Virus record (IMG/VR): IMGVR_UViG_3300035502_000495
Source of the DNA: a virus
Lineage: Duplodnaviria > Heunggongvirae > Uroviricota > Caudoviricetes
Strand: one strand, 5' to 3'
DNA: 64,000 bases
The notes under the pieces: generated by a model
Database searches by the model: none
What the model was told of the DNA's origin: nothing
Seen by the model: the letters and a program-made list of their open reading frames with translations, nothing else
In this document: positions 1 through 64,000 of the stretch, piece after piece
Position numbering within the stretch: the first letter of the stretch is position 1
How the letters are laid out: each line of letters opens with the position of its first letter
Position numbers and translations under genes: made by a program

Positions 1-253
1 CCTTGCCCTCTTCTATAATCTTCTTTAAAGCTGTAAATGTAGCGTTCTTTCCGCCATTCTTTGTAGTTTCAGTTACATATGTAAAATGTACTTGAATAAC
101 ATTAAGTCCCTCTTCATCAACAGCAATATCTATATTACCATTAATAAATTCTTTTCCAAAATTAGCAGACTGCTGATTTTGAACTGTCTTTATCGCTAAT
201 TCATGCTGATAAACTCTACCTTCAATATGTTCTTGATTTAATGCTTTCCTCAT
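1..253 (-). CDS. hypothetical protein, N-terminal part only (gene runs off window start)
   Basis: ATG at 253 preceded by AGGAGA RBS on minus strand; reading frame open to position 1. Confidence 0.45.
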   Translation of the reverse strand, partial: MRKALNQEHIEGRVYQHELAIKTVQNQQSANFGKEFINGNIDIAVDEEGLNVIQVHFTYVTETTKNGGKNATFTALKKIIEEGK

Positions 254-331
254 GCTTTATTATCTCCTTATTATTTTACTATTTCTTTTATTTATCTTAT
301 ACTAAAATTATATCAAAATTTTTAAATAATG

Positions 332-703
332 TCAATTTAAATCTTTACTTTTGCCTTTATCAGTAATTGAATAAGCTACTGGGTCTGAACCTATCTTTTC
401 AACAAAACCTTCTGTTACTAACTTTTTCATTGAACCTGACACTGAACGAGAAGATACAAACAATCCTTCTCCAATTTCTTTAGATTTAAATATATTATTA
501 TATTTCTCATAATTATTCTGCATAAAAGCAAGAATTTTTATTCCATTTTCAGTTAATTCTACTTTATCTTTTGTTTTATTATTTTTTAATTCATCAAAAT
601 ATTCTAATGCCATTTTAGTAGTTTCATCTTTACTTATCTCTGTAATATCAAGAGGATTAAGCAATTCTTCTACCATTTTAATAAACGCTTCTTTTTTTGT
701 CAT
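332..703 (-). CDS. winged-helix (MarR-like) DNA-binding protein
   Basis: 123 aa; C-terminal helix-turn-helix/wing pattern (GLFVSSRSVSGSMKKLVTEGFVEK); first minus-strand gene after the window-edge partial CDS. Confidence 0.4.
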   Translation of the reverse strand: MTKKEAFIKMVEELLNPLDITEISKDETTKMALEYFDELKNNKTKDKVELTENGIKILAFMQNNYEKYNNIFKSKEIGEGLFVSSRSVSGSMKKLVTEGFVEKIGSDPVAYSITDKGKSKDLN

Positions 704-785
704 TTATTTTAATCTTCCTTTAATATAATTATTTTATTTATTTATTTATTTTATAATTATATTATATAATAATTTAATTAATAAA

Positions 786-1661
786 TCAATTATTATTTAT
801 AAACAATAGCTCATTGGCATAAGGAAGAGTTTTTGCATATTCTATAAATTGATGCCATTCTGTAAGTTTATGTCCTTCACGCTGTTTGCATATAGATAAA
901 ATATTTTCATAGTTCATTGTTACTGTGCGGGTTTGTAGCCAAGATTCTGGTAGCCAACGAATTAATTCTTTCCAATATCTTTTATCTTTTGTTTTAAGAT
1001 ACCTTTGTCTTAAACTTTCTAAAAAATCAATCATATCAGAAAGAAAAGTATCTCCATCATCAAAACTATAAATATAATTATTTGCATCATATCCACTTAA
1101 TGTTTCTGTTAATTGATTATCAATTTCATAAATACTATTAATATCATCAGTTTCAAAACAATCAATAGTAATAGGAGTTGAAGCTAGCTTATGCATGGTA
1201 GAAGTAGAATTGCGTACAGTTCCAATGAGGTAGGTATCAAATTCTTTCCACCAATATATCGGAGCCGTAATATCAACAGATAAAAAAATTTGACGCAAAA
1301 ATTTACGATGCTCTGAACCAGCTTTTATTAACCTTTGAGCTAAATCTAAATCATTTGGACCAAGAAAAGCAACTTCATAATAATCATCTATATCATTTCT
1401 ATATAATAATCCATTCATCATAAACCATTTATCATATTTATTTTCAAGTTCAATTCTTTCATCTTCATGCTCTCCAAAATGTTCGCCATAATATTCAGGC
1501 TTTTCTTTTTCTGCCCATACAGCTGCCATATCATAATCAATATCTGAATCTACATCAACTATTCCAAAATAACTATCACTTTTATTCCAACTTTCAAGAG
1601 GATTCCTCATTCCTCTAAAAGCCCCTTCAAAATTCATAACTCTACCATTCTTAAATTCCAT
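786..1661 (-). CDS. ThyX-like (flavin-dependent thymidylate synthase fold) protein with divergent active-site motif
   Basis: Segment ITAPIYWWKEFDTYLIGT aligns with ThyX HVKAPIFVARQWFRHRIAS but RHR is replaced by DTY; N-terminal AFRGMRNP resembles ThyX AARVS region. Confidence 0.35.
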   Translation of the reverse strand: MEFKNGRVMNFEGAFRGMRNPLESWNKSDSYFGIVDVDSDIDYDMAAVWAEKEKPEYYGEHFGEHEDERIELENKYDKWFMMNGLLYRNDIDDYYEVAFLGPNDLDLAQRLIKAGSEHRKFLRQIFLSVDITAPIYWWKEFDTYLIGTVRNSTSTMHKLASTPITIDCFETDDINSIYEIDNQLTETLSGYDANNYIYSFDDGDTFLSDMIDFLESLRQRYLKTKDKRYWKELIRWLPESWLQTRTVTMNYENILSICKQREGHKLTEWHQFIEYAKTLPYANELLFINNN

Positions 1662-1662
1662 T

Positions 1663-2373
1663 CTATTCTCCCCTTTCGTTTTTCTTATTCAATTCTTCTG
1701 CAAGATTGGAAACAAAATTTTCTAAATTAGTGTTTTTATTAACTCTATATAATAAAATGTTATTATTTTTACAATACTCATTTTTTAAATTATCTATATA
1801 TACTAATCTTTCATAGTCTTCTTTGGTCATTTTCCAGTTATTGTCAAATTGAAAATGTTGACGACCATCATATTCAACTAAACAAAAAATATTATTTAGA
1901 TTATCATAAATTACAAAATCAAAACGAACTTTGTAATTTTTATCAGTCTTTAAATCAGAAAAAGAAAATTGTGTACTATAAAAAATATCATATTTATTAA
2001 ATAAATATTTTAATTGTGTTTCTCCCCATGAGTTCGTGCAACCACACCCTAAAGATTTTCCAGAAGTTAAATTGCCTCTAAAAACGTCTTTCTCTTCTCC
2101 GCATTTGCACTTACAATGCCAATAATTTGATTTATTAGCTTTATATAAAACTGTCCAATTTCCAAACTGACGCCCAGTTAAATTATCTTTGATGCCAGTT
2201 TTTCTTTTATTAGAAGCAGCGCAACTTCTACATTTTTGATATAAATTATCGCTTCGTACACTTCTTATACTTTTACATATTTGACATTCGCAGACCCAAT
2301 ATTCTCGTTTCTTAGAAAAATCTCTTTCTATAATTTTATTAGTCCCAAAAATGTCTCCATTCTTTAAATTCAT
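1663..2373 (-). CDS. Zn-ribbon plus Vsr/DUF559-like PD-(D/E)xK endonuclease domain protein (homing-endonuclease-like)
   Basis: Repeated CxxC/CxC zinc-ribbon motifs then FDFVIYD...LVEYDGRQHF nuclease motif; ORF track start 2454 overlaps upstream gene, internal Met at 2373 avoids overlap. Confidence 0.4.
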   Translation of the reverse strand: MNLKNGDIFGTNKIIERDFSKKREYWVCECQICKSIRSVRSDNLYQKCRSCAASNKRKTGIKDNLTGRQFGNWTVLYKANKSNYWHCKCKCGEEKDVFRGNLTSGKSLGCGCTNSWGETQLKYLFNKYDIFYSTQFSFSDLKTDKNYKVRFDFVIYDNLNNIFCLVEYDGRQHFQFDNNWKMTKEDYERLVYIDNLKNEYCKNNNILLYRVNKNTNLENFVSNLAEELNKKNERGE

Positions 2374-2374
2374 T

Positions 2375-3346
2375 TTATTTTCCCACCCCATGGTTAGAAT
2401 TATATCCAAAATTATAGGAATCATAAAGCTCAATATAATATTTTTCTTTTTCATTTAATAAATCTCGCGGGCATTCTTCCAAAAGCTCCCAAGAGAAAGA
2501 CCATAAACCATATTCTTGCATAGCTTGATATAATTTATTATTTGCGGGAGTGTCGATTCCAAGTCCGCATTTCGCGTGTTCCGCCCATCTAGTTGCAATA
2601 TCAGACGCTTGACCGATGTAACATTCTCCAGTTTCTATATTTGTAATTTTATAAATACCAGTTATTGTTTTAGTTCCAAGTATATTTGCTGATAATGCTT
2701 TTAAAGGTTTTTGGAACCAAGTTTGCCATATTAACATACTAAGCACACGAGGCTTGTTCAAAGTCTTTTTAACCTGCTCCAGCCGTGTTATATCAGTTTT
2801 ATCTATATCAGAAATTTGTAGACAATAGAAAGCTAAATCATTTTGAATTTCTTTTTCTCTTACTCTTGCTTGAATACTTGCGGCAAGTGTATCTTTAAGT
2901 TTTTGAAGTTCTTGATTAGTTTTATTAAATTCTATATTTAAAGTTTCTATTTTTTTCTTATATGCGGTTTCCGCATTTTGATATTGTAATTCTAGATTTT
3001 CAAAATATTTATTACTTGCATAATCAGTATTTTGTCTATAAATTTTTAATTGTTCAGAAATTTGATTTTTTTCATTTTCATATAATTCTTCAATTTTTTC
3101 TTTTTCTTTTGTAATATCTTCTAATAACTTTGTTTTCTCATAGGAAAGATTTAATATTTCTTGTTGTATTTTTTCTTTTTCTTTTATTTCATTATCTTTA
3201 TTTACTTTAATATTATGAGCTTTATTCATAACATTATAGCTGATAATAATAAAAATAATACCAATAATAAGAACTACTAAACTTAACATTTCTAAAAAGG
3301 TTATTTTAAGCACCTCCATATAAGAAAAATGGATTAAGTTTATCAC
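2375..3346 (-). CDS. GIY-YIG nuclease domain protein with N-terminal transmembrane segment and coiled coil
   Basis: C-terminal GIYKITNIETGECYIGQASDIATRWAEH...YNFGYNSNHG matches GIY-YIG motif; N-terminal hydrophobic helix and long K/E-rich coiled coil. Confidence 0.55.
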   Translation of the reverse strand: MINLIHFSYMEVLKITFLEMLSLVVLIIGIIFIIISYNVMNKAHNIKVNKDNEIKEKEKIQQEILNLSYEKTKLLEDITKEKEKIEELYENEKNQISEQLKIYRQNTDYASNKYFENLELQYQNAETAYKKKIETLNIEFNKTNQELQKLKDTLAASIQARVREKEIQNDLAFYCLQISDIDKTDITRLEQVKKTLNKPRVLSMLIWQTWFQKPLKALSANILGTKTITGIYKITNIETGECYIGQASDIATRWAEHAKCGLGIDTPANNKLYQAMQEYGLWSFSWELLEECPRDLLNEKEKYYIELYDSYNFGYNSNHGVGK

Positions 3347-3370
3347 TTAATCCATTTAAATTGTCATTAT

Positions 3371-3640
3371 TTATTCCTCTGTTTGAGCATCAGGGTTAAA
3401 TGCGAGTCCCTTTTCGGTCAAACGGATTAGCTTTACTGGCTTATGAGTTCCGTCTGGAAGCTCTACTTCTGCAGGAATACGTTCCATAAGCTCTTTCTTC
3501 TGAAATGCTGATGTTACAATTCCATTTACCTGTTTTGTCTCTAATCCTGTTGCTTCAGCAATATCTGCTGCTGTAATATTCTGACCATTAACGCTCTTTA
3601 CGTAATTAAAAACCTTGAGGCTATTTTCCTTTAATGCCAT
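3371..3640 (-). CDS. small DNA-binding (wHTH-like) protein
   Basis: 89 aa; ITAADIAEATGLETKQVNGIV helix-turn-helix-like segment; C-terminal similarity to ORFs 46388..46768 and 63119..63517. Confidence 0.35.
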   Translation of the reverse strand: MALKENSLKVFNYVKSVNGQNITAADIAEATGLETKQVNGIVTSAFQKKELMERIPAEVELPDGTHKPVKLIRLTEKGLAFNPDAQTEE

Positions 3641-3705
3641 TATTTTATCTCCTTTAACTTCTTATAAATTATTTTATTTAATATTATTATATCAAAAAAT
3701 TTTTA

Positions 3706-3894
3706 TTATGTCAATAATTTTTTCTTTATGATATAACTATCTACTTTAATTGCATCCTCTAAAGAGAGAGAGTCCATAATATCTTTAATTTTCTTTCTAT
3801 TCTCTTGAACATTTTTGCCCAATTGCAATTCTTTTTCTAAGTCCACTAACTTATTAGCTATTATTTTTATATATTTATTTCTTTTATCTTTCAT
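3706..3894 (-). CDS. hypothetical protein
   Basis: 62-aa ORF directly downstream of a conserved promoter motif copy (3896-3925). Confidence 0.3.
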   Translation of the reverse strand: MKDKRNKYIKIIANKLVDLEKELQLGKNVQENRKKIKDIMDSLSLEDAIKVDSYIIKKKLLT

Positions 3895-3925
3895 ATAAAT
3901 ATTGTATCAAAAATTTTTAAAAAAA

Positions 3926-5035
3926 TCAAAAGATAGATTTAATCGTGCAATCTTTGATGTCTTTATCCTCCCTCATATATTTAAAAAAGCCATGTCTAAT
4001 AGTATGTTCAGTTTTAGATTTTTCCATACATTGAATTGCACATACCTGATTTAAATATTTATCTGGATTCTCTGACATATCTTGTTTCATTTCATCAGAT
4101 ATACCAGAATGAATTATTCCTATATCTTTAAGTTCTTCATTTTCATCATATGCTCCAATGTGAATACGAGAATTATGCCAATTTAAATAATAAGGTTTTG
4201 TTACTGGAATAACAGATTCTTCTCTATAATGAAAATCAATAGGCAAACGAGTTTCTTCTTCATTATCTTTAATCCAATATTGCCATAATTCAATTTCTTT
4301 TCCATAATATTCTTTAGTAGGCTCTTCAAATCCTATAATCACTGCGTCAGCAAAATCAACTTTTTTAGCTTTAAGATTACTATCAGGACGTTTTCCAGGC
4401 TCATATATTCCGTCTTTCTTTTTAATAACCATGCCTTCTTCACCTGCGGCAAGTGCATTTCCTACTCTCTCATAAAGATTATCATACCAGGCTTCCGCCA
4501 ACTCTAAAAAATCATATTGGTCTAAATTATGAAGTTTAAATATTTTTTCTAATATTTTATATCTTAATTCATTTCCAACTTTATTGGCTATCAAATCCAC
4601 TCCTTCATACATTAAAATATCATGGATATAATAATGAATTTTACCCCAGCCACTTTTCTGACGCAAGATTGCTTTATCTGGTAAACATCCCATAATTTCA
4701 GTTACATTCTTTGAACTCCCGCCTGGATAGTATATTTCACCTACTAAAATTGTATCTACTGGTAAACAATCAAGAGCTTCTGCGATATGAGGAACATTGG
4801 CTATTTTTTCTGCTTGTAAACCTGTCTTTTTACTTGAACTACGAGAAAATAAATATGAATTATTTTGATGTTTTTCAAACTGATACCAATATCCATCTTT
4901 CTTTAATTCTCCAAAATAATTTCCACTTTCACAAGCAGATTGGAGTTGACTATCAGTAGATTTATGAATTAGCATAGCTTCATACATTATCGCCTCTGGA
5001 TATAATTCTTGAATTTTGTTTTTATCAAATGCCAT
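3926..5035 (-). CDS. ATP-dependent DNA ligase
   Basis: Motif I ELKKDGYWY (KxDG adenylation lysine), motif IV/V EGMVIKKKDGIYEPGKRP, motif VI LKAKK. Confidence 0.75.
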   Translation of the reverse strand: MAFDKNKIQELYPEAIMYEAMLIHKSTDSQLQSACESGNYFGELKKDGYWYQFEKHQNNSYLFSRSSSKKTGLQAEKIANVPHIAEALDCLPVDTILVGEIYYPGGSSKNVTEIMGCLPDKAILRQKSGWGKIHYYIHDILMYEGVDLIANKVGNELRYKILEKIFKLHNLDQYDFLELAEAWYDNLYERVGNALAAGEEGMVIKKKDGIYEPGKRPDSNLKAKKVDFADAVIIGFEEPTKEYYGKEIELWQYWIKDNEEETRLPIDFHYREESVIPVTKPYYLNWHNSRIHIGAYDENEELKDIGIIHSGISDEMKQDMSENPDKYLNQVCAIQCMEKSKTEHTIRHGFFKYMREDKDIKDCTIKSIF

Positions 5036-5063
5036 TTTATTCTCCTTTAAGTCTGCGGCAGCT

Positions 5064-7403
5064 CTATAGCTTAACCGCAGATATTACATTACTTTTAACC
5101 ATTATATTTCCCATACTAATTCTATTTAATAAAGGAATTTCAGTAGCTTTAATACATATTGAATTAGGTTTTCCTACTAAAAGAATATTATCTTCATCAT
5201 TTATCATTAAAGCTCCTGCTATATTACCTGTAACGCCACTAGGTTTATAAACCATAACTCCTTTACCGCCTCGTTGTTGAAGAGGAAATTCTTCTAATGA
5301 ACATTTTTTAGCATAACCTTTTTCAGTAAAGATAGCTAAATAATCTGTATCCTTATGAATAGGTAAACCAATTAATACTTCATCAGTATCATTAAGTTTA
5401 ATAGACTTAACTCCTGCGGTTACTCGACCAATAGCTGCTATCTCATTGGTTGTAAAATGAATAGACATACCTTCCTTAGTCACAACTATAATTTCTTCAT
5501 CTGCAATAAAAGTTACATTAGCTAAAGCGTCGCCTTCTTTAATATTGATAGCTGCAATTCCCGTACTTCTTTTTACTTTTGTATATTCATCTAATGAAGT
5601 CTTTTTGATAAGACCTCTCTTAGTAAAGAATACTACATATTTAGCACTAGTTTGATGTTGTAGAGAGGTTGCCGCCACTATTTTTTCATCTGGTTCAATA
5701 TTAATAAGATTTCTTACATTTATTCCTTTTGATGAATTAGTTCCAACAGGCACATTATCTATTAATAATTTATACATTTTACCTTTTGAAGTAAATAATA
5801 ATAAGTTATCAATAGTATTTGTAGAAATAGAAGTTAAAATAGCCTCATCTTCATTTTTAACCCCCTTGCCGCCTCTTCTTTGAGTCTTAAATGAAGTTTT
5901 AGGAATACGCTTTATATCACCAGTTTGGGTAAGAATAACAACTACATCTTCTGGGATAACTTCCGCAATTTCTTTTTCTTCTTTTGGAACTTCAATTTGT
6001 GCAAGTTCTGTTCTTCTAGCATCACCATATTTATTTACAAGAGATTGAAGTCTTTCTCTTAAAATACTTTCTTTTCTTGATTGACTTGCAATAATTTCAT
6101 TTAAATCAGTTATTTTATTTTCCAGTTCATTCTTCTCTTGATTTAATTCAACTTTCTCTAATTTAGCTAAACTACTTAATCTCATAGCTAAAATTGCTTT
6201 AGCTTGATTTTCAGTAAAATGATATTTTATCATTAAATATTCTTTAGCCATTGCCGCGCTTTCAGATTTCTTTATTAAAGCTATAATATTATCTATATCT
6301 TCAAGAGCCTTAATTAAGCCATTTACTATTTCCAATCTATCTGTAGCTTTTTTTAAATCAAATTCAGCTTCTTTTTGTATGCAATTAATATTATGTTCAA
6401 TATATATTTTAATACAATCAATTAAATTTAATTCAACTGGTGTTTTATCAATTAAAGCTACTTGATTGTATGAAATTGAAGTTTGAAGATTAGTTTTACT
6501 ATAAAGTTTCATAGCTATAGAATCAAGATTTACGCCTTTCTCACATTCTATAACAATTCTAATTCCTTTTTTATTACTTTCATCACGAATTTCAGATATA
6601 CCTTCAATCTCTTTTGCATCACAAACTTTACTTATTTCATCTAATAATCCTTCAATAGTAGTGCCATAAGGAATTTCATAGAATACTATATTCTGCTTTT
6701 CAGTTTTATATTTTCCTCTAATTTTTACACTTCCATGCCCAGTTTTCATAATCTCAGGAATATCATTTTTATTTATTATAATTCCGCCAGTTGGAAAATC
6801 AGGACCTGCTAAAGTAACCTCTTTTCCATCTATATAATCATATATAGCTTGAGCAACTTCATTTAAATTATGCGGCAACCAATTACAAGCCATTGCTACT
6901 CCGATACCTGTATTTGGATTACAAAGAAGATTAGGAAAAGTTGCGGGAAGAGTTACAGGCTCATCAAGGGTTTCATCAAAATTAACTGTAAAATCAACAT
7001 TTCTCTTTTTAATTCCAGCTAACATTCCATCTTCCGCAAGTTTAGATAATCTTGCCTCTGTATATCGCATTGCGGCAGCCCCATCACCTGATATATTTCC
7101 ATTACTTCCATGCCAATCTATAAGCGGATAACGCATAACCCAATTCTGAGATAATCTAGTCATTGCGCCATATATACTTGAGTCTCCATGAGGATGATAT
7201 TTACCCATTACATCTCCAACAATTCTAGCAGCTTTTACATGAGGTTTAGAAAATAATCTTCCTTCTTCAAATGCAGACCATAAAATTCTCTTTGCTACTG
7301 GCTTTAATCCAGATTTTGCATCTGGAATAGCTCGGTCCGTGTTGACAGCAACCGCGTATTCAATAAAGTTTGTACCAAGCTCTTGTTTAACATCATTCTT
7401 CAT
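5064..7403 (-). CDS. type II DNA topoisomerase subunit A (GyrA/ParC-like)
   Basis: 779 aa; N-terminal [34 protein letters not shown] and HPHGD motif typical of GyrA; C-terminal beta-pinwheel-like repeats. Confidence 0.85.
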   Translation of the reverse strand: [779 protein letters not shown]

Positions 7404-9291
7404 TATAAGTAGCCTCCTTACTATGCTCTTTAATATAGGCTTTACGTGCTGTCACACCATTTCCCATTAATTGTTCAAAAAGAATATTTGTTGCATCTAC
7501 ATCTTCTACAGTAATTTGTTTAATAATGCGTTGGTCTGGCTTCGTTAGAGTTTCTTCCGTCTCTTCAACGCTCATCTCACCGAGGCCCTTCATACGATTA
7601 ACCAAATATTTTTTACCTTGATTAGCTTTTCTAAACTCTTCAAGCGCTTCATCATTTTTAAGATATTTATATTCTTTTCCTATTGTAATTTTATAAAGAG
7701 GTGGAACACCTGCATAAACATATCCATCTATAATAAGTTCTGGGCAAAAATTCCATATAAATGTATAGAATAGATTCTTAATATGGGCGCCATCTACGTC
7801 TCCATCACTCATGATTATAATTTTCCCATACCGCAAATCTTCTTTATCATATGTAACTTTCATAGTTTTAGGGTCAATATGTAATCCAAAAGCATCAATC
7901 ATTGTCATAATTTCAGCGTTTTTTTGTATCTGTGCAAGACTAGCTTTTTGGGTATTCAATATTTTACCTCTTACTGGCATTACAGCTTGATATTTATTAT
8001 CACGAGCCATCTTTAAGTTTCCTGAGGCTGAATCACCTTCCACTATATATATCTCACAACTTAATCTATCTTTCGAATAGCAATCTGCAAGTTTACTATC
8101 AAATTTTAAAACTTTCTCTTTCTTTTTCTTTTCTTTATCTCTAACAGCTTCTCTAGCTTTCTTTGCGGCTTCCCTCGCTTTGCGAGCATTAATCGACTTA
8201 TCCGCAACTTCTTTTATTTCTTTCTCATTAGCCGCAAACCAAACTTGAAGATTTTCTACAAGAGCTTGTATAAATGGTTTTGTATCAATACGAGTTACTC
8301 TGCTCTTTACCTGAGCATCATAAGCTACGCTAGGAGCTGTCATATTAAATACTATATACATCCCCTCTTGAATATCATCACCAGTTAAATTTTCATCTTT
8401 TTCTTTAAGCCATTTCTTCTCTCTAAAAAATTTATTAAATTCTCTAGTTAAAGCTGTTTTTAATTGAGTTATATGTGGACCAGATTCAGTTAAACCTGTA
8501 TTTACATATGGAACAATAGTAGAAGAATAATTTGATGTATATGTTAATACCATATCCATTTTATTCTTACCATCGACAAAATTCATACTAAAACGATTTT
8601 TAATAATTTCTTTATCTTTTGTTGCTTCATCTACTAAATCATTTAATCCATTTTCTGAATAGAAATCTGTAATTTCTTTATTATAATCAAGATGAATAGT
8701 TAGACCTGGGCATAGACATACGATTGTTTTAAACAAAGATTTAATTTTACTAATATCCACCTCTGTATGTGTAAAAAATTCTTCGCTAGGTTTCCAAGTA
8801 ACAACTGTACCATTTTCTTTTGACCAAGGACCAGTAACTCTATTTGCAAAAACACCTTCTTCAAAAATAATCTTTTCATATTGATTACCTCTGTGTGTTT
8901 CAACTATTAACCAATGACTTAAAAAAGTAGTAATTTTACTACCAATACCAAATGAACCTAATGAAGTTCCTTCATATGTGCCATCTTCTCTATACTTACC
9001 AGATGTATTTAATACACTAAATGCTGCTTCAAGAATAGTTTTACCATCTTCTCTAAATGAATTAGGAATGAAGCCTTGTCCATAATCTTGAACTGTAATT
9101 TCATCTTTATCTATTGTCACATCTATTTTATTTCCATTACCTAGTCTAAATTCATCAACAGCATTAGAAACTATTTCAACTAATAATTGTGTAGAATATG
9201 TTGTATCTCCTGCATATACACCAGGTCGAAGTCTTGTAAATTCAAGAGGCGATAAACTTTCAATACTATCTTCGTTATATAACTTTGACAT
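7393..9291 (-). CDS. type II DNA topoisomerase subunit B (ATPase + Toprim)
   Basis: GHKL ATPase N-terminus; Toprim IYIVEGDSASGN; PLRGKILN motif. Confidence 0.85.
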   Translation of the reverse strand: MSKLYNEDSIESLSPLEFTRLRPGVYAGDTTYSTQLLVEIVSNAVDEFRLGNGNKIDVTIDKDEITVQDYGQGFIPNSFREDGKTILEAAFSVLNTSGKYREDGTYEGTSLGSFGIGSKITTFLSHWLIVETHRGNQYEKIIFEEGVFANRVTGPWSKENGTVVTWKPSEEFFTHTEVDISKIKSLFKTIVCLCPGLTIHLDYNKEITDFYSENGLNDLVDEATKDKEIIKNRFSMNFVDGKNKMDMVLTYTSNYSSTIVPYVNTGLTESGPHITQLKTALTREFNKFFREKKWLKEKDENLTGDDIQEGMYIVFNMTAPSVAYDAQVKSRVTRIDTKPFIQALVENLQVWFAANEKEIKEVADKSINARKAREAAKKAREAVRDKEKKKKEKVLKFDSKLADCYSKDRLSCEIYIVEGDSASGNLKMARDNKYQAVMPVRGKILNTQKASLAQIQKNAEIMTMIDAFGLHIDPKTMKVTYDKEDLRYGKIIIMSDGDVDGAHIKNLFYTFIWNFCPELIIDGYVYAGVPPLYKITIGKEYKYLKNDEALEEFRKANQGKKYLVNRMKGLGEMSVEETEETLTKPDQRIIKQITVEDVDATNILFEQLMGNGVTARKAYIKEHSKEATYNEE

Positions 9292-9348
9292 TCTTACAAT
9301 CCTTTCTTAATTTATTATAATTAATTATATCATACTTTATAAAATTAG

Positions 9349-9846
9349 TCAATTTTTTATATTAATTCTTGTTAAAGTAGTATTATTTATAATTTTGGCA
9401 ATTTTAATTTTATTATTAGTAGCAAGTGCATCTGCAAGCTCATTTTCTAAAATTCCACAATGAGATTTACAATGGATTACTTGACAATTAAAAAAATCTA
9501 TAGTAAGATAATTATAAAGAGATTTAATTAAATCAATATTTTCTATTTGTTTCTTTTTGCTATTTATCCAATTATTTTTTGCCCATGAATATATCCATGA
9601 ATTACATATATTAACACAATATGCTGAATCTGAATATATTAAACAAGTTTCATTTTTAAATTTAGTTTGTGCTAATTCAAAAGCTAAAAGAATAGCTTTT
9701 AATTCAGCTTGATTATTAGTAATAAGAGGCTCTTGAACATTTTCACAATCAATTATTGTTTGAGTTTCTTTATCTTTTACTACAATGGCATAACCACCTG
9801 GACCAGGATTACCTTTACTACTTCCATCAGTATAAATTTCTATCAT
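9349..9846 (-). CDS. ribonuclease H
   Basis: MIEIYTDGSSKGNPGPGGYA... canonical RNase HI N-terminus; conserved D/E/D residues. Confidence 0.8.
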   Translation of the reverse strand: MIEIYTDGSSKGNPGPGGYAIVVKDKETQTIIDCENVQEPLITNNQAELKAILLAFELAQTKFKNETCLIYSDSAYCVNICNSWIYSWAKNNWINSKKKQIENIDLIKSLYNYLTIDFFNCQVIHCKSHCGILENELADALATNNKIKIAKIINNTTLTRINIKN

Positions 9847-9976
9847 TTTTTAAACTGTCCTTTTCTATTTTATAATAATTGAGTAAGCTATTTTTTATTT
9901 CATTTTTATTATAATATAATTTTTGAAGAAAGTCAAGTCCTTTTACTAAAAATTAGTTAAAATAAATAAAAAAAAT

Positions 9977-10003
9977 AAGTGAGTAGCAAAATGCTACTCA
10001 CTT
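9977..10003 (-). terminator. rho-independent terminator after endolysin gene
   Basis: 11-bp stem AAGTGAGTAGC/GCTACTCACTT with 4-nt loop; on minus strand followed by T-run (plus 9960-9976 A-run). Confidence 0.6.
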
Positions 10004-10006
10004 ATA

Positions 10007-19587: not shown

Positions 19588-20319
19588 TTAATTTTCATTA
19601 TATGTATAAAAATATTTTTCAACTTTTAATTCATCTAAATCAAATAATGCAGCAACTCCTGTTCTAAAAGAACACATATCTATATCAAATTTATGTCCTT
19701 CACAATAATTAATTACTTCTGTTTCATAATTAATCATAGGTTTATGTGAATAACGAGCTATAATGTTTAATTCATTTCCAAGATAGCCTACTGGAGTATG
19801 ACCATGAACTATATAAGTATTATTATCAAAATTCCACCCTTCATATATGTGGCTTCTATCCCATAAATATGGATTTTGTTTTCCTTGTAGATAATAATTC
19901 CAAGGAGTATATCCTTGTCCCTGATTTTCACAGTAGCCAGAATGGGTAAGGATAATTTCTTGTCCTTTTGTATTTATATATGTTTTCTTAATAGGAAGGT
20001 CAGATATTGCTATTGTAATATTATCTTGTTCTTCTGGTGATAGTTTATTAAAATCATCTATAGTATTTTTCCCACCATTATACATCCATAATGACATATC
20101 TTGCCAAGCAATAAATTCTTCATGGTTTCCTTGAAGATAAATTACTCTAGGGTCTGATAATAATTCTTTGATAATCTTTATTCCATCTGGACCTCTATCT
20201 GCGGCGTCACCTAAGAAATAAATAGTATCTGTATCATCACAATAATCTCTAATTTGTTTCCATAGGTCATACATTCCATGAAGGTCAGATACTGCATAGT
20301 GCTTGTTCATATTTATCAA
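19588..20319 (-). CDS. PPP-family Ser/Thr phosphatase-like metallophosphoesterase
   Basis: DLHGMYD, GDAADRGPDG, GNHEE, HGHT motifs. Confidence 0.7.
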   Translation of the reverse strand: MINMNKHYAVSDLHGMYDLWKQIRDYCDDTDTIYFLGDAADRGPDGIKIIKELLSDPRVIYLQGNHEEFIAWQDMSLWMYNGGKNTIDDFNKLSPEEQDNITIAISDLPIKKTYINTKGQEIILTHSGYCENQGQGYTPWNYYLQGKQNPYLWDRSHIYEGWNFDNNTYIVHGHTPVGYLGNELNIIARYSHKPMINYETEVINYCEGHKFDIDMCSFRTGVAALFDLDELKVEKYFYTYNEN

Positions 20320-20331
20320 CTCCTTTTGTTT

Positions 20332-20380
20332 TATATAAATATTATATCAAAATTTTAATTAAAAATCAATAAAAGTTTGT
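20332..20380 (-). promoter_or_regulatory. representative copy of conserved ~45-nt promoter motif (about 25 copies in window)
   Basis: Minus-strand reading CTTTTATTGATTTTTAATTAAAATTTTGATATAATATTTATATAAAA: TTGATT -35, 17-18 nt, extended -10 TGATATAAT, then conserved ATTTATATAAA; followed by AAGGAG RBS and ATG at 20319. Confidence 0.65.
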
Positions 20381-20427
20381 TATTGGGCAATCTTTTTTAT
20401 TTATATTAGCATCATTTTAAAAAATAT

Positions 20428-20456
20428 TTGACAAATAAACTTTTTCGTGTTATAAT
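20428..20456 (+). promoter_or_regulatory. consensus sigma-70 promoter for DGR target gene
   Basis: TTGACA - 17 nt - TATAAT exactly, about 40 nt upstream of the AAGGAG RBS and ATG at 20498. Confidence 0.65.
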
Positions 20457-20497
20457 ATAATTATGAAAAAGAACAGAGAAGAAAAGGAGAACTTTAT

Positions 20498-22162
20498 ATG
20501 GCAGATGAAAAAGTAATTTCATCTTGGGATAGCGGAGCTAATGACACTAATAATGATACTGTTGAGAGTTTAGCTAGAAGCGTTCAAGACTTAACTGTTC
20601 AGTTAATGGAGGTATCTAAAATAGTGGACGAAAATAATAGCTTTAATAGTTATATAAGTAAATCATATGCTTTACAAAGAACAGGTAAAGTATTTACAAC
20701 TAAATTTCCAAGATATGATATTTCTACTAGTTCAACTGGTATGAAGATGGATGATAATGAAAATATGGTTTGTACACCTTCCTCTCCTTCTACAAAAAAT
20801 AGAAATGATTATGAGAGTGAACCAATGTTCAAACCTATTGAATGTAATTGGGAATTAGATGATGAAACAGGTAAAATAATAATAACAGCACTTCAAGATA
20901 GTACAGACCCAGATAATAAATTTGCTCGTGATGGTTCAAATGGACAAGTGGGTATTTTAAATATGCCTTGGTATGCAAAGACATGGGAAGATGATTACTA
21001 TTGGTATATTTCAGTTAGTGATACAGGATATGATGGCTACACATTATTACAAGAATGTTTAGACCCAAGTGGTAATAATCAAGGATTTATGGTACATAGT
21101 AAATATGCTATGGTTGATATTGATGGTAAGCCTTATAGTGCAAGTGGAAGAAAACCTCTTGCTGGAGAAAATGCAACACTTAATACTACAGTTAAACCTA
21201 ATTTTAATAATTTAGTTGCTTATTGTAGAAAACATAATAATTACTACTGTGCGGAGACTAGTGCTGATTTATTCTTTATTCAATTACAAATAATGATAAA
21301 ATATGCTACAATAAATTCACAAAGTGTGTTAGGTGGATGTACAAGTTATAATTATACCTATCAATGTAGAGAATCTACTGAGAATGAGAATTATGCAATA
21401 TTAACAACAAGTAATGCAAATAATTTAGTAGTAGGTTCATATGTTTCTATTGGTACTATAAGTGGAGATAGATATAATACTACAAATCATGATGTTGTAT
21501 GGTCAGCAAAAATTCTTAGTATTAATGCTATTGAAGGAACATCAAATAGTAGAGTAACATTAGATACTGAAGCTTTTAGTACAGATGCTACGATGTTTAT
21601 GGTAACAATGCCTTGGTGGACAGGGGCTTGTGATAATGTACTAGGAATAGATGGCTCTGCGGGTGAATCGGCTACATCACAAAAATATCCAGTATTAATT
21701 GGTGGAATTGAATGTTTCTTAGGTGGATATGAAGTATTAGGTAATGTAATCATGGATATTCAAACTGTTGAAGATGCTACAGTTCAAAGAGATGTTTATA
21801 TTTGCCATGATGCAACTAAGATAAGCACTAATGTAACTACTATGAAAGCTAATAGTAAAAAGAGTGAATTTGTTATACCTGGTTATACAAATGGATATAT
21901 TTCTAAGCATAGTATTGATTTAAATAATAGCATTATGGTTCCAACTGAATTTAGTGCAACATCAAATACAGGATTTGCAGATTATATATACTTCGACCAA
22001 GGAACATCAGGACAAAGAGAATGGTTGGGGTTTGGCGCTCTGTACTATGGTACCGGTGCTGGTGCTTGGCTTCTGGCTGCGCACCATAGTCTCGGTACCT
22101 CGCACTGGGATATCCTGTCGCGTCTAAGCCCTAATGGAATGTGTAATAGTATTAACGCATAA
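20498..22162 (+). CDS. DGR target protein (receptor-binding-like) with C-terminal variable region
   Basis: 554 aa; C-terminal ~30 codons overlap the VR; tail ...GFGALYYGTGAGAWLLAAHHSLGTSHWDILSRLSP typical of a C-type-lectin/FGE-like VR scaffold. Confidence 0.8.
   Translation: MADEKVISSWDSGANDTNNDTVESLARSVQDLTVQLMEVSKIVDENNSFNSYISKSYALQRTGKVFTTKFPRYDISTSSTGMKMDDNENMVCTPSSPSTKNRNDYESEPMFKPIECNWELDDETGKIIITALQDSTDPDNKFARDGSNGQVGILNMPWYAKTWEDDYYWYISVSDTGYDGYTLLQECLDPSGNNQGFMVHSKYAMVDIDGKPYSASGRKPLAGENATLNTTVKPNFNNLVAYCRKHNNYYCAETSADLFFIQLQIMIKYATINSQSVLGGCTSYNYTYQCRESTENENYAILTTSNANNLVVGSYVSIGTISGDRYNTTNHDVVWSAKILSINAIEGTSNSRVTLDTEAFSTDATMFMVTMPWWTGACDNVLGIDGSAGESATSQKYPVLIGGIECFLGGYEVLGNVIMDIQTVEDATVQRDVYICHDATKISTNVTTMKANSKKSEFVIPGYTNGYISKHSIDLNNSIMVPTEFSATSNTGFADYIYFDQGTSGQREWLGFGALYYGTGAGAWLLAAHHSLGTSHWDILSRLSPNGMCNSINA
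22027..22123 (+). repeat. DGR variable repeat (VR)
   Basis: 97-bp match to TR 22683-22779 with 18 mismatches, all at TR adenines (A>G x6, A>C x9, A>T x3; the last is the final mismatch at VR 22124/TR 22780); GC-rich 3' end CTCGGTACCTCGCACTGGGATATCCTGTCGCG is IMH-like. Confidence 0.85.
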
Positions 22163-22183
22163 TCAAAAGGAGAATAAGAAAGT

Positions 22184-22498
22184 ATGATGTTACAATCACC
22201 AATTAAACAAAAAGAATTTGAATATTTCAAATTGCCTGATACAGATTATGCGGATGTTATTATTTGTCGTAATGAACAGGAAATTACTGATGAAAATGGT
22301 CAGTTAATGTATCAATATGATTGTAACCAATTTAGGACAGAATTAAGTAAAGAGACAATAGAATCAAATCTTGATTTTTATTTCTCTTTTACTCCAAAAA
22401 GCGATGTAGATTATCCTAAAGAATTGGCTACATTAGAACAAAAGTTAAATGATGCTCAATTAGCATTATGTGATATATATGAATTAATAAATATATAA
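22184..22498 (+). CDS. hypothetical acidic protein between VR and TR (DGR accessory candidate, not Avd-like)
   Basis: 104-aa ORF with AGGAGA RBS; acidic, unlike basic Avd. Confidence 0.4.
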   Translation: MMLQSPIKQKEFEYFKLPDTDYADVIICRNEQEITDENGQLMYQYDCNQFRTELSKETIESNLDFYFSFTPKSDVDYPKELATLEQKLNDAQLALCDIYELINI

Positions 22499-22519
22499 AA
22501 TTAATAGAGGATTTATTAT

Positions 22520-22633
22520 ATGGATAAAATATATGCAGATTTAATTTTAAAAGGACTAAAAACCATAGACGATGTACCTGCGTCTTTAAAAGAAAAGGTT
22601 CAAAAAATATTAGATGAAAGGAATTTGAAATAA
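22520..22633 (+). CDS. small ORF (37 aa)
   Basis: ATG with GAGGA-like RBS (aatagaggatttattatATG); MDKIYADLILKGLKTIDDVPASLKEKVQKILDERNLK. Confidence 0.25.
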   Translation: MDKIYADLILKGLKTIDDVPASLKEKVQKILDERNLK

Positions 22634-22682
22634 AGTTCTAAATAATTTAATATAATAAAATATACAAGGCTTTATAATTTGC

Positions 22683-22779
22683 GGGGTTTGGCAATCTGAA
22701 CAATGGTACCAATGCTGGTGCTTGGATTCTGAATGCGAACAATAGTCTCGGTAACTCGAACTGGAATATCCTGTCACGT
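22683..22779 (+). repeat. DGR template repeat (TR)
   Basis: Non-coding copy of VR carrying adenines at every mismatch position; lies about 260 bp upstream of the RT gene. Confidence 0.85.
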
Positions 22780-23042
22780 TTTCTTTGATACACTATAATT
22801 TTAACTAGATAATTTATTTAAACTTGATAAAATTATAAAGCGCCCTAAAGAGGTCTTAGCTTAGAGTATTTTACTCAAAATTCATTTAATTTTTGATTTT
22901 TTAACTTGAAAAAGTTAAAGCATGAAAATGCAATGAAGTTAGTAAATTATAATTTAGTTTTGTATATTTTCAATAAAAAGAATATTTTACAATAACCAAA
23001 TTATTTTTGAACACTTTATATCAAATCAAAGAGGATTATTTT

Positions 23043-24248
23043 ATGCACCATTCTTATTGTAAGAATGTAAACATTTTAGATAGGGAAGGTATTTATTTTT
23101 GTATTACTCAATGTTTATCTGATAAGTGGAATAGATATGATGTTATAAATTTCATTAATGAATATCTTCCTAGTTTTAGTAAAGATGAAGTTAGAAATAT
23201 TATTAAATATAATAGAGATTTTTTAAAAGGAACCTTATATACAATCGCGGATGTCCTCGCTTATGAGATTAAGACGCGGACGGTACATTTTAAACCTATT
23301 AAATATAAAGAGAAATATGATAGCAATTCTAAGAAAACTAGAGAAATAGGTGTCCAATCTATTAAACATCAATTATATGATTATATTGCAGTTTATTATG
23401 CAAGAGAAGTATGGGAGAAAAAGATTGGAGACTATCAATGTGCTTCAATGCCTGGTCGAGGTCAGGTATTTGGTAAAAAATTAATAGAAAATTGTATTAG
23501 AACTTTTCCTAAAAAGACGAGATTTGCAGTTAAAGGAGATATTAGAAAATGTTATCCTTCAATTAATACTAGAAGATTGAAAAAGTTATTAAAGAAAGAT
23601 ATAGATAATGAAGATTTACTATATCTTATTTTTTATTTAATAGACTCTTTTAAACAAGGATTGTCGATAGGTTCTTTTCTTAGTCAATATTTATGCAATT
23701 ATTACTTATCATTTGCTTATCATTATATAGAAACAAATTTAAGTCGTAATTATTATTTTATGTTATTTTATATGGATGACTTTATTCTTATAGCAGAAAA
23801 TAAATCTGAATTAGCTACGGCGATGATTAAGATAGTTCAATATTTTAAAGAGTATTTAGACTTAGAAGTTAAAAATACTTGGCAAATATTTCCAATAGAT
23901 TATTTTAGTAAAGATGGTAAAAGACGCGGTCGCGCAATAGATATGATGGGATATGTAATTTATAAAACTCATACAGAAGTTAGACCATGTATCTTTTTAA
24001 AGGCTAGACGATTATATATTTATACTTATATACATTACGGGCAATTTAATAAGAGAATACCAGAGAAATTAGCACATCAATGCATTTCTTATTATGGTTG
24101 GTTTGTAAATTCTAATTCAGAATGGTTTATTAGAGAATATAATGTAAAGAAATTAGTTCATATGTCTGAAGTTGCGGTATCTTATTATTCAAAGCAAAAA
24201 AATAATAGAGAATCTTTAAAACGAGATTCTCTATTTTTTTTATTCTGA
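23043..24248 (+). CDS. DGR reverse transcriptase
   Basis: FYMDDFILIAENKSELA (YMDD box), upstream QGLSIGSFLSQYLCNYYL finger/palm motifs; AGAGGA RBS before ATG 23043 (ORF track 23007 uses a TTG). Confidence 0.85.
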   Translation: MHHSYCKNVNILDREGIYFCITQCLSDKWNRYDVINFINEYLPSFSKDEVRNIIKYNRDFLKGTLYTIADVLAYEIKTRTVHFKPIKYKEKYDSNSKKTREIGVQSIKHQLYDYIAVYYAREVWEKKIGDYQCASMPGRGQVFGKKLIENCIRTFPKKTRFAVKGDIRKCYPSINTRRLKKLLKKDIDNEDLLYLIFYLIDSFKQGLSIGSFLSQYLCNYYLSFAYHYIETNLSRNYYFMLFYMDDFILIAENKSELATAMIKIVQYFKEYLDLEVKNTWQIFPIDYFSKDGKRRGRAIDMMGYVIYKTHTEVRPCIFLKARRLYIYTYIHYGQFNKRIPEKLAHQCISYYGWFVNSNSEWFIREYNVKKLVHMSEVAVSYYSKQKNNRESLKRDSLFFLF

Positions 24249-24379
24249 AACTAAATATTCATATCCTTGTTTTATTAAAATTTTTTTTACTTGTTCTTTT
24301 AATAAACGAGGAACATCATTAAAAGATTTAATACCTTTTATAACTTGCTCTGCCCATAGTTTACTCATTTCCGCACCTC

Positions 24380-24853
24380 TTATTCATAAACCAATTCACT
24401 CATTTCTAAAAGACAATTAGTAAGTTCTTGATTTCTAGCAATCAATTCTTCAATTGAAGTTTGCATTTCTGAATTAATTTGTTTTAATTCTTTATTAGTA
24501 TTTTCCATTTCTAAAACAGTTTTTCTTAATTGACTAACTTCAGCTCTTTCAGAAGTAGAATAATTATAAATTTCTTCCATATTTTGAGTATGATATTTTT
24601 TAACTGCGGCAACACTTGATATATCTTGCTGTGAGAACATTTTTTCTTTTAATGAAAGATATTCATATTCTGAAATTCCTAATAATACATACTCACTTAA
24701 ATCATAACAGACTTCCCCATCAGATGAAAGAACCTGAGTAGCTTCACTTTTATCGCATAATAATTTTAAATTATATTGTTCTTGAAGTTTAACATAGGAT
24801 GGGTCTTTTAGCAAATCAATGACTGTATTATTCTTAACTACTTTATACCACAT
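24380..24853 (-). CDS. hypothetical protein with C-terminal coiled coil
   Basis: 157 aa; last gene of structural block. Confidence 0.35.
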   Translation of the reverse strand: MWYKVVKNNTVIDLLKDPSYVKLQEQYNLKLLCDKSEATQVLSSDGEVCYDLSEYVLLGISEYEYLSLKEKMFSQQDISSVAAVKKYHTQNMEEIYNYSTSERAEVSQLRKTVLEMENTNKELKQINSEMQTSIEELIARNQELTNCLLEMSELVYE

Positions 24854-24909
24854 TATAATTCTCCTATTTTATATTAAAGGGTGCTTTTTAAAAAAACACC
24901 CTTTATTTT

Positions 24910-27900
24910 TTATTCTGTTGCAGACATTTCAATAGCAAAAGCACATGGAAAATATGAATAAGCTGGATAGCCTTGATTCCATTTACCATTCTTATCTACT
25001 GCACCAAAGCCGTTAGCATAATCAACATAAGTTGAACCTAACCAGTAGAACTCATTCTTTGGATTTAATGCTGTCTCTGGACGATGGCGGACACGAGAAT
25101 CATTTCCAGTAAATACTGAGAATGTAGAACCTTCTTTAGCATACACTGGATATTTATCTACGTCTGCGGCAATTGAAGTGACTTCCGCATTGTTTAAAAT
25201 CCATATTTTATCTTCTGTAGTTATAAATATATCTTCATCATTCATAGCTTTTAATTCTGCGGTTGAAGTTCCATCATCGCCATCATAGGTAATTTCTATA
25301 TCTGTATAATTACCTATAGAATTTACTCTCTTCTTTGGTGTTACTAAAGCTTGCATTAATCCTGGAAGCGAGTTATAAAACTCATCATTCGCGCGTTCAC
25401 GAAGTTCACTATAGAACCATCCGCCATTATTCCAAGATTCGCCTTTTAAGAATGTCTCAATTTTAACGACGCTTGAGTTAGATACTGGAATCCTTATAGA
25501 TACGTTTCCGCTTAATTCAGTAAAGCCAGCTTCATTGTATATTAATTCTCCATCAGTACTCTCAAACTCGATTCCGCTTGGTAAAGTTGCTCCCTTAGTA
25601 AAATCATAAGTTTTAGTTTGTCCACCTGTAGTAACTGTAATAGTTGTTAATAAAGGACGTCCTAATCTATCTATTGAATTAAATTGAGGAGCTAAAACTA
25701 TATAATCACTGTTTCCTGTGTATTCATATGTAAAGGTATCGCTATCTGCGTCAATTCCATTAATAGTATAGCAATAAGATTTTCTCTTTTGAGAGTTCAT
25801 CTGATATGCTTGAACTGAAGTATACGCTGGAAGTAAATCAATACCTTTTTGATTATCCATACTTATTAAAGTCCATAACGTACTTTCTTTTGTATTTAAT
25901 ATAGCACTCTTAGATTGTCCAAGAGTCCACCAATCAGATAAGTTTAATTTACCTGCGGTTGCCGCGTTTAGAACTGCATTAATTTCACCCCATGAGCAAC
26001 TTTGGAACTCTTTTTTACTTGCTGGTAATGTTACTTTAGAAGTAACTGCAAAACATAATGTTGTACCTATTATATTTTGTATAGTTAAAGTTTCATTAGT
26101 ATCTAATTCTTCAAAGTTAGGAGGAATAATTGTGCTTTCATCTCTCCAACCATCTGTTTTAACTACAGTCCATCCGCCTTTTAACCAAGTACCAGATTCA
26201 TCTTCCAATGGGTCAGGTATAGTATTCATATCGACATCTCCGCCATAACTAATTGCAGTTGTATTTTTACCTTCCTCATCTCCAGTAATACTGTAGTAAG
26301 GGGTATAAGCACTTGGGTTAGCCGCAAATGTTTCATAATCTTCTTTAAAGAAGTAAACATTGTAATGTCTTGCTACTGCGTCATAAGTTGCGGTTAATAT
26401 TCTATCCTCAGTAACATTCATATAACTATTACTCCAAGAATTATAATAATAATTATATTTAGAGTCACTAGGTTTCTTTGGTGTATCTATTTTTATGTTA
26501 TTAGCGTCTACTGTTGTAATTGGGTCGTATCCATCTGAACCTTTAATGACTGTATATTCTGCTAAAACTGAATTATCATAATTCCTAAATGATAATGTAT
26601 AAAGTGTCTTATTAAATAAGAAACTTAAACTAGGGAATTGTTTTCTATATTCAGCTAATGTTGATTCTTTAATTGTTTCAATTTCTACTGTACCAGTTAC
26701 ATATGAATTGGTTGAAGAAGTTGCTAAAGAACCTGATTCAGTAATACCTTTACATTTCTTTAATATATCAAATGTATCAGAGCCATCTCCGCTTAATATC
26801 CAATAAATATCAAGCAATCTAACAGAAGTTAAATTGACACTATTATTAATAATATTAACTAATAATTGGTCAGCAGTTGTAGATAAATATTCTGCTGTAA
26901 TACTTGATAAACTATTATAACCTTGTAATGTTAAAGTTTTTAATTGTTGTAAGTATTGCAGTTTTAAGTTAGTTATTGTAGCTGGCAATTTCATAATTTG
27001 AATATTACTATTAGAAGCTAATGTTACAGAAGGAACATTAGTATTCTCAGCATAGAAATATTTTAATGCTGTACAACCAGAAATACCAATTGTTGTATTT
27101 AAATAAATTAATCCTGTTATATCAATTGTATTAATTAAATCAGAGTTAAATGAAATACTTGTACCTGCTTGCCAAGCTTGGTTTTGGTATCCTTCAATCT
27201 GGCTTCCCGCGATAATTCTTTGTAACTTTGATGCTCTTGATATATCTAACCAACTTAAATAGCAAGCTGATAAATCTCCAATGTCAGTCAAGAGAGAAGC
27301 ATTGTAGATATAAGTTTCAACACCACCTGAACCAGTCTCACCGAATGTTGGTGCGGTCATTGTTACAGCTTCACCACGTTTAGCTTTTATCTTTTGATAA
27401 TCACCATTACCATATTTTACTAATACATACATATCTGAATATGGAGTAATAGTTAAATCTTGGTTAGGTGGAACTATATTTGGTGAATTATATGTATCAG
27501 TTGCGGAAGGCTTGGTAATACGCATCTGAATCGCGTCTGATATTACTGTAGGTCCATTGTATTTAGAACTCATATAACGGTCTTGATAGAATAAGAACCA
27601 GTCTCTTTGAAGGTCTTTATTTCCTAACATCATTGAGATATAAGTTCTATCATTGTAATCTACATATGGATTAATATATTTCTTGAACATATCTTCAATC
27701 CATATAGCCTCCGGCCATTCGTCCTGATGAGATTTAAATTTAGCACTTAATCTCTCTGCGTTAAAAGCACCTTCACTCTCTTTAACTGTAACCATGTTAG
27801 AAATTTCAGTAGCGAAACATTTAGCTAAATTTATCCATAATACAGATTCTTCACCACCATATGATTGGCTACCATCTCTATATTCAACACCATAGCTATG

Positions 27901-30900
27901 GCTTAAACGACCGATGTTATCAATACCAAGAGCAGTATCGTTATCATAGTCATTTTTGAAGTGCCAATGAATACCATCATCTGTTGCCATGAATACGTTC
28001 TTTGCGCGGTTATCTACCATTAAATGACGTTCAGTAAATATATATAACCAAATTGCAGAATCTAAAATGAAATAATCTTCAAATTCTGCTTTGAACTTTG
28101 CTAATCTATATTCTGCGGTATCCTTGTTATAAGTTACTCCATTGTAAACTACTGGAGTAATAGAAGCATCGGTTGCCGCAGTTGTATCAGTTGATTTTAC
28201 CCAACTTACAACACGATGTAAGTTATCTATATCAGTTTGAGTATATCCTTTTTTAGGGAATCTAAATTCAAATCCATCTTCCCACTTATCATCGCTAAAA
28301 TCATCTTCTTTAAATACACAATATAAAGATTCATTAGTTAAGAACTCAACACAACATTGTTGAGGATATTTATCTCTGTTTTGTCCAAATACATCATAAT
28401 TAATTTTATCATTGTTCATATTGAACTTTCCATAAAATTGAGTTGTAGTATATTTGCTTCCGCTAGAGTCGTTATGGAATACTATAATAGGTTGACCTTC
28501 AATGGTACCACGAATCTTATTTGTATATCCTTGGTTCTTTAATTCAGTAACTAATTCACTTCTCTCTGTTTCTCTATTGTGCTTAGGTTCATATCCTTTA
28601 GCGGCTGCCGCGTCTAAAAGTTCATCAAGCTGAGGGTCTGAAACATAAGGGTCGTATAAATTATATTCATCTGTTAAAATAACGTTATTAGCGCCTTCTG
28701 ATGAAGCAACGTCCGCCTTTAAACAGAAGTAATCAACTGGAATACTATTAGATGACATAGCAAACGTTGATTCTTTTGTACCAGACTCACTATAATTAAA
28801 ACCGTCTACTTGGAAGTCTACATTTAAGTTTAATGCAGCTCTACCATAACCAGCAGATGAGGTACCTTGCATACCAATACCAACGTTATTACTTGTAAAA
28901 TTTTTTTTACTATTATCTGGGTCATAGTACGCAATTGTTCCTTTAATAGGAGGATTTGCTCTATCTTTTATTTTAACTTGAGGGAAAATATAATCATATT
29001 GACTTGCATCAGAAGTAATAATCATATATTTAGTTTTTAATTTATCTAAAACAATATTATGGTAATCATCATAAATATCATTTCTTTGGTATCTTTCTAC
29101 CATTTCATCTGAATTTGGAGCATCTAAAATAAAGTTATTTAAGATTTCATATTGATTTAAAACTTTATTATAAGTTTTAATTAAATAAATATCTAAATCA
29201 CATTCACTAGAACCTAAACTAAGTGTTTGTAAATTTTCTTGTACAAAAGTATCAGTTGCTTCATAGATTGATGCTGAACATGGGATACCTTGTAGATACC
29301 ATAAAATTAAACTATTTTGAGTAGAAGGATAAATTACTAAGTCCATTTCAATATAAGAATCTTCCTTATAAGGAACTTCCATTTGAATATCACGAGAATT
29401 AAATATACCTTTATTTGCATAAAGAGTTAATCCAATTCCTTGTCTCTTCTCACTCTCTAAATCATCATTTGTATTATCATAACAATCAATTATTTTTGTA
29501 TCATAGTTAATACTATTTTTACATCTAAAAATAATCTTAATTGATTTACCAGTATTTTTAAAATCAGTTGAGAATAATTTTAAAGGAATAGTAACTTTTT
29601 CACTACTAGCCTTAATTCTCATAACTGAGTTTCCATCGCTATCAACCTGCCAGCCGCCATTAACCCAGTCAAAAGTACTTGGGAAAGATGCTTTATAAGT
29701 GCCTCCTTCCGCAGTTGATGATTGCCATACATTATAATTACTTTGTGAATTACTTCTACCTGTTGTTGTAAATTCTGCCTCTAAACTATTTGTAATTGGG
29801 GAAGCACTAATATCAAGAGGTTCAACAGATAAATTAAATTCTCTATATCTAGTTCCAACATAAATTCTTAATCTGTAATCGTCTGTTGTAGTAAATTTTA
29901 AAGTCCAATATTGTAAAGTTCTATCAGGATTAATAGATGAATTAATAGTAAATTCTTCTGTATTTTTATTAAATGCTTCTAGTCTACAGTTTCTACTAGT
30001 TGAGCTTGTGCTAGAAGTATAAGTTGGGTCCCAAATTAAATATGGGATAGTAACGTTATCATATTGCTTTACTGTTGTTTCATTAAAAGAAGAAGCTATA
30101 ATTGGAGTAGAACTACTTTTATTAACAAAGATAATTTCATAATATAATACATTGCTTGTTAATTCTGTTCCATTTACTGTTGCAGTTACATATACTGTTA
30201 AAGGATATGCGCCATGTGCTTGATAAGGAATTGTCTGTGTAGAAATACCTCCCGATGAAGTAGTTGTAACAGTTTTTATTTCTTGACCATTTAAAATAAA
30301 GTGAACAGTTTTTTCAAATGTACCGCCAGCGGTTACTGTATATGTAAAAGTTGCATCATCATAGTATGCAGTATAAGCATCAAAAGTAGATGTTAATTCA
30401 AGAGAAACAGTGGTAATAGTCCATCTTAAAGTTCTAACACTACCAGTATTATCAGTTAAGATAACTTGAACAGAATTAGTTCCTCTACCTAATAATGATG
30501 AAACATCATATTCATAATCACCTTGAGCTACATTAGTATCTTGGTCTGCGCGGACGCCATTGACATTAAGCACCATAGAGCCAGGTCCTGTAGATGAATT
30601 ATCATCTGCATAAATAGAGGACCATCTAAAAGCAATCTTTATATTAGTATCACCATAAATTGCAGTAAATGATGATTCATTGATATAAGTCATTTTAAAT
30701 GTCGTACCTGCGCTACTTCCACCGCCGCCTGTCCCAGTAATAGTAATAGTACCTAAAGGATTAGCGTCTCCTTTTTTATACCAAGCTAATTCACTTGTAG
30801 TTTCATCAAATTCAATATCTAAATCTTCTAGTGCATTTAGATTTGCTACTGTATTGGAAAGAGTCGCAAGGTCATCCGCAGATGCATAATTAGCTAAAAG

Positions 30901-38714: not shown

Positions 38715-39124
38715 TTATTGGCATATTTTTTATACGGTATATGCCTTACCGCTGCCACCATTACGCACTGACTATGCGGAAGATTTCTCTTCATTGACTT
38801 TTACTATAACAACCCAAAGTCATTAAGGCGGTTATAAGGTTCGCTACTCACTCTAGCGCGTCACTCTCTTCAAAGAATATTTCCGAATATCTTTAAGTTT
38901 GTTTAAGCCAACCAAGTGACGAGGAAATATTAATGCCATCTCTAAAACTATCCTACAATGCCAGTTTCATAATAACTAACACACGCTTTCTTTCAGTTCA
39001 TGGATTAGAACCAAGATATTGTTTTACTTCATCTCTTGTTTTGAAGTATCATGATATAAAAGTTAGACCAAGTAGACTCTTACTTGTGGTAGAGCTTGTT
39101 AACAATCTCTATAAATCTAACTAG

Positions 39125-39206
39125 TGGGCAGAGAAGGACTCGAACCTTCGATGTTTCTGATGTCAGGATTTTACAGACCCCTACCCTCGCCGCTAGGTTA
39201 CCTGCC
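39125..39206 (-). tRNA. tRNA-Tyr (GUA), type II
   Basis: Acceptor GGGCAGG/TCTGCCC, D arm ACC-TAGCGGCGAG-GGT, anticodon loop CTGTAAA identical to E. coli tRNA-Tyr, T arm GAAGG-TTCGAGT-CCTTC, A73. Confidence 0.65.
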
Positions 39207-39537
39207 CAAGTATATTGGGGAATTATCCCCTGACTTAGTTTTACGGACTAAATCTTCGAGACTGCGCAGTCTCCGCCGTGTTTTCTTTAAAGTCTATATT
39301 CCTTCAAGACTTGGTTCTTATTTATGTCCTCCCCATATGGCAGGTTTTCTTAAATGGTTTCCTCATTATCCCAGTGCATTTATATACCGAGCTGAGATTG
39401 ACGCGGTTGGAATCCTATTCTTTATCATTAGATTGCCATCTAACTAGAGCTTGTACTTCGCTCTCCCAATTACTTCACATTCTAATTGGTAAGACGTTAT
39501 TGAACCTTGGAAGGAGCGACCTTCTCATATCAATAAA

Positions 39538-39606
39538 TTCTGATGCTGGACTCGAACCAGCGGTTTCGGGGCTACCGACGTTTTATCCCATTAAACTAAT
39601 CAGACT
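39538..39606 (-). ncRNA. aberrant tRNA-like element (acceptor + D arm + T arm, non-canonical anticodon arm)
   Basis: T arm GCTGG-TTCGAGT-CCAGC, 6-bp acceptor GTCTGAT/ATCAGAA, D stem GTTT/AAAC, but the middle folds only as CGGT-AGCCCCGAA-ACCG (9-nt loop, no variable region); promoter motif copy upstream at 39710-39765. Confidence 0.4.
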
Positions 39607-40403
39607 TTAAACAGATTATGCTACCTTCTCCCATCTGTTATGGAACCAACTAGTTTTTATTTTATAAACTATTTTAAATAAATAAAATAGAACTCGTTTA
39701 ATTTTTTCTTTTTATTATATAAATATTATAATATATATTTTATTAAAAATCAATTAAGAATTGTAGCAATTTTTTTATAACAGAAAACTGCTAAAAACTG
39801 AGAAAGTGGAAAGAAAAAGTAATAAATTATTTTAATAAAATCCTACATACCTACAGACGAAGATTATAACTTCATTTTATTTTAATAATACGTGCTATTT
39901 ACACTAGTCTGTTTTATGGAACGATTTTATTTAAATTGTGCAATACCAGTATTTGCACCACGGTATTCAGGCACCCGTGTTTTCGTCGACTCTGGATATC
40001 CTGCCTTCATTCGTCATTATTTAAAAGGAAAAGAAAATGACAACCAAACCTACATTCACCGATATTTCGGAATATATCCTCTTGATATATTAAGTCACTC
40101 TTGTTCTGGGAAAGAGAACCTTCGACAGAATTTACTTATCTCTATTCTAGTTTCGAAATAAGCATCATTCTATCTATTGCTACGCATCAGAATTGAACTG
40201 ATTTAACCAAGCTTATGAGGCTCGGTGAGATATCCAACCTCCCGCCAGCTATATTTAATTTGATTATTTTGTATGTCAAGCAATGTTATCATCATAAAAG
40301 TTATTTTCTAACCACGTTTACTTTCAAATTGCGTTAAGTCTTTAACTACCTTTGCTTAATAAAGGTGCTATTATTAAATAGCTGTTGGTTGACAAAGCCA
40401 AAT

Positions 40404-40475
40404 AGCGTGTATGGGATTCGGACCCATGTAACTACCTTGAAGGGGTAGCTTCTGACACCACTCGAATAACACGCC
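40404..40475 (-). tRNA. tRNA-Glu (UUC)
   Basis: Acceptor GGCGTGT/ACACGCT, anticodon stem CTACC/GGTAG loop CCTTCAA, T arm ATGGG-TCCGAAT-CCCAT (C55). Confidence 0.6.
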
Positions 40476-40909
40476 AGATTAATGGCACTTTATTTTATAA
40501 GGTGTGCCTACCTTAAAAAGAGAGGGTTAAACAAAAATTTTTCTGTCTGTATTGCTCTTGTAAGATTTGAACTTACATTAAAGTAATAAACTTTTGTCTT
40601 ATCATTAAACGAAAGAGCATTTGCAAGTGCCTCGAAGAGAGCTGCTAAAAATCTAGGCTTTGATATTTGGACTTGCAATCTTTGGGGTAATGTCTTATGC
40701 TTGAGCTGCATTACCCCACCTTCTAAAAAACATTTTATTTATTTATCTTATATAAATATTATATTATATTTTTTTAATAAAATCAATTAAGAATATTATC
40801 TTCCATGAAAGTAATATAGCCTTCGAGTCAGCCAACTGCCAATTTATTGGATTTCAGTGCGTTTATTATTCCTCCCGCACACTTTGGATGACCTATTATC
40901 TAGGTAAAC

Positions 40910-40982
40910 TGGGAAGGTGGGGCTTGAACCCACGACACCACGATTAATCAAAAATTAAGATTTGAACTTAAACCAATTCCCA
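40910..40982 (-). pseudogene. degenerate tRNA-like element (5-nt anticodon loop)
   Basis: Perfect T arm GTGGG-TTCAAGC-CCCAC and 6-bp acceptor TGGGAA/TTCCCA, D stem GTTT/AAAT, but anticodon arm TTAAT-TTTTG-ATTAA; overlaps 3' end of HNH gene. Confidence 0.35.
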
Positions 40983-41585
40983 TTGTTCATCAGTAAAATT
41001 ATTTATATCTTTTTTTCTACTTGGTAAATTTTCAGTTTTACACCATTTAGTAATTGCTTTATCACTAACTCCATATTGTTCTCCTATCTTTGTAAAAGGA
41101 ACTGTTCTAATAAGATGTTTTAAAGTATCTCTATCTGGTCTTTCAACTATTCGAGATTGTTTTTTATAACAATCTTCACATAAACCACTTTTAGAATATC
41201 TTGTAATTTCCTTGCCGCAATTTGAACAAAAATACATTTTTTTATTTTGCAATTGTCCTTTATTTTCTCTTAATTGATTAGCAATATCTTCATTATAAAC
41301 TTTATACTTATATAATTCTTCCTCAGAAAAAAGTTTATCGTGAATTTCTCTATGGCAATTTGCACAAACTAAAATACATTTTTTTATTTCTGCTAAATCT
41401 TTTTCTAAATCATGGCAAGTTCCATTAGAAGAAATACCATATAATTTTTCTTCAGCATTGATATGATGAAATTCTAAAGCTGAATTAGTTTTATGATAAC
41501 CACATATATTACACTGATTACCACATACCTTAATTAAATTATCTTTTCTTCTTCTTCTATAATTACTTGTTTCTGTTGCACCCAT
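40968..41585 (-). CDS. HNH endonuclease (homing-endonuclease-like) with C-terminal HTH
   Basis: VCGNQCNICGYHK...LEFHHI...VCANCHREIH HNH motif; AAAGGAG RBS before internal Met at 41585 (ORF track start 41681 overlaps a tRNA fragment). Confidence 0.65.
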   Translation of the reverse strand: MGATETSNYRRRRKDNLIKVCGNQCNICGYHKTNSALEFHHINAEEKLYGISSNGTCHDLEKDLAEIKKCILVCANCHREIHDKLFSEEELYKYKVYNEDIANQLRENKGQLQNKKMYFCSNCGKEITRYSKSGLCEDCYKKQSRIVERPDRDTLKHLIRTVPFTKIGEQYGVSDKAITKWCKTENLPSRKKDINNFTDEQWELV

Positions 41586-41680
41586 ATTTTTCACTCCTTT
41601 ATTTTTCATACTGTATATGAAAAATAAACCGATATGATTAATTACTGTTGTCCAATGTTCATTTATGCTACTTAACACCA

Positions 41681-41720
41681 TTTTTGCACAGTCGTGTGCT
41701 CATACCAACTGAGCTACATC
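41681..41720 (-). pseudogene. tRNA 5'-half fragment (acceptor + D arm only)
   Basis: Minus strand GGGATGT-AG-CTCA-GTTGGTA-TGAG-C... then no pairing anticodon or T arm; lies between two promoter motif copies and the HNH gene. Confidence 0.4.
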
Positions 41721-41943
41721 CCAAAATTTCAAACAAGACACTTTATTTTTAAATTAAATTAATAACTATTACTTTTAAATATAAATTTGATATTCTTTTT
41801 AAAAATTGCAGTATGTGTCTTTATTTTTTCTTTTGTTTTATTATATTAATATTATAATATAATTTTTTATTAAAATCAATTAAGCACTTTTGATAAATTA
41901 TTTTTTTCTTTTTGTTTATATAAATATTATAACAAAAATTTTT

Positions 41944-42273
41944 TTAAATTTCAAATATTTTATAATTATAATGAAGAAGCAATTCTTTAATATTTTTATA
42001 TCCAACTAGATTAAAACTATGGCACTCAAAACCATCAATTTTAATATTATTTGCAACAATATACTTTGCTAAATCATATCCAGTCTTTTTTCCGCCTAAA
42101 TCATGGTCAAAAGCTACAAAAACAGTTCCATCTAGCTTATTATCTTTAACTTTATCTAACCAATCTTTGGCTTGATTATAAGTTTTACAAATTATTATTT
42201 CTTCAAAAACTGATTTCATCTTCTCTGGAACTGCTCTTTCATCATCAATCCATAATAAATATTTCCATTTCAC
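41944..42273 (-). CDS. CheY-like receiver (REC) domain protein, stand-alone
   Basis: YLLWIDDE... acidic pocket, FDHDLGG, conserved Lys; 109 aa. Confidence 0.35.
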   Translation of the reverse strand: MKWKYLLWIDDERAVPEKMKSVFEEIIICKTYNQAKDWLDKVKDNKLDGTVFVAFDHDLGGKKTGYDLAKYIVANNIKIDGFECHSFNLVGYKNIKELLLHYNYKIFEI

Positions 42274-42356
42274 ATAATCACTTCTTTCTTTTCTTTATAT
42301 AAATATTATATCAAAAATTTTATATAAAATCAAAAGAAAGAAAATAACTAAATATT

Positions 42357-42941
42357 TTATTTAAATTGATGTTGCTCTATTTGAAGGCGACAACCTTTTA
42401 CTCGTCTGCTAAAAAAATAATAATCATTCATTTCATAATAATTATTATTATAATATATTAAAGTATTTCCTTCTAAAACATACATAGCTGCCTCTAAACA
42501 TTCTTCTGGCAATTCCCCATTATCATATAGTTTTAATGCTTTATTTAAATTTCCGTCTGTTACAGGAGTAAATTGACCAGATTGATAAATTACATCATGG
42601 ATTGAGTTTTCAAAAATCTCTGAATTAACTCTATTCATAACCACAATACCTACAGCTTGCTGTCCAGCTTCGCATTGATTGCCAGCTTCCGCATAAATAA
42701 TTGATGCCATATATCTTAAATCTTCTGCATCAAAATCAACTTCCTCTTGTTCTGTATTTTCTTCTATTGTTTCTTCTTCATTAGTTTCTATTTCTATTAT
42801 TTCTTCTTCTTCAAAAGCAGTATCTTGTATTAAAGATTGAAAATCTACTACTTCTATTTGTAAATCTTGTGTTGGCAAGGGATTAAATAATGATAACACA
42901 AAACTCATTACATTAATTCCTAAAAAGTATTTAATTTTCAT
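42357..42941 (-). CDS. secreted SleB-like cell-wall hydrolase (Hydrolase_2 family)
   Basis: Signal peptide; YMASIIYAEAGNQCEAGQQAVGIVVMNRV...IYQSGQFTPVTDG matches SleB motif ArvIyaEA...gq.aVa.VvlNRv...QFs. Confidence 0.6.
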   Translation of the reverse strand: MKIKYFLGINVMSFVLSLFNPLPTQDLQIEVVDFQSLIQDTAFEEEEIIEIETNEEETIEENTEQEEVDFDAEDLRYMASIIYAEAGNQCEAGQQAVGIVVMNRVNSEIFENSIHDVIYQSGQFTPVTDGNLNKALKLYDNGELPEECLEAAMYVLEGNTLIYYNNNYYEMNDYYFFSRRVKGCRLQIEQHQFK

Positions 42942-43068
42942 TAGTTTGTTTTCTTACCTTTCTTCTTAATGTTTTGCGAAATTTCTCAAAACCTATACAA
43001 GAACAAGTAGAAAATAATTAAAAGCCAAAAAATATTATTTTCTATAGTACAAGACTAAATATTTCTGT

Positions 43069-43338
43069 CTATTTCCTTTTAGTACATTTCTCCCAATAAT
43101 TTAAAAAATTTTGTTTATCTGGATACATTTCTCTAATCCGAGATAAATTCTCATAGTCTTGAATAGCTTGCTCTCTAGTCCAGACTTCTTTCCACGTACT
43201 ACAATGCGGTTTGAGCCGCCTATACGCTCCTCCGTCTGGGATTTCCGCAAGTTTATCGTGTCTAAGTTTTCGATTAGATAGACGATAATCCTCTTTCTCT
43301 TGAATGACGATTGGAAATTTTTTATAAGACCTACTCAT
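43069..43338 (-). CDS. hypothetical protein
   Basis: 89-aa ORF in minus-strand array. Confidence 0.3.
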   Translation of the reverse strand: MSRSYKKFPIVIQEKEDYRLSNRKLRHDKLAEIPDGGAYRRLKPHCSTWKEVWTREQAIQDYENLSRIREMYPDKQNFLNYWEKCTKRK

Positions 43339-43379
43339 ATATAATACCTCCTTAAAAGTATTACATAATAATCACTCCT

Positions 43380-43931
43380 TTATTTCTCCCATTGGTGTCT
43401 TACTTTTCTTTGGGTTTTCCAATTTTTTTCAACAGTAGTATAGTTCCACTCTTCAACTTCTTTGTGACTACCTCTATTGTATTTTTTATACTCTGGATTA
43501 GCATACATAGCTAATAAAGCTTTTTTATGATTATGCGGTGATTCATCTTTCCAACCCCTAGATTTATGAATCCCCTCAACAGGCTCTCGCCTAAACATGC
43601 CTTTATAAATACGTTTTTTAACCCAATAAGAACGTTTCTTATTAATATAAGATGGTTTATTTTTTAAATATTTTATAAAATAATCCCAAGCCTCATTACG
43701 ATATACCTGTGGAGTAATTCTTCTTCCATGTCCATCCCAATATTCATAATTGAGTCTATTGTTAAAATACTTATCACAAAATAATATAGAATCATAAAAT
43801 GAGCCTTTAAAGCCTTCTGCTAAAAAAGCAATTAGTTCTTTTTCATTATTAAATTTTTGAATTTTATATTGATGCTTCCAACCTATTTCATAACCTACAT
43901 AAATAGCATCGTCATTCATTATATTATACAT
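43380..43931 (-). CDS. hypothetical protein
   Basis: 183-aa ORF, W/Y/K-rich. Confidence 0.3.
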   Translation of the reverse strand: MYNIMNDDAIYVGYEIGWKHQYKIQKFNNEKELIAFLAEGFKGSFYDSILFCDKYFNNRLNYEYWDGHGRRITPQVYRNEAWDYFIKYLKNKPSYINKKRSYWVKKRIYKGMFRREPVEGIHKSRGWKDESPHNHKKALLAMYANPEYKKYNRGSHKEVEEWNYTTVEKNWKTQRKVRHQWEK

Positions 43932-43975
43932 AGTAATTCTCCTTTATTTTATTTTACTTACTTACTACATATAAA

Positions 43976-44048
43976 TAGAAAGTCTGAGATTTGAACTCAG
44001 CATCTCTGGCGTATCAGACCAGTGTACTAACCAACTATACTAACTTTC
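43976..44048 (-). tRNA. tRNA-Ile (GAU)
   Basis: Acceptor AGAAAGT/ACTTTCT, D arm GTAT-AGTTGGTTA-GTAC, anticodon stem CTGGT/GCCAG loop CTGATAC, T arm CTGAG-TTCAAAT-CTCAG. Confidence 0.7.
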
Positions 44049-44258
44049 TATAATCCCAAAGATTTAAGCGGCATCTCTATACTTGGGTAGTTTTATATGG
44101 ATTTCGCCATAGGAAAGTTTTATTTATATACGTTCTTGAAAAATATCTGCTTAAAGTAGATATCCCGCATCCGCACTCTGCAGCCATAACGGCACCAGTT
44201 TTAAAGACTTCTGGATTGTCTGCTGATTATAAAATAATATTACAAGTTTTATGAAAAA

Positions 44259-44549
44259 CTAAATAATAAAATTAGCCTTTCTTGACATGGAATTTATCCA
44301 ATTTTTATATTTTCTTTCATCCTCTTGTTTATCCCAAGAGTAGAGTAAGACATTCTTTTTAAGATTGTAACTAATATGACTTGCATTAAATGTTTCTTTT
44401 AACATCAATACAAAATCTGCGGGAGCCATGCCTAAAAGGCGACATGGCAACCACCAATTATTAGAGCCGCCAGCTAAATTTTCCACATCTCCGCAGTGCC
44501 AACGTCCAATACCATCTTCCCATTCATTACACTTATATAAGTGACTCAT
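44259..44549 (-). CDS. hypothetical protein
   Basis: 96-aa ORF. Confidence 0.3.
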   Translation of the reverse strand: MSHLYKCNEWEDGIGRWHCGDVENLAGGSNNWWLPCRLLGMAPADFVLMLKETFNASHISYNLKKNVLLYSWDKQEDERKYKNWINSMSRKANFII

Positions 44550-44866
44550 TACTGTGTTAAACCTAACTTTGCACAGAGGTCTGCAACTGCTTGCTTCTCT
44601 TCTGCGGTTGGTTCTGCTACAGAAGTTTTCGTAACTGGAGTTGAAGCTGATGCTGCCTTAGTTTCACTTAATACTGCAACTCTGCTATCATTTTCATCAT
44701 TCTCAACATTGGTTTTCGCACAAGTCAGAGTAACTTTTATTTGGACTGGCTCTCCATTCTCAAGGACTGGAATACGTATCTCTTTATCATACTTAAATGA
44801 ACCCTGAAATGTCTCAAGAATTTTTGCGATTATTTCTTCCTTTGCTATACTTCCTTTTGCTGCCAT
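44549..44866 (-). CDS. hypothetical protein
   Basis: 105 aa; start overlaps previous stop. Confidence 0.3.
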   Translation of the reverse strand: MAAKGSIAKEEIIAKILETFQGSFKYDKEIRIPVLENGEPVQIKVTLTCAKTNVENDENDSRVAVLSETKAASASTPVTKTSVAEPTAEEKQAVADLCAKLGLTQ

Positions 44867-44891
44867 AATTATTTCTCCTTTATTTTATTCT

Positions 44892-45437
44892 TTAAACTTC
44901 TTTGTGCATTTTAAAAAATACTGGAACGCCCATAAGCTCTGTCGTATTTTCATATCTACAATCTCCAAGATTAGAAACTATATTAGCCTCTCCTACGGTA
45001 TCTGAATCTGCCGCCCAATAAGATGCTGCTGGAGTATTTGATTCGTGCCTTCCTTTTATTCTAGCTAAATTTCCATATAATTTATACCAAGCAAAATATT
45101 CATTTTTATTTTTCCTTTCATCAGTCCCAAATAATTGACAGATATCTGGAATAAATAAATAATCTATATCTATTAATGTATTTTCATCAAAAAATATTAT
45201 ATTATTGTAGCTACCTGTATTATAAATTTCTATTAAAATATCTATAATATGATTATAGTCAGATTTCACAAATATTTCATCAAAAGAAAAAAAATAATCA
45301 TTTTTATCTATATGAACACATGTACATGGGTGACCACCAATAAAAATTCTGCCTCCAACTGAAATATCATCATCATTAATCATCTTTTGTAATAAAGATT
45401 TATTTCTTTGTGTTTTCTGCTTAGGATATGATATCAT
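44892..45437 (-). CDS. hypothetical protein, paralog A of 49266..49820
   Basis: About 60% identity to ORF 49266..49820 over the full length (HPCTCVHIDKNDYFFSFDEIF, IDYLFIPD, GVPVFFKMHKEV shared). Confidence 0.5.
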   Translation of the reverse strand: MISYPKQKTQRNKSLLQKMINDDDISVGGRIFIGGHPCTCVHIDKNDYFFSFDEIFVKSDYNHIIDILIEIYNTGSYNNIIFFDENTLIDIDYLFIPDICQLFGTDERKNKNEYFAWYKLYGNLARIKGRHESNTPAASYWAADSDTVGEANIVSNLGDCRYENTTELMGVPVFFKMHKEV

Positions 45438-45503
45438 TACTATTATTTCTCCTTTATTTTATTATATAAATATTATAATATATTTTTTATTTAAAATCAA
45501 TTA

Positions 45504-46328
45504 TTATTTATTTTTTTTAATCATAATATTTTTATCTTCTAAGGTTGCCGCTAAGTGTTCAATAGCTTCACATATTCTACAGCTTTTACATTTTTGACAG
45601 CGTTTTCCACACTTAATTCTATATTCTGCAAATTGCGGCAATATAAATCTACTATCAAGAGTGTCATTATTAAAACTTAAAATTACTTCACTAAGCTTCC
45701 CCATCCATTTCTTATCTATAGCATAAATTTTATAATAAGTCTCAATCGAATCTTCCTTACCAAAAAATTCCATTACATCTACATATGGTTCATATGTATC
45801 TATATCATCAGGACGAATAAAGAATTTTTTTAATGCGGGAGTGCCGCTCCATATGGATTGAGCTACATTTGGAAATACTCTTATCTTGATCCCCGCGCCA
45901 TGAAGTAAGGCTGCCGCTTTATCTATTTCAAATCCCATATCTTCTACTAAATATACATCTGAAGGATTTAACTCCATGATTCCATGTAAAAAATCCCAAT
46001 TATTTACAAAGTCAGAAAAGAAGTATTTATGCTTTATTTCATTCTCTTGTAATAATTGCAATAATTCTTTAACATTATTTTCTTTACAATGTCCTAATAA
46101 AAAGGCAAAGTTAATCTCTGGATGTTCTATAGCTATTGCATTAAAGATTTTTATGCAATCATGAGCAATAAAATCATCTGCGTCTTGAATTGATATAATA
46201 ATTCTTTGATTAGAATGAAGTAACATAAAATCTAATAATGATGCATCTGTTCTACGGAAATTAATCTTTATTTCATCTACATCATTGATATATTTAAAAT
46301 TTCTTTTATAGTCTACGCAATATTTCAT
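45504..46328 (-). CDS. hypothetical protein with C-terminal Cys cluster
   Basis: 274 aa; C-terminal CGKRCQKCKSCRICE. Confidence 0.3.
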   Translation of the reverse strand: MKYCVDYKRNFKYINDVDEIKINFRRTDASLLDFMLLHSNQRIIISIQDADDFIAHDCIKIFNAIAIEHPEINFAFLLGHCKENNVKELLQLLQENEIKHKYFFSDFVNNWDFLHGIMELNPSDVYLVEDMGFEIDKAAALLHGAGIKIRVFPNVAQSIWSGTPALKKFFIRPDDIDTYEPYVDVMEFFGKEDSIETYYKIYAIDKKWMGKLSEVILSFNNDTLDSRFILPQFAEYRIKCGKRCQKCKSCRICEAIEHLAATLEDKNIMIKKNK

Positions 46329-46387
46329 CTTTTTTCCTCATCAAAAATAAGGGATGGTGTTTGCCATCCCTAAATTTTCAGTTCTTA

Positions 46388-46768
46388 TTAAGCCAGCTTG
46401 TAAGCAACGACCTTTCTGCCATCTGAAGTCTTAATGGTATCTTTTACTACTGTTTCAGCCTTAACTAGCTGTGCAAGTCTTGCAACAATCTTAGCCTTAG
46501 TAATACCCTCACCATCAATCTGCGCAGTAATGTCATCTGCTGACTGAAGCTCATCTGTTACCACTGAAAGAACAACTCCTCTGAGTTCATCTCCCTCAGC
46601 TTTCTTCTCAGCAGCCTTCTCCTGTGCCTTAGCCGCCTTTGCGTCAAGTAACTCTACCTGTTTATCAATAAAAGCAAGAACCTCGTCCTTTTGCTCGCTA
46701 TCTGAGTTCTCAACAATTCCCTTAATAATAGCATAAAACTCTTTCTTTGTAGTCTTTCTGTCTGCCAT
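46388..46768 (-). CDS. small DNA-binding-like protein (paralog of 63119..63517)
   Basis: Shared architecture and motifs with ORF 63119..63517 (DxLAFI..ELL, C-terminal KLV..GEVV...KKA). Confidence 0.35.
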   Translation of the reverse strand: MADRKTTKKEFYAIIKGIVENSDSEQKDEVLAFIDKQVELLDAKAAKAQEKAAEKKAEGDELRGVVLSVVTDELQSADDITAQIDGEGITKAKIVARLAQLVKAETVVKDTIKTSDGRKVVAYKLA

Positions 46769-46854
46769 CTTAAAAATCTCCTTTTCTTTAAATTATTAAT
46801 TTTCATTTCTTTATGTATTTATTATATCAAAAATTTTTTCAAAAATCAATCCTA

Positions 46855-47067
46855 TTATTTAATCGCCCTTGTAATTTTTTTTATCTCTGCTTGGGAGAGC
46901 GTTGAAGCTGCAATCCCGCACTCTTCACATGTTTGATAAAAAACCTCTTCAGGCATAGATGAATATGGATAATTTTTAACTTTTTTAATTATCTTTTGTA
47001 TTTTACTTTCTCTTGTATCTAAGTATCCTTCAGCCTCTGCCATATAAAGTCCATAATCTATATTCAT
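46855..47067 (-). CDS. hypothetical protein
   Basis: 70-aa ORF. Confidence 0.25.
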   Translation of the reverse strand: MNIDYGLYMAEAEGYLDTRESKIQKIIKKVKNYPYSSMPEEVFYQTCEECGIAASTLSQAEIKKITRAIK

Positions 47068-47069
47068 AA

Positions 47070-47345
47070 TTACATACTTTCTATTAAAAATGTTTCTAAT
47101 TGAAGAATACCTTTTTCAATCCAAGTTACTGATAAAACTTCACAATCATAAGCAGGTGACTCATAAGCATCTGTAGAAGTAATAATATAATCTGTAATAT
47201 TTTTATTTTTTAAAAATGACTCAACAAAATCACTTAGACTTAAATCTTCATTATTATATTTACAATAATAACCTTCTGTAAGATATCCAGCCTTTTCTAT
47301 TTCATTATATAATTCGTTTACAAATTTTGATTCTATTCTTTCCAT
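47070..47345 (-). CDS. hypothetical protein
   Basis: 91 aa; promoter motif copy upstream. Confidence 0.3.
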   Translation of the reverse strand: MERIESKFVNELYNEIEKAGYLTEGYYCKYNNEDLSLSDFVESFLKNKNITDYIITSTDAYESPAYDCEVLSVTWIEKGILQLETFLIESM

Positions 47346-47407
47346 ATTATTATTCCTTCTTTTCTTTATTCTTTATATAAATATTATAATAAAAATTTTA
47401 TATAAAA

Positions 47408-47614
47408 TCAATAATTATATTTATTACTAACAAAATATTTATATTTTTTAGGCTGTAGCTGTCTATAATAATAATTATCTATAATTGCTGACTCATGAAT
47501 ATCTATAAAACCGCTATGATAATAAGGCTGCCCTTGTTTATCTTTAATATAATCTATAAGAGTTTCAATATTGTTTATTTCTTTTATCATTTTTTGAATT
47601 TCTTCACTTGCCAT
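47408..47614 (-). CDS. hypothetical protein
   Basis: 68 aa; promoter motif copy upstream. Confidence 0.25.
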   Translation of the reverse strand: MASEEIQKMIKEINNIETLIDYIKDKQGQPYYHSGFIDIHESAIIDNYYYRQLQPKKYKYFVSNKYNY

Positions 47615-47772
47615 ATTATCTCTCTCCTTTATCTTATATAAATATTATATAATAAATTTTAATAAAAGTAAAGAAATGATAAAATTGATTTAAAAATTGC
47701 CAAAAGGCTATTTCATTCCTGCACGCGGGTGTTTACTGCCCTAGCAGATAAAAGAAAAAAAGAGCAAATTTA

Positions 47773-48015
47773 TTACTCTTTTTCTTCAAAATTATTCAAA
47801 TATAAATCAAAACTATATGCAGTCTCTGGATATTCTACTTTAAAACCAGTTGATGTATCAAATGTCATTAATCCTAATATTGATTTTCCATCAACTGTAT
47901 ATCTTCCTTTAGTGCAAAGAACATTTCCATCAACTTTTGATGCCTCTCTAATAAAAGAGGTTATATCTGAAATACCATTAATTTTAATTGTTTTATTTTT
48001 CATATTTTCCTCCAA
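47773..48015 (-). CDS. HPr/Crh-like phosphocarrier-fold protein lacking His15
   Basis: KSILGLMTFDTSTGFKV aligns with Crh/HPr KSIMGLMSLAVSTGTEV (Ser46 region conserved); His15 position is Ser (GISDITSFIREASK vs GIHARPATLLVQTASK). Confidence 0.6.
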   Translation of the reverse strand: MEENMKNKTIKINGISDITSFIREASKVDGNVLCTKGRYTVDGKSILGLMTFDTSTGFKVEYPETAYSFDLYLNNFEEKE

Positions 48016-48044
48016 AGAAATAGGGCTTAAACAAGCCCCAAAGA

Positions 48045-49262
48045 TTAATTGTGATATTTAAGTAAAAACTCGTTACTAACTGCTTTGAAACTTTTAGTTC
48101 CGTCTTGAGAGCGGAATACCAATCCTTCCCGCATACCGCCATCGATTGCGGAATCCGCAGTTGCAATATTAAGTAACTCTTCAACCGTATCAGGCAAAAT
48201 AAATTTCTCATCTACTATTGGCACCCAAGGGATACCATACTCTGCCATAATAGCTGCTGCTTCTACAGAATTTAAACGTCCTCTATCAGAGAAAATAAGA
48301 TTAAATCCTGCAAACTCATGTTCTTTAAGAGAATATTCACGCTTTTGAATCCCAGCTCCATAGGTTTCTCCTTGTAAAGTTGCCCACTCCAAATTATATT
48401 TCTCTACTAAATCACCAAGCACATCCTCAAAATGATACTTTTCAGACATCTCGGTATATGGATTAAAATCATAGTAGCAATTCTTATCAGGTTTATCAAA
48501 TACTACATTACGTGAGCAGATAAAATAATCATGCTTCTTTCTTCCAGTTTTTCGGTAAGTAGCTGTTGTTGAGCTGCCATCAATTTTCTCTGTAGCAATC
48601 CATTCTGACTTATCATTTAAAATCCATGACATGCACTGGACCCGCTCTTCATCTGTTTTCTGGACCCATGTAGGCCATGCGGTCTTCTTATCTTTCTTCT
48701 TACCAAAGAAGAAAAACATCACCTTTCTGCCCCACTCTCGTCTCATCATCCATTTTGCCCATGATTTCTTAAATATATCAGGTCTACGTTGAGACATTTT
48801 CTTATATTTGTCCTCAGAATTTGCCTTACGCCTATTATCTTCCTCAGCAGAATAAATAACTTTAAGTTCTTTAGTTAAAAATCTTGATTCATCATCTATT
48901 CTATGAATTTCTCCACTATCTGGAATTATAATAGCATTATCATCATACTTAGTCCAACCAAAATCTAAAGGATGCATAAGCAAACCTTGTGAAACGAAAT
49001 TTCCAGCTCCGCCAAATGTATAGCGTTGAGTCTTAATCTTATAATGCTTCTTTTCAAGGAACGCAAAAACTTCTGTCTCTGGTACTTTTGAGTCTATCTC
49101 AAAATATACTCCAATCTCACCTCGCTGGAAGGTATTTTTCTTGACCATAATCTGCCAACCGCCTACAACCGCGGCTTCGCAATTATCTGAACCCTTAATA
49201 GGAATAATCGCGTCTATTTTCACCAAGTACGCGAGCTCTCTTTCTTGTCTCTCGTTTAACAT
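48045..49262 (-). CDS. RNA ligase (Rnl5/DraRnl-like, N-terminal extra domain)
   Basis: Motif I ATEKIDGSS (KxDG), motif IV/V REGLVFRS...KSFKAV; about 200-aa N-terminal domain preceding the nucleotidyltransferase core. Confidence 0.6.
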   Translation of the reverse strand: MLNERQERELAYLVKIDAIIPIKGSDNCEAAVVGGWQIMVKKNTFQRGEIGVYFEIDSKVPETEVFAFLEKKHYKIKTQRYTFGGAGNFVSQGLLMHPLDFGWTKYDDNAIIIPDSGEIHRIDDESRFLTKELKVIYSAEEDNRRKANSEDKYKKMSQRRPDIFKKSWAKWMMRREWGRKVMFFFFGKKKDKKTAWPTWVQKTDEERVQCMSWILNDKSEWIATEKIDGSSTTATYRKTGRKKHDYFICSRNVVFDKPDKNCYYDFNPYTEMSEKYHFEDVLGDLVEKYNLEWATLQGETYGAGIQKREYSLKEHEFAGFNLIFSDRGRLNSVEAAAIMAEYGIPWVPIVDEKFILPDTVEELLNIATADSAIDGGMREGLVFRSQDGTKSFKAVSNEFLLKYHN

Positions 49263-49265
49263 TCT

Positions 49266-49820
49266 TTAAACCTCCTTATGCATTTTAAAAAATACTGGAA
49301 CACCAATAGTATCATCAGTTTTTATTATATAATCATCTTGACCTGTGCTACTGACTACCATGCCATATCCAAAAGTATCATCATTACTTGTCCAATATGG
49401 TATTAATTTTTTAGAAAGATAATCTCCTTTCACTCTTGCTAAATTTCCATACCTTTTATACCAAGTAAAGTGCTTATCTTTATTTTTTTCTCCCTCAGTT
49501 CCAAATAATTGATAAGTATCTGGAATAAATAAATAATCTATATCTTTTAGTGTATTTTTATCAAAAATTGCAATTTTATTATATACTAAGCCTGTATTAT
49601 AAATTTCTGTTAAAATGTCCACTATATCGTCCCATAAAACTTTAGCAAATATTTCATCAAAAGAAAAAAAATAATCATTATTATCTATATGAATACAAGT
49701 GCATGGATGATGACAAATAGCAACTCTATCTCCAACTTTTACATTATCACCATTAATTAATTCTTGTAATAAAGATTTTTCATCTTTTTCTCTAACATCT
49801 CTATCAGGATATTTCAGCAT
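49266..49820 (-). CDS. hypothetical protein, paralog B of 44892..45437
   Basis: See paralog A; immediately upstream of the RNA ligase gene. Confidence 0.5.
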   Translation of the reverse strand: MLKYPDRDVREKDEKSLLQELINGDNVKVGDRVAICHHPCTCIHIDNNDYFFSFDEIFAKVLWDDIVDILTEIYNTGLVYNKIAIFDKNTLKDIDYLFIPDTYQLFGTEGEKNKDKHFTWYKRYGNLARVKGDYLSKKLIPYWTSNDDTFGYGMVVSSTGQDDYIIKTDDTIGVPVFFKMHKEV

Positions 49821-50230
49821 TATATATAGCCTCCTTCATATAAATTATGCGGAAGCTCGGTCATATGCTCGGGAATCGGGACCTTCCGCCAATCAACTTT
49901 ATCTTCTCTTGGCTTCTCATTCCGCCAAACATCTAAATCATCTACGATAAAAGTATTCATTATATCCATTGTTAAGTTCCAATTAATAAAAGGATTTGTT
50001 TTGAAATAATCTAAAGGATAATTTTTATAATATTTAGTCTTTTTATCATAAACTCTTAATATAACATAAAGAATACCACCTGAGCCATCTCGAAATTGCT
50101 CCCATCTTGCTTTAACTTGCCTTACTACGAAACGTCCTCTCCAAAGGTCGTCGTTTTCACAGACTTTATTAAGTTCTCTAATCTTTTTATTTAAAGCGTG
50201 TTGATAAGATTTCTCCATTTTGTTCCTCAT
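49820..50230 (-). CDS. hypothetical protein
   Basis: 136-aa ORF. Confidence 0.3.
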   Translation of the reverse strand: MRNKMEKSYQHALNKKIRELNKVCENDDLWRGRFVVRQVKARWEQFRDGSGGILYVILRVYDKKTKYYKNYPLDYFKTNPFINWNLTMDIMNTFIVDDLDVWRNEKPREDKVDWRKVPIPEHMTELPHNLYEGGYI

Positions 50231-50244
50231 ATTATTCCCTCCAA

Positions 50245-50529
50245 TTATTCATAAACTTCATAATCCTGCATTTCTAAATATGCTATATCTTCAAATTCAA
50301 GAGGCTCTTCTCCTGCGTCATCTTCTTCATCAATAGTTCCATTTAAATTATAATCATCTACATCAAAAGCTCCATCCGCACGTTCCATTAAATATTTCTG
50401 CTTATCAACATCATTATATAAACTACTCCAGTTATTTAATCCCATAGCACAAAGAAAGTCTAATTTAATCTTTGCTGTTAATAAATTATCTAAATCCTTT
50501 TCATCTATAATGTACTTTTTTGCTAACAT
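50245..50529 (-). CDS. acidic hypothetical protein
   Basis: 94 aa, D/E-rich; promoter motif copy upstream. Confidence 0.3.
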   Translation of the reverse strand: MLAKKYIIDEKDLDNLLTAKIKLDFLCAMGLNNWSSLYNDVDKQKYLMERADGAFDVDDYNLNGTIDEEDDAGEEPLEFEDIAYLEMQDYEVYE

Positions 50530-50619
50530 TTAAAATTCCTTCTTTCTTTTTATTTTATATAAATATTATATAATAATTTTTAATAAAAAACAATTAAGAG
50601 TAAAACTCTCGCTTTACTC

Positions 50620-51435
50620 TTATAGTTCTTTAACTTTCATCTTTTCGTTCATTACATCATATAAATCAACAGCAGAAGTATTATATAACATTAACTGACG
50701 CGGATTCTGGTATGTAGGAACGCCTATCTGACGTGGATATTCCCTAACTGCATGATAATGTCCCCATAATATAGCTTTATAATTCATTTGATACTCAATT
50801 TCACCTAAATACCGCTCCATAGTTTTATCTACAGTTGACTGGTCTAAGTTAAATATAAATAAATCAGTAGGCTCAAATGCAATAGGGCAAGTATGGGATA
50901 AAATTAAATCACATTCATAATTCATTTCTTTTATGAGGTCTTTTCCCATTTCCATTTCTTGGGCGGAAAGCTGTTCTGTAGGATTCCAAGTCCAGCCCAT
51001 CATCACACGATAATATTTATCTACAGAGTATCCACCTGGCACTATTAGTGTTTTATAATGTTCTCCATTATAAGGAATATGATAAATATTTACATAATCC
51101 ATAGCATATTTAATATATGGATAATCATTTTCTACATATACATAACTACCCCAAAAAGGTTCTAGGTGCCATTCTGTAGGATGCTTTATAGCTTGTTCTG
51201 AGGCACGTAAATCGTGGTTCCCGCGTATTATAAAAAAAGTAAAAGGAAATTTACCTAAATGTTTCTTTAACTCTTCATCTCGTTTATTCTCAAAGAAAAG
51301 AATCCCCGCATCACCCAGTATAATCATTGTTTTATCTGCTTCATTATACTCTTGATTAATATTGTGGCGCTGATGAAAATTTCTTATATATTTCCAATCT
51401 CCATGTAAGTCTGCCATTAAATATATTTTATCCAT
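50620..51435 (-). CDS. calcineurin-like metallophosphoesterase
   Basis: MADLHGD, GDAGILF, RGNHD, WGHYH motifs. Confidence 0.65.
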   Translation of the reverse strand: MDKIYLMADLHGDWKYIRNFHQRHNINQEYNEADKTMIILGDAGILFFENKRDEELKKHLGKFPFTFFIIRGNHDLRASEQAIKHPTEWHLEPFWGSYVYVENDYPYIKYAMDYVNIYHIPYNGEHYKTLIVPGGYSVDKYYRVMMGWTWNPTEQLSAQEMEMGKDLIKEMNYECDLILSHTCPIAFEPTDLFIFNLDQSTVDKTMERYLGEIEYQMNYKAILWGHYHAVREYPRQIGVPTYQNPRQLMLYNTSAVDLYDVMNEKMKVKEL

Positions 51436-51436
51436 A

Positions 51437-51634
51437 TTAATTGTTCCTTTTGAATTTATTAAATTTTTTACTATTTACTCCATTCTGGCACCCTCGACAA
51501 ATTTCATGCTCATTACATTCATTAAGACAACACGCATACAAACTATCCTTCATATTAAATAATTCACAACAAATTTTACATTTTTTACCACATTTTAAAT
51601 AATGTTTAGGCATAATTTCATCAAAATAGCACAT
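51437..51634 (-). CDS. cysteine-rich zinc-finger protein
   Basis: 65 aa with about 12 Cys (CGKKCKICC...CCLNEC...CRGC). Confidence 0.4.
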   Translation of the reverse strand: MCYFDEIMPKHYLKCGKKCKICCELFNMKDSLYACCLNECNEHEICRGCQNGVNSKKFNKFKRNN

Positions 51635-51715
51635 TCAATTTTCTCCCTTTTATTTTTAATATAAATATATTATATCAAAAATTTTTATAAAAATAAAGGC
51701 GAAATTTCTTATCGT

Positions 51716-52027
51716 CTATCCTTTATAATGTATTTTATTAATATTTTCTATTGTTAATTCTTTTTCTTTATTTATTTGTTCTATTATTTGCTCTTCACTA
51801 GGAAAAACAAAATAAATACATTGTGAGTTACTATAAGAATCTCTCATATTTTCCAATGCCTTCATTCCATACTCTTCTTTTGAATAACTTGCAATTGTAA
51901 CATAAAGTGCTCCTCCAACGCAGGCAGAAACTGCGCAACATTCATTATGTAGTTTTGTAAGTAATTTTACTATAGTATTAGAACCATATGCAATATCAAT
52001 ATTTTTATTCTGAGATAAAAGTCTCAT
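51716..52027 (-). CDS. hypothetical protein
   Basis: 103 aa, HNECCAVSACVGG motif. Confidence 0.3.
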   Translation of the reverse strand: MRLLSQNKNIDIAYGSNTIVKLLTKLHNECCAVSACVGGALYVTIASYSKEEYGMKALENMRDSYSNSQCIYFVFPSEEQIIEQINKEKELTIENINKIHYKG

Positions 52028-52031
52028 ATTC

Positions 52032-52259
52032 CTACCCTCTTTCTTTCCATTCTCTTAAATCACAAAGAGGCTCATCAATCATACTCATATGACAAATAAT
52101 ATTACAAATAAGATTAATGACCTCTTCTTTTTTAGAAGTGTACAAAATAATATTATTTTTATTAGTCAAAAGATTAAAATTATTATGCTTCTTTTTTATT
52201 TCTAATTTATATTTATCTAAATCTATAAGATGCAAACCATCTTGGCTAATTATCTGCAT
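52032..52259 (-). CDS. hypothetical protein
   Basis: 75-aa ORF. Confidence 0.25.
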   Translation of the reverse strand: MQIISQDGLHLIDLDKYKLEIKKKHNNFNLLTNKNNIILYTSKKEEVINLICNIICHMSMIDEPLCDLREWKERG

Positions 52260-52536
52260 CTACATCATCACCTAAATCTTCTTTTACAGTTTCATCATTA
52301 GGAAAAAGAAATGAAGGTTTTTCAGCCATTCCCGCAAGATTAAGTATTTTCATTACATAATCCCTATGCTCAATTGTAGTATATCTCCCCAAAAGAAAAG
52401 AACAAGCAGGGGTCATTCGAGCAACTATTTGATATGGATAATCTTTATCTTCTTGTGACATTCTATTACGTACACATTCTATAAAACTTAATTCATATGG
52501 TATATTTACCCTATTATCATAACTTATTAATCTCAT
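52246..52536 (-). CDS. hypothetical protein
   Basis: 96-aa ORF. Confidence 0.3.
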   Translation of the reverse strand: MRLISYDNRVNIPYELSFIECVRNRMSQEDKDYPYQIVARMTPACSFLLGRYTTIEHRDYVMKILNLAGMAEKPSFLFPNDETVKEDLGDDVDADN

Positions 52537-52554
52537 AATAAATCTCCTTATTTA

Positions 52555-53232
52555 TTAATATCTACTCATTATATAACTTTGTGAGTCTATTATTTCTGAC
52601 ATTGACATTTCTCTGCCCCAATGGATTGATGAATTGTAGTTTCCTTCTGCGACGATTACCGAGTTTTCTCTTACTTCCAATACTGTTACTGAATGTGTGT
52701 CGTTGTAAACTCTTAGCATATCGCCAACCTTTATGTTGCTGTAGTCCTTATGGATATAAGCCTTTGCGTTCCCAAATGCCTTGTCGCTTACGTAGAAGCA
52801 AAATGCTGCACAGCCAAAACCGCCTACATATATTCCACCGTTCCACTCATAGTAGTCATCATTTGTCCAGTGCATCCCCTCTGGAAACACTGATTTCTGT
52901 GCCATAATTATATTATAAACTTCTTGCTGTCTATTGTCGCTTAATCCATCTTTTTGTATATAAAGAATTTCATTATTAATTTCTACTTGATAATAATTAT
53001 TATTAGTAATTCCTATTACTAAAATAGGAATATTTTTATCTATATCATCACTACTTAATATCATTGTATTTTCATCAGCTTCACTAAAAAAGCATGTTTT
53101 ATCATTTGTGTAAAGAATATCTTGCATATCTGTAATTGTATATTCCGCGGCTTTCAATGGCATTAAAAATCCTAAAGATAAAAAAATACTAGCAATAAAT
53201 ATACGTATGATAATATAAAATATTCTTTTCAT
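52555..53232 (-). CDS. secreted CHAP/NlpC-P60-like peptidoglycan hydrolase
   Basis: Signal peptide; candidate catalytic Cys in GGFGCAAFCFYV and His in NDTHSVTVLEV. Confidence 0.4.
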   Translation of the reverse strand: MKRIFYIIIRIFIASIFLSLGFLMPLKAAEYTITDMQDILYTNDKTCFFSEADENTMILSSDDIDKNIPILVIGITNNNYYQVEINNEILYIQKDGLSDNRQQEVYNIIMAQKSVFPEGMHWTNDDYYEWNGGIYVGGFGCAAFCFYVSDKAFGNAKAYIHKDYSNIKVGDMLRVYNDTHSVTVLEVRENSVIVAEGNYNSSIHWGREMSMSEIIDSQSYIMSRY

Positions 53233-53333
53233 TTTATTACTCCCCTCACTAAAAGAACCCTTGAGGTTTTATCTCTTTTACTTTATATTTATATTTAATT
53301 GTATAAATTTTATTTATAAGTATAAATATTTTA

Positions 53334-53696
53334 TTATTGTCCTATTAAAGCGGCTGCCGCCTGAATAATATAATCAATAATATCTTGTGCAGTTTGCCCA
53401 GCTACTTTAAGATTATCTGGCGTTACAAGAGAAGCTATAAGCATCTGATAACAAATTTTTTCTGATGGAATTAGTATTGCAAAAACACATAAAAATATTG
53501 ATAATATAAAAAACTTTTTAAACCATTTTTTTATATTTTCTCTTTGCACTTTTGAAAGTTCATCTTCTCCTATAAGGAGAATACCTGCAATAAATGTTAT
53601 AGTGCTACATGCTACACAAGTCCAAATACAAAAATCTTTTAAACAATAACTTATATTTATTAAATAGAATAAGTAAGGTTTTATAAAAGGCTCCAT
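53334..53696 (-). CDS. membrane protein
   Basis: 120 aa, 3-4 hydrophobic helices. Confidence 0.3.
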   Translation of the reverse strand: MEPFIKPYLFYLINISYCLKDFCIWTCVACSTITFIAGILLIGEDELSKVQRENIKKWFKKFFILSIFLCVFAILIPSEKICYQMLIASLVTPDNLKVAGQTAQDIIDYIIQAAAALIGQ

Positions 53697-54080
53697 TTAA
53701 TTATCTCCTTTGCTTTGTTTATAATCACTTATTTGTATTATTGCGGCAGCTTCTTCCTGTGTTAAATCTGGGTCAATTAACATAACAGCTTCATATAAAT
53801 CCATATCTGCAACTGCTGCCTGTCTCATAATTACATATACATCATATTTATCTTTACCTGTTATTTTTACTATTGTTTCAAATAATTCATATGAAATATT
53901 TGCATTTCGACATCTTTCTTCAGTAATAGGACTATATTTCATTGTTGAGGCTAAAAGAACTATTGAAAGTGTAAGTCCTGATAAAGCAAAAACAATCCCT
54001 AATTCATTTTCCTCACTACAAATAAATACTACAATACCTACAAAAATTCCTATAATACAAATTACTTCAACAGTCATCAC
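53697..54080 (-). CDS. membrane protein
   Basis: 127 aa, three N-terminal hydrophobic helices. Confidence 0.3.
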   Translation of the reverse strand: MMTVEVICIIGIFVGIVVFICSEENELGIVFALSGLTLSIVLLASTMKYSPITEERCRNANISYELFETIVKITGKDKYDVYVIMRQAAVADMDLYEAVMLIDPDLTQEEAAAIIQISDYKQSKGDN

Positions 54081-54328
54081 AGGTCTTTATTCTCTTTTCG
54101 TCTAATTCTATCTAACTTTTGTTTACGGTTGTCGGTTCTTGCAGGCTTGGCTCCCGCCTTCTTTTTATAACTTCCGCATGTTTGGCAATGATGCCAGAAA
54201 GTTCCTTCTTTTCCTAAATTACATGAGCCTTCATTAATATAATGTTCGCATACTATCACTCTGTCTTTCATCACTATTACCTCCTGAGATATTTTCATAT
54301 GAAATATAATCTGGACATTCTTTTTCAT
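54077..54328 (-). CDS. small zinc-binding basic protein
   Basis: CEHY...C...HHCQTCG then K/R-rich tail. Confidence 0.3.
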   Translation of the reverse strand: MKKNVQIIFHMKISQEVIVMKDRVIVCEHYINEGSCNLGKEGTFWHHCQTCGSYKKKAGAKPARTDNRKQKLDRIRRKENKDL

Positions 54329-54417
54329 TTATATTTCCAAACATAAATATAAAACATCTTCCTTTGCCGTCATTTAATCCACATTCTAAATTATCACAAT
54401 TCATTAATGACATAATA

Positions 54418-54678
54418 TTAATCTCCTAATGTTATTCTAATATAACAATTACCATTCTTTTTCCCATTATCATCCATATCAGGGAAGCAATCTATAGAGC
54501 CATCTCCTTCGTTGTCTTTTGTTTTAATTAAATGACACTTTAATAAATACCAAGGAACCTCACATGCCAAACCTTCAAAAACAATTTCCCAATCTTCATT
54601 ATCTTTAATTCCTACATTTTGAAAAATTACTAAATTTGTACAACTATCAATATATTTAATTAATTTACCTAATTTCAT
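54418..54678 (-). CDS. hypothetical protein
   Basis: 86-aa ORF. Confidence 0.25.
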   Translation of the reverse strand: MKLGKLIKYIDSCTNLVIFQNVGIKDNEDWEIVFEGLACEVPWYLLKCHLIKTKDNEGDGSIDCFPDMDDNGKKNGNCYIRITLGD

Positions 54679-54689
54679 TTTATACCTCC

Positions 54690-55355
54690 CTATCCTAAAA
54701 AATCACTAAAATCAAGGATTACAGGACGAGTTCCTATATATCCTATATTATCTGTATGTAAATCTGTAATGTTATATTCATATATAAAGTTCATTAGTTT
54801 ATTAAAAGTTTTTAAACCATAATATTCAAAAGCATCTGCTAACCATTCTGGGTCAAAACATCTAAAACAATGCTCTTCGCAATACCTTTTCATTTTAATA
54901 GATTTTTCACTTCTATAATCTAAATCATCACCATTTTTTTCTCTAAAAGTACATGCTCTTTCTTGAATATAAATAGGATAATTATTTATAAAACCTAATA
55001 AACGAGTTTTACAAAAGCACTTATTAATATGTTCTTTTTTAGCTTCATTATAATATGATACTTCTGTAAGGCAATAATCCCAATATGAATGAGTTGTTGT
55101 ATTAGCACCATTAAAATCTTTATAATAAGTTTCTCCATATGGTTTTTCATCATCTAACATTTCTTGTCCTCTAAAAGGAATTTTTATAACATAATCAGCG
55201 CCCATTGGAATAATGCAAACTTTACTTATCCCAAAACTATAGTCATAGCTAAAATTTTCAGGTAAGTTATAAATAACTTGTTCTTCGACATTTTCTGCGG
55301 TAAGAGCATCAAAATCGCAATTTTTAAATAAGTCTAATAAAAAATCTCTTTGCAT
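54690..55355 (-). CDS. hypothetical Cys-rich protein
   Basis: 221 aa; promoter motif copy upstream. Confidence 0.3.
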   Translation of the reverse strand: MQRDFLLDLFKNCDFDALTAENVEEQVIYNLPENFSYDYSFGISKVCIIPMGADYVIKIPFRGQEMLDDEKPYGETYYKDFNGANTTTHSYWDYCLTEVSYYNEAKKEHINKCFCKTRLLGFINNYPIYIQERACTFREKNGDDLDYRSEKSIKMKRYCEEHCFRCFDPEWLADAFEYYGLKTFNKLMNFIYEYNITDLHTDNIGYIGTRPVILDFSDFLG

Positions 55356-55432
55356 ATTTACTCCTTCTTTTTTATTTATATAAATATTATATAATAAATT
55401 TTAATAAAAATAAAGAAAGAATAAAATTTGCA

Positions 55433-55645
55433 TTATTCTTTATTAGATTGCATATCTTTTATTAAAGTTCTTATTTCTTTATTTTCTTTTTCTAATTTTT
55501 CAATTTTATATTTTAAAGAACCTACTTCCATTATTAAGCTCTTTATTTCTTCAATATAATTATTATAACTATGACGATAAATATTGCTAATATCCATTTT
55601 TTCTTCCTTCCATTTTATTTTATTTCTATTTCTTTTATAACGCAT
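55433..55645 (-). CDS. small coiled-coil protein
   Basis: 70 aa. Confidence 0.25.
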   Translation of the reverse strand: MRYKRNRNKIKWKEEKMDISNIYRHSYNNYIEEIKSLIMEVGSLKYKIEKLEKENKEIRTLIKDMQSNKE

Positions 55646-56256
55646 CTTGTCAAAATTGTTTGTTTCTCTTCATTATATTCATTAAACTCTTTTATTGTTC
55701 CAGTAAGTTCAATTGCAGCACCCTTTTCTAATTTTAATTCTTTTTGAGTAAACCAAATAAAAATATAATTATCTCTAACAAAAGAATGAATATAAGTATA
55801 ACCAAATTTACTCAAGAAACCGCGGGTTGTCTTATACTTTACAGTTAGGTCACGGATTCTTTCACCAACTTCTGCATTGTAATATTCTGTATTGTTAGGT
55901 CCAATTGCTTCTTTAAATCTCTTGTCAATAATTATCTTTACATTTTCAAAGTAAAAAGCATTACCCTCTTCCTCATTCCACTCCATAAGTTCATCAAAAG
56001 AAAAGCAAACCATACCATAACCAACCTCTAAATCAAGCAGCTGCGGCGAGTGCCATTTTAAGAGTGGAGAATATTTACAACCAAGATTTTTAAGTTCATC
56101 TTTAATTGCATAAGTATCATCTCCAAAGACACTATATGTAAAGCCGTCAGCACTAAAACCATTTTTTTCTAGCCATTCTACTTTTGTCATATTAATCCCA
56201 CCATCCTTCATAATAAGAGTCATCATAATTTTCCCATGTATTATCATAAAGTTCAT
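55615..56256 (-). CDS. hypothetical protein
   Basis: 213-aa ORF (start may be internal). Confidence 0.3.
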   Translation of the reverse strand: MNFMIIHGKIMMTLIMKDGGINMTKVEWLEKNGFSADGFTYSVFGDDTYAIKDELKNLGCKYSPLLKWHSPQLLDLEVGYGMVCFSFDELMEWNEEEGNAFYFENVKIIIDKRFKEAIGPNNTEYYNAEVGERIRDLTVKYKTTRGFLSKFGYTYIHSFVRDNYIFIWFTQKELKLEKGAAIELTGTIKEFNEYNEEKQTILTRCVIKEIEIK

Positions 56257-56587
56257 TTACACTAATATTATGAGCTTCAATATAACCCTCCATCTGCTCT
56301 ATTTCTTCATTTTCTAACATTTCATCAATCTGTTGTATAGTTTCTGCAATAGTAGTAGTTGGAAAGTAAAAATTCTTTAGCTCAATCAATTCATCCCATG
56401 AGGTTCCAAATCTATATGAGCCTGAAATAACTGCGGCTGCCAGCATCTTAGCATCTGTAATCTCGGTCTTATTATACCAATCGAGAGCTCTTTTTCTGAT
56501 TGTATTTGTAGTTTCTATAATGCCCTCCTCCTCAAAAAAATTAATTACTGTTGTGACTGCTTTTTCAATTAATTCATAATTTATCAT
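56192..56587 (-). CDS. acidic hypothetical protein
   Basis: 131 aa; promoter motif copy upstream. Confidence 0.3.
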   Translation of the reverse strand: MINYELIEKAVTTVINFFEEEGIIETTNTIRKRALDWYNKTEITDAKMLAAAVISGSYRFGTSWDELIELKNFYFPTTTIAETIQQIDEMLENEEIEQMEGYIEAHNISVNELYDNTWENYDDSYYEGWWD

Positions 56588-56662
56588 ATAAATAACCTCT
56601 TTCTTTTTATTTACTTTATATATATATTATAATAAAAATTTTAATAAAAATAAAGAGGAAGA

Positions 56663-56857
56663 TTACTTCTTCCTCTTTGCACTTTGAACTAAATCATATG
56701 TTATATTTCCAGCTAAAAAACTCCAGCATGCCGCACCTGTTAAATTTGCAAATATTAAAAAATTATTTGGAATATAATAAGCAGACAGCACACCTGCTAA
56801 ACAAAGTAATATAAAAAATATACTAATTATTAATCTAATTATATTTCTTTTTAACAT
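56663..56857 (-). CDS. small membrane protein
   Basis: 64 aa, two hydrophobic helices. Confidence 0.3.
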   Translation of the reverse strand: MLKRNIIRLIISIFFILLCLAGVLSAYYIPNNFLIFANLTGAACWSFLAGNITYDLVQSAKRKK

Positions 56858-57054
56858 AATTATTTCTCCTTATTTTAATTATTAAATAACAATTTTATTA
56901 ATTCTATTATAATATAAATAATTCGAGTTCCATAAAGAAATATTAAACAAAAGAAAAAAAGCATACACCATATTATTCCAATTACTTGCATTTATTTTTA
57001 TACCTCCTAAAATGCGGAAGGTAGGTTAGTAGCGCTACTAACCTACGATTGCCG

Positions 57055-58170
57055 CTATACAGAATAATGGATTTGTGTTTCCTTTTGACGATGGAAAATT
57101 AATTTAATTGGCTTTACATCTTTGTATTTAGTATATATATTATAATCCTCTTCATCATTTGGATTATTAAGATAATCATAAAGACTAAATGTTAAAGAAT
57201 TTTGAGGTATAATACAATTTCCTGAAGTAGTATCAAAGATATTATCAGAAGGAATAAATGATAATTTACCTAAATCATATCTTCCCATTATATCGTCAAA
57301 TTCAATACTATTTTCTTCATCACTAAATAAATCAATTGGATAATTATATTTTCTAAGTTGCTCACCATTGCTAAGTTGAAGAACAAGATTATATCTATCT
57401 TCTTTAAGATTAATAATATTTAAATCTTTTATAGCTTCCTCAAAGGGGCTTCCGCAATTTAATTCAAAAGCTATAGCTCTTAGGCAATCATAATTTAAAT
57501 TAATCTTCTTAGAAAAAGATATAACTGCCTTTATTTCTGTCCAATATACTTTATCAAGATGCTCTTGTAAATATTGAGTAATATCTTCTGATGTTGGATA
57601 TTGAAATCTAAAATGATAATGAAAACGCCCAGGTCTATTTACTAAGAATGAGTTTAATTGGTTTAAATTATTACATGTTACTACAAAGAGCTTTTTTCCT
57701 TGAGCAATACCATCAAATAATGATAGCATCTCTGCCTGTGGGTCTAAATTATCTAATCTTTGAAATACTTTATCAAATTCATCAAATAAAACTACTACTT
57801 CTTGTTCTATTTGGTTAAGATATTCCGCTATCCCGCGTACATATGAATTTACTATTATAAGTGGCAATCCTTGCTCTATAGCTTTTTGAGCGAGCATCTT
57901 AGAGAATAAAGACTTACCAATACCCTTATCTCCGCTTAAAATTACACCTAAATTACGATTAAAATGATTAAATGTATTTAATACTTTATTTACTTTTGCT
58001 TCATGAACGCCATAAATCTTTTCTTTAATCTCTATATCAGCATAAAGAGTTAAAAAGAAACCTTGATTTGGGTCAAAATTTACTAAATAGCTTTGAGCAG
58101 GCAACTCATCATAAGTGTGCATACTATTGCTATAGATTCTATATTCATTTCCAGTTTGAATTGCTTTCAT
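57055..58170 (-). CDS. AAA+ ATPase
   Basis: Walker A GDKGIGKS, Walker B VVLFDEFDK, extra N- and C-terminal domains. Confidence 0.6.
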   Translation of the reverse strand: MKAIQTGNEYRIYSNSMHTYDELPAQSYLVNFDPNQGFFLTLYADIEIKEKIYGVHEAKVNKVLNTFNHFNRNLGVILSGDKGIGKSLFSKMLAQKAIEQGLPLIIVNSYVRGIAEYLNQIEQEVVVLFDEFDKVFQRLDNLDPQAEMLSLFDGIAQGKKLFVVTCNNLNQLNSFLVNRPGRFHYHFRFQYPTSEDITQYLQEHLDKVYWTEIKAVISFSKKINLNYDCLRAIAFELNCGSPFEEAIKDLNIINLKEDRYNLVLQLSNGEQLRKYNYPIDLFSDEENSIEFDDIMGRYDLGKLSFIPSDNIFDTTSGNCIIPQNSLTFSLYDYLNNPNDEEDYNIYTKYKDVKPIKLIFHRQKETQIHYSV

Positions 58171-58280
58171 ATTTTAAATCCTCTTTCTTTATCATTTATA
58201 TAAATATTATATCATTTAATTTTTTAAAAATCAAATTTATAACAAAAGAAAAGAATAAACTAATATGATAGTAATATGAA

Positions 58281-58309
58281 TTGACTTTTCCCTAAATTTT
58301 TATTATAAT
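58281..58309 (+). promoter_or_regulatory. near-consensus sigma-70 promoter for plus-strand regulator block
   Basis: TTGACT - 17 nt - TATAAT; divergent from the minus-strand motif promoter at 58190-58240. Confidence 0.55.
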
Positions 58310-58349
58310 ATTAATATAAAAGAAAAATAGAAAGGAATAAATAGATAAA

Positions 58350-64000: not shown

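What the first reader, a model, noticed from the sequence alone, without database searches (positions are those of the whole stretch)
20428..24248. Complete diversity-generating retroelement with adenine-specific VR/TR mismatches
A 97-bp variable repeat (VR) sits at the 3' end of the 554-aa gene (22027-22123). A near-identical template repeat (TR) lies 560 bp downstream (22683-22779). Within the 97-bp repeat, all 17 mismatches fall where the TR has A (VR shows G, C or T); an 18th A-to-C change sits just past the repeat at VR 22124/TR 22780. A YMDD-box reverse transcriptase gene follows (23043-24248). This is the diversity-generating retroelement (DGR) mutagenic-homing signature. The target is driven by a perfect TTGACA-17-TATAAT promoter. 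It lies head-to-head with the late structural block (start 20498, about 4.4 kb from the giant fibre gene's 24910 end), so it is probably a hypervariable receptor-binding protein. The ORF between VR and TR (22184-22498) is acidic and does not look like Avd, so the accessory component may be novel or absent.
Basis: seen in the sequence. Interest (0 to 1): 0.8.

Follow-up and report, generated by a model that had tools for sequence, protein, structure and literature searches.

The report
Avd-less phage diversity-generating retroelement
This is a real, complete and probably active diversity-generating retroelement that rewrites the tip of a tail-protein-like gene in a ~140-kb gut phage; it is a good new example of a well-known system, of the known subtype that lacks the usual Avd helper protein.

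Summary
The core observation holds. A 97-nt repeat (VR 22027-22123, TR 22683-22779) differs only where the TR has adenine. Chance probability is about 2e-11.

The reverse transcriptase (23043-24248) belongs with DGR enzymes. It carries the IGSFLSQ signature and YMDD, and Bordetella bRT is its best solved relative by about 29 bits over group II intron enzymes.

The 554-aa target models best onto a solved DGR variable protein (TaqVP).

Two related contigs carry the identical TR but different VRs. All 42 VR/TR mismatches across the three VRs sit at TR adenines, which argues for activity in this lineage.

ORF104 and a 37-aa CD1375-family ORF lie between VR and TR. They are not DGR accessories. The same pair follows the target homologue in a relative with no RT or TR, and follows the RT in smaller prophages.

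No Avd or HRDC was found. This matches the known accessory-free architecture A (29% of DGRs in Wu et al. 2018).

The neighbourhood is nucleic-acid and tRNA metabolism, not a late structural block.

Verdict: a new member of a known kind, of modest interest.

The parts
20428..20456 (+). Sigma-70/sigma-A consensus promoter, TTGACA-17-TATAAT with TG extension, presumed to drive the whole cassette
   Evidence: Read directly. It is the only 12/12 match in 20300-24400 and one of 7 perfect matches in the window against 0.08 expected. Function is inferred, not shown.
20498..22162 (+). DGR target gene (554 aa), a tail/baseplate-type variable protein
   Evidence: phrog_17147 6e-93 and phrog_5302 'tail protein' 1e-17. 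803 homologues, some named 'Baseplate component' or 'BppU N-terminal domain' by their sources. AlphaFold model pTM 0.79. Best PDB fold match is TaqVP, a DGR variable protein (5vf4, E 1e-6, prob 1.0, TM 0.31/0.42).
22027..22123 (+). Variable repeat (VR), encoding residues about 510-542 of the target
   Evidence: 15 of 15 mismatches to the TR fall at TR adenines. 60% GC against 29.6% for the window. Homologue clusters are hypervariable at exactly these codons.
22184..22498 (+). ORF104: small acidic protein linked to the target/fibre gene. It lies inside the cassette but is not a DGR accessory.
   Evidence: pI 4.15. Model has 4 beta strands plus 2 helices, not a four-helix bundle. No PDB fold match below E 0.07. 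BFVD matches are all uncharacterised phage proteins. 64% identical to an ORF that follows the target homologue in the DGR-less relative L056. Homologous (4e-11) to an ORF that lies after the RT in L011.
22520..22633 (+). ORF37: CD1375-family small protein, partner of ORF104. Not DGR-specific.
   Evidence: NF040910 43.5 bits against a cut-off of 22.5. phrog_1382 1e-14. 52% identical to the paralogue at 24240-24368 on the minus strand. 64% identical to the corresponding ORF in DGR-less L056.
22683..22779 (+). Template repeat (TR), non-coding. It holds 25 A: 10 AAY codons, 4 single-A codons and 1 synonymous A in the VR reading frame.
   Evidence: Identical over 108 nt in L005, where the flanks are only 93-97% identical.
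22842..22876 (+). Conserved element in the TR-RT spacer: two short putative hairpins (GCC...GGU at 22842-22854; GAGU...ACUC at 22864-22876). Candidate RT-binding or priming RNA.
   Evidence: Conserved block in the alignment of window, L006, L007 and L010. 100% of cells paired and 2 compensatory pairs, but only 5 sequences and 61 of 500 shuffles do as well. Suggestive only. No Rfam family matches.
23043..24248 (+). DGR reverse transcriptase (401 aa)
   Evidence: RVT_1 2.5e-10. phrog_1423 3.5e-66. bRT (8ub7_A) is the only PDB hit for the single sequence (4e-14). It is also the top profile hit, 66.7 bits against 37.9 for group II intron RTs. Motifs IGSFLSQ, YMDD and the equivalent of bRT Arg74 are present.
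24204..24235 (.). Bidirectional intrinsic-terminator-like hairpin at the convergence of the DGR operon and the 2144-aa gene operon
   Evidence: 13-bp stem followed by a T run on both strands; inverted repeat I6.

Best explanation
This is a functional diversity-generating retroelement of the accessory-free type (target - TR - RT), carried by a ~140-kb AT-rich phage whose relatives' contigs come from human gut/faecal samples.

Proposed mechanism (inferred by analogy with Bordetella phage BPP-1):
1. A transcript, probably starting at the consensus promoter at 20428, covers the target gene, two small genes linked to the target/fibre gene, the TR, a 263-nt spacer and the RT gene.
2. The RT copies the TR RNA into cDNA and misincorporates opposite template adenines.
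3. The cDNA replaces the VR at the 3' end of the target gene.
4. This recodes 10 AAY codons and 4 single-A codons. It allows about 1.5e14 protein variants and can never create a stop codon.
5. The recoded residues lie in the C-terminal ligand-binding part of a tail/baseplate-type protein, so phage receptor specificity is diversified.

No Avd or HRDC helper is encoded nearby. The enzyme presumably works alone or with the conserved spacer RNA element.

Shown: the anatomy, the A-specificity, the RT clade, the target fold match, and VR turnover among relatives that share one TR.
Inferred: the transcript, priming, the homing steps, and the receptor-binding role.
For: - VR/TR repeat with 15 of 15 mismatches at TR-A, P about 2e-11; 14 of 15 at codon positions 1 or 2.
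- Three independent VRs (window, L004, L005) against one identical TR give 42 of 42 mismatches at TR-A. All 16-18 pairwise VR-VR differences are at TR-A positions. 22 of 25 TR adenines are seen to vary. There are zero changes at the 72 non-A positions, although the flanking gene sequence is only 94.5% identical.
- In a cluster at 58% identity, all 15 members read differ from one another in the VR segment, at the same set of columns, between otherwise conserved flanks.
- RT: IGSFLSQ matches the DGR signature [I/V/L]GxxxSQ described in PMC7826257. The profile's best PDB match is bRT at 66.7 bits, against 37.9 bits or less for group II RTs. Scores lie far below the NCBIfam cut-offs for group II maturase (48 vs 300) and retron RT (21.5 vs 235).
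- The target model's top PDB fold hit is the DGR variable protein TaqVP.
- All 25 IMG/VR RT-relative loci in which a VR/TR pair was detected, plus L045, show A-biased mismatches (74-100% at TR-A). L006, L007 and L008, fetched through the target protein, show the same.
- The accessory-free architecture is a described class: 29% of DGRs (PMC5758913).
Against: - No direct evidence of retrohoming in this genome. Four further assemblies (L001-L003, P0123) carry the same VR as the window, so no within-population heterogeneity was seen.
- No GC-rich hairpin follows the VR (z = -0.6).
- Almost no 3' homology remains beyond the last variable A (3 nt), unlike the Bordetella IMH.
- No Avd was found. Avd is essential in the only mechanistically studied DGR.
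- Only 64 kb of a ~140-kb genome could be screened for a helper acting in trans.
- The CLec-fold assignment rests on a moderate model (mean pLDDT 73.5; the VR region scores 53-80) and a low TM-score (0.31/0.42).
- The receptor-binding role is by analogy only.
Confidence: 0.88

Rival explanations
1. A fossil DGR. The cassette was active in an ancestor, which explains the VR differences among relatives, but it no longer diversifies in this phage.
For: The same VR is present in all assemblies that carry this exact protein (L001-L003, P0123). No Avd, no post-VR hairpin and no extended IMH-like homology were found.
Against: The RT ORF is intact, with all catalytic and signature residues. The TR is 100% conserved over 108 nt and the VR has zero non-A changes, while the flanks diverged by about 5.5%. 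That pattern implies recent resetting by homing. The operon keeps a perfect promoter, ribosome-binding sites and a terminator.
Confidence: 0.08
2. ORF104 and/or the CD1375-family ORF37, which sit between VR and TR where avd normally lies, are novel DGR accessory proteins that replace Avd.
For: They occupy the avd position in the window and in L005, L007, L008, L054 and L055 (ORF104 homologue only in L006). Avd is absent.
Against: The same pair (64% identical each) follows the target homologue in L056. That relative has no RT hit anywhere in the 10.6-kb locus (4.5 kb on each side) and no TR-like repeat. In L011 the homologous pair lies after the RT, and VR and TR are only 234-270 nt apart (offsets across the L011 group) with no ORF between them. 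A paralogous pair follows the undiversified 2144-aa gene. ORF104 is acidic and has a beta+alpha fold, unlike basic four-helix Avd.
Confidence: 0.05
3. An Avd-like or other helper acts in trans, encoded in the roughly 76 kb of the phage genome outside this window or by the host.
For: Only 44 ORFs of 70-200 aa in this window were screened. The window's exact target protein is on a contig of 139,648 bp.
Against: In the relative loci whose ORFs were inspected (L011, L045), target, TR and RT lie directly adjacent with no avd, and VR-to-TR offsets of only 233-270 nt across the L011 group leave no room for one. Wu et al. report that profile searches found no avd elsewhere in genomes with avd-less cassettes (PMC5758913).
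Confidence: 0.07
4. It is not a DGR at all: a group II intron or retron-type RT that happens to lie next to a duplicated gene fragment.
For: NCBIfam's best-scoring (sub-threshold) model is group II RT/maturase (48 bits). PADLOC generic RT and DRT models give weak matches.
Against: All those scores are far below family cut-offs. There is no Rfam intron or retron RNA in 20000-25000. bRT outranks group II RTs by about 29 bits. The signature is IGxxxSQ, not QGxxxSP. The A-restricted mismatches have P about 2e-11 and recur in relatives.
Confidence: 0.01

Closest known systems
Bordetella phage BPP-1 DGR (mtd-avd-TR-brt), the prototype
   Same: The gene order is target with a 3' VR, then TR, then RT, all on one strand. 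Mutagenesis is adenine-specific and the TR is rich in AAY codons. The RT is homologous to bRT (E 2e-17 by profile) and keeps the equivalents of bRT Arg74, Ile181 and Gln187 plus YMDD. The target is a phage tail-type protein with a C-terminal variable region.
   Different: There is no Avd. No GC-rich hairpin follows the VR. Homology ends 3 nt after the last variable A rather than in an extended IMH. Two unrelated small genes linked to the target gene lie between VR and TR. The RT is about 70 aa longer than bRT. Target sequence similarity to Mtd was not tested; no Pfam family matched the target.
Architecture A (accessory-free) DGRs of Wu et al. 2018 (PMC5758913)
   Same: The core is TR-RT with an adjacent upstream target and no avd, HRDC, MSL or CH1 gene. 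The paper reports 29% of 372 DGRs with this layout and infers Avd-independent homing. The closest RT relatives here (L011 group, L045) show the plain target-TR-RT form.
   Different: In the window two non-DGR genes are sandwiched between VR and TR, giving a 559-nt gap. I could not place this RT in the paper's lineages, because no reference tree was available.
TaqVP, Thermus aquaticus DGR variable protein (PDB 5vf4; PMC6328139)
   Same: It is the best structural match of the target model, at Foldseek E 1e-6 and probability 1.0. TaqVP is a C-type-lectin-fold DGR variable protein with a C-terminal VR.
   Different: Only 11-12% identity, TM 0.31/0.42 and rmsd about 11 A. The window protein is longer (554 vs 381 aa), has an N-terminal helical segment, and comes from a phage.
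DGRs of gut Firmicutes phages (Faecalibacterium phage FP_Epona, Lactobacillus phage LBR48, Butyrivibrio phages) and unannotated human-faecal phage contigs (MT835469 and others)
   Same: These hold the nearest RTs in GenBank phage records, at 30-37.5% identity. The faecal contigs also hold target homologues at 25-35% identity. DGR-rich gut phages are well documented (PMC11792537, PMC6199706).
   Different: There is no close relative among deposited phages: no megablast hit. Faecalibacterium phage targets are reported to use DUF6273 or Mtd-like domains. This target matches no Pfam family.

Membership tests
Diversity-generating retroelement (DGR) | A TR/VR repeat pair whose mismatches are restricted to adenines of the template copy | tested here: met
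   15 of 15 in the window, P 2.1e-11. 42 of 42 over three VRs that share one TR.
Diversity-generating retroelement (DGR) | Reverse transcriptase of the DGR clade with motif [I/V/L]GxxxSQ (instead of QGxxxSP) and YxDD | tested here: met
   IGSFLSQ and YMDD are present. The motif definition comes from PMC7826257. bRT is the top PDB hit by 29 bits over group II RTs. No full phylogeny with reference sets was run.
Diversity-generating retroelement (DGR) | VR lies in the 3' part of a protein-coding target gene, and TR adenines sit mainly at codon positions 1 and 2 (AAY codons) | tested here: met
   VR encodes residues about 510-542 of 554. There are 10 AAY codons. 14 of 15 mismatches are at codon positions 1 or 2. 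No stop codon can be generated.
Diversity-generating retroelement (DGR) | TR is invariant while VR varies among closely related genomes (evidence of mutagenic homing) | tested here: met
   L005's TR is 100% identical to the window's, and its VR differs at 17 positions, all TR-A. L004's VR differs at 16, all TR-A. The flanks are 94.5% identical. Protein clusters are hypervariable at the same codons.
Diversity-generating retroelement (DGR) | Variable protein with a C-type-lectin (or Ig) fold displaying the VR | tested here: met
   The top PDB fold match of the model is TaqVP (E 1e-6, prob 1.0), but TM is only 0.31/0.42 and model pLDDT is 73.5. No Pfam CLec or FGE-sulfatase hit.
Diversity-generating retroelement (DGR) | Accessory protein Avd (or HRDC, MSL, CH1). 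Present in most DGRs but not all, so not strictly defining. | tested here: not met
   No Avd (23S_rRNA_IVP) or HRDC Pfam hit among 44 window ORFs of 70-200 aa. ORF104 is acidic and not a helical bundle. 74% of DGRs have avd and 29% have no accessory gene (PMC5758913).
Diversity-generating retroelement (DGR) | IMH/IMH* elements and a GC-rich hairpin or cruciform 3' of the VR (Bordetella-type target recognition) | tested here: not met
   Folding of 22095-22200 is no better than shuffles (z -0.62). Homology ends 3 nt after the last variable A. The relative L011 does have a GC hairpin after its target stop codon.
Diversity-generating retroelement (DGR) | Demonstrated cDNA synthesis from TR RNA and its transfer to the VR | not testable with these tools
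   Needs reads from the source sample or an experiment.
Avd (accessory variability determinant), as a possible identity of ORF 22184-22498 | A ~128-aa, strongly basic (mean pI 9.5) four-helix-bundle protein that forms pentamers | tested here: not met
   pI 4.15, charge -12.5. The model has 4 beta strands plus 2 helices. Foldseek against the PDB gave no match better than E 0.07, and none of the 50 listed matches was an Avd chain. No Pfam or NCBIfam hit.
Group II intron RT/maturase or retron RT (rival identities of the RT) | Score above the family cut-off, a maturase/X domain, and an associated intron or msr/msd RNA | tested here: not met
   TIGR04416 scores 48.1 bits against a cut-off of 300. 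The retron St85 RT model scores 21.5 against 235. No Rfam match in 20000-25000 at E <= 1.
CD1375 family (ORF 22520-22633) | Match to NF040910 above its cut-off | tested here: met
   43.5 bits against a cut-off of 22.5. The paralogue at 24240-24368 scores 15.3 bits, below that cut-off, and matches Pfam CD1375-like at 22.9 bits, below its gathering score of 27.

The most novel reading that the evidence does not exclude
This RT clade carries out Avd-independent mutagenic retrohoming with a minimal two-part machine. The parts are the RT and a TR RNA whose conserved downstream element (two short hairpins at 22842-22876) replaces the Avd-dependent RNA scaffold of Bordetella. The target is recognised with almost no 3' homology beyond the variable tract. 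That would be a mechanistically distinct and very compact (~1.6 kb) diversifier. Within one phage family it comes with natural DGR-plus, DGR-minus and TAG-recoded relatives for comparison.
Probability: 0.4. Interest if true: 0.55.

Novelty: new member of a known kind. Interest (0 to 1): 0.35.

Why it matters
DGRs in gut phages, including ones without Avd, are already catalogued in large numbers. The existence of this one does not change the picture.

Its value is as a clean study case.
- Avd-independent homing has been inferred from genomics (Wu et al. 2018), but every mechanistic study I read here concerns Bordetella bRT-Avd.
- This element is compact. It has a clear TR, a conserved spacer element and an intact RT.
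- It sits in a phage family that offers built-in controls: relatives with the same TR but different VRs, a relative with the target gene but no DGR, and relatives that read TAG as glutamine inside the RT signature motif.
- If reconstituted, it could show what replaces Avd and how the target is recognised without an IMH-like 3' homology.
- It could also serve as a small tool for targeted hypermutation.

Tried and rejected
- Megablast of the cassette against GenBank phages found no match.
- Rfam on 20000-25000 at E <= 1 found nothing.
- Pfam and NCBIfam gave nothing for the target or ORF104. PADLOC gave nothing for them either, and only sub-family RT matches for the RT.
- I looked for a Bordetella-type hairpin after the VR. 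Folding was no better than shuffles.
- I searched the whole window, both strands, for further VRs matching the TR at non-A positions. None was found.
- I considered ORF104 as a new accessory protein. I rejected it after finding it next to the target homologue in the DGR-less L056 and after the RT in L011.
- ORF104 and the 157-aa ORF after the giant gene are not detectably similar to each other. Each, however, matches part of the L011 145-aa ORF.
- I tried to enlarge the set of spacer sequences with DNA-pattern scans of viral and metagenome contigs. Only one or two relevant contigs came back, and the other hits look like chance. The covariation test therefore has 5 sequences and is not significant, with 61 of 500 shuffles as good.
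- Translations of L006 and L007 failed at first because of in-frame TAG codons. I treated these as recoding rather than pseudogenes, because TAG sits at the invariant Q of IGSYLSQ in L007 where L008 has a standard Gln codon (translated Q).
- The weak precomputed DUF6273 hit on the giant protein was not reproduced at E <= 0.1.
- I did not find the PDB code 8ub7 in the paper library. I identified the chain as bRT from its length and from residue numbering (I181...Q187) that matches PMC7826257.

Full report
OBSERVATION

A 97-nt direct repeat lies at 22027-22123 and 22683-22779. I tabulated the mismatches position by position. In all 15 the downstream copy has A and the upstream copy has G, C or T.

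The downstream copy has 25 A in 97 nt. The probability that 15 mismatches all fall on A is 2.1e-11. Fourteen of the 15 are at codon positions 1 or 2 of ORF 20498-22162.

In the VR reading frame the template copy reads GFGNLNNGTNAGAWILNANNSLGNSNWNILSR. It has ten AAY codons, four codons with a single A, and one synonymous A. A-to-N mutagenesis could therefore give about 1.5e14 protein variants and can never make a stop codon. Both copies are GC-rich islands (60% and 46%) in a window of 29.6% GC. No other sequence in the window matches the template at its non-A positions.

The promoter is as described: TTGACA at 20428, a 17-nt spacer, TATAAT ending at 20456, with TG just upstream of the second hexamer. 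This perfect pattern occurs seven times in the window against 0.08 expected. It is therefore the phage's standard strong promoter type and is not special to the cassette.

THE REVERSE TRANSCRIPTASE

ORF 23043-24248 (401 aa, with AGAGGA 8 nt upstream of the ATG) matches Pfam RVT_1 and PHROG 1423 "reverse transcriptase" at 3.5e-66.

Against all PDB sequences, the single protein's only significant hit (4e-14) is 8ub7 chain A, of 328 aa; the only others, two 'Uncharacterized protein' chains (4lgj_A, 4lgi_A), come at E 0.26-0.84. That chain's numbering places I181 and Q187 at the ends of IGSLTSQ. This is exactly what is published for Bordetella bRT (PMC7826257), so I take the chain to be bRT.

A profile built from five RTs of this clade scores bRT at 66.7 bits (E 2e-17). 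The next hits are group II intron RTs at 37.9 bits or less.

The window enzyme has IGSFLSQ, which is the DGR signature [I/V/L]GxxxSQ rather than the QGxxxSP of intron and retroviral enzymes. It also has YMDD and the equivalent of bRT Arg74.

It scores far below the NCBIfam cut-offs for group II maturase (48 vs 300 bits) and retron RT (21.5 vs 235). No Rfam RNA family matches anywhere in 20000-25000.

THE TARGET

The 554-aa protein matches no Pfam family. It belongs to PHROG 17147 and, more weakly, to PHROG 5302 "tail protein". It has 803 homologues, many from Blautia genomes and gut metagenomes. A few are named "Baseplate component" or "BppU N-terminal domain-containing protein" by their sources.

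An AlphaFold model built from 61 homologues has pTM 0.79 and mean pLDDT 73.5. Its three significant PDB matches are all chains of TaqVP, the Thermus aquaticus DGR variable protein (E 1e-6, probability 1.0, TM 0.31/0.42). This supports a DGR-type C-type-lectin variable protein. The low TM-score means the fold assignment is moderate, not strong.

EVIDENCE OF ACTIVITY FROM RELATIVES

The window's protein is in the public collection exactly (P0121), on contigs up to 139,648 bp. The phage genome is therefore about 140 kb.

Two contigs from other samples, L004 and L005, carry a target gene that is 94.5% identical in DNA upstream of the VR. L005 also carries the TR, and it is 100% identical to the window's over 108 nt.

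- The three VRs differ from the TR at 15, 14 and 13 positions. All 42 are at TR adenines.
- The VRs differ from each other at 16-18 positions, all at TR-A sites.
- 22 of the 25 template adenines are seen to vary.
- None of the 72 non-A positions differs, although about four changes would be expected from the divergence of the flanks.

This is what repeated TR-to-VR copying with adenine mutagenesis predicts.

At greater distance, in a 58%-identical cluster of 112 sequences, all 15 members read differ from one another in the VR segment, at the same set of columns, between otherwise conserved flanks. A VR/TR pair was detected in 25 of the 38 loci fetched with the RT from IMG/VR, and separately in L045. 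In every one the mismatches are A-biased, 74-100% at TR-A.

I saw no heterogeneity for this exact strain. Four further assemblies carry the same VR.

THE GENES BETWEEN VR AND TR, AND THE MISSING AVD

ORF104 (22184-22498) is acidic: pI 4.15, charge -12.5. Its model has four beta strands followed by two helices, not a four-helix bundle. No PDB fold matches it better than E 0.07. Its only significant structural relatives are uncharacterised phage proteins of about 105 aa.

A paralogue, 52% identical, lies at 24240-24368 on the minus strand. It comes just after a 157-aa ORF that follows the 2144-aa gene.

Three observations show that this pair belongs to the target/fibre gene and not to the DGR.

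1. In L056, a 135-kb relative, the target homologue has an ordinary, non-variable C-terminus. No RT hit was found anywhere in the 10.6-kb locus (4.5 kb on each side) and no TR-like repeat. The homologue is still followed by ORFs 64% identical to ORF104 and to ORF37.
2. In the L011 group of smaller prophage-like contigs, VR and TR are only 234-270 nt apart with nothing between them. The homologues of ORF104 (BLASTP 4e-11) and of the CD1375-like ORF lie after the RT.
3. A similar pair follows the 2144-aa gene, which is not diversified.

I screened 44 further window ORFs of 70-200 aa against Pfam. No Avd (23S_rRNA_IVP) or HRDC match appeared. The RT is only about 25 aa longer than bRT at the N terminus and about 30 aa at the C terminus, so it has no fused extra domain.

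Avd-less cassettes are a described class. Wu et al. found no accessory gene in 29% of 372 DGRs ("architecture A"). They found no avd elsewhere in those genomes and inferred Avd-independent homing (PMC5758913). The absence of Avd is therefore real as far as I can test, but it is not new.

OTHER ANATOMY

- No terminator-like site lies between the promoter at 20428 and a bidirectional hairpin at 24204-24235, at the end of the RT gene. One transcript probably covers the whole cassette. This is an inference.
- There is no GC-rich hairpin after the VR (z = -0.6). Homology ends three bases after the last variable adenine. That adenine does vary, because L004 keeps it. Bordetella-type IMH and cruciform signals are therefore not evident.
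- The 263-nt TR-RT spacer contains a block conserved in the window, L005, L006, L007 and L010 (GCCCTAAAGAGGTC...TAGAGTATTTTACTCAAAATT, about 22840-22885).
- In that block, two short hairpins at 22842-22854 and 22864-22876 are paired in all five sequences and each has one compensatory change. With five sequences this is only suggestive: 61 of 500 shuffles do as well. I propose it as the counterpart of the Bordetella spacer RNA that positions priming. This is inference only.

CONTEXT

The window is not a late structural block. It encodes both topoisomerase II subunits, RNase H, a Thg1-like tRNA-His guanylyltransferase, an RNA ligase, kinases and phosphatases, a cell-wall hydrolase and 14 tRNAs.

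The cassette is the only plus-strand operon in the 4-39-kb stretch around it. It diverges from a metallophosphatase gene and converges on the operon of the 2144-aa protein. That protein matches only PHROGs of unknown function. The only support is the accessory pair it shares with the target.

The nearest RTs in GenBank phage records are unannotated human-faecal contigs at 37.5% identity or less. Next come Faecalibacterium, Lactobacillus and Butyrivibrio phages at about 30-35%.

VERDICT

This is a genuine, complete and probably active DGR of the known accessory-free type, in an undescribed ~140-kb gut phage. The corrections are 15 mismatches rather than 17, no extra A-to-C site, the wrong neighbourhood, and an accessory that is absent rather than novel.

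It is a new member of a known kind. Its interest lies mainly in being a compact natural model for Avd-independent homing, with unusually good comparative controls.

Noticed in passing
window 34507-44050 (minus strand), with 16140-16970, 32627-34096, 41944-42273, 48045-49262, 12514-13035: 14 tRNA genes lie among RNA-repair and tRNA-metabolism genes: a Thg1-like tRNA-His guanylyltransferase, a phrog_850 'RNA-binding protein', a cREC_REC domain protein, an RNA ligase and an AAA_33 kinase. It looks like a phage tRNA supply-and-repair island.
   Followed up: partly
L006 5001-8980; L007 7601-8803; L008 7606-8808: Sister phages (RT 55-57% identical) have in-frame TAG codons in DGR genes: 10 in the L006 RT. 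In L007 one sits at the invariant Q of the IGSYLSQ signature, where L008 has a standard Gln codon (translated Q). This indicates TAG-to-Gln recoding in those relatives. The window's own genes are intact under the standard code, and TAG ends 9 of 59 long ORFs.
   Followed up: partly
window 307, 3686, 20428, 61842, 63575, 63729, 63911: There are seven perfect TTGACA-N17-TATAAT promoters, all with TG two bases before the -10 hexamer, against 0.08 expected by chance. Six cluster at the two ends of the window near small ORFs. The seventh drives the DGR cassette.
   Followed up: partly
window 9349-9846 (minus strand): The phage encodes an RNase H (Pfam RNase_H, 2e-27). It is probably a replication function. 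It could in principle also remove TR RNA from the cDNA hybrid.
   Followed up: no
L007 7238-7330; L008 7245-7336: The TR of these relatives has TAG in the VR reading frame where the VRs have TGG or other codons. In a TAG-recoding phage this makes the possible codon outcomes at that site unusual.
   Followed up: no
L056 4501-6117 and protein cluster P0013/P0152-P0165: DGR-less homologues of the target have a fixed C-terminus. They show one strikingly polymorphic residue (DPAY[G/D/S/Y/I/N]QGQ) among otherwise near-identical sequences. This is unexplained.
   Followed up: no
window 24910-31344 (minus strand): The giant 2144-aa ORF matches only PHROGs of unknown function. A weak precomputed DUF6273 hit was not reproduced at E <= 0.1. 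DUF6273 is reported as the VR-bearing domain of Faecalibacterium phage DGR targets (PMC11792537). Here no TR-like sequence lies in the gene.
   Followed up: partly
window 44892-45437 and 49266-49820 (minus strand): Two paralogous ORFs of 181 and 184 aa share long identical stretches (…HPCTC[V/I]HID.NDYFFSFDEIF…). Their function is unknown. I saw them in the translations.
   Followed up: no
L011 4585-4602 and 196-1509: In the small-prophage relatives a GC-rich hairpin (GAGGGGCTGTCCCCTC) follows the target stop codon, like the Bordetella post-VR hairpin that the window lacks. A 437-aa ORF that I take from its CxxxCxxC motif to be radical-SAM/SPASM-like (not family-tested) lies upstream of the tail genes.
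   Followed up: no
window 24204-24235: A bidirectional terminator-like hairpin (13-bp stem with T runs on both strands) lies inside the last codons of the RT gene, just 3' of the convergent 42-aa ORF's stop (24240).
   Followed up: no

What the first reader, a model, noticed from the sequence alone, without database searches (positions are those of the whole stretch)
39538..41720. Aberrant tRNA-like elements and a tRNA 5' fragment flank the HNH gene, giving possible Y-RNA-like tRNA mimics
Element 39538-39606 has its own promoter motif, a good acceptor, D arm and T arm, but a 4-bp stem with a 9-nt loop where the anticodon arm should be, and no variable loop. Element 40910-40982 has a perfect T arm and acceptor but a 5-nt anticodon loop. 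At 41681-41720 there is an isolated tRNA 5' half (acceptor plus D arm) sitting between two promoter motif copies, just upstream of the HNH endonuclease. These could be tRNA genes broken by HNH homing, or purposely non-decoding tRNA mimics such as Ro/Rsr-binding YrlA-like RNAs or decoys for anticodon nucleases.
Basis: partly seen in the sequence, partly recalled or inferred. Interest (0 to 1): 0.55.

Follow-up and report, generated by a model that had tools for sequence, protein, structure and literature searches.

The report
tRNA-shaped HNH intron splits tRNA-Asn
Two of the three "broken tRNA" pieces are the two halves of one phage asparagine-tRNA gene, split in its anticodon loop by a mobile endonuclease gene that has no self-splicing ribozyme but is itself folded like a tRNA, which suggests that ordinary tRNA-trimming enzymes plus an RNA ligase remove it; the third piece is a separate tRNA look-alike that cannot decode.

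Summary
All features lie on the minus strand inside a phage tRNA cluster. The "5' half" (41688-41723) and the 3' part of "element B" (40909-40946) are the two exons of one tRNA-Asn(GUU) gene. A 741-nt insertion carrying the 205-aa HNH gene splits it between anticodon bases 35 and 36.

Distant HNH relatives occupy the same site inside bona fide group I introns, a published class from 2026. The window's type has no ribozyme core. Its ends instead form a second, inner tRNA shape around the ORF: acceptor stem, D arm, long-range helix, and a T arm overlapping the stop codon.

Across 14 homologues, 95.6% of cells pair, against 68% in shuffles. Cutting exactly at the inner tRNA's ends restores a 7-nt anticodon loop in 14 of 15 cases. 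The inner element encodes CCA exactly when the outer tRNA gene does (15 of 15). One ORF-less 112-nt version exists.

I infer excision by RNase P and RNase Z and sealing by an RNA ligase; the window encodes one. This step is untested.

Element A (39537-39605) is a real tRNA-like gene with a truncated anticodon arm, and a second one lies at 40552-40619. The Y-RNA reading is not supported.

The parts
41849..41881 (-). Copy of the repeated phage promoter motif (TTGATT-17-TATAAT core at 41879-41851), about 125 nt upstream of the tRNA-Asn 5' end.
   Evidence: The 33-nt motif occurs 7 times in the window, all on the minus strand, with 0 expected. The consensus scan also finds it.
41688..41723 (-). 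tRNA-Asn(GUU) 5' exon: UGGGAUG UA GCUC AGUUGGUAU GAGC A CACGA CUGU. It holds the acceptor 5' strand, the D arm, the anticodon-stem 5' strand, and C32 to U35.
   Evidence: ARAGORN with introns allowed. Coordinates verified. The stems covary with the 3' exon across 14 loci.
40947..41687 (-). 741-nt insertion (intron) between U35 and U36. It has no ribozyme core, it is tRNA-shaped, and it carries the HNH gene.
   Evidence: There is no Intron_gpI or other ribozyme match, and nhmmer finds no ribozyme core.
41665..41687 (-). 5' part of the inner tRNA-like domain: acceptor 5' strand GCAAAAA, then UG, then D arm GUGU-UAAGUA-GCAU.
   Evidence: It pairs with 40948-40954. Six of 7 inner acceptor pairs and 2 of 4 inner D pairs show changes on both sides. 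The unconstrained MFE fold recovers both helices.
41650..41662 (-). 5' strand of a long-range helix (AUGAACAUUGGAC, core CAUUG) that closes the ORF-containing 'loop'. It stands where an anticodon stem would be in the inner tRNA shape.
   Evidence: It pairs with 40976-40988 in the MFE fold. Homologues pair here too, for example CCUUGGGC/GCCCAAUGG in L003 and CACUGGUC/GACGAGUG in L172, but the register varies (inspection).
40968..41585 (-). HNH homing-endonuclease ORF of 205 aa, starting at MGATETS and preceded by an AAAGGAG ribosome-binding site. It has an HNH motif with CxxC pairs, a second zinc ribbon and a C-terminal helix-turn-helix-like domain.
   Evidence: The family has 2388 proteins at E<1e-5, all about 205 aa. 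Alignment A1 shows the invariant residues. The N-terminal 80 aa are homologous to the HNH of group I tRNA introns.
40976..40988 (-). 3' strand of the long-range helix (GAACAAUGGGAAU). It lies inside the codons for the conserved C-terminal D-E-Q-W.
40955..40971 (-). Inner T arm UUAAG-UUCAAAU-CUUAA, overlapping the ORF stop codon.
   Evidence: The hairpin and its T-loop consensus are conserved in 14 of 14 loci, with the A-U to G-C swap in 6 of them.
40947..40954 (-). Inner acceptor 3' strand UUUUUGA plus discriminator U. These are the last bases of the insertion.
40909..40946 (-). tRNA-Asn 3' exon: UAA UCGUG GUGUC GUGGG UUCAAGC CCCAC CUUCCCA G. It holds U36 to A38, the anticodon-stem 3' strand, the variable loop, the T arm, the acceptor 3' strand and G73. 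No CCA is encoded.
   Evidence: When the exons are joined, ARAGORN calls tRNA-Asn(gtt).
39537..39605 (-). Element A, a stand-alone tRNA-like gene with a truncated anticodon arm (UCGG-UAGCC-CCGA), a G1.A72 mismatch and discriminator U.
   Evidence: Rfam tRNA 40.7 bits. ARAGORN makes no call. The distance from D arm to T arm is 18 nt, against 22-23 nt in 198 normal tRNAs.
39723..39755 (-). Exact copy of the promoter motif upstream of element A.
   Evidence: (0 mismatches).
40552..40619 (-). Where the anticodon arm should be it has AAAGU-UUAUU-ACUUU and a 3-nt variable region.
   Evidence: Rfam tRNA 44.6 bits. Its syntenic partner is L001 3877-3940, which has compensatory changes in the acceptor, D and T stems and an unrelated 15-nt linker.
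48045..49262 (-). ATP-dependent RNA ligase of the Rnl5 type with an N-terminal OB fold. It is the candidate exon-sealing enzyme. This is context, not proof.
   Evidence: Pfam RNA_ligase plus PHA02142 OB. Naegleria gruberi RNA ligase 5cot, E 9e-25. TIGR02306.

Best explanation
SHOWN
- Window 41723-40909 (minus strand) is a single tRNA-Asn(GUU) gene.
- A 741-nt mobile element carrying a 205-aa HNH homing endonuclease interrupts it between anticodon bases U35 and U36.
- The element has no group I core and no other known ribozyme.
- Its first 23 nt form an acceptor 5' strand, U8-G9 and a D arm. Its last 25 nt form a T arm overlapping the stop codon, an acceptor 3' strand and a discriminator. A long-range helix closes off the ORF.
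- The insertion is therefore a second tRNA shape nested in the anticodon loop of the first, with the ORF standing where its own anticodon loop would be. The topology resembles tmRNA.
- This architecture is conserved with compensatory changes in 14 homologues, and it exists once without an ORF.

INFERRED
- Because the insertion begins at position +1 and ends at position 73 (or 76) of a tRNA-like top half, the host's tRNA-maturation nucleases could cut it out.
- RNase P would cut at its 5' end and leave U35 with a 3'-OH.
- RNase Z would cut after its discriminator and leave a 5'-phosphate on U36.
- The two exon halves stay held together by the outer acceptor and anticodon stems, with ends that an ATP-dependent RNA ligase can join directly.
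- The window encodes such a ligase, together with a kinase/phosphoesterase pair, a Thg1-like enzyme and a cREC protein.
- The excised piece would be the HNH mRNA with tRNA-like, protected ends.

ELEMENT A
- Element A (39537-39605) is a separate gene with its own promoter: a tRNA-like RNA that keeps the acceptor, D and T arms but has only a 13-nt hairpin for an anticodon arm, so it cannot decode.
- The element at 40552-40619 is of the same kind.
- Most likely these keep only the part of a tRNA that processing enzymes read. They would act as cleavage marks that define the ends of the conserved non-coding RNAs transcribed with them.
For: One split gene
- ARAGORN with introns allowed finds it.
- The joined exons give tRNA-Asn(gtt), with G73 in 10 of 11 Asn loci parsed (also in L184 and L185 by inspection).
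- The unconstrained MFE fold of the 824-nt precursor recovers both the outer and the inner cloverleaf helices.

Conserved context
- Every HNH relative of 59-95% identity that I could place sits at the same site: L001-L008 and L170-L175, and L184, L185.

Relation to group I introns
- About 55 loci with only the N-terminal HNH domain are inside tRNA-Asn, Thr, His or Leu anticodon loops.
- Those carry Rfam Intron_gpI matches of 60-104 bits.
- This matches the published 35/36 HNH group I introns (PMC13011429).

No ribozyme in the window's type
- No Intron_gpI or other ribozyme match at E<=10, even when only 881 nt are searched, nor in L006, L008 or L016.
- An nhmmer profile of 11 such cores matches only the HNH coding overlap in the 12 nested introns. 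It matches 12 held-out controls at 1e-16 to 1e-57.
- The P7 motif GATATAGTCC is present in 1 of 12 nested introns, against 22 of 23 group I introns.

Inner tRNA shape
- 95.6% of 518 cells pair, against 68.4% in shuffles (0 of 500 reach it) and 34-49% when partners are slid.
- 27 of 37 pairs change on both sides. The inner acceptor stem accounts for 6 of its 7 pairs (the 12-sequence version is).

Exact boundaries
- Deleting from inner +1 to the discriminator or NCCA leaves a 7-nt loop in 14 of 15 cases.

3'-end style
- The inner element encodes CCA in the 7 loci whose outer tRNA gene encodes CCA, and lacks it in the 8 that do not.

ORF-less version
- L184 6010-6193 has a 112-nt intron with acceptor, T arm and ACCA ends in tRNA-Lys(UUU).

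Enzymes in the window
- Rnl5-type ligase.
- AAA_33 kinase plus metallophosphatase.
- Thg1-like protein.
- cREC directly upstream of the split gene here and in L001, L002 and L006.

Need for the tRNA
- No other tRNA-Asn is seen in the window or in L003 or L007.
- Asn makes up 7.2% of codons.

Element A and its analogue
-.
Against: - No transcript or splicing data exist; excision and ligation are inferred from anatomy alone.
- The intron is clearly mobile. Window and L001 are 92.7% identical in the intron but differ at 12 of 38 positions in the 3' exon. Intact, covarying exons may therefore reflect repeated recent invasion of intact alleles rather than selection after insertion.
- L001's acceptor stem has 3 mismatches, apparently from co-conversion. 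Function of the tRNA is thus not always preserved.
- L012 gives an 8-nt loop.
- Rnl5-type ligases are known, from my memory of the NgrRnl and DraRnl work, for sealing nicks in duplexes rather than anticodon loops.
- I could not show that the ligase and the intron lie on the same contig in relatives. A ligase homologue occurs on another contig of the same metagenome as L001 and L002.
- The inner D loop mostly lacks the G18-G19 pair.
- I picked the stem segments for the covariation count by hand. Their order and spacing were then verified.
- Element A has no detectable homologue. Its position in L001 is held by an intact, unrelated tRNA-Met, so it may simply be a decaying gene.
Confidence: 0.5

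Rival explanations
1. Selfish insertion with a dead tRNA. The HNH element homed into the tRNA-Asn gene and destroyed it, and the exons are never rejoined. The tRNA-like ends serve only the element: RNase P and RNase Z release the HNH mRNA from the tRNA-operon transcript and leave it with stable ends. Alternatively the ends are relics of the tRNA-like gene from which the element arose.
For: - Mobility and co-conversion: intron 92.7% identical against a 3' exon 68% identical between window and L001, and a chimeric, mismatched acceptor stem in L001.
- Abundant intron-less target alleles.
- More distant family members are free-standing genes next to intact tRNAs: L011, L014, L015, L025, L091.
- Free-standing endonuclease genes in phage tRNA clusters are known (T4 SegB, T5 F-Tfl; from memory).
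Against: - Releasing an mRNA does not require the element's boundaries to coincide to the base with +1 and 73/76 of the tRNA shape, nor the remainder to be a 7-nt loop (14 of 15).
- The ORF-less 112-nt version keeps the tRNA-like ends and intact exons although there is no mRNA to release.
- The interrupted gene is the only tRNA-Asn seen in an AT-rich phage with 7.2% Asn codons.
- A dead gene should decay, yet 13 of 14 loci keep a full cloverleaf.
Confidence: 0.3
2. Hidden ribozyme. The insertion is a self-splicing intron whose catalytic core is too divergent to recognise or overlaps the coding sequence, or is a ribozyme class not yet described. The tRNA-like ends would be peripheral decoration.
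For: - Same insertion site and homologous HNH domain as proven self-splicing group I introns.
- The 5' exon ends in U.
- Some known introns let ORFs run into core elements (from memory).
Against: - No match to Intron_gpI or any Rfam ribozyme at E<=10 in an 881-nt search.
- The nhmmer profile of related cores finds nothing beyond the coding overlap, while all 12 controls hit.
- Only about 100 nt upstream and about 20 nt downstream of the ORF are non-coding, and the tRNA-like arms take up most of that.
- In the register that gives GUU, the last intron base is U or A, not the terminal G of group I.
- The C-terminal 120 aa are conserved as protein, with invariant Cys, Trp and Pro.
- The interior is 25-27% G+C, and the fold z-score is only -1.35.
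Confidence: 0.07
3. The elements are deliberate non-decoding tRNA mimics: Y-RNA/YrlA-like partners of a Ro-type protein, partners of the vault-like protein, or decoys for tRNA-targeting defence nucleases.
For: - The window encodes a DUF2828+DUF7788 protein with a vWA-type DTSGS motif (32627-34096), which I recall being likened to TROVE/Ro. It also encodes a major-vault-protein homologue (13538-16060).
- Phage TROVE proteins are said to work 'with a tRNA-like partner' (PMC7824862).
- Element A and 40552-40619 are non-decoding tRNA-like RNAs. The latter is conserved in shape but not in its anticodon-arm region.
Against: - Element B and the 5' half are exons, not mimics.
- No Y_RNA or YrlA model matches.
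- The ends of element A form an acceptor stem, not a Ro-binding helix with its bulge.
- RNAs without an anticodon loop cannot bait anticodon nucleases.
- The TROVE likeness of DUF2828 was not verified: phmmer against PDB sequences found no Ro60.
- The gene lies 5.4 kb from element A, not adjacent to it.
Confidence: 0.1
4. Element A is simply a tRNA pseudogene that lost 4 nt of its anticodon arm. It has no function of its own.
For: - It is a single instance with no homologue found.
- An intact tRNA-Met occupies the same slot in L001.
- It has a G1.A72 mismatch.
Against: - It keeps an exact promoter copy and perfect D and T arms.
- A second short element in the same cluster has been maintained with compensatory changes.
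- Such short forms are rare: 4 against 198 tRNAs with the usual 22-23-nt spacing.
- It sits directly 5' of a non-coding RNA conserved at 77-90% identity.
Confidence: 0.3

Closest known systems
Group I introns at position 35/36 of tRNA-Asn(GUU) carrying HNH endonuclease genes (Patescibacteria; Nakagawa et al., mSystems 2026, PMC13011429)
   Same: - Same host gene, same insertion point and a homologous N-terminal HNH domain.
- My own scan recovers them: about 55 loci, with Intron_gpI at 60-104 bits.
- They are mobile, and the ORF sits at the 5' side.
   Different: - The window's type has no ribozyme core.
- Its ORF is twice as long, with an added zinc ribbon and helix-turn-helix domain, and fills the insertion.
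- Its ends form a tRNA shape.
- Its last base is not G.
- It is found in large gut-phage contigs, not in Patescibacteria.
Archaeal protein-spliced (bulge-helix-bulge) introns that carry homing endonuclease genes, for example the I-DmoI intron (from memory)
   Same: Both are endonuclease-bearing introns in a stable RNA gene, removed not by a ribozyme but by a cellular endonuclease followed by an RNA ligase. This is what I propose the window's element works like.
   Different: - There is no bulge-helix-bulge motif here. The junctions lie in a 4x4-nt internal loop next to a 7-bp helix.
- The proposed nucleases are RNase P and RNase Z.
- The ends would be 3'-OH and 5'-P rather than cyclic phosphate and 5'-OH.
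- The host is bacterial or phage.
tmRNA
   Same: A tRNA-like domain (acceptor stem plus T arm, with CCA) is formed by the two ends of an RNA that encloses an ORF. tmRNA is matured by tRNA-processing enzymes.
   Different: - Neither ARAGORN nor Rfam finds a tmRNA match.
- The element encodes a full 205-aa protein with its own ribosome-binding site, not a tag peptide.
- It lies inside another tRNA.
- It has a proper D arm.
tRNA punctuation and tRNA-like processing signals (mitochondrial transcripts; MALAT1-mascRNA) (from memory)
   Same: RNase P and RNase Z cuts at a tRNA-shaped element define the ends of neighbouring RNAs. This is my reading of element A, of 40552-40619 and of the ends of the intron.
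   Different: Those are not introns, and no exon ligation follows. Here the tRNA-like element sits inside a tRNA or between phage non-coding RNAs.
Free-standing homing endonuclease genes in phage tRNA clusters (T4 SegB, T5 F-Tfl enzymes) (from memory)
   Same: They are HNH or GIY-YIG genes that live among phage tRNA genes and target tRNA-gene DNA. More distant members of this HNH family are arranged like that.
   Different: Those lie between genes. The window's copy lies inside the anticodon loop and has tRNA-like ends.
YrlA / bacterial Y RNAs
   Same: Non-coding RNAs with a tRNA-like acceptor/T/D module that cannot decode.
   Different: In YrlA the RNA termini form the Ro-binding stem and the tRNA-like part is internal. 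There is no model match here, and no adjacent rsr gene.

Membership tests
Group I intron (tRNA 35/36, HNH-bearing) | Inserted in the anticodon loop between positions 35 and 36 of tRNA-Asn(GUU). | tested here: met
   CUGU|...|UAA in the window and in 11 of 13 other HNH loci; L016 and L175 are cut one base earlier. The joined exons give Asn(gtt).
Group I intron (tRNA 35/36, HNH-bearing) | Encodes an HNH homing endonuclease homologous to those of the published introns. | tested here: met
   Residues 6-85 align at 40-57% identity to ORFs inside Rfam-confirmed group I tRNA introns.
Group I intron (tRNA 35/36, HNH-bearing) | Catalytic core P3-P9 (Rfam RF00028), including the P7 guanosine-binding region. 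| tested here: not met
   No hit at E<=10 in 3.7-kb and 0.9-kb searches. The nhmmer core profile is negative while 12 of 12 controls are positive. The P7 motif is present in 1 of 12 nested introns, against 22 of 23 group I introns.
Group I intron (tRNA 35/36, HNH-bearing) | 5' exon ends in U and the intron ends in G (omega-G). | tested here: not met
   The 5' exon ends in U35. The intron ends in U in CCA-less loci and in A in CCA loci, in the only register that gives GUU. A register ending in G would give the anticodon AUU.
Canonical decoding tRNA (element A) | Acceptor stem, D arm, and T arm with the UUCRANY loop. | tested here: met
   Rfam tRNA 40.7 bits. Six acceptor pairs plus G1.A72, D arm GUUU/AAAC, T arm GCUGG-UUCGAGU-CCAGC.
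Canonical decoding tRNA (element A) | 5-bp anticodon stem with a 7-nt loop that presents an anticodon. | tested here: not met
   Only UCGG-UAGCC-CCGA is present. The D-to-T distance is 18 nt, against 22-23 nt in 198 tRNAs. ARAGORN makes no call.
YrlA / Y RNA | Match to the Rfam Y RNA or YrlA covariance models. | tested here: not met
   Nothing at the gathering score in the whole window, and nothing at E<=10 in 38700-42400.
YrlA / Y RNA | 5' and 3' ends pair into a Ro-binding stem, and the tRNA-like module is internal. | tested here: not met
   The ends of element A and of 40552-40619 form an ordinary acceptor stem followed by a discriminator.
YrlA / Y RNA | Encoded next to an rsr/Ro60 (TROVE) gene. 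| tested here: inconclusive
   A DUF2828+DUF7788 (vWA-like) gene lies at 32627-34096, 5.4 kb from element A. Its TROVE likeness was not verified.
tmRNA | tRNA-like domain plus a tag-peptide reading frame, recognised by ARAGORN or RF00023. | tested here: not met
   No tmRNA is called in the window, while the same tools do find tmRNAs in L011 and L019.
Archaeal bulge-helix-bulge intron | Two 3-nt bulges separated by a 4-bp helix at the two splice sites. | tested here: not met
   By inspection of the fold, the junctions face each other in a 4+4-nt internal loop between the 5-bp anticodon stem and the 7-position inner acceptor stem.
Substrate of RNase P / RNase Z (tRNA top half) | A 7-bp acceptor stem stacked on a 5-bp T stem with a T loop, an unpaired discriminator, and a 3' style (CCA or none) like the genome's own tRNAs. 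| tested here: met
   Present in 15 of 15 nested elements. The CCA style matches the outer gene in 15 of 15.
Substrate of RNase P / RNase Z (tRNA top half) | Actual cleavage at +1 and after position 73. | not testable with these tools
   This needs enzyme assays or end-mapping of RNA.

The most novel reading that the evidence does not exclude
This would be a third kind of bacterial or phage intron, neither group I nor group II. It is a mobile, endonuclease-carrying insertion that has replaced its ribozyme by a tRNA disguise. The cell's own RNase P and RNase Z would cut it out of the anticodon loop, and an RNA ligase (phage Rnl) would rejoin the tRNA. That amounts to protein-dependent tRNA splicing in the bacterial world, with the excised intron serving as a tmRNA-like messenger for the endonuclease.
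Probability: 0.45. Interest if true: 0.92.

Novelty: new variant of a known kind. Interest (0 to 1): 0.8.

Why it matters
Bacterial and phage introns are thought to be self-splicing (group I or II). Splicing by an endonuclease plus a ligase is regarded as an archaeal and eukaryotic trait.

A widespread HNH family (2388 proteins) includes members that sit in phage tRNA anticodon loops without any ribozyme. These members have ends that copy a tRNA to the base, including the genome's own CCA habit.

This gives a concrete, cheaply testable candidate for protein-dependent tRNA splicing in bacteria. It also suggests a housekeeping role for phage RNA ligases, beyond repair of anticodon-nuclease damage.

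There is a practical side. Such genes are invisible to standard tRNA finders: here the halves were called a 'tRNA-Ser' and nothing at all. Phage tRNA repertoires are therefore under-counted.

The short tRNA-like genes add a second point. Parts of phage 'tRNA clusters' may be processing signals or RNA partners rather than decoders.

Tried and rejected
- His(GUG) reading of the split gene. Rejected because L007 has GUA at that place, and only GUU is common to all loci.
- Asn(AUU) register with a terminal G, which ARAGORN chooses by default. Rejected because A34 is implausible and because CCA-bearing loci fix the boundary.
- Coding conservation in the 95 nt upstream of the ATG (an apparent peptide NEHWTTVINHIGL). 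Rejected because homologues differ by 1-nt indels. The conservation is the D arm plus the long-range helix.
- Inner arms as a duplication of the outer tRNA. Rejected because the sequences are unrelated.
- Element A as an ORF-less nested intron. Its flanks do not form an outer tRNA (inspection).
- Megablast of 12 kb against GenBank phages found no match.
- An exact 3'-exon search in IMG/VR found nothing. The intron-end pattern found only the L001 contig.
- Two pattern scans for element A relatives found nothing.
- The tRNA-like architecture was not found by a strict script in the more distant full-length relatives L010-L019, L025, L090 and L091.
- An automatic scan for further nested cases gave the known ones plus AT-rich false positives. 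L190 and L292 were checked and dismissed.
- Searching the DUF2828 protein against PDB sequences gave nothing useful. One literature search on 'TROVE' was swamped by the English word.
- The MAFFT alignment of the four short tRNA-likes was structurally wrong, so no covariance model was built.
- The motif AGAYA-N7-CAGCAAWT after tRNAs was not significant.

Full report
**Setting.**
- The finding lies in a cluster of at least 16 tRNA or tRNA-like genes on the minus strand, between 34.5 and 44.1 kb (ARAGORN 14, Rfam 16).
- The window has 29.6% G+C.
- The closest relatives of this region I could place are IMG/VR viral contigs and metagenome contigs of 30-160 kb.
- A 33-nt promoter motif built around TTGATT-17-TATAAT occurs 7 times, always on the minus strand, with none expected by chance. 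Copies lie upstream of element A (39723-39755) and upstream of the 5' half (41849-41881).

**Observation check.**
- Element A (39537-39605) is a genuine tRNA-like sequence. It scores 40.7 bits against Rfam tRNA and is not called by ARAGORN.
- It has a 6-bp acceptor stem plus a G1.A72 mismatch, and good D and T arms.
- Where a 17-nt anticodon arm should be there is only UCGG-UAGCC-CCGA.
- Element B (40909-40982) is a borderline hit (29.3 bits; ARAGORN 'Ser').
- The 5' half is real. However, these last two are not separate objects.

**One split gene.**
- With introns allowed, ARAGORN joins 41723-41688 and 40946-40909 into one tRNA with a 741-nt intron in the anticodon loop.
- The anticodon stem CACGA/UCGUG forms across the insertion.
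- Several splice registers are possible on this sequence alone. Comparison with homologues leaves CUGU|...|UAA, which gives tRNA-Asn(GUU). L007 has GUA where the window has GUG, which rules out the His reading. Loci in which the insertion ends in CCA fix the 3' boundary.
- The 5' part of 'element B' is simply the last 36 nt of the insertion.

**The HNH family and its contexts.**
- The ORF most likely starts at MGATETS (41585), behind an AAAGGAG ribosome-binding site.
- It belongs to a family of 2388 proteins of about 205 aa with no Pfam match. The family has an invariant HNH/CxxC core, a second zinc ribbon and a C-terminal helix-turn-helix-like domain.
- Every relative of 59-95% identity whose surroundings I could read is inserted at the same place in a tRNA. 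These are L001-L008, L170-L175, L184 and L185.
- Three more at 43-49% identity are arranged the same way. L012 and L016 are complete; in L013 the contig ends before the 3' exon.
- Relatives that share only the N-terminal 80 residues (about 55 loci, mostly Patescibacteria and Gammaproteobacteria MAGs) also sit in the anticodon loops of tRNA-Asn, Thr, His or Leu.
  - Their insertions are 500-620 nt.
  - Each carries an Rfam group I core of 60-104 bits downstream of the short ORF.
  - These are the 35/36 HNH group I introns described by Nakagawa et al. in 2026 and shown there to self-splice.
- More distant full-length relatives are free-standing genes beside intact tRNAs.

**No ribozyme in the window's type.**
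- Rfam finds no group I, group II or small self-cleaving ribozyme at E<=10, even when only the 881-nt region is searched.
- It finds none in L006, L008 or L016 either.
- I built a profile from 11 of the related group I cores. In all 12 nested insertions it matches only the stretch that overlaps the HNH coding region. It matches 12 held-out group I introns at 1e-16 to 1e-57.
- The P7 motif GATATAGTCC is present in 22 of 23 group I introns and in 1 of 12 nested ones.
- The ORF leaves about 100 nt at the 5' end and about 20 nt at the 3' end.

**What the ends are instead.**
- The first 7 nt of the insertion (GCAAAAA) pair with the 7 nt before its last base (UUUUUGA).
- The 5' strand is followed by UG and a 4-bp hairpin (GUGU-UAAGUA-GCAU).
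- The 3' strand is preceded by UUAAG-UUCAAAU-CUUAA, a T arm with the T-loop consensus that contains the stop codon.
- Further in, AUGAACAUUGGAC pairs with GAACAAUGGGAAU, which lies inside the codons for the conserved C-terminal D-E-Q-W.
- The insertion is therefore itself cloverleaf-shaped, with the ORF in place of its anticodon loop, nested in the anticodon loop of tRNA-Asn.
- An unconstrained MFE fold of the 824-nt precursor recovers all of these helices.

**Covariation.**
- I extracted the 16 stem and loop segments from 14 loci and checked that they occur in the right order and spacing.
- 95.6% of 518 cells form standard pairs, against 68.4% after shuffling (0 of 500 shuffles reach it) and 34-49% when partners are slid.
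- 27 of 37 pairs change on both sides. These include 6 of 7 in the inner acceptor stem, 2 of 4 in the inner D stem, 2 of 5 in the inner T stem and 5 of 5 in the outer anticodon stem (the 12-sequence version is).
- The long-range helix is present in most loci, but its register shifts, so I give it less weight.

**Three regularities that point to tRNA-type processing.**
1. Exact boundaries.
   - Removing the stretch from inner position +1 to the inner discriminator, or to NCCA, leaves a 7-nt anticodon loop in 14 of 15 cases. L012 gives 8.
   - ARAGORN then calls Asn(gtt) in 9 of the 12 loci tested, and Lys(ttt) in L016. L184 and L185 give the same CUGUUAA loop by inspection.
2. Matching 3' style.
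   - The inner element ends in NCCA in exactly the 7 cases where the outer tRNA gene also encodes CCA.
   - It ends at the discriminator in the 8 where the outer gene does not.
   - It therefore follows the 3'-end convention of the genome it lives in.
3. An ORF-less version.
   - L184 6010-6193 is a 112-nt insertion in tRNA-Lys(UUU).
   - It keeps the acceptor stem GUUUGAA/UUCAAGC, a T arm and ACCA, with intact exons.
   - This recalls endonuclease-less group I introns that persist because they still come out.

**Mobility.**
- Window and L001 are 92.7% identical across the insertion.
- They differ at 12 of 38 positions in the 3' exon and at 4 of 36 in the 5' exon.
- L001's 5' acceptor strand is the window's, while its 3' strand matches the 5' exon of L002 from the same metagenome. 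That leaves three mismatches.
- This is the signature of homing with co-conversion, or possibly of a chimeric assembly.
- Intron-less tRNA-Asn genes with the same anticodon arm are abundant in viral contigs: at least 120 loci, up to 93% identical to the joined exons.
- The exon covariation may therefore reflect different invaded alleles rather than selection after insertion. I do not count it as evidence for splicing.

**Proposed mechanism (inferred).**
- RNase P measures the stacked acceptor and T stems and cuts 5' of position +1. RNase Z cuts 3' of the discriminator of CCA-less precursors. This is established tRNA biology, cited from memory.
- Applied to the inner tRNA shape, these two cuts fall exactly at the two intron boundaries.
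- They leave U35 with a 3'-OH and U36 with a 5'-phosphate, in a tRNA body still held together by the outer stems.
- Those are the ends that ATP-dependent RNA ligases join without any end-healing.
- The window encodes the following candidates and neighbours:
  - an Rnl5-type ligase at 48045-49262 (Naegleria RNA ligase, E 9e-25);
  - an AAA_33 kinase next to a metallophosphatase at 11962-13035;
  - a Thg1-like protein at 16140-16970;
  - a cREC protein directly upstream of the split gene, here and in L001, L002 and L006.
- Phage RNA-repair sets of this kind are reviewed in PMC7824862.
- The gene is the only tRNA-Asn seen in the window, and Asn is 7.2% of codons.
- Weak points:
  - there are no RNA data;
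  - Rnl5 enzymes are known for duplex nicks (from memory);
  - L001 appears broken;
  - L012 is off by one;
  - ligase and intron were not shown to be linked in relatives.
- The main rival is that the tRNA is sacrificed and the tRNA-like ends only mature the endonuclease mRNA. It explains much of the anatomy, but not the base-exact boundaries or the ORF-less copy.

**Element A and a second short tRNA-like gene.**
- Element A has its own promoter.
- It lies directly 5' of a non-coding stretch (39536-39340) that is 77-90% identical to L001 5023-5211 and partly to L003.
- In L001 the same slot holds an intact but unrelated tRNA-Met(CAU). Only the T arm and the downstream RNA are homologous.
- I found no homologue of element A itself, so its stems cannot be tested for covariation.
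  - Its syntenic partner, L001 3877-3940, differs by compensatory changes in the acceptor, D and T stems.
  - The 15-19 nt that replace the anticodon arm are unrelated between the two.
  - L025 711-772 is a third member.
- Among the tRNA-like hits in all sequences held at that point, the distance from D arm to T arm is 22-23 nt in 198 cases and 19 nt or less in only these four solid cases.
- So there is a small class of tRNA-like RNAs selected for the top half and elbow but not for decoding.
- I read them as processing marks for the neighbouring non-coding RNAs. That reading is an inference. A role as partner of the DUF2828/vWA or vault-like proteins, or plain decay in the case of element A, is not excluded.

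**The Y-RNA idea.**
- No Y RNA or YrlA model matches.
- The termini form acceptor stems rather than a Ro-binding helix.
- The likeness of the DUF2828 protein to Ro was not verified.
- Decoys for anticodon nucleases would need an anticodon loop.

**Novelty.**
- Full-text searches found the group I 35/36 paper but nothing on ribozyme-less, tRNA-shaped introns or on RNase P/Z-dependent splicing in phages.
- I file the split gene as a new variant of the known HNH-bearing tRNA intron.
- If the proposed excision route is confirmed, it would be a new kind of intron for bacteria and their viruses.

Noticed in passing
window 40552-40619 (-); L001 3877-3940; L025 711-772: Second short tRNA-like gene (Rfam 44.6 bits, missed by ARAGORN) with a 15-nt mini anticodon arm. 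Its syntenic partner in L001 has compensatory changes in three stems and an unrelated linker.
   Followed up: partly
window 40176-40252 (-); L001 4282-4356: Odd tRNA with anticodon CAU. It has an acceptor stem with a bulged G, a 5-bp D stem, a 7-bp anticodon stem and no position-26 spacer. It is 84% identical between the two phages with compensatory T-stem changes, and neither ARAGORN nor Rfam calls it.
   Followed up: partly
window 39208-39536 (-) and 38715-39123 (-); L001 5023-5295 and 5507-5681; L003 6766-6825: G+C-richer (about 40%) non-coding stretches between tRNA genes, with no ORF and no Rfam match. They are conserved at 76-90% identity with L001. A roughly 75-nt core (ACCGCGUC..AGCUCGGUAUA..GCA.UGGGA..UGAGGAAACC) is shared by three phage lineages. 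They look like unknown structured RNAs punctuated by tRNAs.
   Followed up: partly
window 34507-34592 (-) and 35245-35325 (-): tRNA-Cys(GCA) of 86 nt with a 16-nt variable arm, and tRNA-Thr(UGU) of 81 nt with an 11-nt variable arm. Long variable arms are not expected for these acceptors.
   Followed up: no
window 11962-13035, 13538-16970, 17601-18065, 32627-34096, 41944-42273, 48045-49262 (all -): An unusually complete RNA-repair or RNP gene set: metallophosphatase plus AAA_33 kinase, major-vault-protein homologue (MVP shoulder, Vault_3), Thg1-like protein, YqeY, DUF2828+DUF7788 (vWA-type DTSGS motif), cREC, and an Rnl5-type RNA ligase. The MVP gene is also near the nested intron in L184.
   Followed up: partly
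window 23007-24248 (+), 9349-9846 (-), 2375-3346 (-): A reverse transcriptase (RVT_1, with weak group II / retron-type matches) on the opposite strand, an RNase H and a GIY-YIG endonuclease. These are further mobile-element or RNA-related genes in the window.
   Followed up: no
L184 6010-6193: ORF-less 112-nt tRNA-shaped intron in tRNA-Lys(UUU), with acceptor stem, T arm and ACCA. It sits 430 nt upstream of the HNH-bearing nested tRNA-Asn on the same contig.
   Followed up: yes
L003 7440-7740; L007 9632-10515; L003 10388-10870; L003 9154-9300: Other interrupted tRNAs in related phages. L003 7440-7740 is a tRNA-Leu(UAA)-like gene with a roughly 216-nt insertion containing the group I AUAGUCC motif. 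L007 9632-10515 is a tRNA-Pro(UGG) with an 809-nt insertion carrying a PD-(D/E)XK (PF11645) ORF and no Rfam group I hit. L003 10388-10870 has a PD-(D/E)XK ORF ending in a GAG-UUCAAAU-CUC T-arm-like hairpin inside a tRNA-like context. L003 9154-9300 is a tRNA with a 71-nt hairpin insertion.
   Followed up: no
L001 2864-3676 versus L002 2859-2900: L001's 5' exon acceptor strand (UGGGAUG) mismatches its own 3' strand (CUAGCCA), which instead matches L002's 5' exon (UGGCUAG). This is either a co-conversion tract from homing or a chimeric assembly.
   Followed up: partly
window 34717, 35221, 35848, 36929, 38613 (-): ACAGCAAWT occurs 5 times, all on the minus strand within 4 kb of the tRNA cluster and each a few tens of nt downstream of a tRNA or small ORF (2.0 expected in the window). 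It may be a processing or termination signal.
   Followed up: partly
L016 1026-1152: A RAGATH-33 RNA (121.8 bits) lies about 190 nt upstream of the nested tRNA in a TAG-recoded phage contig. That contig has in-frame TAGs in the HNH ORF and a tRNA(CUA).
   Followed up: no
outer acceptor stems of window, L172, L173, L174; L001 tRNA-Met 4948-5022: A recurrent U6.U67 mismatch in the acceptor stems of these phage tRNAs, and a G1.A72 (once A.A) mismatch in 7 of the 8 CCA-less inner elements (all but L012) and in element A. With a Thg1-like 3'-5' polymerase encoded in the window, 5'-end editing is a possibility.
   Followed up: no

Follow-up and report, generated by a model that had tools for sequence, protein, structure and literature searches.

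A short, histidine-free HPr-like protein encoded beside an RNA ligase in a large phage

HPr and Crh are central carbon-control switches of Gram-positive bacteria. Crh of Bacillus subtilis, with ~85 aa, has a loop of full length in which His15 is changed to Gln as the single exchange and Arg17 is kept. Ser46 is also kept in the HPr of bacteria without HPr kinase/phosphorylase (HprK/P), where it caps helix 2. Lachnospiraceae and other Firmicutes possess both HprK/P and CcpA. Enzyme I mostly contacts residues 16, 17 and 20 of HPr (PMC8509676), and an involvement of His15 and Arg17 in signalling through CcpA has been described (Horstmann 2007, as cited in PMC3074128 and PMC4591507). The His-less, HPr-like Crh is a feature of Bacillus (PMC11906611); it is phosphorylated at serine and acts on CcpA (PMC11906611, PMC4591507). 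A role of Crh outside CcpA control, in the methylglyoxal bypass, has been described as well (Landmann 2011, as cited in PMC11906611). A literature search returned no paper on the short HPr-like family described here or on phage HPr-like proteins, and no characterised member. The sequence class is already present in databases, where it is mislabelled; as a family it is not described in the literature searched, and the loop deletion, the phage distribution and the non-PTS contexts had not been noted there before. Bc1009 of Bacillus cereus was named 'Hpr-like' (PMC9912610) and is set beside the short family by description only.

The gene analysed here is located in a stretch of phage DNA of 64,000 nt (the window), which is part of a large phage of at least 140 kb with ~29% GC. 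The window encodes 14 tRNAs, a topoisomerase II, a DNA ligase, an RNA-repair and tRNA toolkit, a DGR and a SleB-type hydrolase. The features of the locus are compiled in Table 1.

Table 1. Positions of the short HPr-like gene, of its conserved or altered segments and of the upstream RNA ligase gene in the window
Feature	Position	Strand	Source
Short HPr-like CDS, 76 aa + stop: MKNKTIKINGISDITSFIREASKVDGNVLCTKGRYTVDGKSILGLMTFDTSTGFKVEYPETAYSFDLYLNNFEEKE	47773..48003	-	ORF list, public contigs, Pfam, AF2, Foldseek
Ribosome-binding site GGAGG, 5 nt upstream of ATG 48003	48009..48013	-	read from sequence
Residues 9-13 (N-G-I-S-D), strand 1-helix 1 loop and helix 1 N-cap	47965..47979	-	profile alignment, model
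Residues 38-49 (D-G-K-S-I-L-G-L-M-T-F-D), Ser46-equivalent loop and helix 2	47857..47892	-	family conservation
Ser41 codon	47881-47883	-	
RNA ligase, 405 aa, N-terminal OB domain PF21189 and RNA_ligase PF09414	48045..49262	-	Pfam, PHROG
Candidate hairpin (GGGGCUUG-UUUA-AGCCCU) followed by a U-rich tract, within the 41-nt gap	48021..48040	-	terminator-like scan

Gene start and HPr fold

The ORF list contains a minus-strand ORF of 80 aa (47773..48015) that starts with TTG. This TTG (48013-48015) overlaps the ribosome-binding site, and the ATG at 48003 sits 5 nt past the GGAGG. All homologues start at a Met that matches this ATG, and the gene calls of JGI and Logan, which are independent, gave an identical protein of 76 aa on 11 public contigs of up to ~140 kb. 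Because of the GGAGG spacing, the starts of the homologues and the independent gene calls, the true gene most likely encodes 76 rather than 80 aa. The ORF reported in the first-pass annotation therefore exists, but it is likely to be shorter than was assumed.

The protein belongs to the HPr superfamily and has the HPr fold, a solid assignment since three independent lines agree: the Pfam and phmmer matches, a family profile, and the AlphaFold2 model with its Foldseek matches. The Pfam model PTS-HPr (PF00381) was matched with 23.0 bits (E 8e-5), which is exactly at its gathering score of 23. When PDB sequences were searched with phmmer, Crh was the best single-sequence match (E 0.007); residues 15-56 aligned with residues 20-61 of Crh, including KSILGLMTFDTSTGFKV versus KSIMGLMSLAVSTGTEV. 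A profile built from 119 family representatives for a PDB search matched the HPr of T. tengcongensis, the Crh of B. subtilis and many further HPr structures; E-values for HPr and Crh chains were 9e-12 to 1e-10 and, over all structures matched, reached up to 1e-6. The AlphaFold2 model, calculated from an alignment of 8 sequences, reached a pLDDT of 91.9 and a pTM of 0.79. Its secondary structure elements (E2-6, H11-22, E29-32, E35-38, H42-45, E54-58 and H63-69) follow each other in the order beta-alpha-beta-beta-alpha-beta-alpha, as in the open-faced sandwich of HPr. Indeed, the top 38 Foldseek matches in the PDB were all HPr or Crh, with query-normalised TM-scores of mostly ~0.6-0.77 and up to 0.77 for T. 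tengcongensis and other HPr. Three automatically named HPr-like proteins of gut phages were found in BFVD and were compared by structure match only: UniProt A0A8S5S213 and A0A8S5PSI8 gave TM-scores of 0.78-0.79 at 23-28% identity, and A0A8S5S9E0 matched weakly (TM-score 0.63, 10% identity, E 1.7). The likeness to HPr and Crh across the Ser46 region, on which the first-pass annotation was built, is well beyond chance by phmmer (E 0.007), Pfam and the profile. The annotation had also named beforehand what would speak against it, namely the lack of an HPr match together with the lack of a compatible fold; what was found is a Pfam and profile match and an HPr-like AlphaFold2 model.

Loss of the phosphotransfer loop and conservation of the Ser46 face

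The short protein shares with the HPr (PtsH) of Firmicutes the fold, homology at the profile level (E 9e-12) and the Ser46 motif, but it is shorter and lacks both His15 and the G-[IL]-H-[AT]-R-P loop, and no ptsI or EII genes were seen in the neighbourhoods that were examined. In the profile alignment, a gap of five residues lies exactly over 'HARPA' of T. tengcongensis HPr. The HPr loop G-I-H-A-R-P-A is replaced by residues 9-13 (N-G-I-S-D), which contain neither His nor Arg. Helix 1 of HPr begins at residue 16; in the model of the short protein it spans residues 11-22, and Phe17, Val18 and Ala21 match residues 22, 23 and 26 of HPr. In structural terms, the N-cap position of HPr His15 is occupied by Gly10 (in the family T, S, G or N), the position of Arg17 by Ser12 (in the family N, D or E) and that of Pro18 by Asp13. 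The C-terminal helix 3 is shortened and comprises residues 63-69. The deletion takes out the equivalents of His15, Ala16, Arg17, Pro18 and Ala19, i.e. the PTS active-site loop, and the surface with which HPr docks to Enzyme I and CcpA is remodelled in the short protein. The whole 76-aa protein does not contain a single histidine. Among 138 family representatives clustered at 50% identity, which were used for all column statistics, a His in the loop segment was present in 12, without positional conservation. The phosphotransfer histidine is thus absent, as the first-pass annotation had stated, but not by an exchange to Ser at position 15: five residues are deleted over HARPA and the position of His15 is structurally that of Gly10.

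Since it has no His and the loop is deleted, the short protein can neither receive phosphate from Enzyme I nor donate it to EIIA and is not a PTS phosphocarrier; that PTS phosphotransfer is excluded follows directly from the sequence. Public databases suggest otherwise. RefSeq names the bacterial relatives 'HPr family phosphocarrier protein' (e.g. WP_103228794.1), and 'PTS HPr component phosphorylation site' is another public label on relatives. These labels are what speaks for a canonical PTS phosphocarrier that the phage would carry as an auxiliary metabolic gene. Against it stand the missing His, the deleted loop and the TIGR01003 score of 17.6 bits compared to a cut-off of 47.9, and we consider it extremely improbable. 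Judged by their residues, the short His-less proteins cannot be phosphocarriers, and the label is a mislabelling by the databases. Just as improbable is the alternative of a spurious ORF, which is ruled out by the ribosome-binding site, the confident fold, the thousands of homologues and the conserved motif.

The most conserved segment of the family is the Ser46-equivalent loop together with helix 2. Ser41, which aligns with the regulatory Ser46 of HPr and Crh at the N-terminus of helix 2 in both the phmmer and the profile alignment, is present in 135 of the 138 representatives, followed by Gly44 (126/138), Phe17 (122/138), Asp38 (109/138), Gly33 (108/138), Ala21 (107/138), Gly39 (104/138) and Lys40 (104/138). 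The family motif is D-[GA]-K-S-[IL]-[LM]-G-x-x-S-[LI]-D; in the form D-G-K-S-[IL]-[LM]-G-x-[FML]-S-[LI]-D it closely resembles K-S-I-M-G-[VL]-M-S-L of Firmicute HPr and Crh. Hence, selection keeps the regulatory face of HPr, with a nearly invariant Ser41, and because conservation centres on it, this face is likely the functional site. Since Ser46 persists in the HPr of bacteria that lack HprK, the conservation of Ser41 could also be structural and is alone no proof of phosphorylation.

Like Crh, the phage protein is a small single-domain protein with the HPr fold which has no phosphotransfer His and keeps Ser46, and the Ser46 loop and helix 2 are near-identical in both (KSI[LM]GLM..). Unlike Crh, it has only 76 aa, five loop residues including the equivalent of Arg17 are gone, helix 3 is shorter, and its family is clostridial and phage-borne. 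The first-pass annotation had seen the same logic as in Crh with its Gln15. This analogy is partly supported: it holds for the His-less HPr fold and the regulatory serine, but fails for the active-site loop, where the whole loop including the position of Arg17 is deleted and helix 3 is shortened instead of a single residue being substituted. By analogy to Crh, HprK/P could phosphorylate Ser41 and the phosphorylated form could then serve as co-repressor of CcpA, by which the phage would impose catabolite repression. The HPr fold, the lack of His and a Ser46 motif that hardly differs from that of Crh, the best single-sequence match in the PDB, are in line with such a regulator, and Crh itself is a precedent for a His-less HPr paralogue that acts on CcpA (PMC11906611, PMC4591507). 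However, the deleted loop is the one that holds His15 and Arg17, both of which are described as involved in signalling through CcpA (Horstmann 2007, as cited in PMC3074128 and PMC4591507), PRK13782 was matched with only 24.3 bits compared to a cut-off of 123, the family is clostridial whereas Crh is found in Bacillus (PMC11906611), and no carbon-metabolism genes were seen in the contexts examined. A Crh-type regulator is therefore very doubtful. PRK13780 gave 12.6 bits compared to a cut-off of 110 and, like the NCBIfam HPr models PRK13782 and TIGR01003, was missed by far.

What we tentatively favour is a small non-catalytic protein-binding module that would present the HPr regulatory face, with the host HprK/P as the single likeliest, albeit only possible, partner. 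Ser41 would be a substrate of HprK/P or the protein a competitive decoy, and phosphorylation of Ser41 by HprK/P is plausible. In either case, the pool of Ser-phosphorylated HPr could be shifted, and in the infected cell this would alter both PTS flux and catabolite repression. A partnership with HprK/P is more likely than co-repression of CcpA because the contacts made by His15 and Arg17 are missing. Were the phage copies to act on HprK/P or CcpA, this would be a case of viral rewiring of catabolite repression. There are also points against HprK/P. In the 1KKL complex, docking of HprK/P on HPr reportedly also uses the start of helix 1, and it is this part which is remodelled in the short protein, with Asp13 at a place where the surface of HPr is basic or neutral. 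Furthermore, a V-E-Y-P motif (residues 56-59) is conserved in the clade of the window protein; it is absent from HPr and is unaccounted for by the HprK/P model.

Distribution in Lachnospiraceae and large phages

An exhaustive search with profile A2, of which the window protein is the first sequence, gave 2589 representative clusters (50% identity) at E<=1e-3, of which 203 remained at E<=1e-10, and nearly all had 70-85 aa; a word-indexed profile search gave 1703 protein matches. Matches to the giant repeat proteins P0022 and P0139 were inspected, found to be of low complexity and discarded. The longer family members were inspected as well and contained no informative domain fusion, including fusions to nucleic-acid or nucleotide enzymes. 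The window protein has the features of the short His-less family, i.e. its length, the HPr fold, the 5-residue loop deletion and the helix-2 motif, and is a clear member of this uncurated short HPr-like family, which is common to Lachnospiraceae-type Clostridia and large phages. With ~2600 clusters, this HPr-derived family is large; it is conserved across Lachnospiraceae and recurrent in large phages of gut or rumen type. A specific model for it was absent from NCBIfam, PHROG and PADLOC. A role in defence or anti-defence was considered and dropped, since PADLOC had no match to the HPr-like proteins and the bacterial helicase described below matched only the generic DinG model.

The bacterial clade is characterised by C-D-F-D-I-D-V-F-Y-N-R-V-V-I-D-A-K-S-I-L-G-V-L-S-L-D-L, which gave at least 571 genome hits, overwhelmingly in Lachnospiraceae; genera include Hungatella, Lacrimispora, Enterocloster and Lachnoclostridium. 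Its members (WP_103228794.1, WP_215701806.1, MBS6647058.1) have 75-82 aa and share with the phage protein the 5-residue deletion, the invariant [GA]-K-S-[IL]-[LM]-G and 29-33% identity, and both belong to one family by profile. They differ in that the Lachnospiraceae clade has a signature of its own, C-D-F-D-[IV]-[DN]-V-[FY]-Y-N-R, and is without the E-Y-P motif of the window clade. The neighbourhoods also differ: the bacterial gene adjoins a DinG/Rad3-like helicase, and the gene of the window clade has an RNA ligase upstream.

Among viruses, a pattern-limited scan of IMG/VR revealed 46 loci, of which 42 encode full short His-less forms and 1 a truncated short form, while the remaining 3 encode canonical HPr of the HARP or HCRP type. 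A scan of IMG/VR with A1 patterns gave no viral relative. When metagenomes were scanned with A4, most matches were canonical HPr; short forms came to only about five loci, and in none of these was a ligase or a helicase nearby. No homologue was found by tblastn of the protein against the 50,697 phage records of INPHARED, and megablast of positions 40000-56000 against deposited phages gave no close DNA relative.

A Firmicute host, as the first-pass annotation had proposed, is supported by the clostridial distribution of the family, above all the Lachnospiraceae clade, and by the lysins of related phages, which are of Gram-positive type (Amidase_2 or Amidase_3, SH3, glucosaminidase). Because of this distribution and these lysins, the evidence supports a host among the Clostridia of gut or rumen type.

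The phage protein is closer to the short proteins of the presumed hosts (29-33% identity) than to HPr (~17-26% in structural alignments), which is why the phage copy most probably performs or perturbs the function of the host's own short HPr-like protein. This may also hold if the partner is neither HprK/P nor CcpA. The phage protein could then mimic or replace the host protein in the pathway of the DinG-like helicase or towards a metabolic enzyme. In addition to the greater identity to the bacterial short clade (~30-33%) and the shared deletion, the conservation of the bacterial gene on the chromosome is in line with such a mimic. In 72 of 80 bacterial loci, the 6-kb flank contained a Rad3/DinG-like helicase gene, nearly always just downstream, and LysR and sigma-factor genes came next in about 53 of the 80; the five upstream genes tested were shared in none of the 80 loci, which marks the HPr-like gene as the upstream edge of the helicase/LysR/sigma-factor block. 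An analogy is given by the action of Crh on methylglyoxal synthase (Landmann 2011, as cited in PMC11906611). On the other hand, shared descent within Lachnospiraceae, and not function, may account for this synteny, and the gaps between the HPr-like and the helicase gene (99-152 nt in the two loci measured) are not operon-tight. Altogether, a host mimic with such a different partner is unlikely, with a modest chance of being correct.

Neighbourhood of the phage genes

In the window, a gene encoding an RNA ligase, presumably of the Rnl5 type, is located directly upstream of the short HPr-like gene in the same orientation, separated by 41 nt. Six other metagenomic lineages (42-58% identity) have the ligase and the HPr-like gene in the same order, and so do the IMG/VR loci of the window clade (11 of 11); in three of the lineages (L008, L010 and L104) 9-12 nt lie between the two genes. 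Relatives have the gene order MVP-like, Metallophos, ligase, HPr-like, 96-aa protein, Pnk-like kinase and Metallophos_2. In the window, the block of Metallophos, ligase and HPr-like gene is ~35 kb away from the block of MVP, 96-aa-like protein, Pnk-like kinase and Metallophos_2, and therefore the HPr-like gene stayed with the ligase through a rearrangement. L194 has a divergent HPr-like member upstream of a ligase, in reversed order.

These findings could point to a protein that assists or regulates the phage RNA ligase or RNA-repair set as an accessory subunit or regulator, or does so for other enzymes elsewhere. In other viral clades, HPr-like genes are found among genes for NrdD, a guanylate-kinase-like protein, ThyX, NT5C and RecA, so that NrdD, the guanylate-kinase-like protein or ThyX would be candidates there, and in bacteria the Rad3/DinG-like helicase is encoded nearby. 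However, an HPr-like gene was present within 4 kb of the ligase in only 7 of 80 IMG/VR loci with closely related ligases (53-71% identical). Since the other 73 do without it, the ligase is independent of the protein, an obligate ligase cofactor is ruled out, and the HPr-like gene is accessory: it sits in a variable slot just downstream of the ligase gene and is not an obligatory partner. Other ligase loci have in its place the 96-aa protein directly, or homing endonucleases and many small ORFs that are unrelated. Moreover, the ligase-linked phages are one family with a conserved gene order, so that the cases are not independent of each other, domain fusions to such enzymes were not found, and the protein is slightly acidic (net charge -1; family median -3), which is atypical of a nucleic-acid binder. 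An enzyme accessory therefore has a small chance, and is unlikely. If the neighbouring nucleic-acid or nucleotide enzymes were nevertheless the partners, the HPr fold would here be put to a new use.

The gene contexts also bear on the favoured module with HprK/P as partner. They are those of RNA repair, nucleotide metabolism and a helicase, which hints at a role unrelated to carbon control. Genes for HprK, CcpA or carbon catabolite functions were found in none of the contexts examined (window, phage relatives and bacterial loci), and PTS genes (Enzyme I, EII) were not among the annotated neighbours in the window or the related loci examined. Both sides could be joined in a broader view, which we regard as quite improbable: the short His-less HPr-like proteins would be HPr-derived switches, taken off sugar transport, that are phosphorylated by a kinase and signal to nucleic-acid or nucleotide enzymes. 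HprK/P as energy sensor, or another kinase, would phosphorylate the retained Ser46 face, and the targets would be, in Lachnospiraceae, the DinG-like helicase and, in phages, modules of RNA repair or of the anaerobic ribonucleotide reductase. By its own copy, a phage might couple replication and RNA repair to the carbon status of the host or uncouple them from it.

The hairpin in the 41-nt gap folds with -12.4 kcal/mol at a z of only -1.4 and may be a weak terminator or attenuator. Otherwise, the search for structured RNA around the short HPr-like gene gave only a sub-threshold match to SraG, and the downstream intergenic region folded with a z of 0.09. A plus-strand ORF of 110 aa (47729..48061) runs antisense to the short HPr-like gene and is taken to be an artefact.

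Genomic context of the short HPr-like family

The chromosomal loci of Lachnospiraceae (L014, L017 and L020-L099) revealed a gene encoding a Rad3/DinG-like helicase of ~790 amino acids within 6 kb of the short HPr-like gene in 72 out of 80 species, and it was nearly always located directly downstream. The genes upstream of the short HPr-like gene showed no conservation in these loci. Short HPr-like gene and helicase may form an operon in Lachnospiraceae. In other phage clades (L164, L165, L172, L175, L179, L183, which comprises 13 near-identical contigs, L190 and L197), the short HPr-like genes were found within nucleotide-metabolism clusters, together with genes encoding the anaerobic ribonucleotide reductase NrdD, a guanylate-kinase-like kinase, ThyX, NT5C and RecA. 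NrdD was sometimes split by a putative GIY-YIG-like ORF, recognised by eye.

The HPr-like gene and the RNA-repair cluster of the window

The stretch between the stop codon of the RNA ligase gene and the ribosome-binding site of the HPr-like gene contains a hairpin and, directly after it, a T-rich tract. The hairpin folds just marginally better than shuffled sequence (z -1.4), and the element could act as a partial terminator or attenuator. An antisense ORF of 110 amino acids with a GTG start spans the entire HPr-like gene, but since the evidence for the minus-strand HPr-like gene is strong, this ORF is taken to be a by-product of composition.

Comparison with relatives revealed that the RNA-repair cluster of the window is in two pieces (11962-16060 versus 47773-51435). 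A block of Metallophos, RNA ligase and HPr-like genes is located ~35 kb from a block encoding the MVP-domain protein, a 96-aa-like protein, the Pnk-like kinase and Metallophos_2; in the other members the same two blocks are contiguous. The MVP-domain protein has 62-79% identity across the related phages compared.

Further features of the window

The set of RNA and tRNA genes is unusually rich (11962-18065, 34507-44050, 41944-42273 and 48045-51435), comprising 14 tRNA genes, the RNA ligase, which has an N-terminal OB domain, the Pnk-like AAA_33 kinase, two metallophosphoesterases, the Thg1-like tRNA-His guanylyltransferase, YqeY and the cREC_REC protein (coordinates in the table below). The Pfam search gave zero matches for the largest ORF in the table, with 2144 amino acids. 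Besides, the window contains a complete diversity-generating retroelement (20498-24248, plus strand), whose variable and template repeats are 85% identical over 97 nt, and all 15 of the 15 mismatches fall on adenines of the template copy.

Coordinates of features in the window
Feature	Position	Strand	Remark
Metallophosphoesterase	11962-12495		one of two
Pnk-like AAA_33 kinase	12514-13035
Major-vault-protein-like, 840 aa	13538-16060	-	shoulder and repeat domains (MVP_shoulder, Vault_3)
Thg1-like tRNA-His guanylyltransferase	16140-16970
YqeY	17601-18065
Tail-like ORF, 554 aa	20498-22162	+	variable repeat at its 3' end
Variable repeat	22027-22123	+	97 nt
104-aa ORF	22184-22498	+	between variable and template repeat
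Template repeat	22683-22779	+	97 nt
Reverse transcriptase	23007-24248	+	diversity-generating retroelement
2144-aa ORF	24910-31344	-
Cyclic-phosphate-processing receiver domain protein, cREC_REC	41944-42273
Antisense ORF	47729-48061	+
Hairpin and T-rich tract	48021-48040	-
Metallophosphoesterase	50620-51435		second of two
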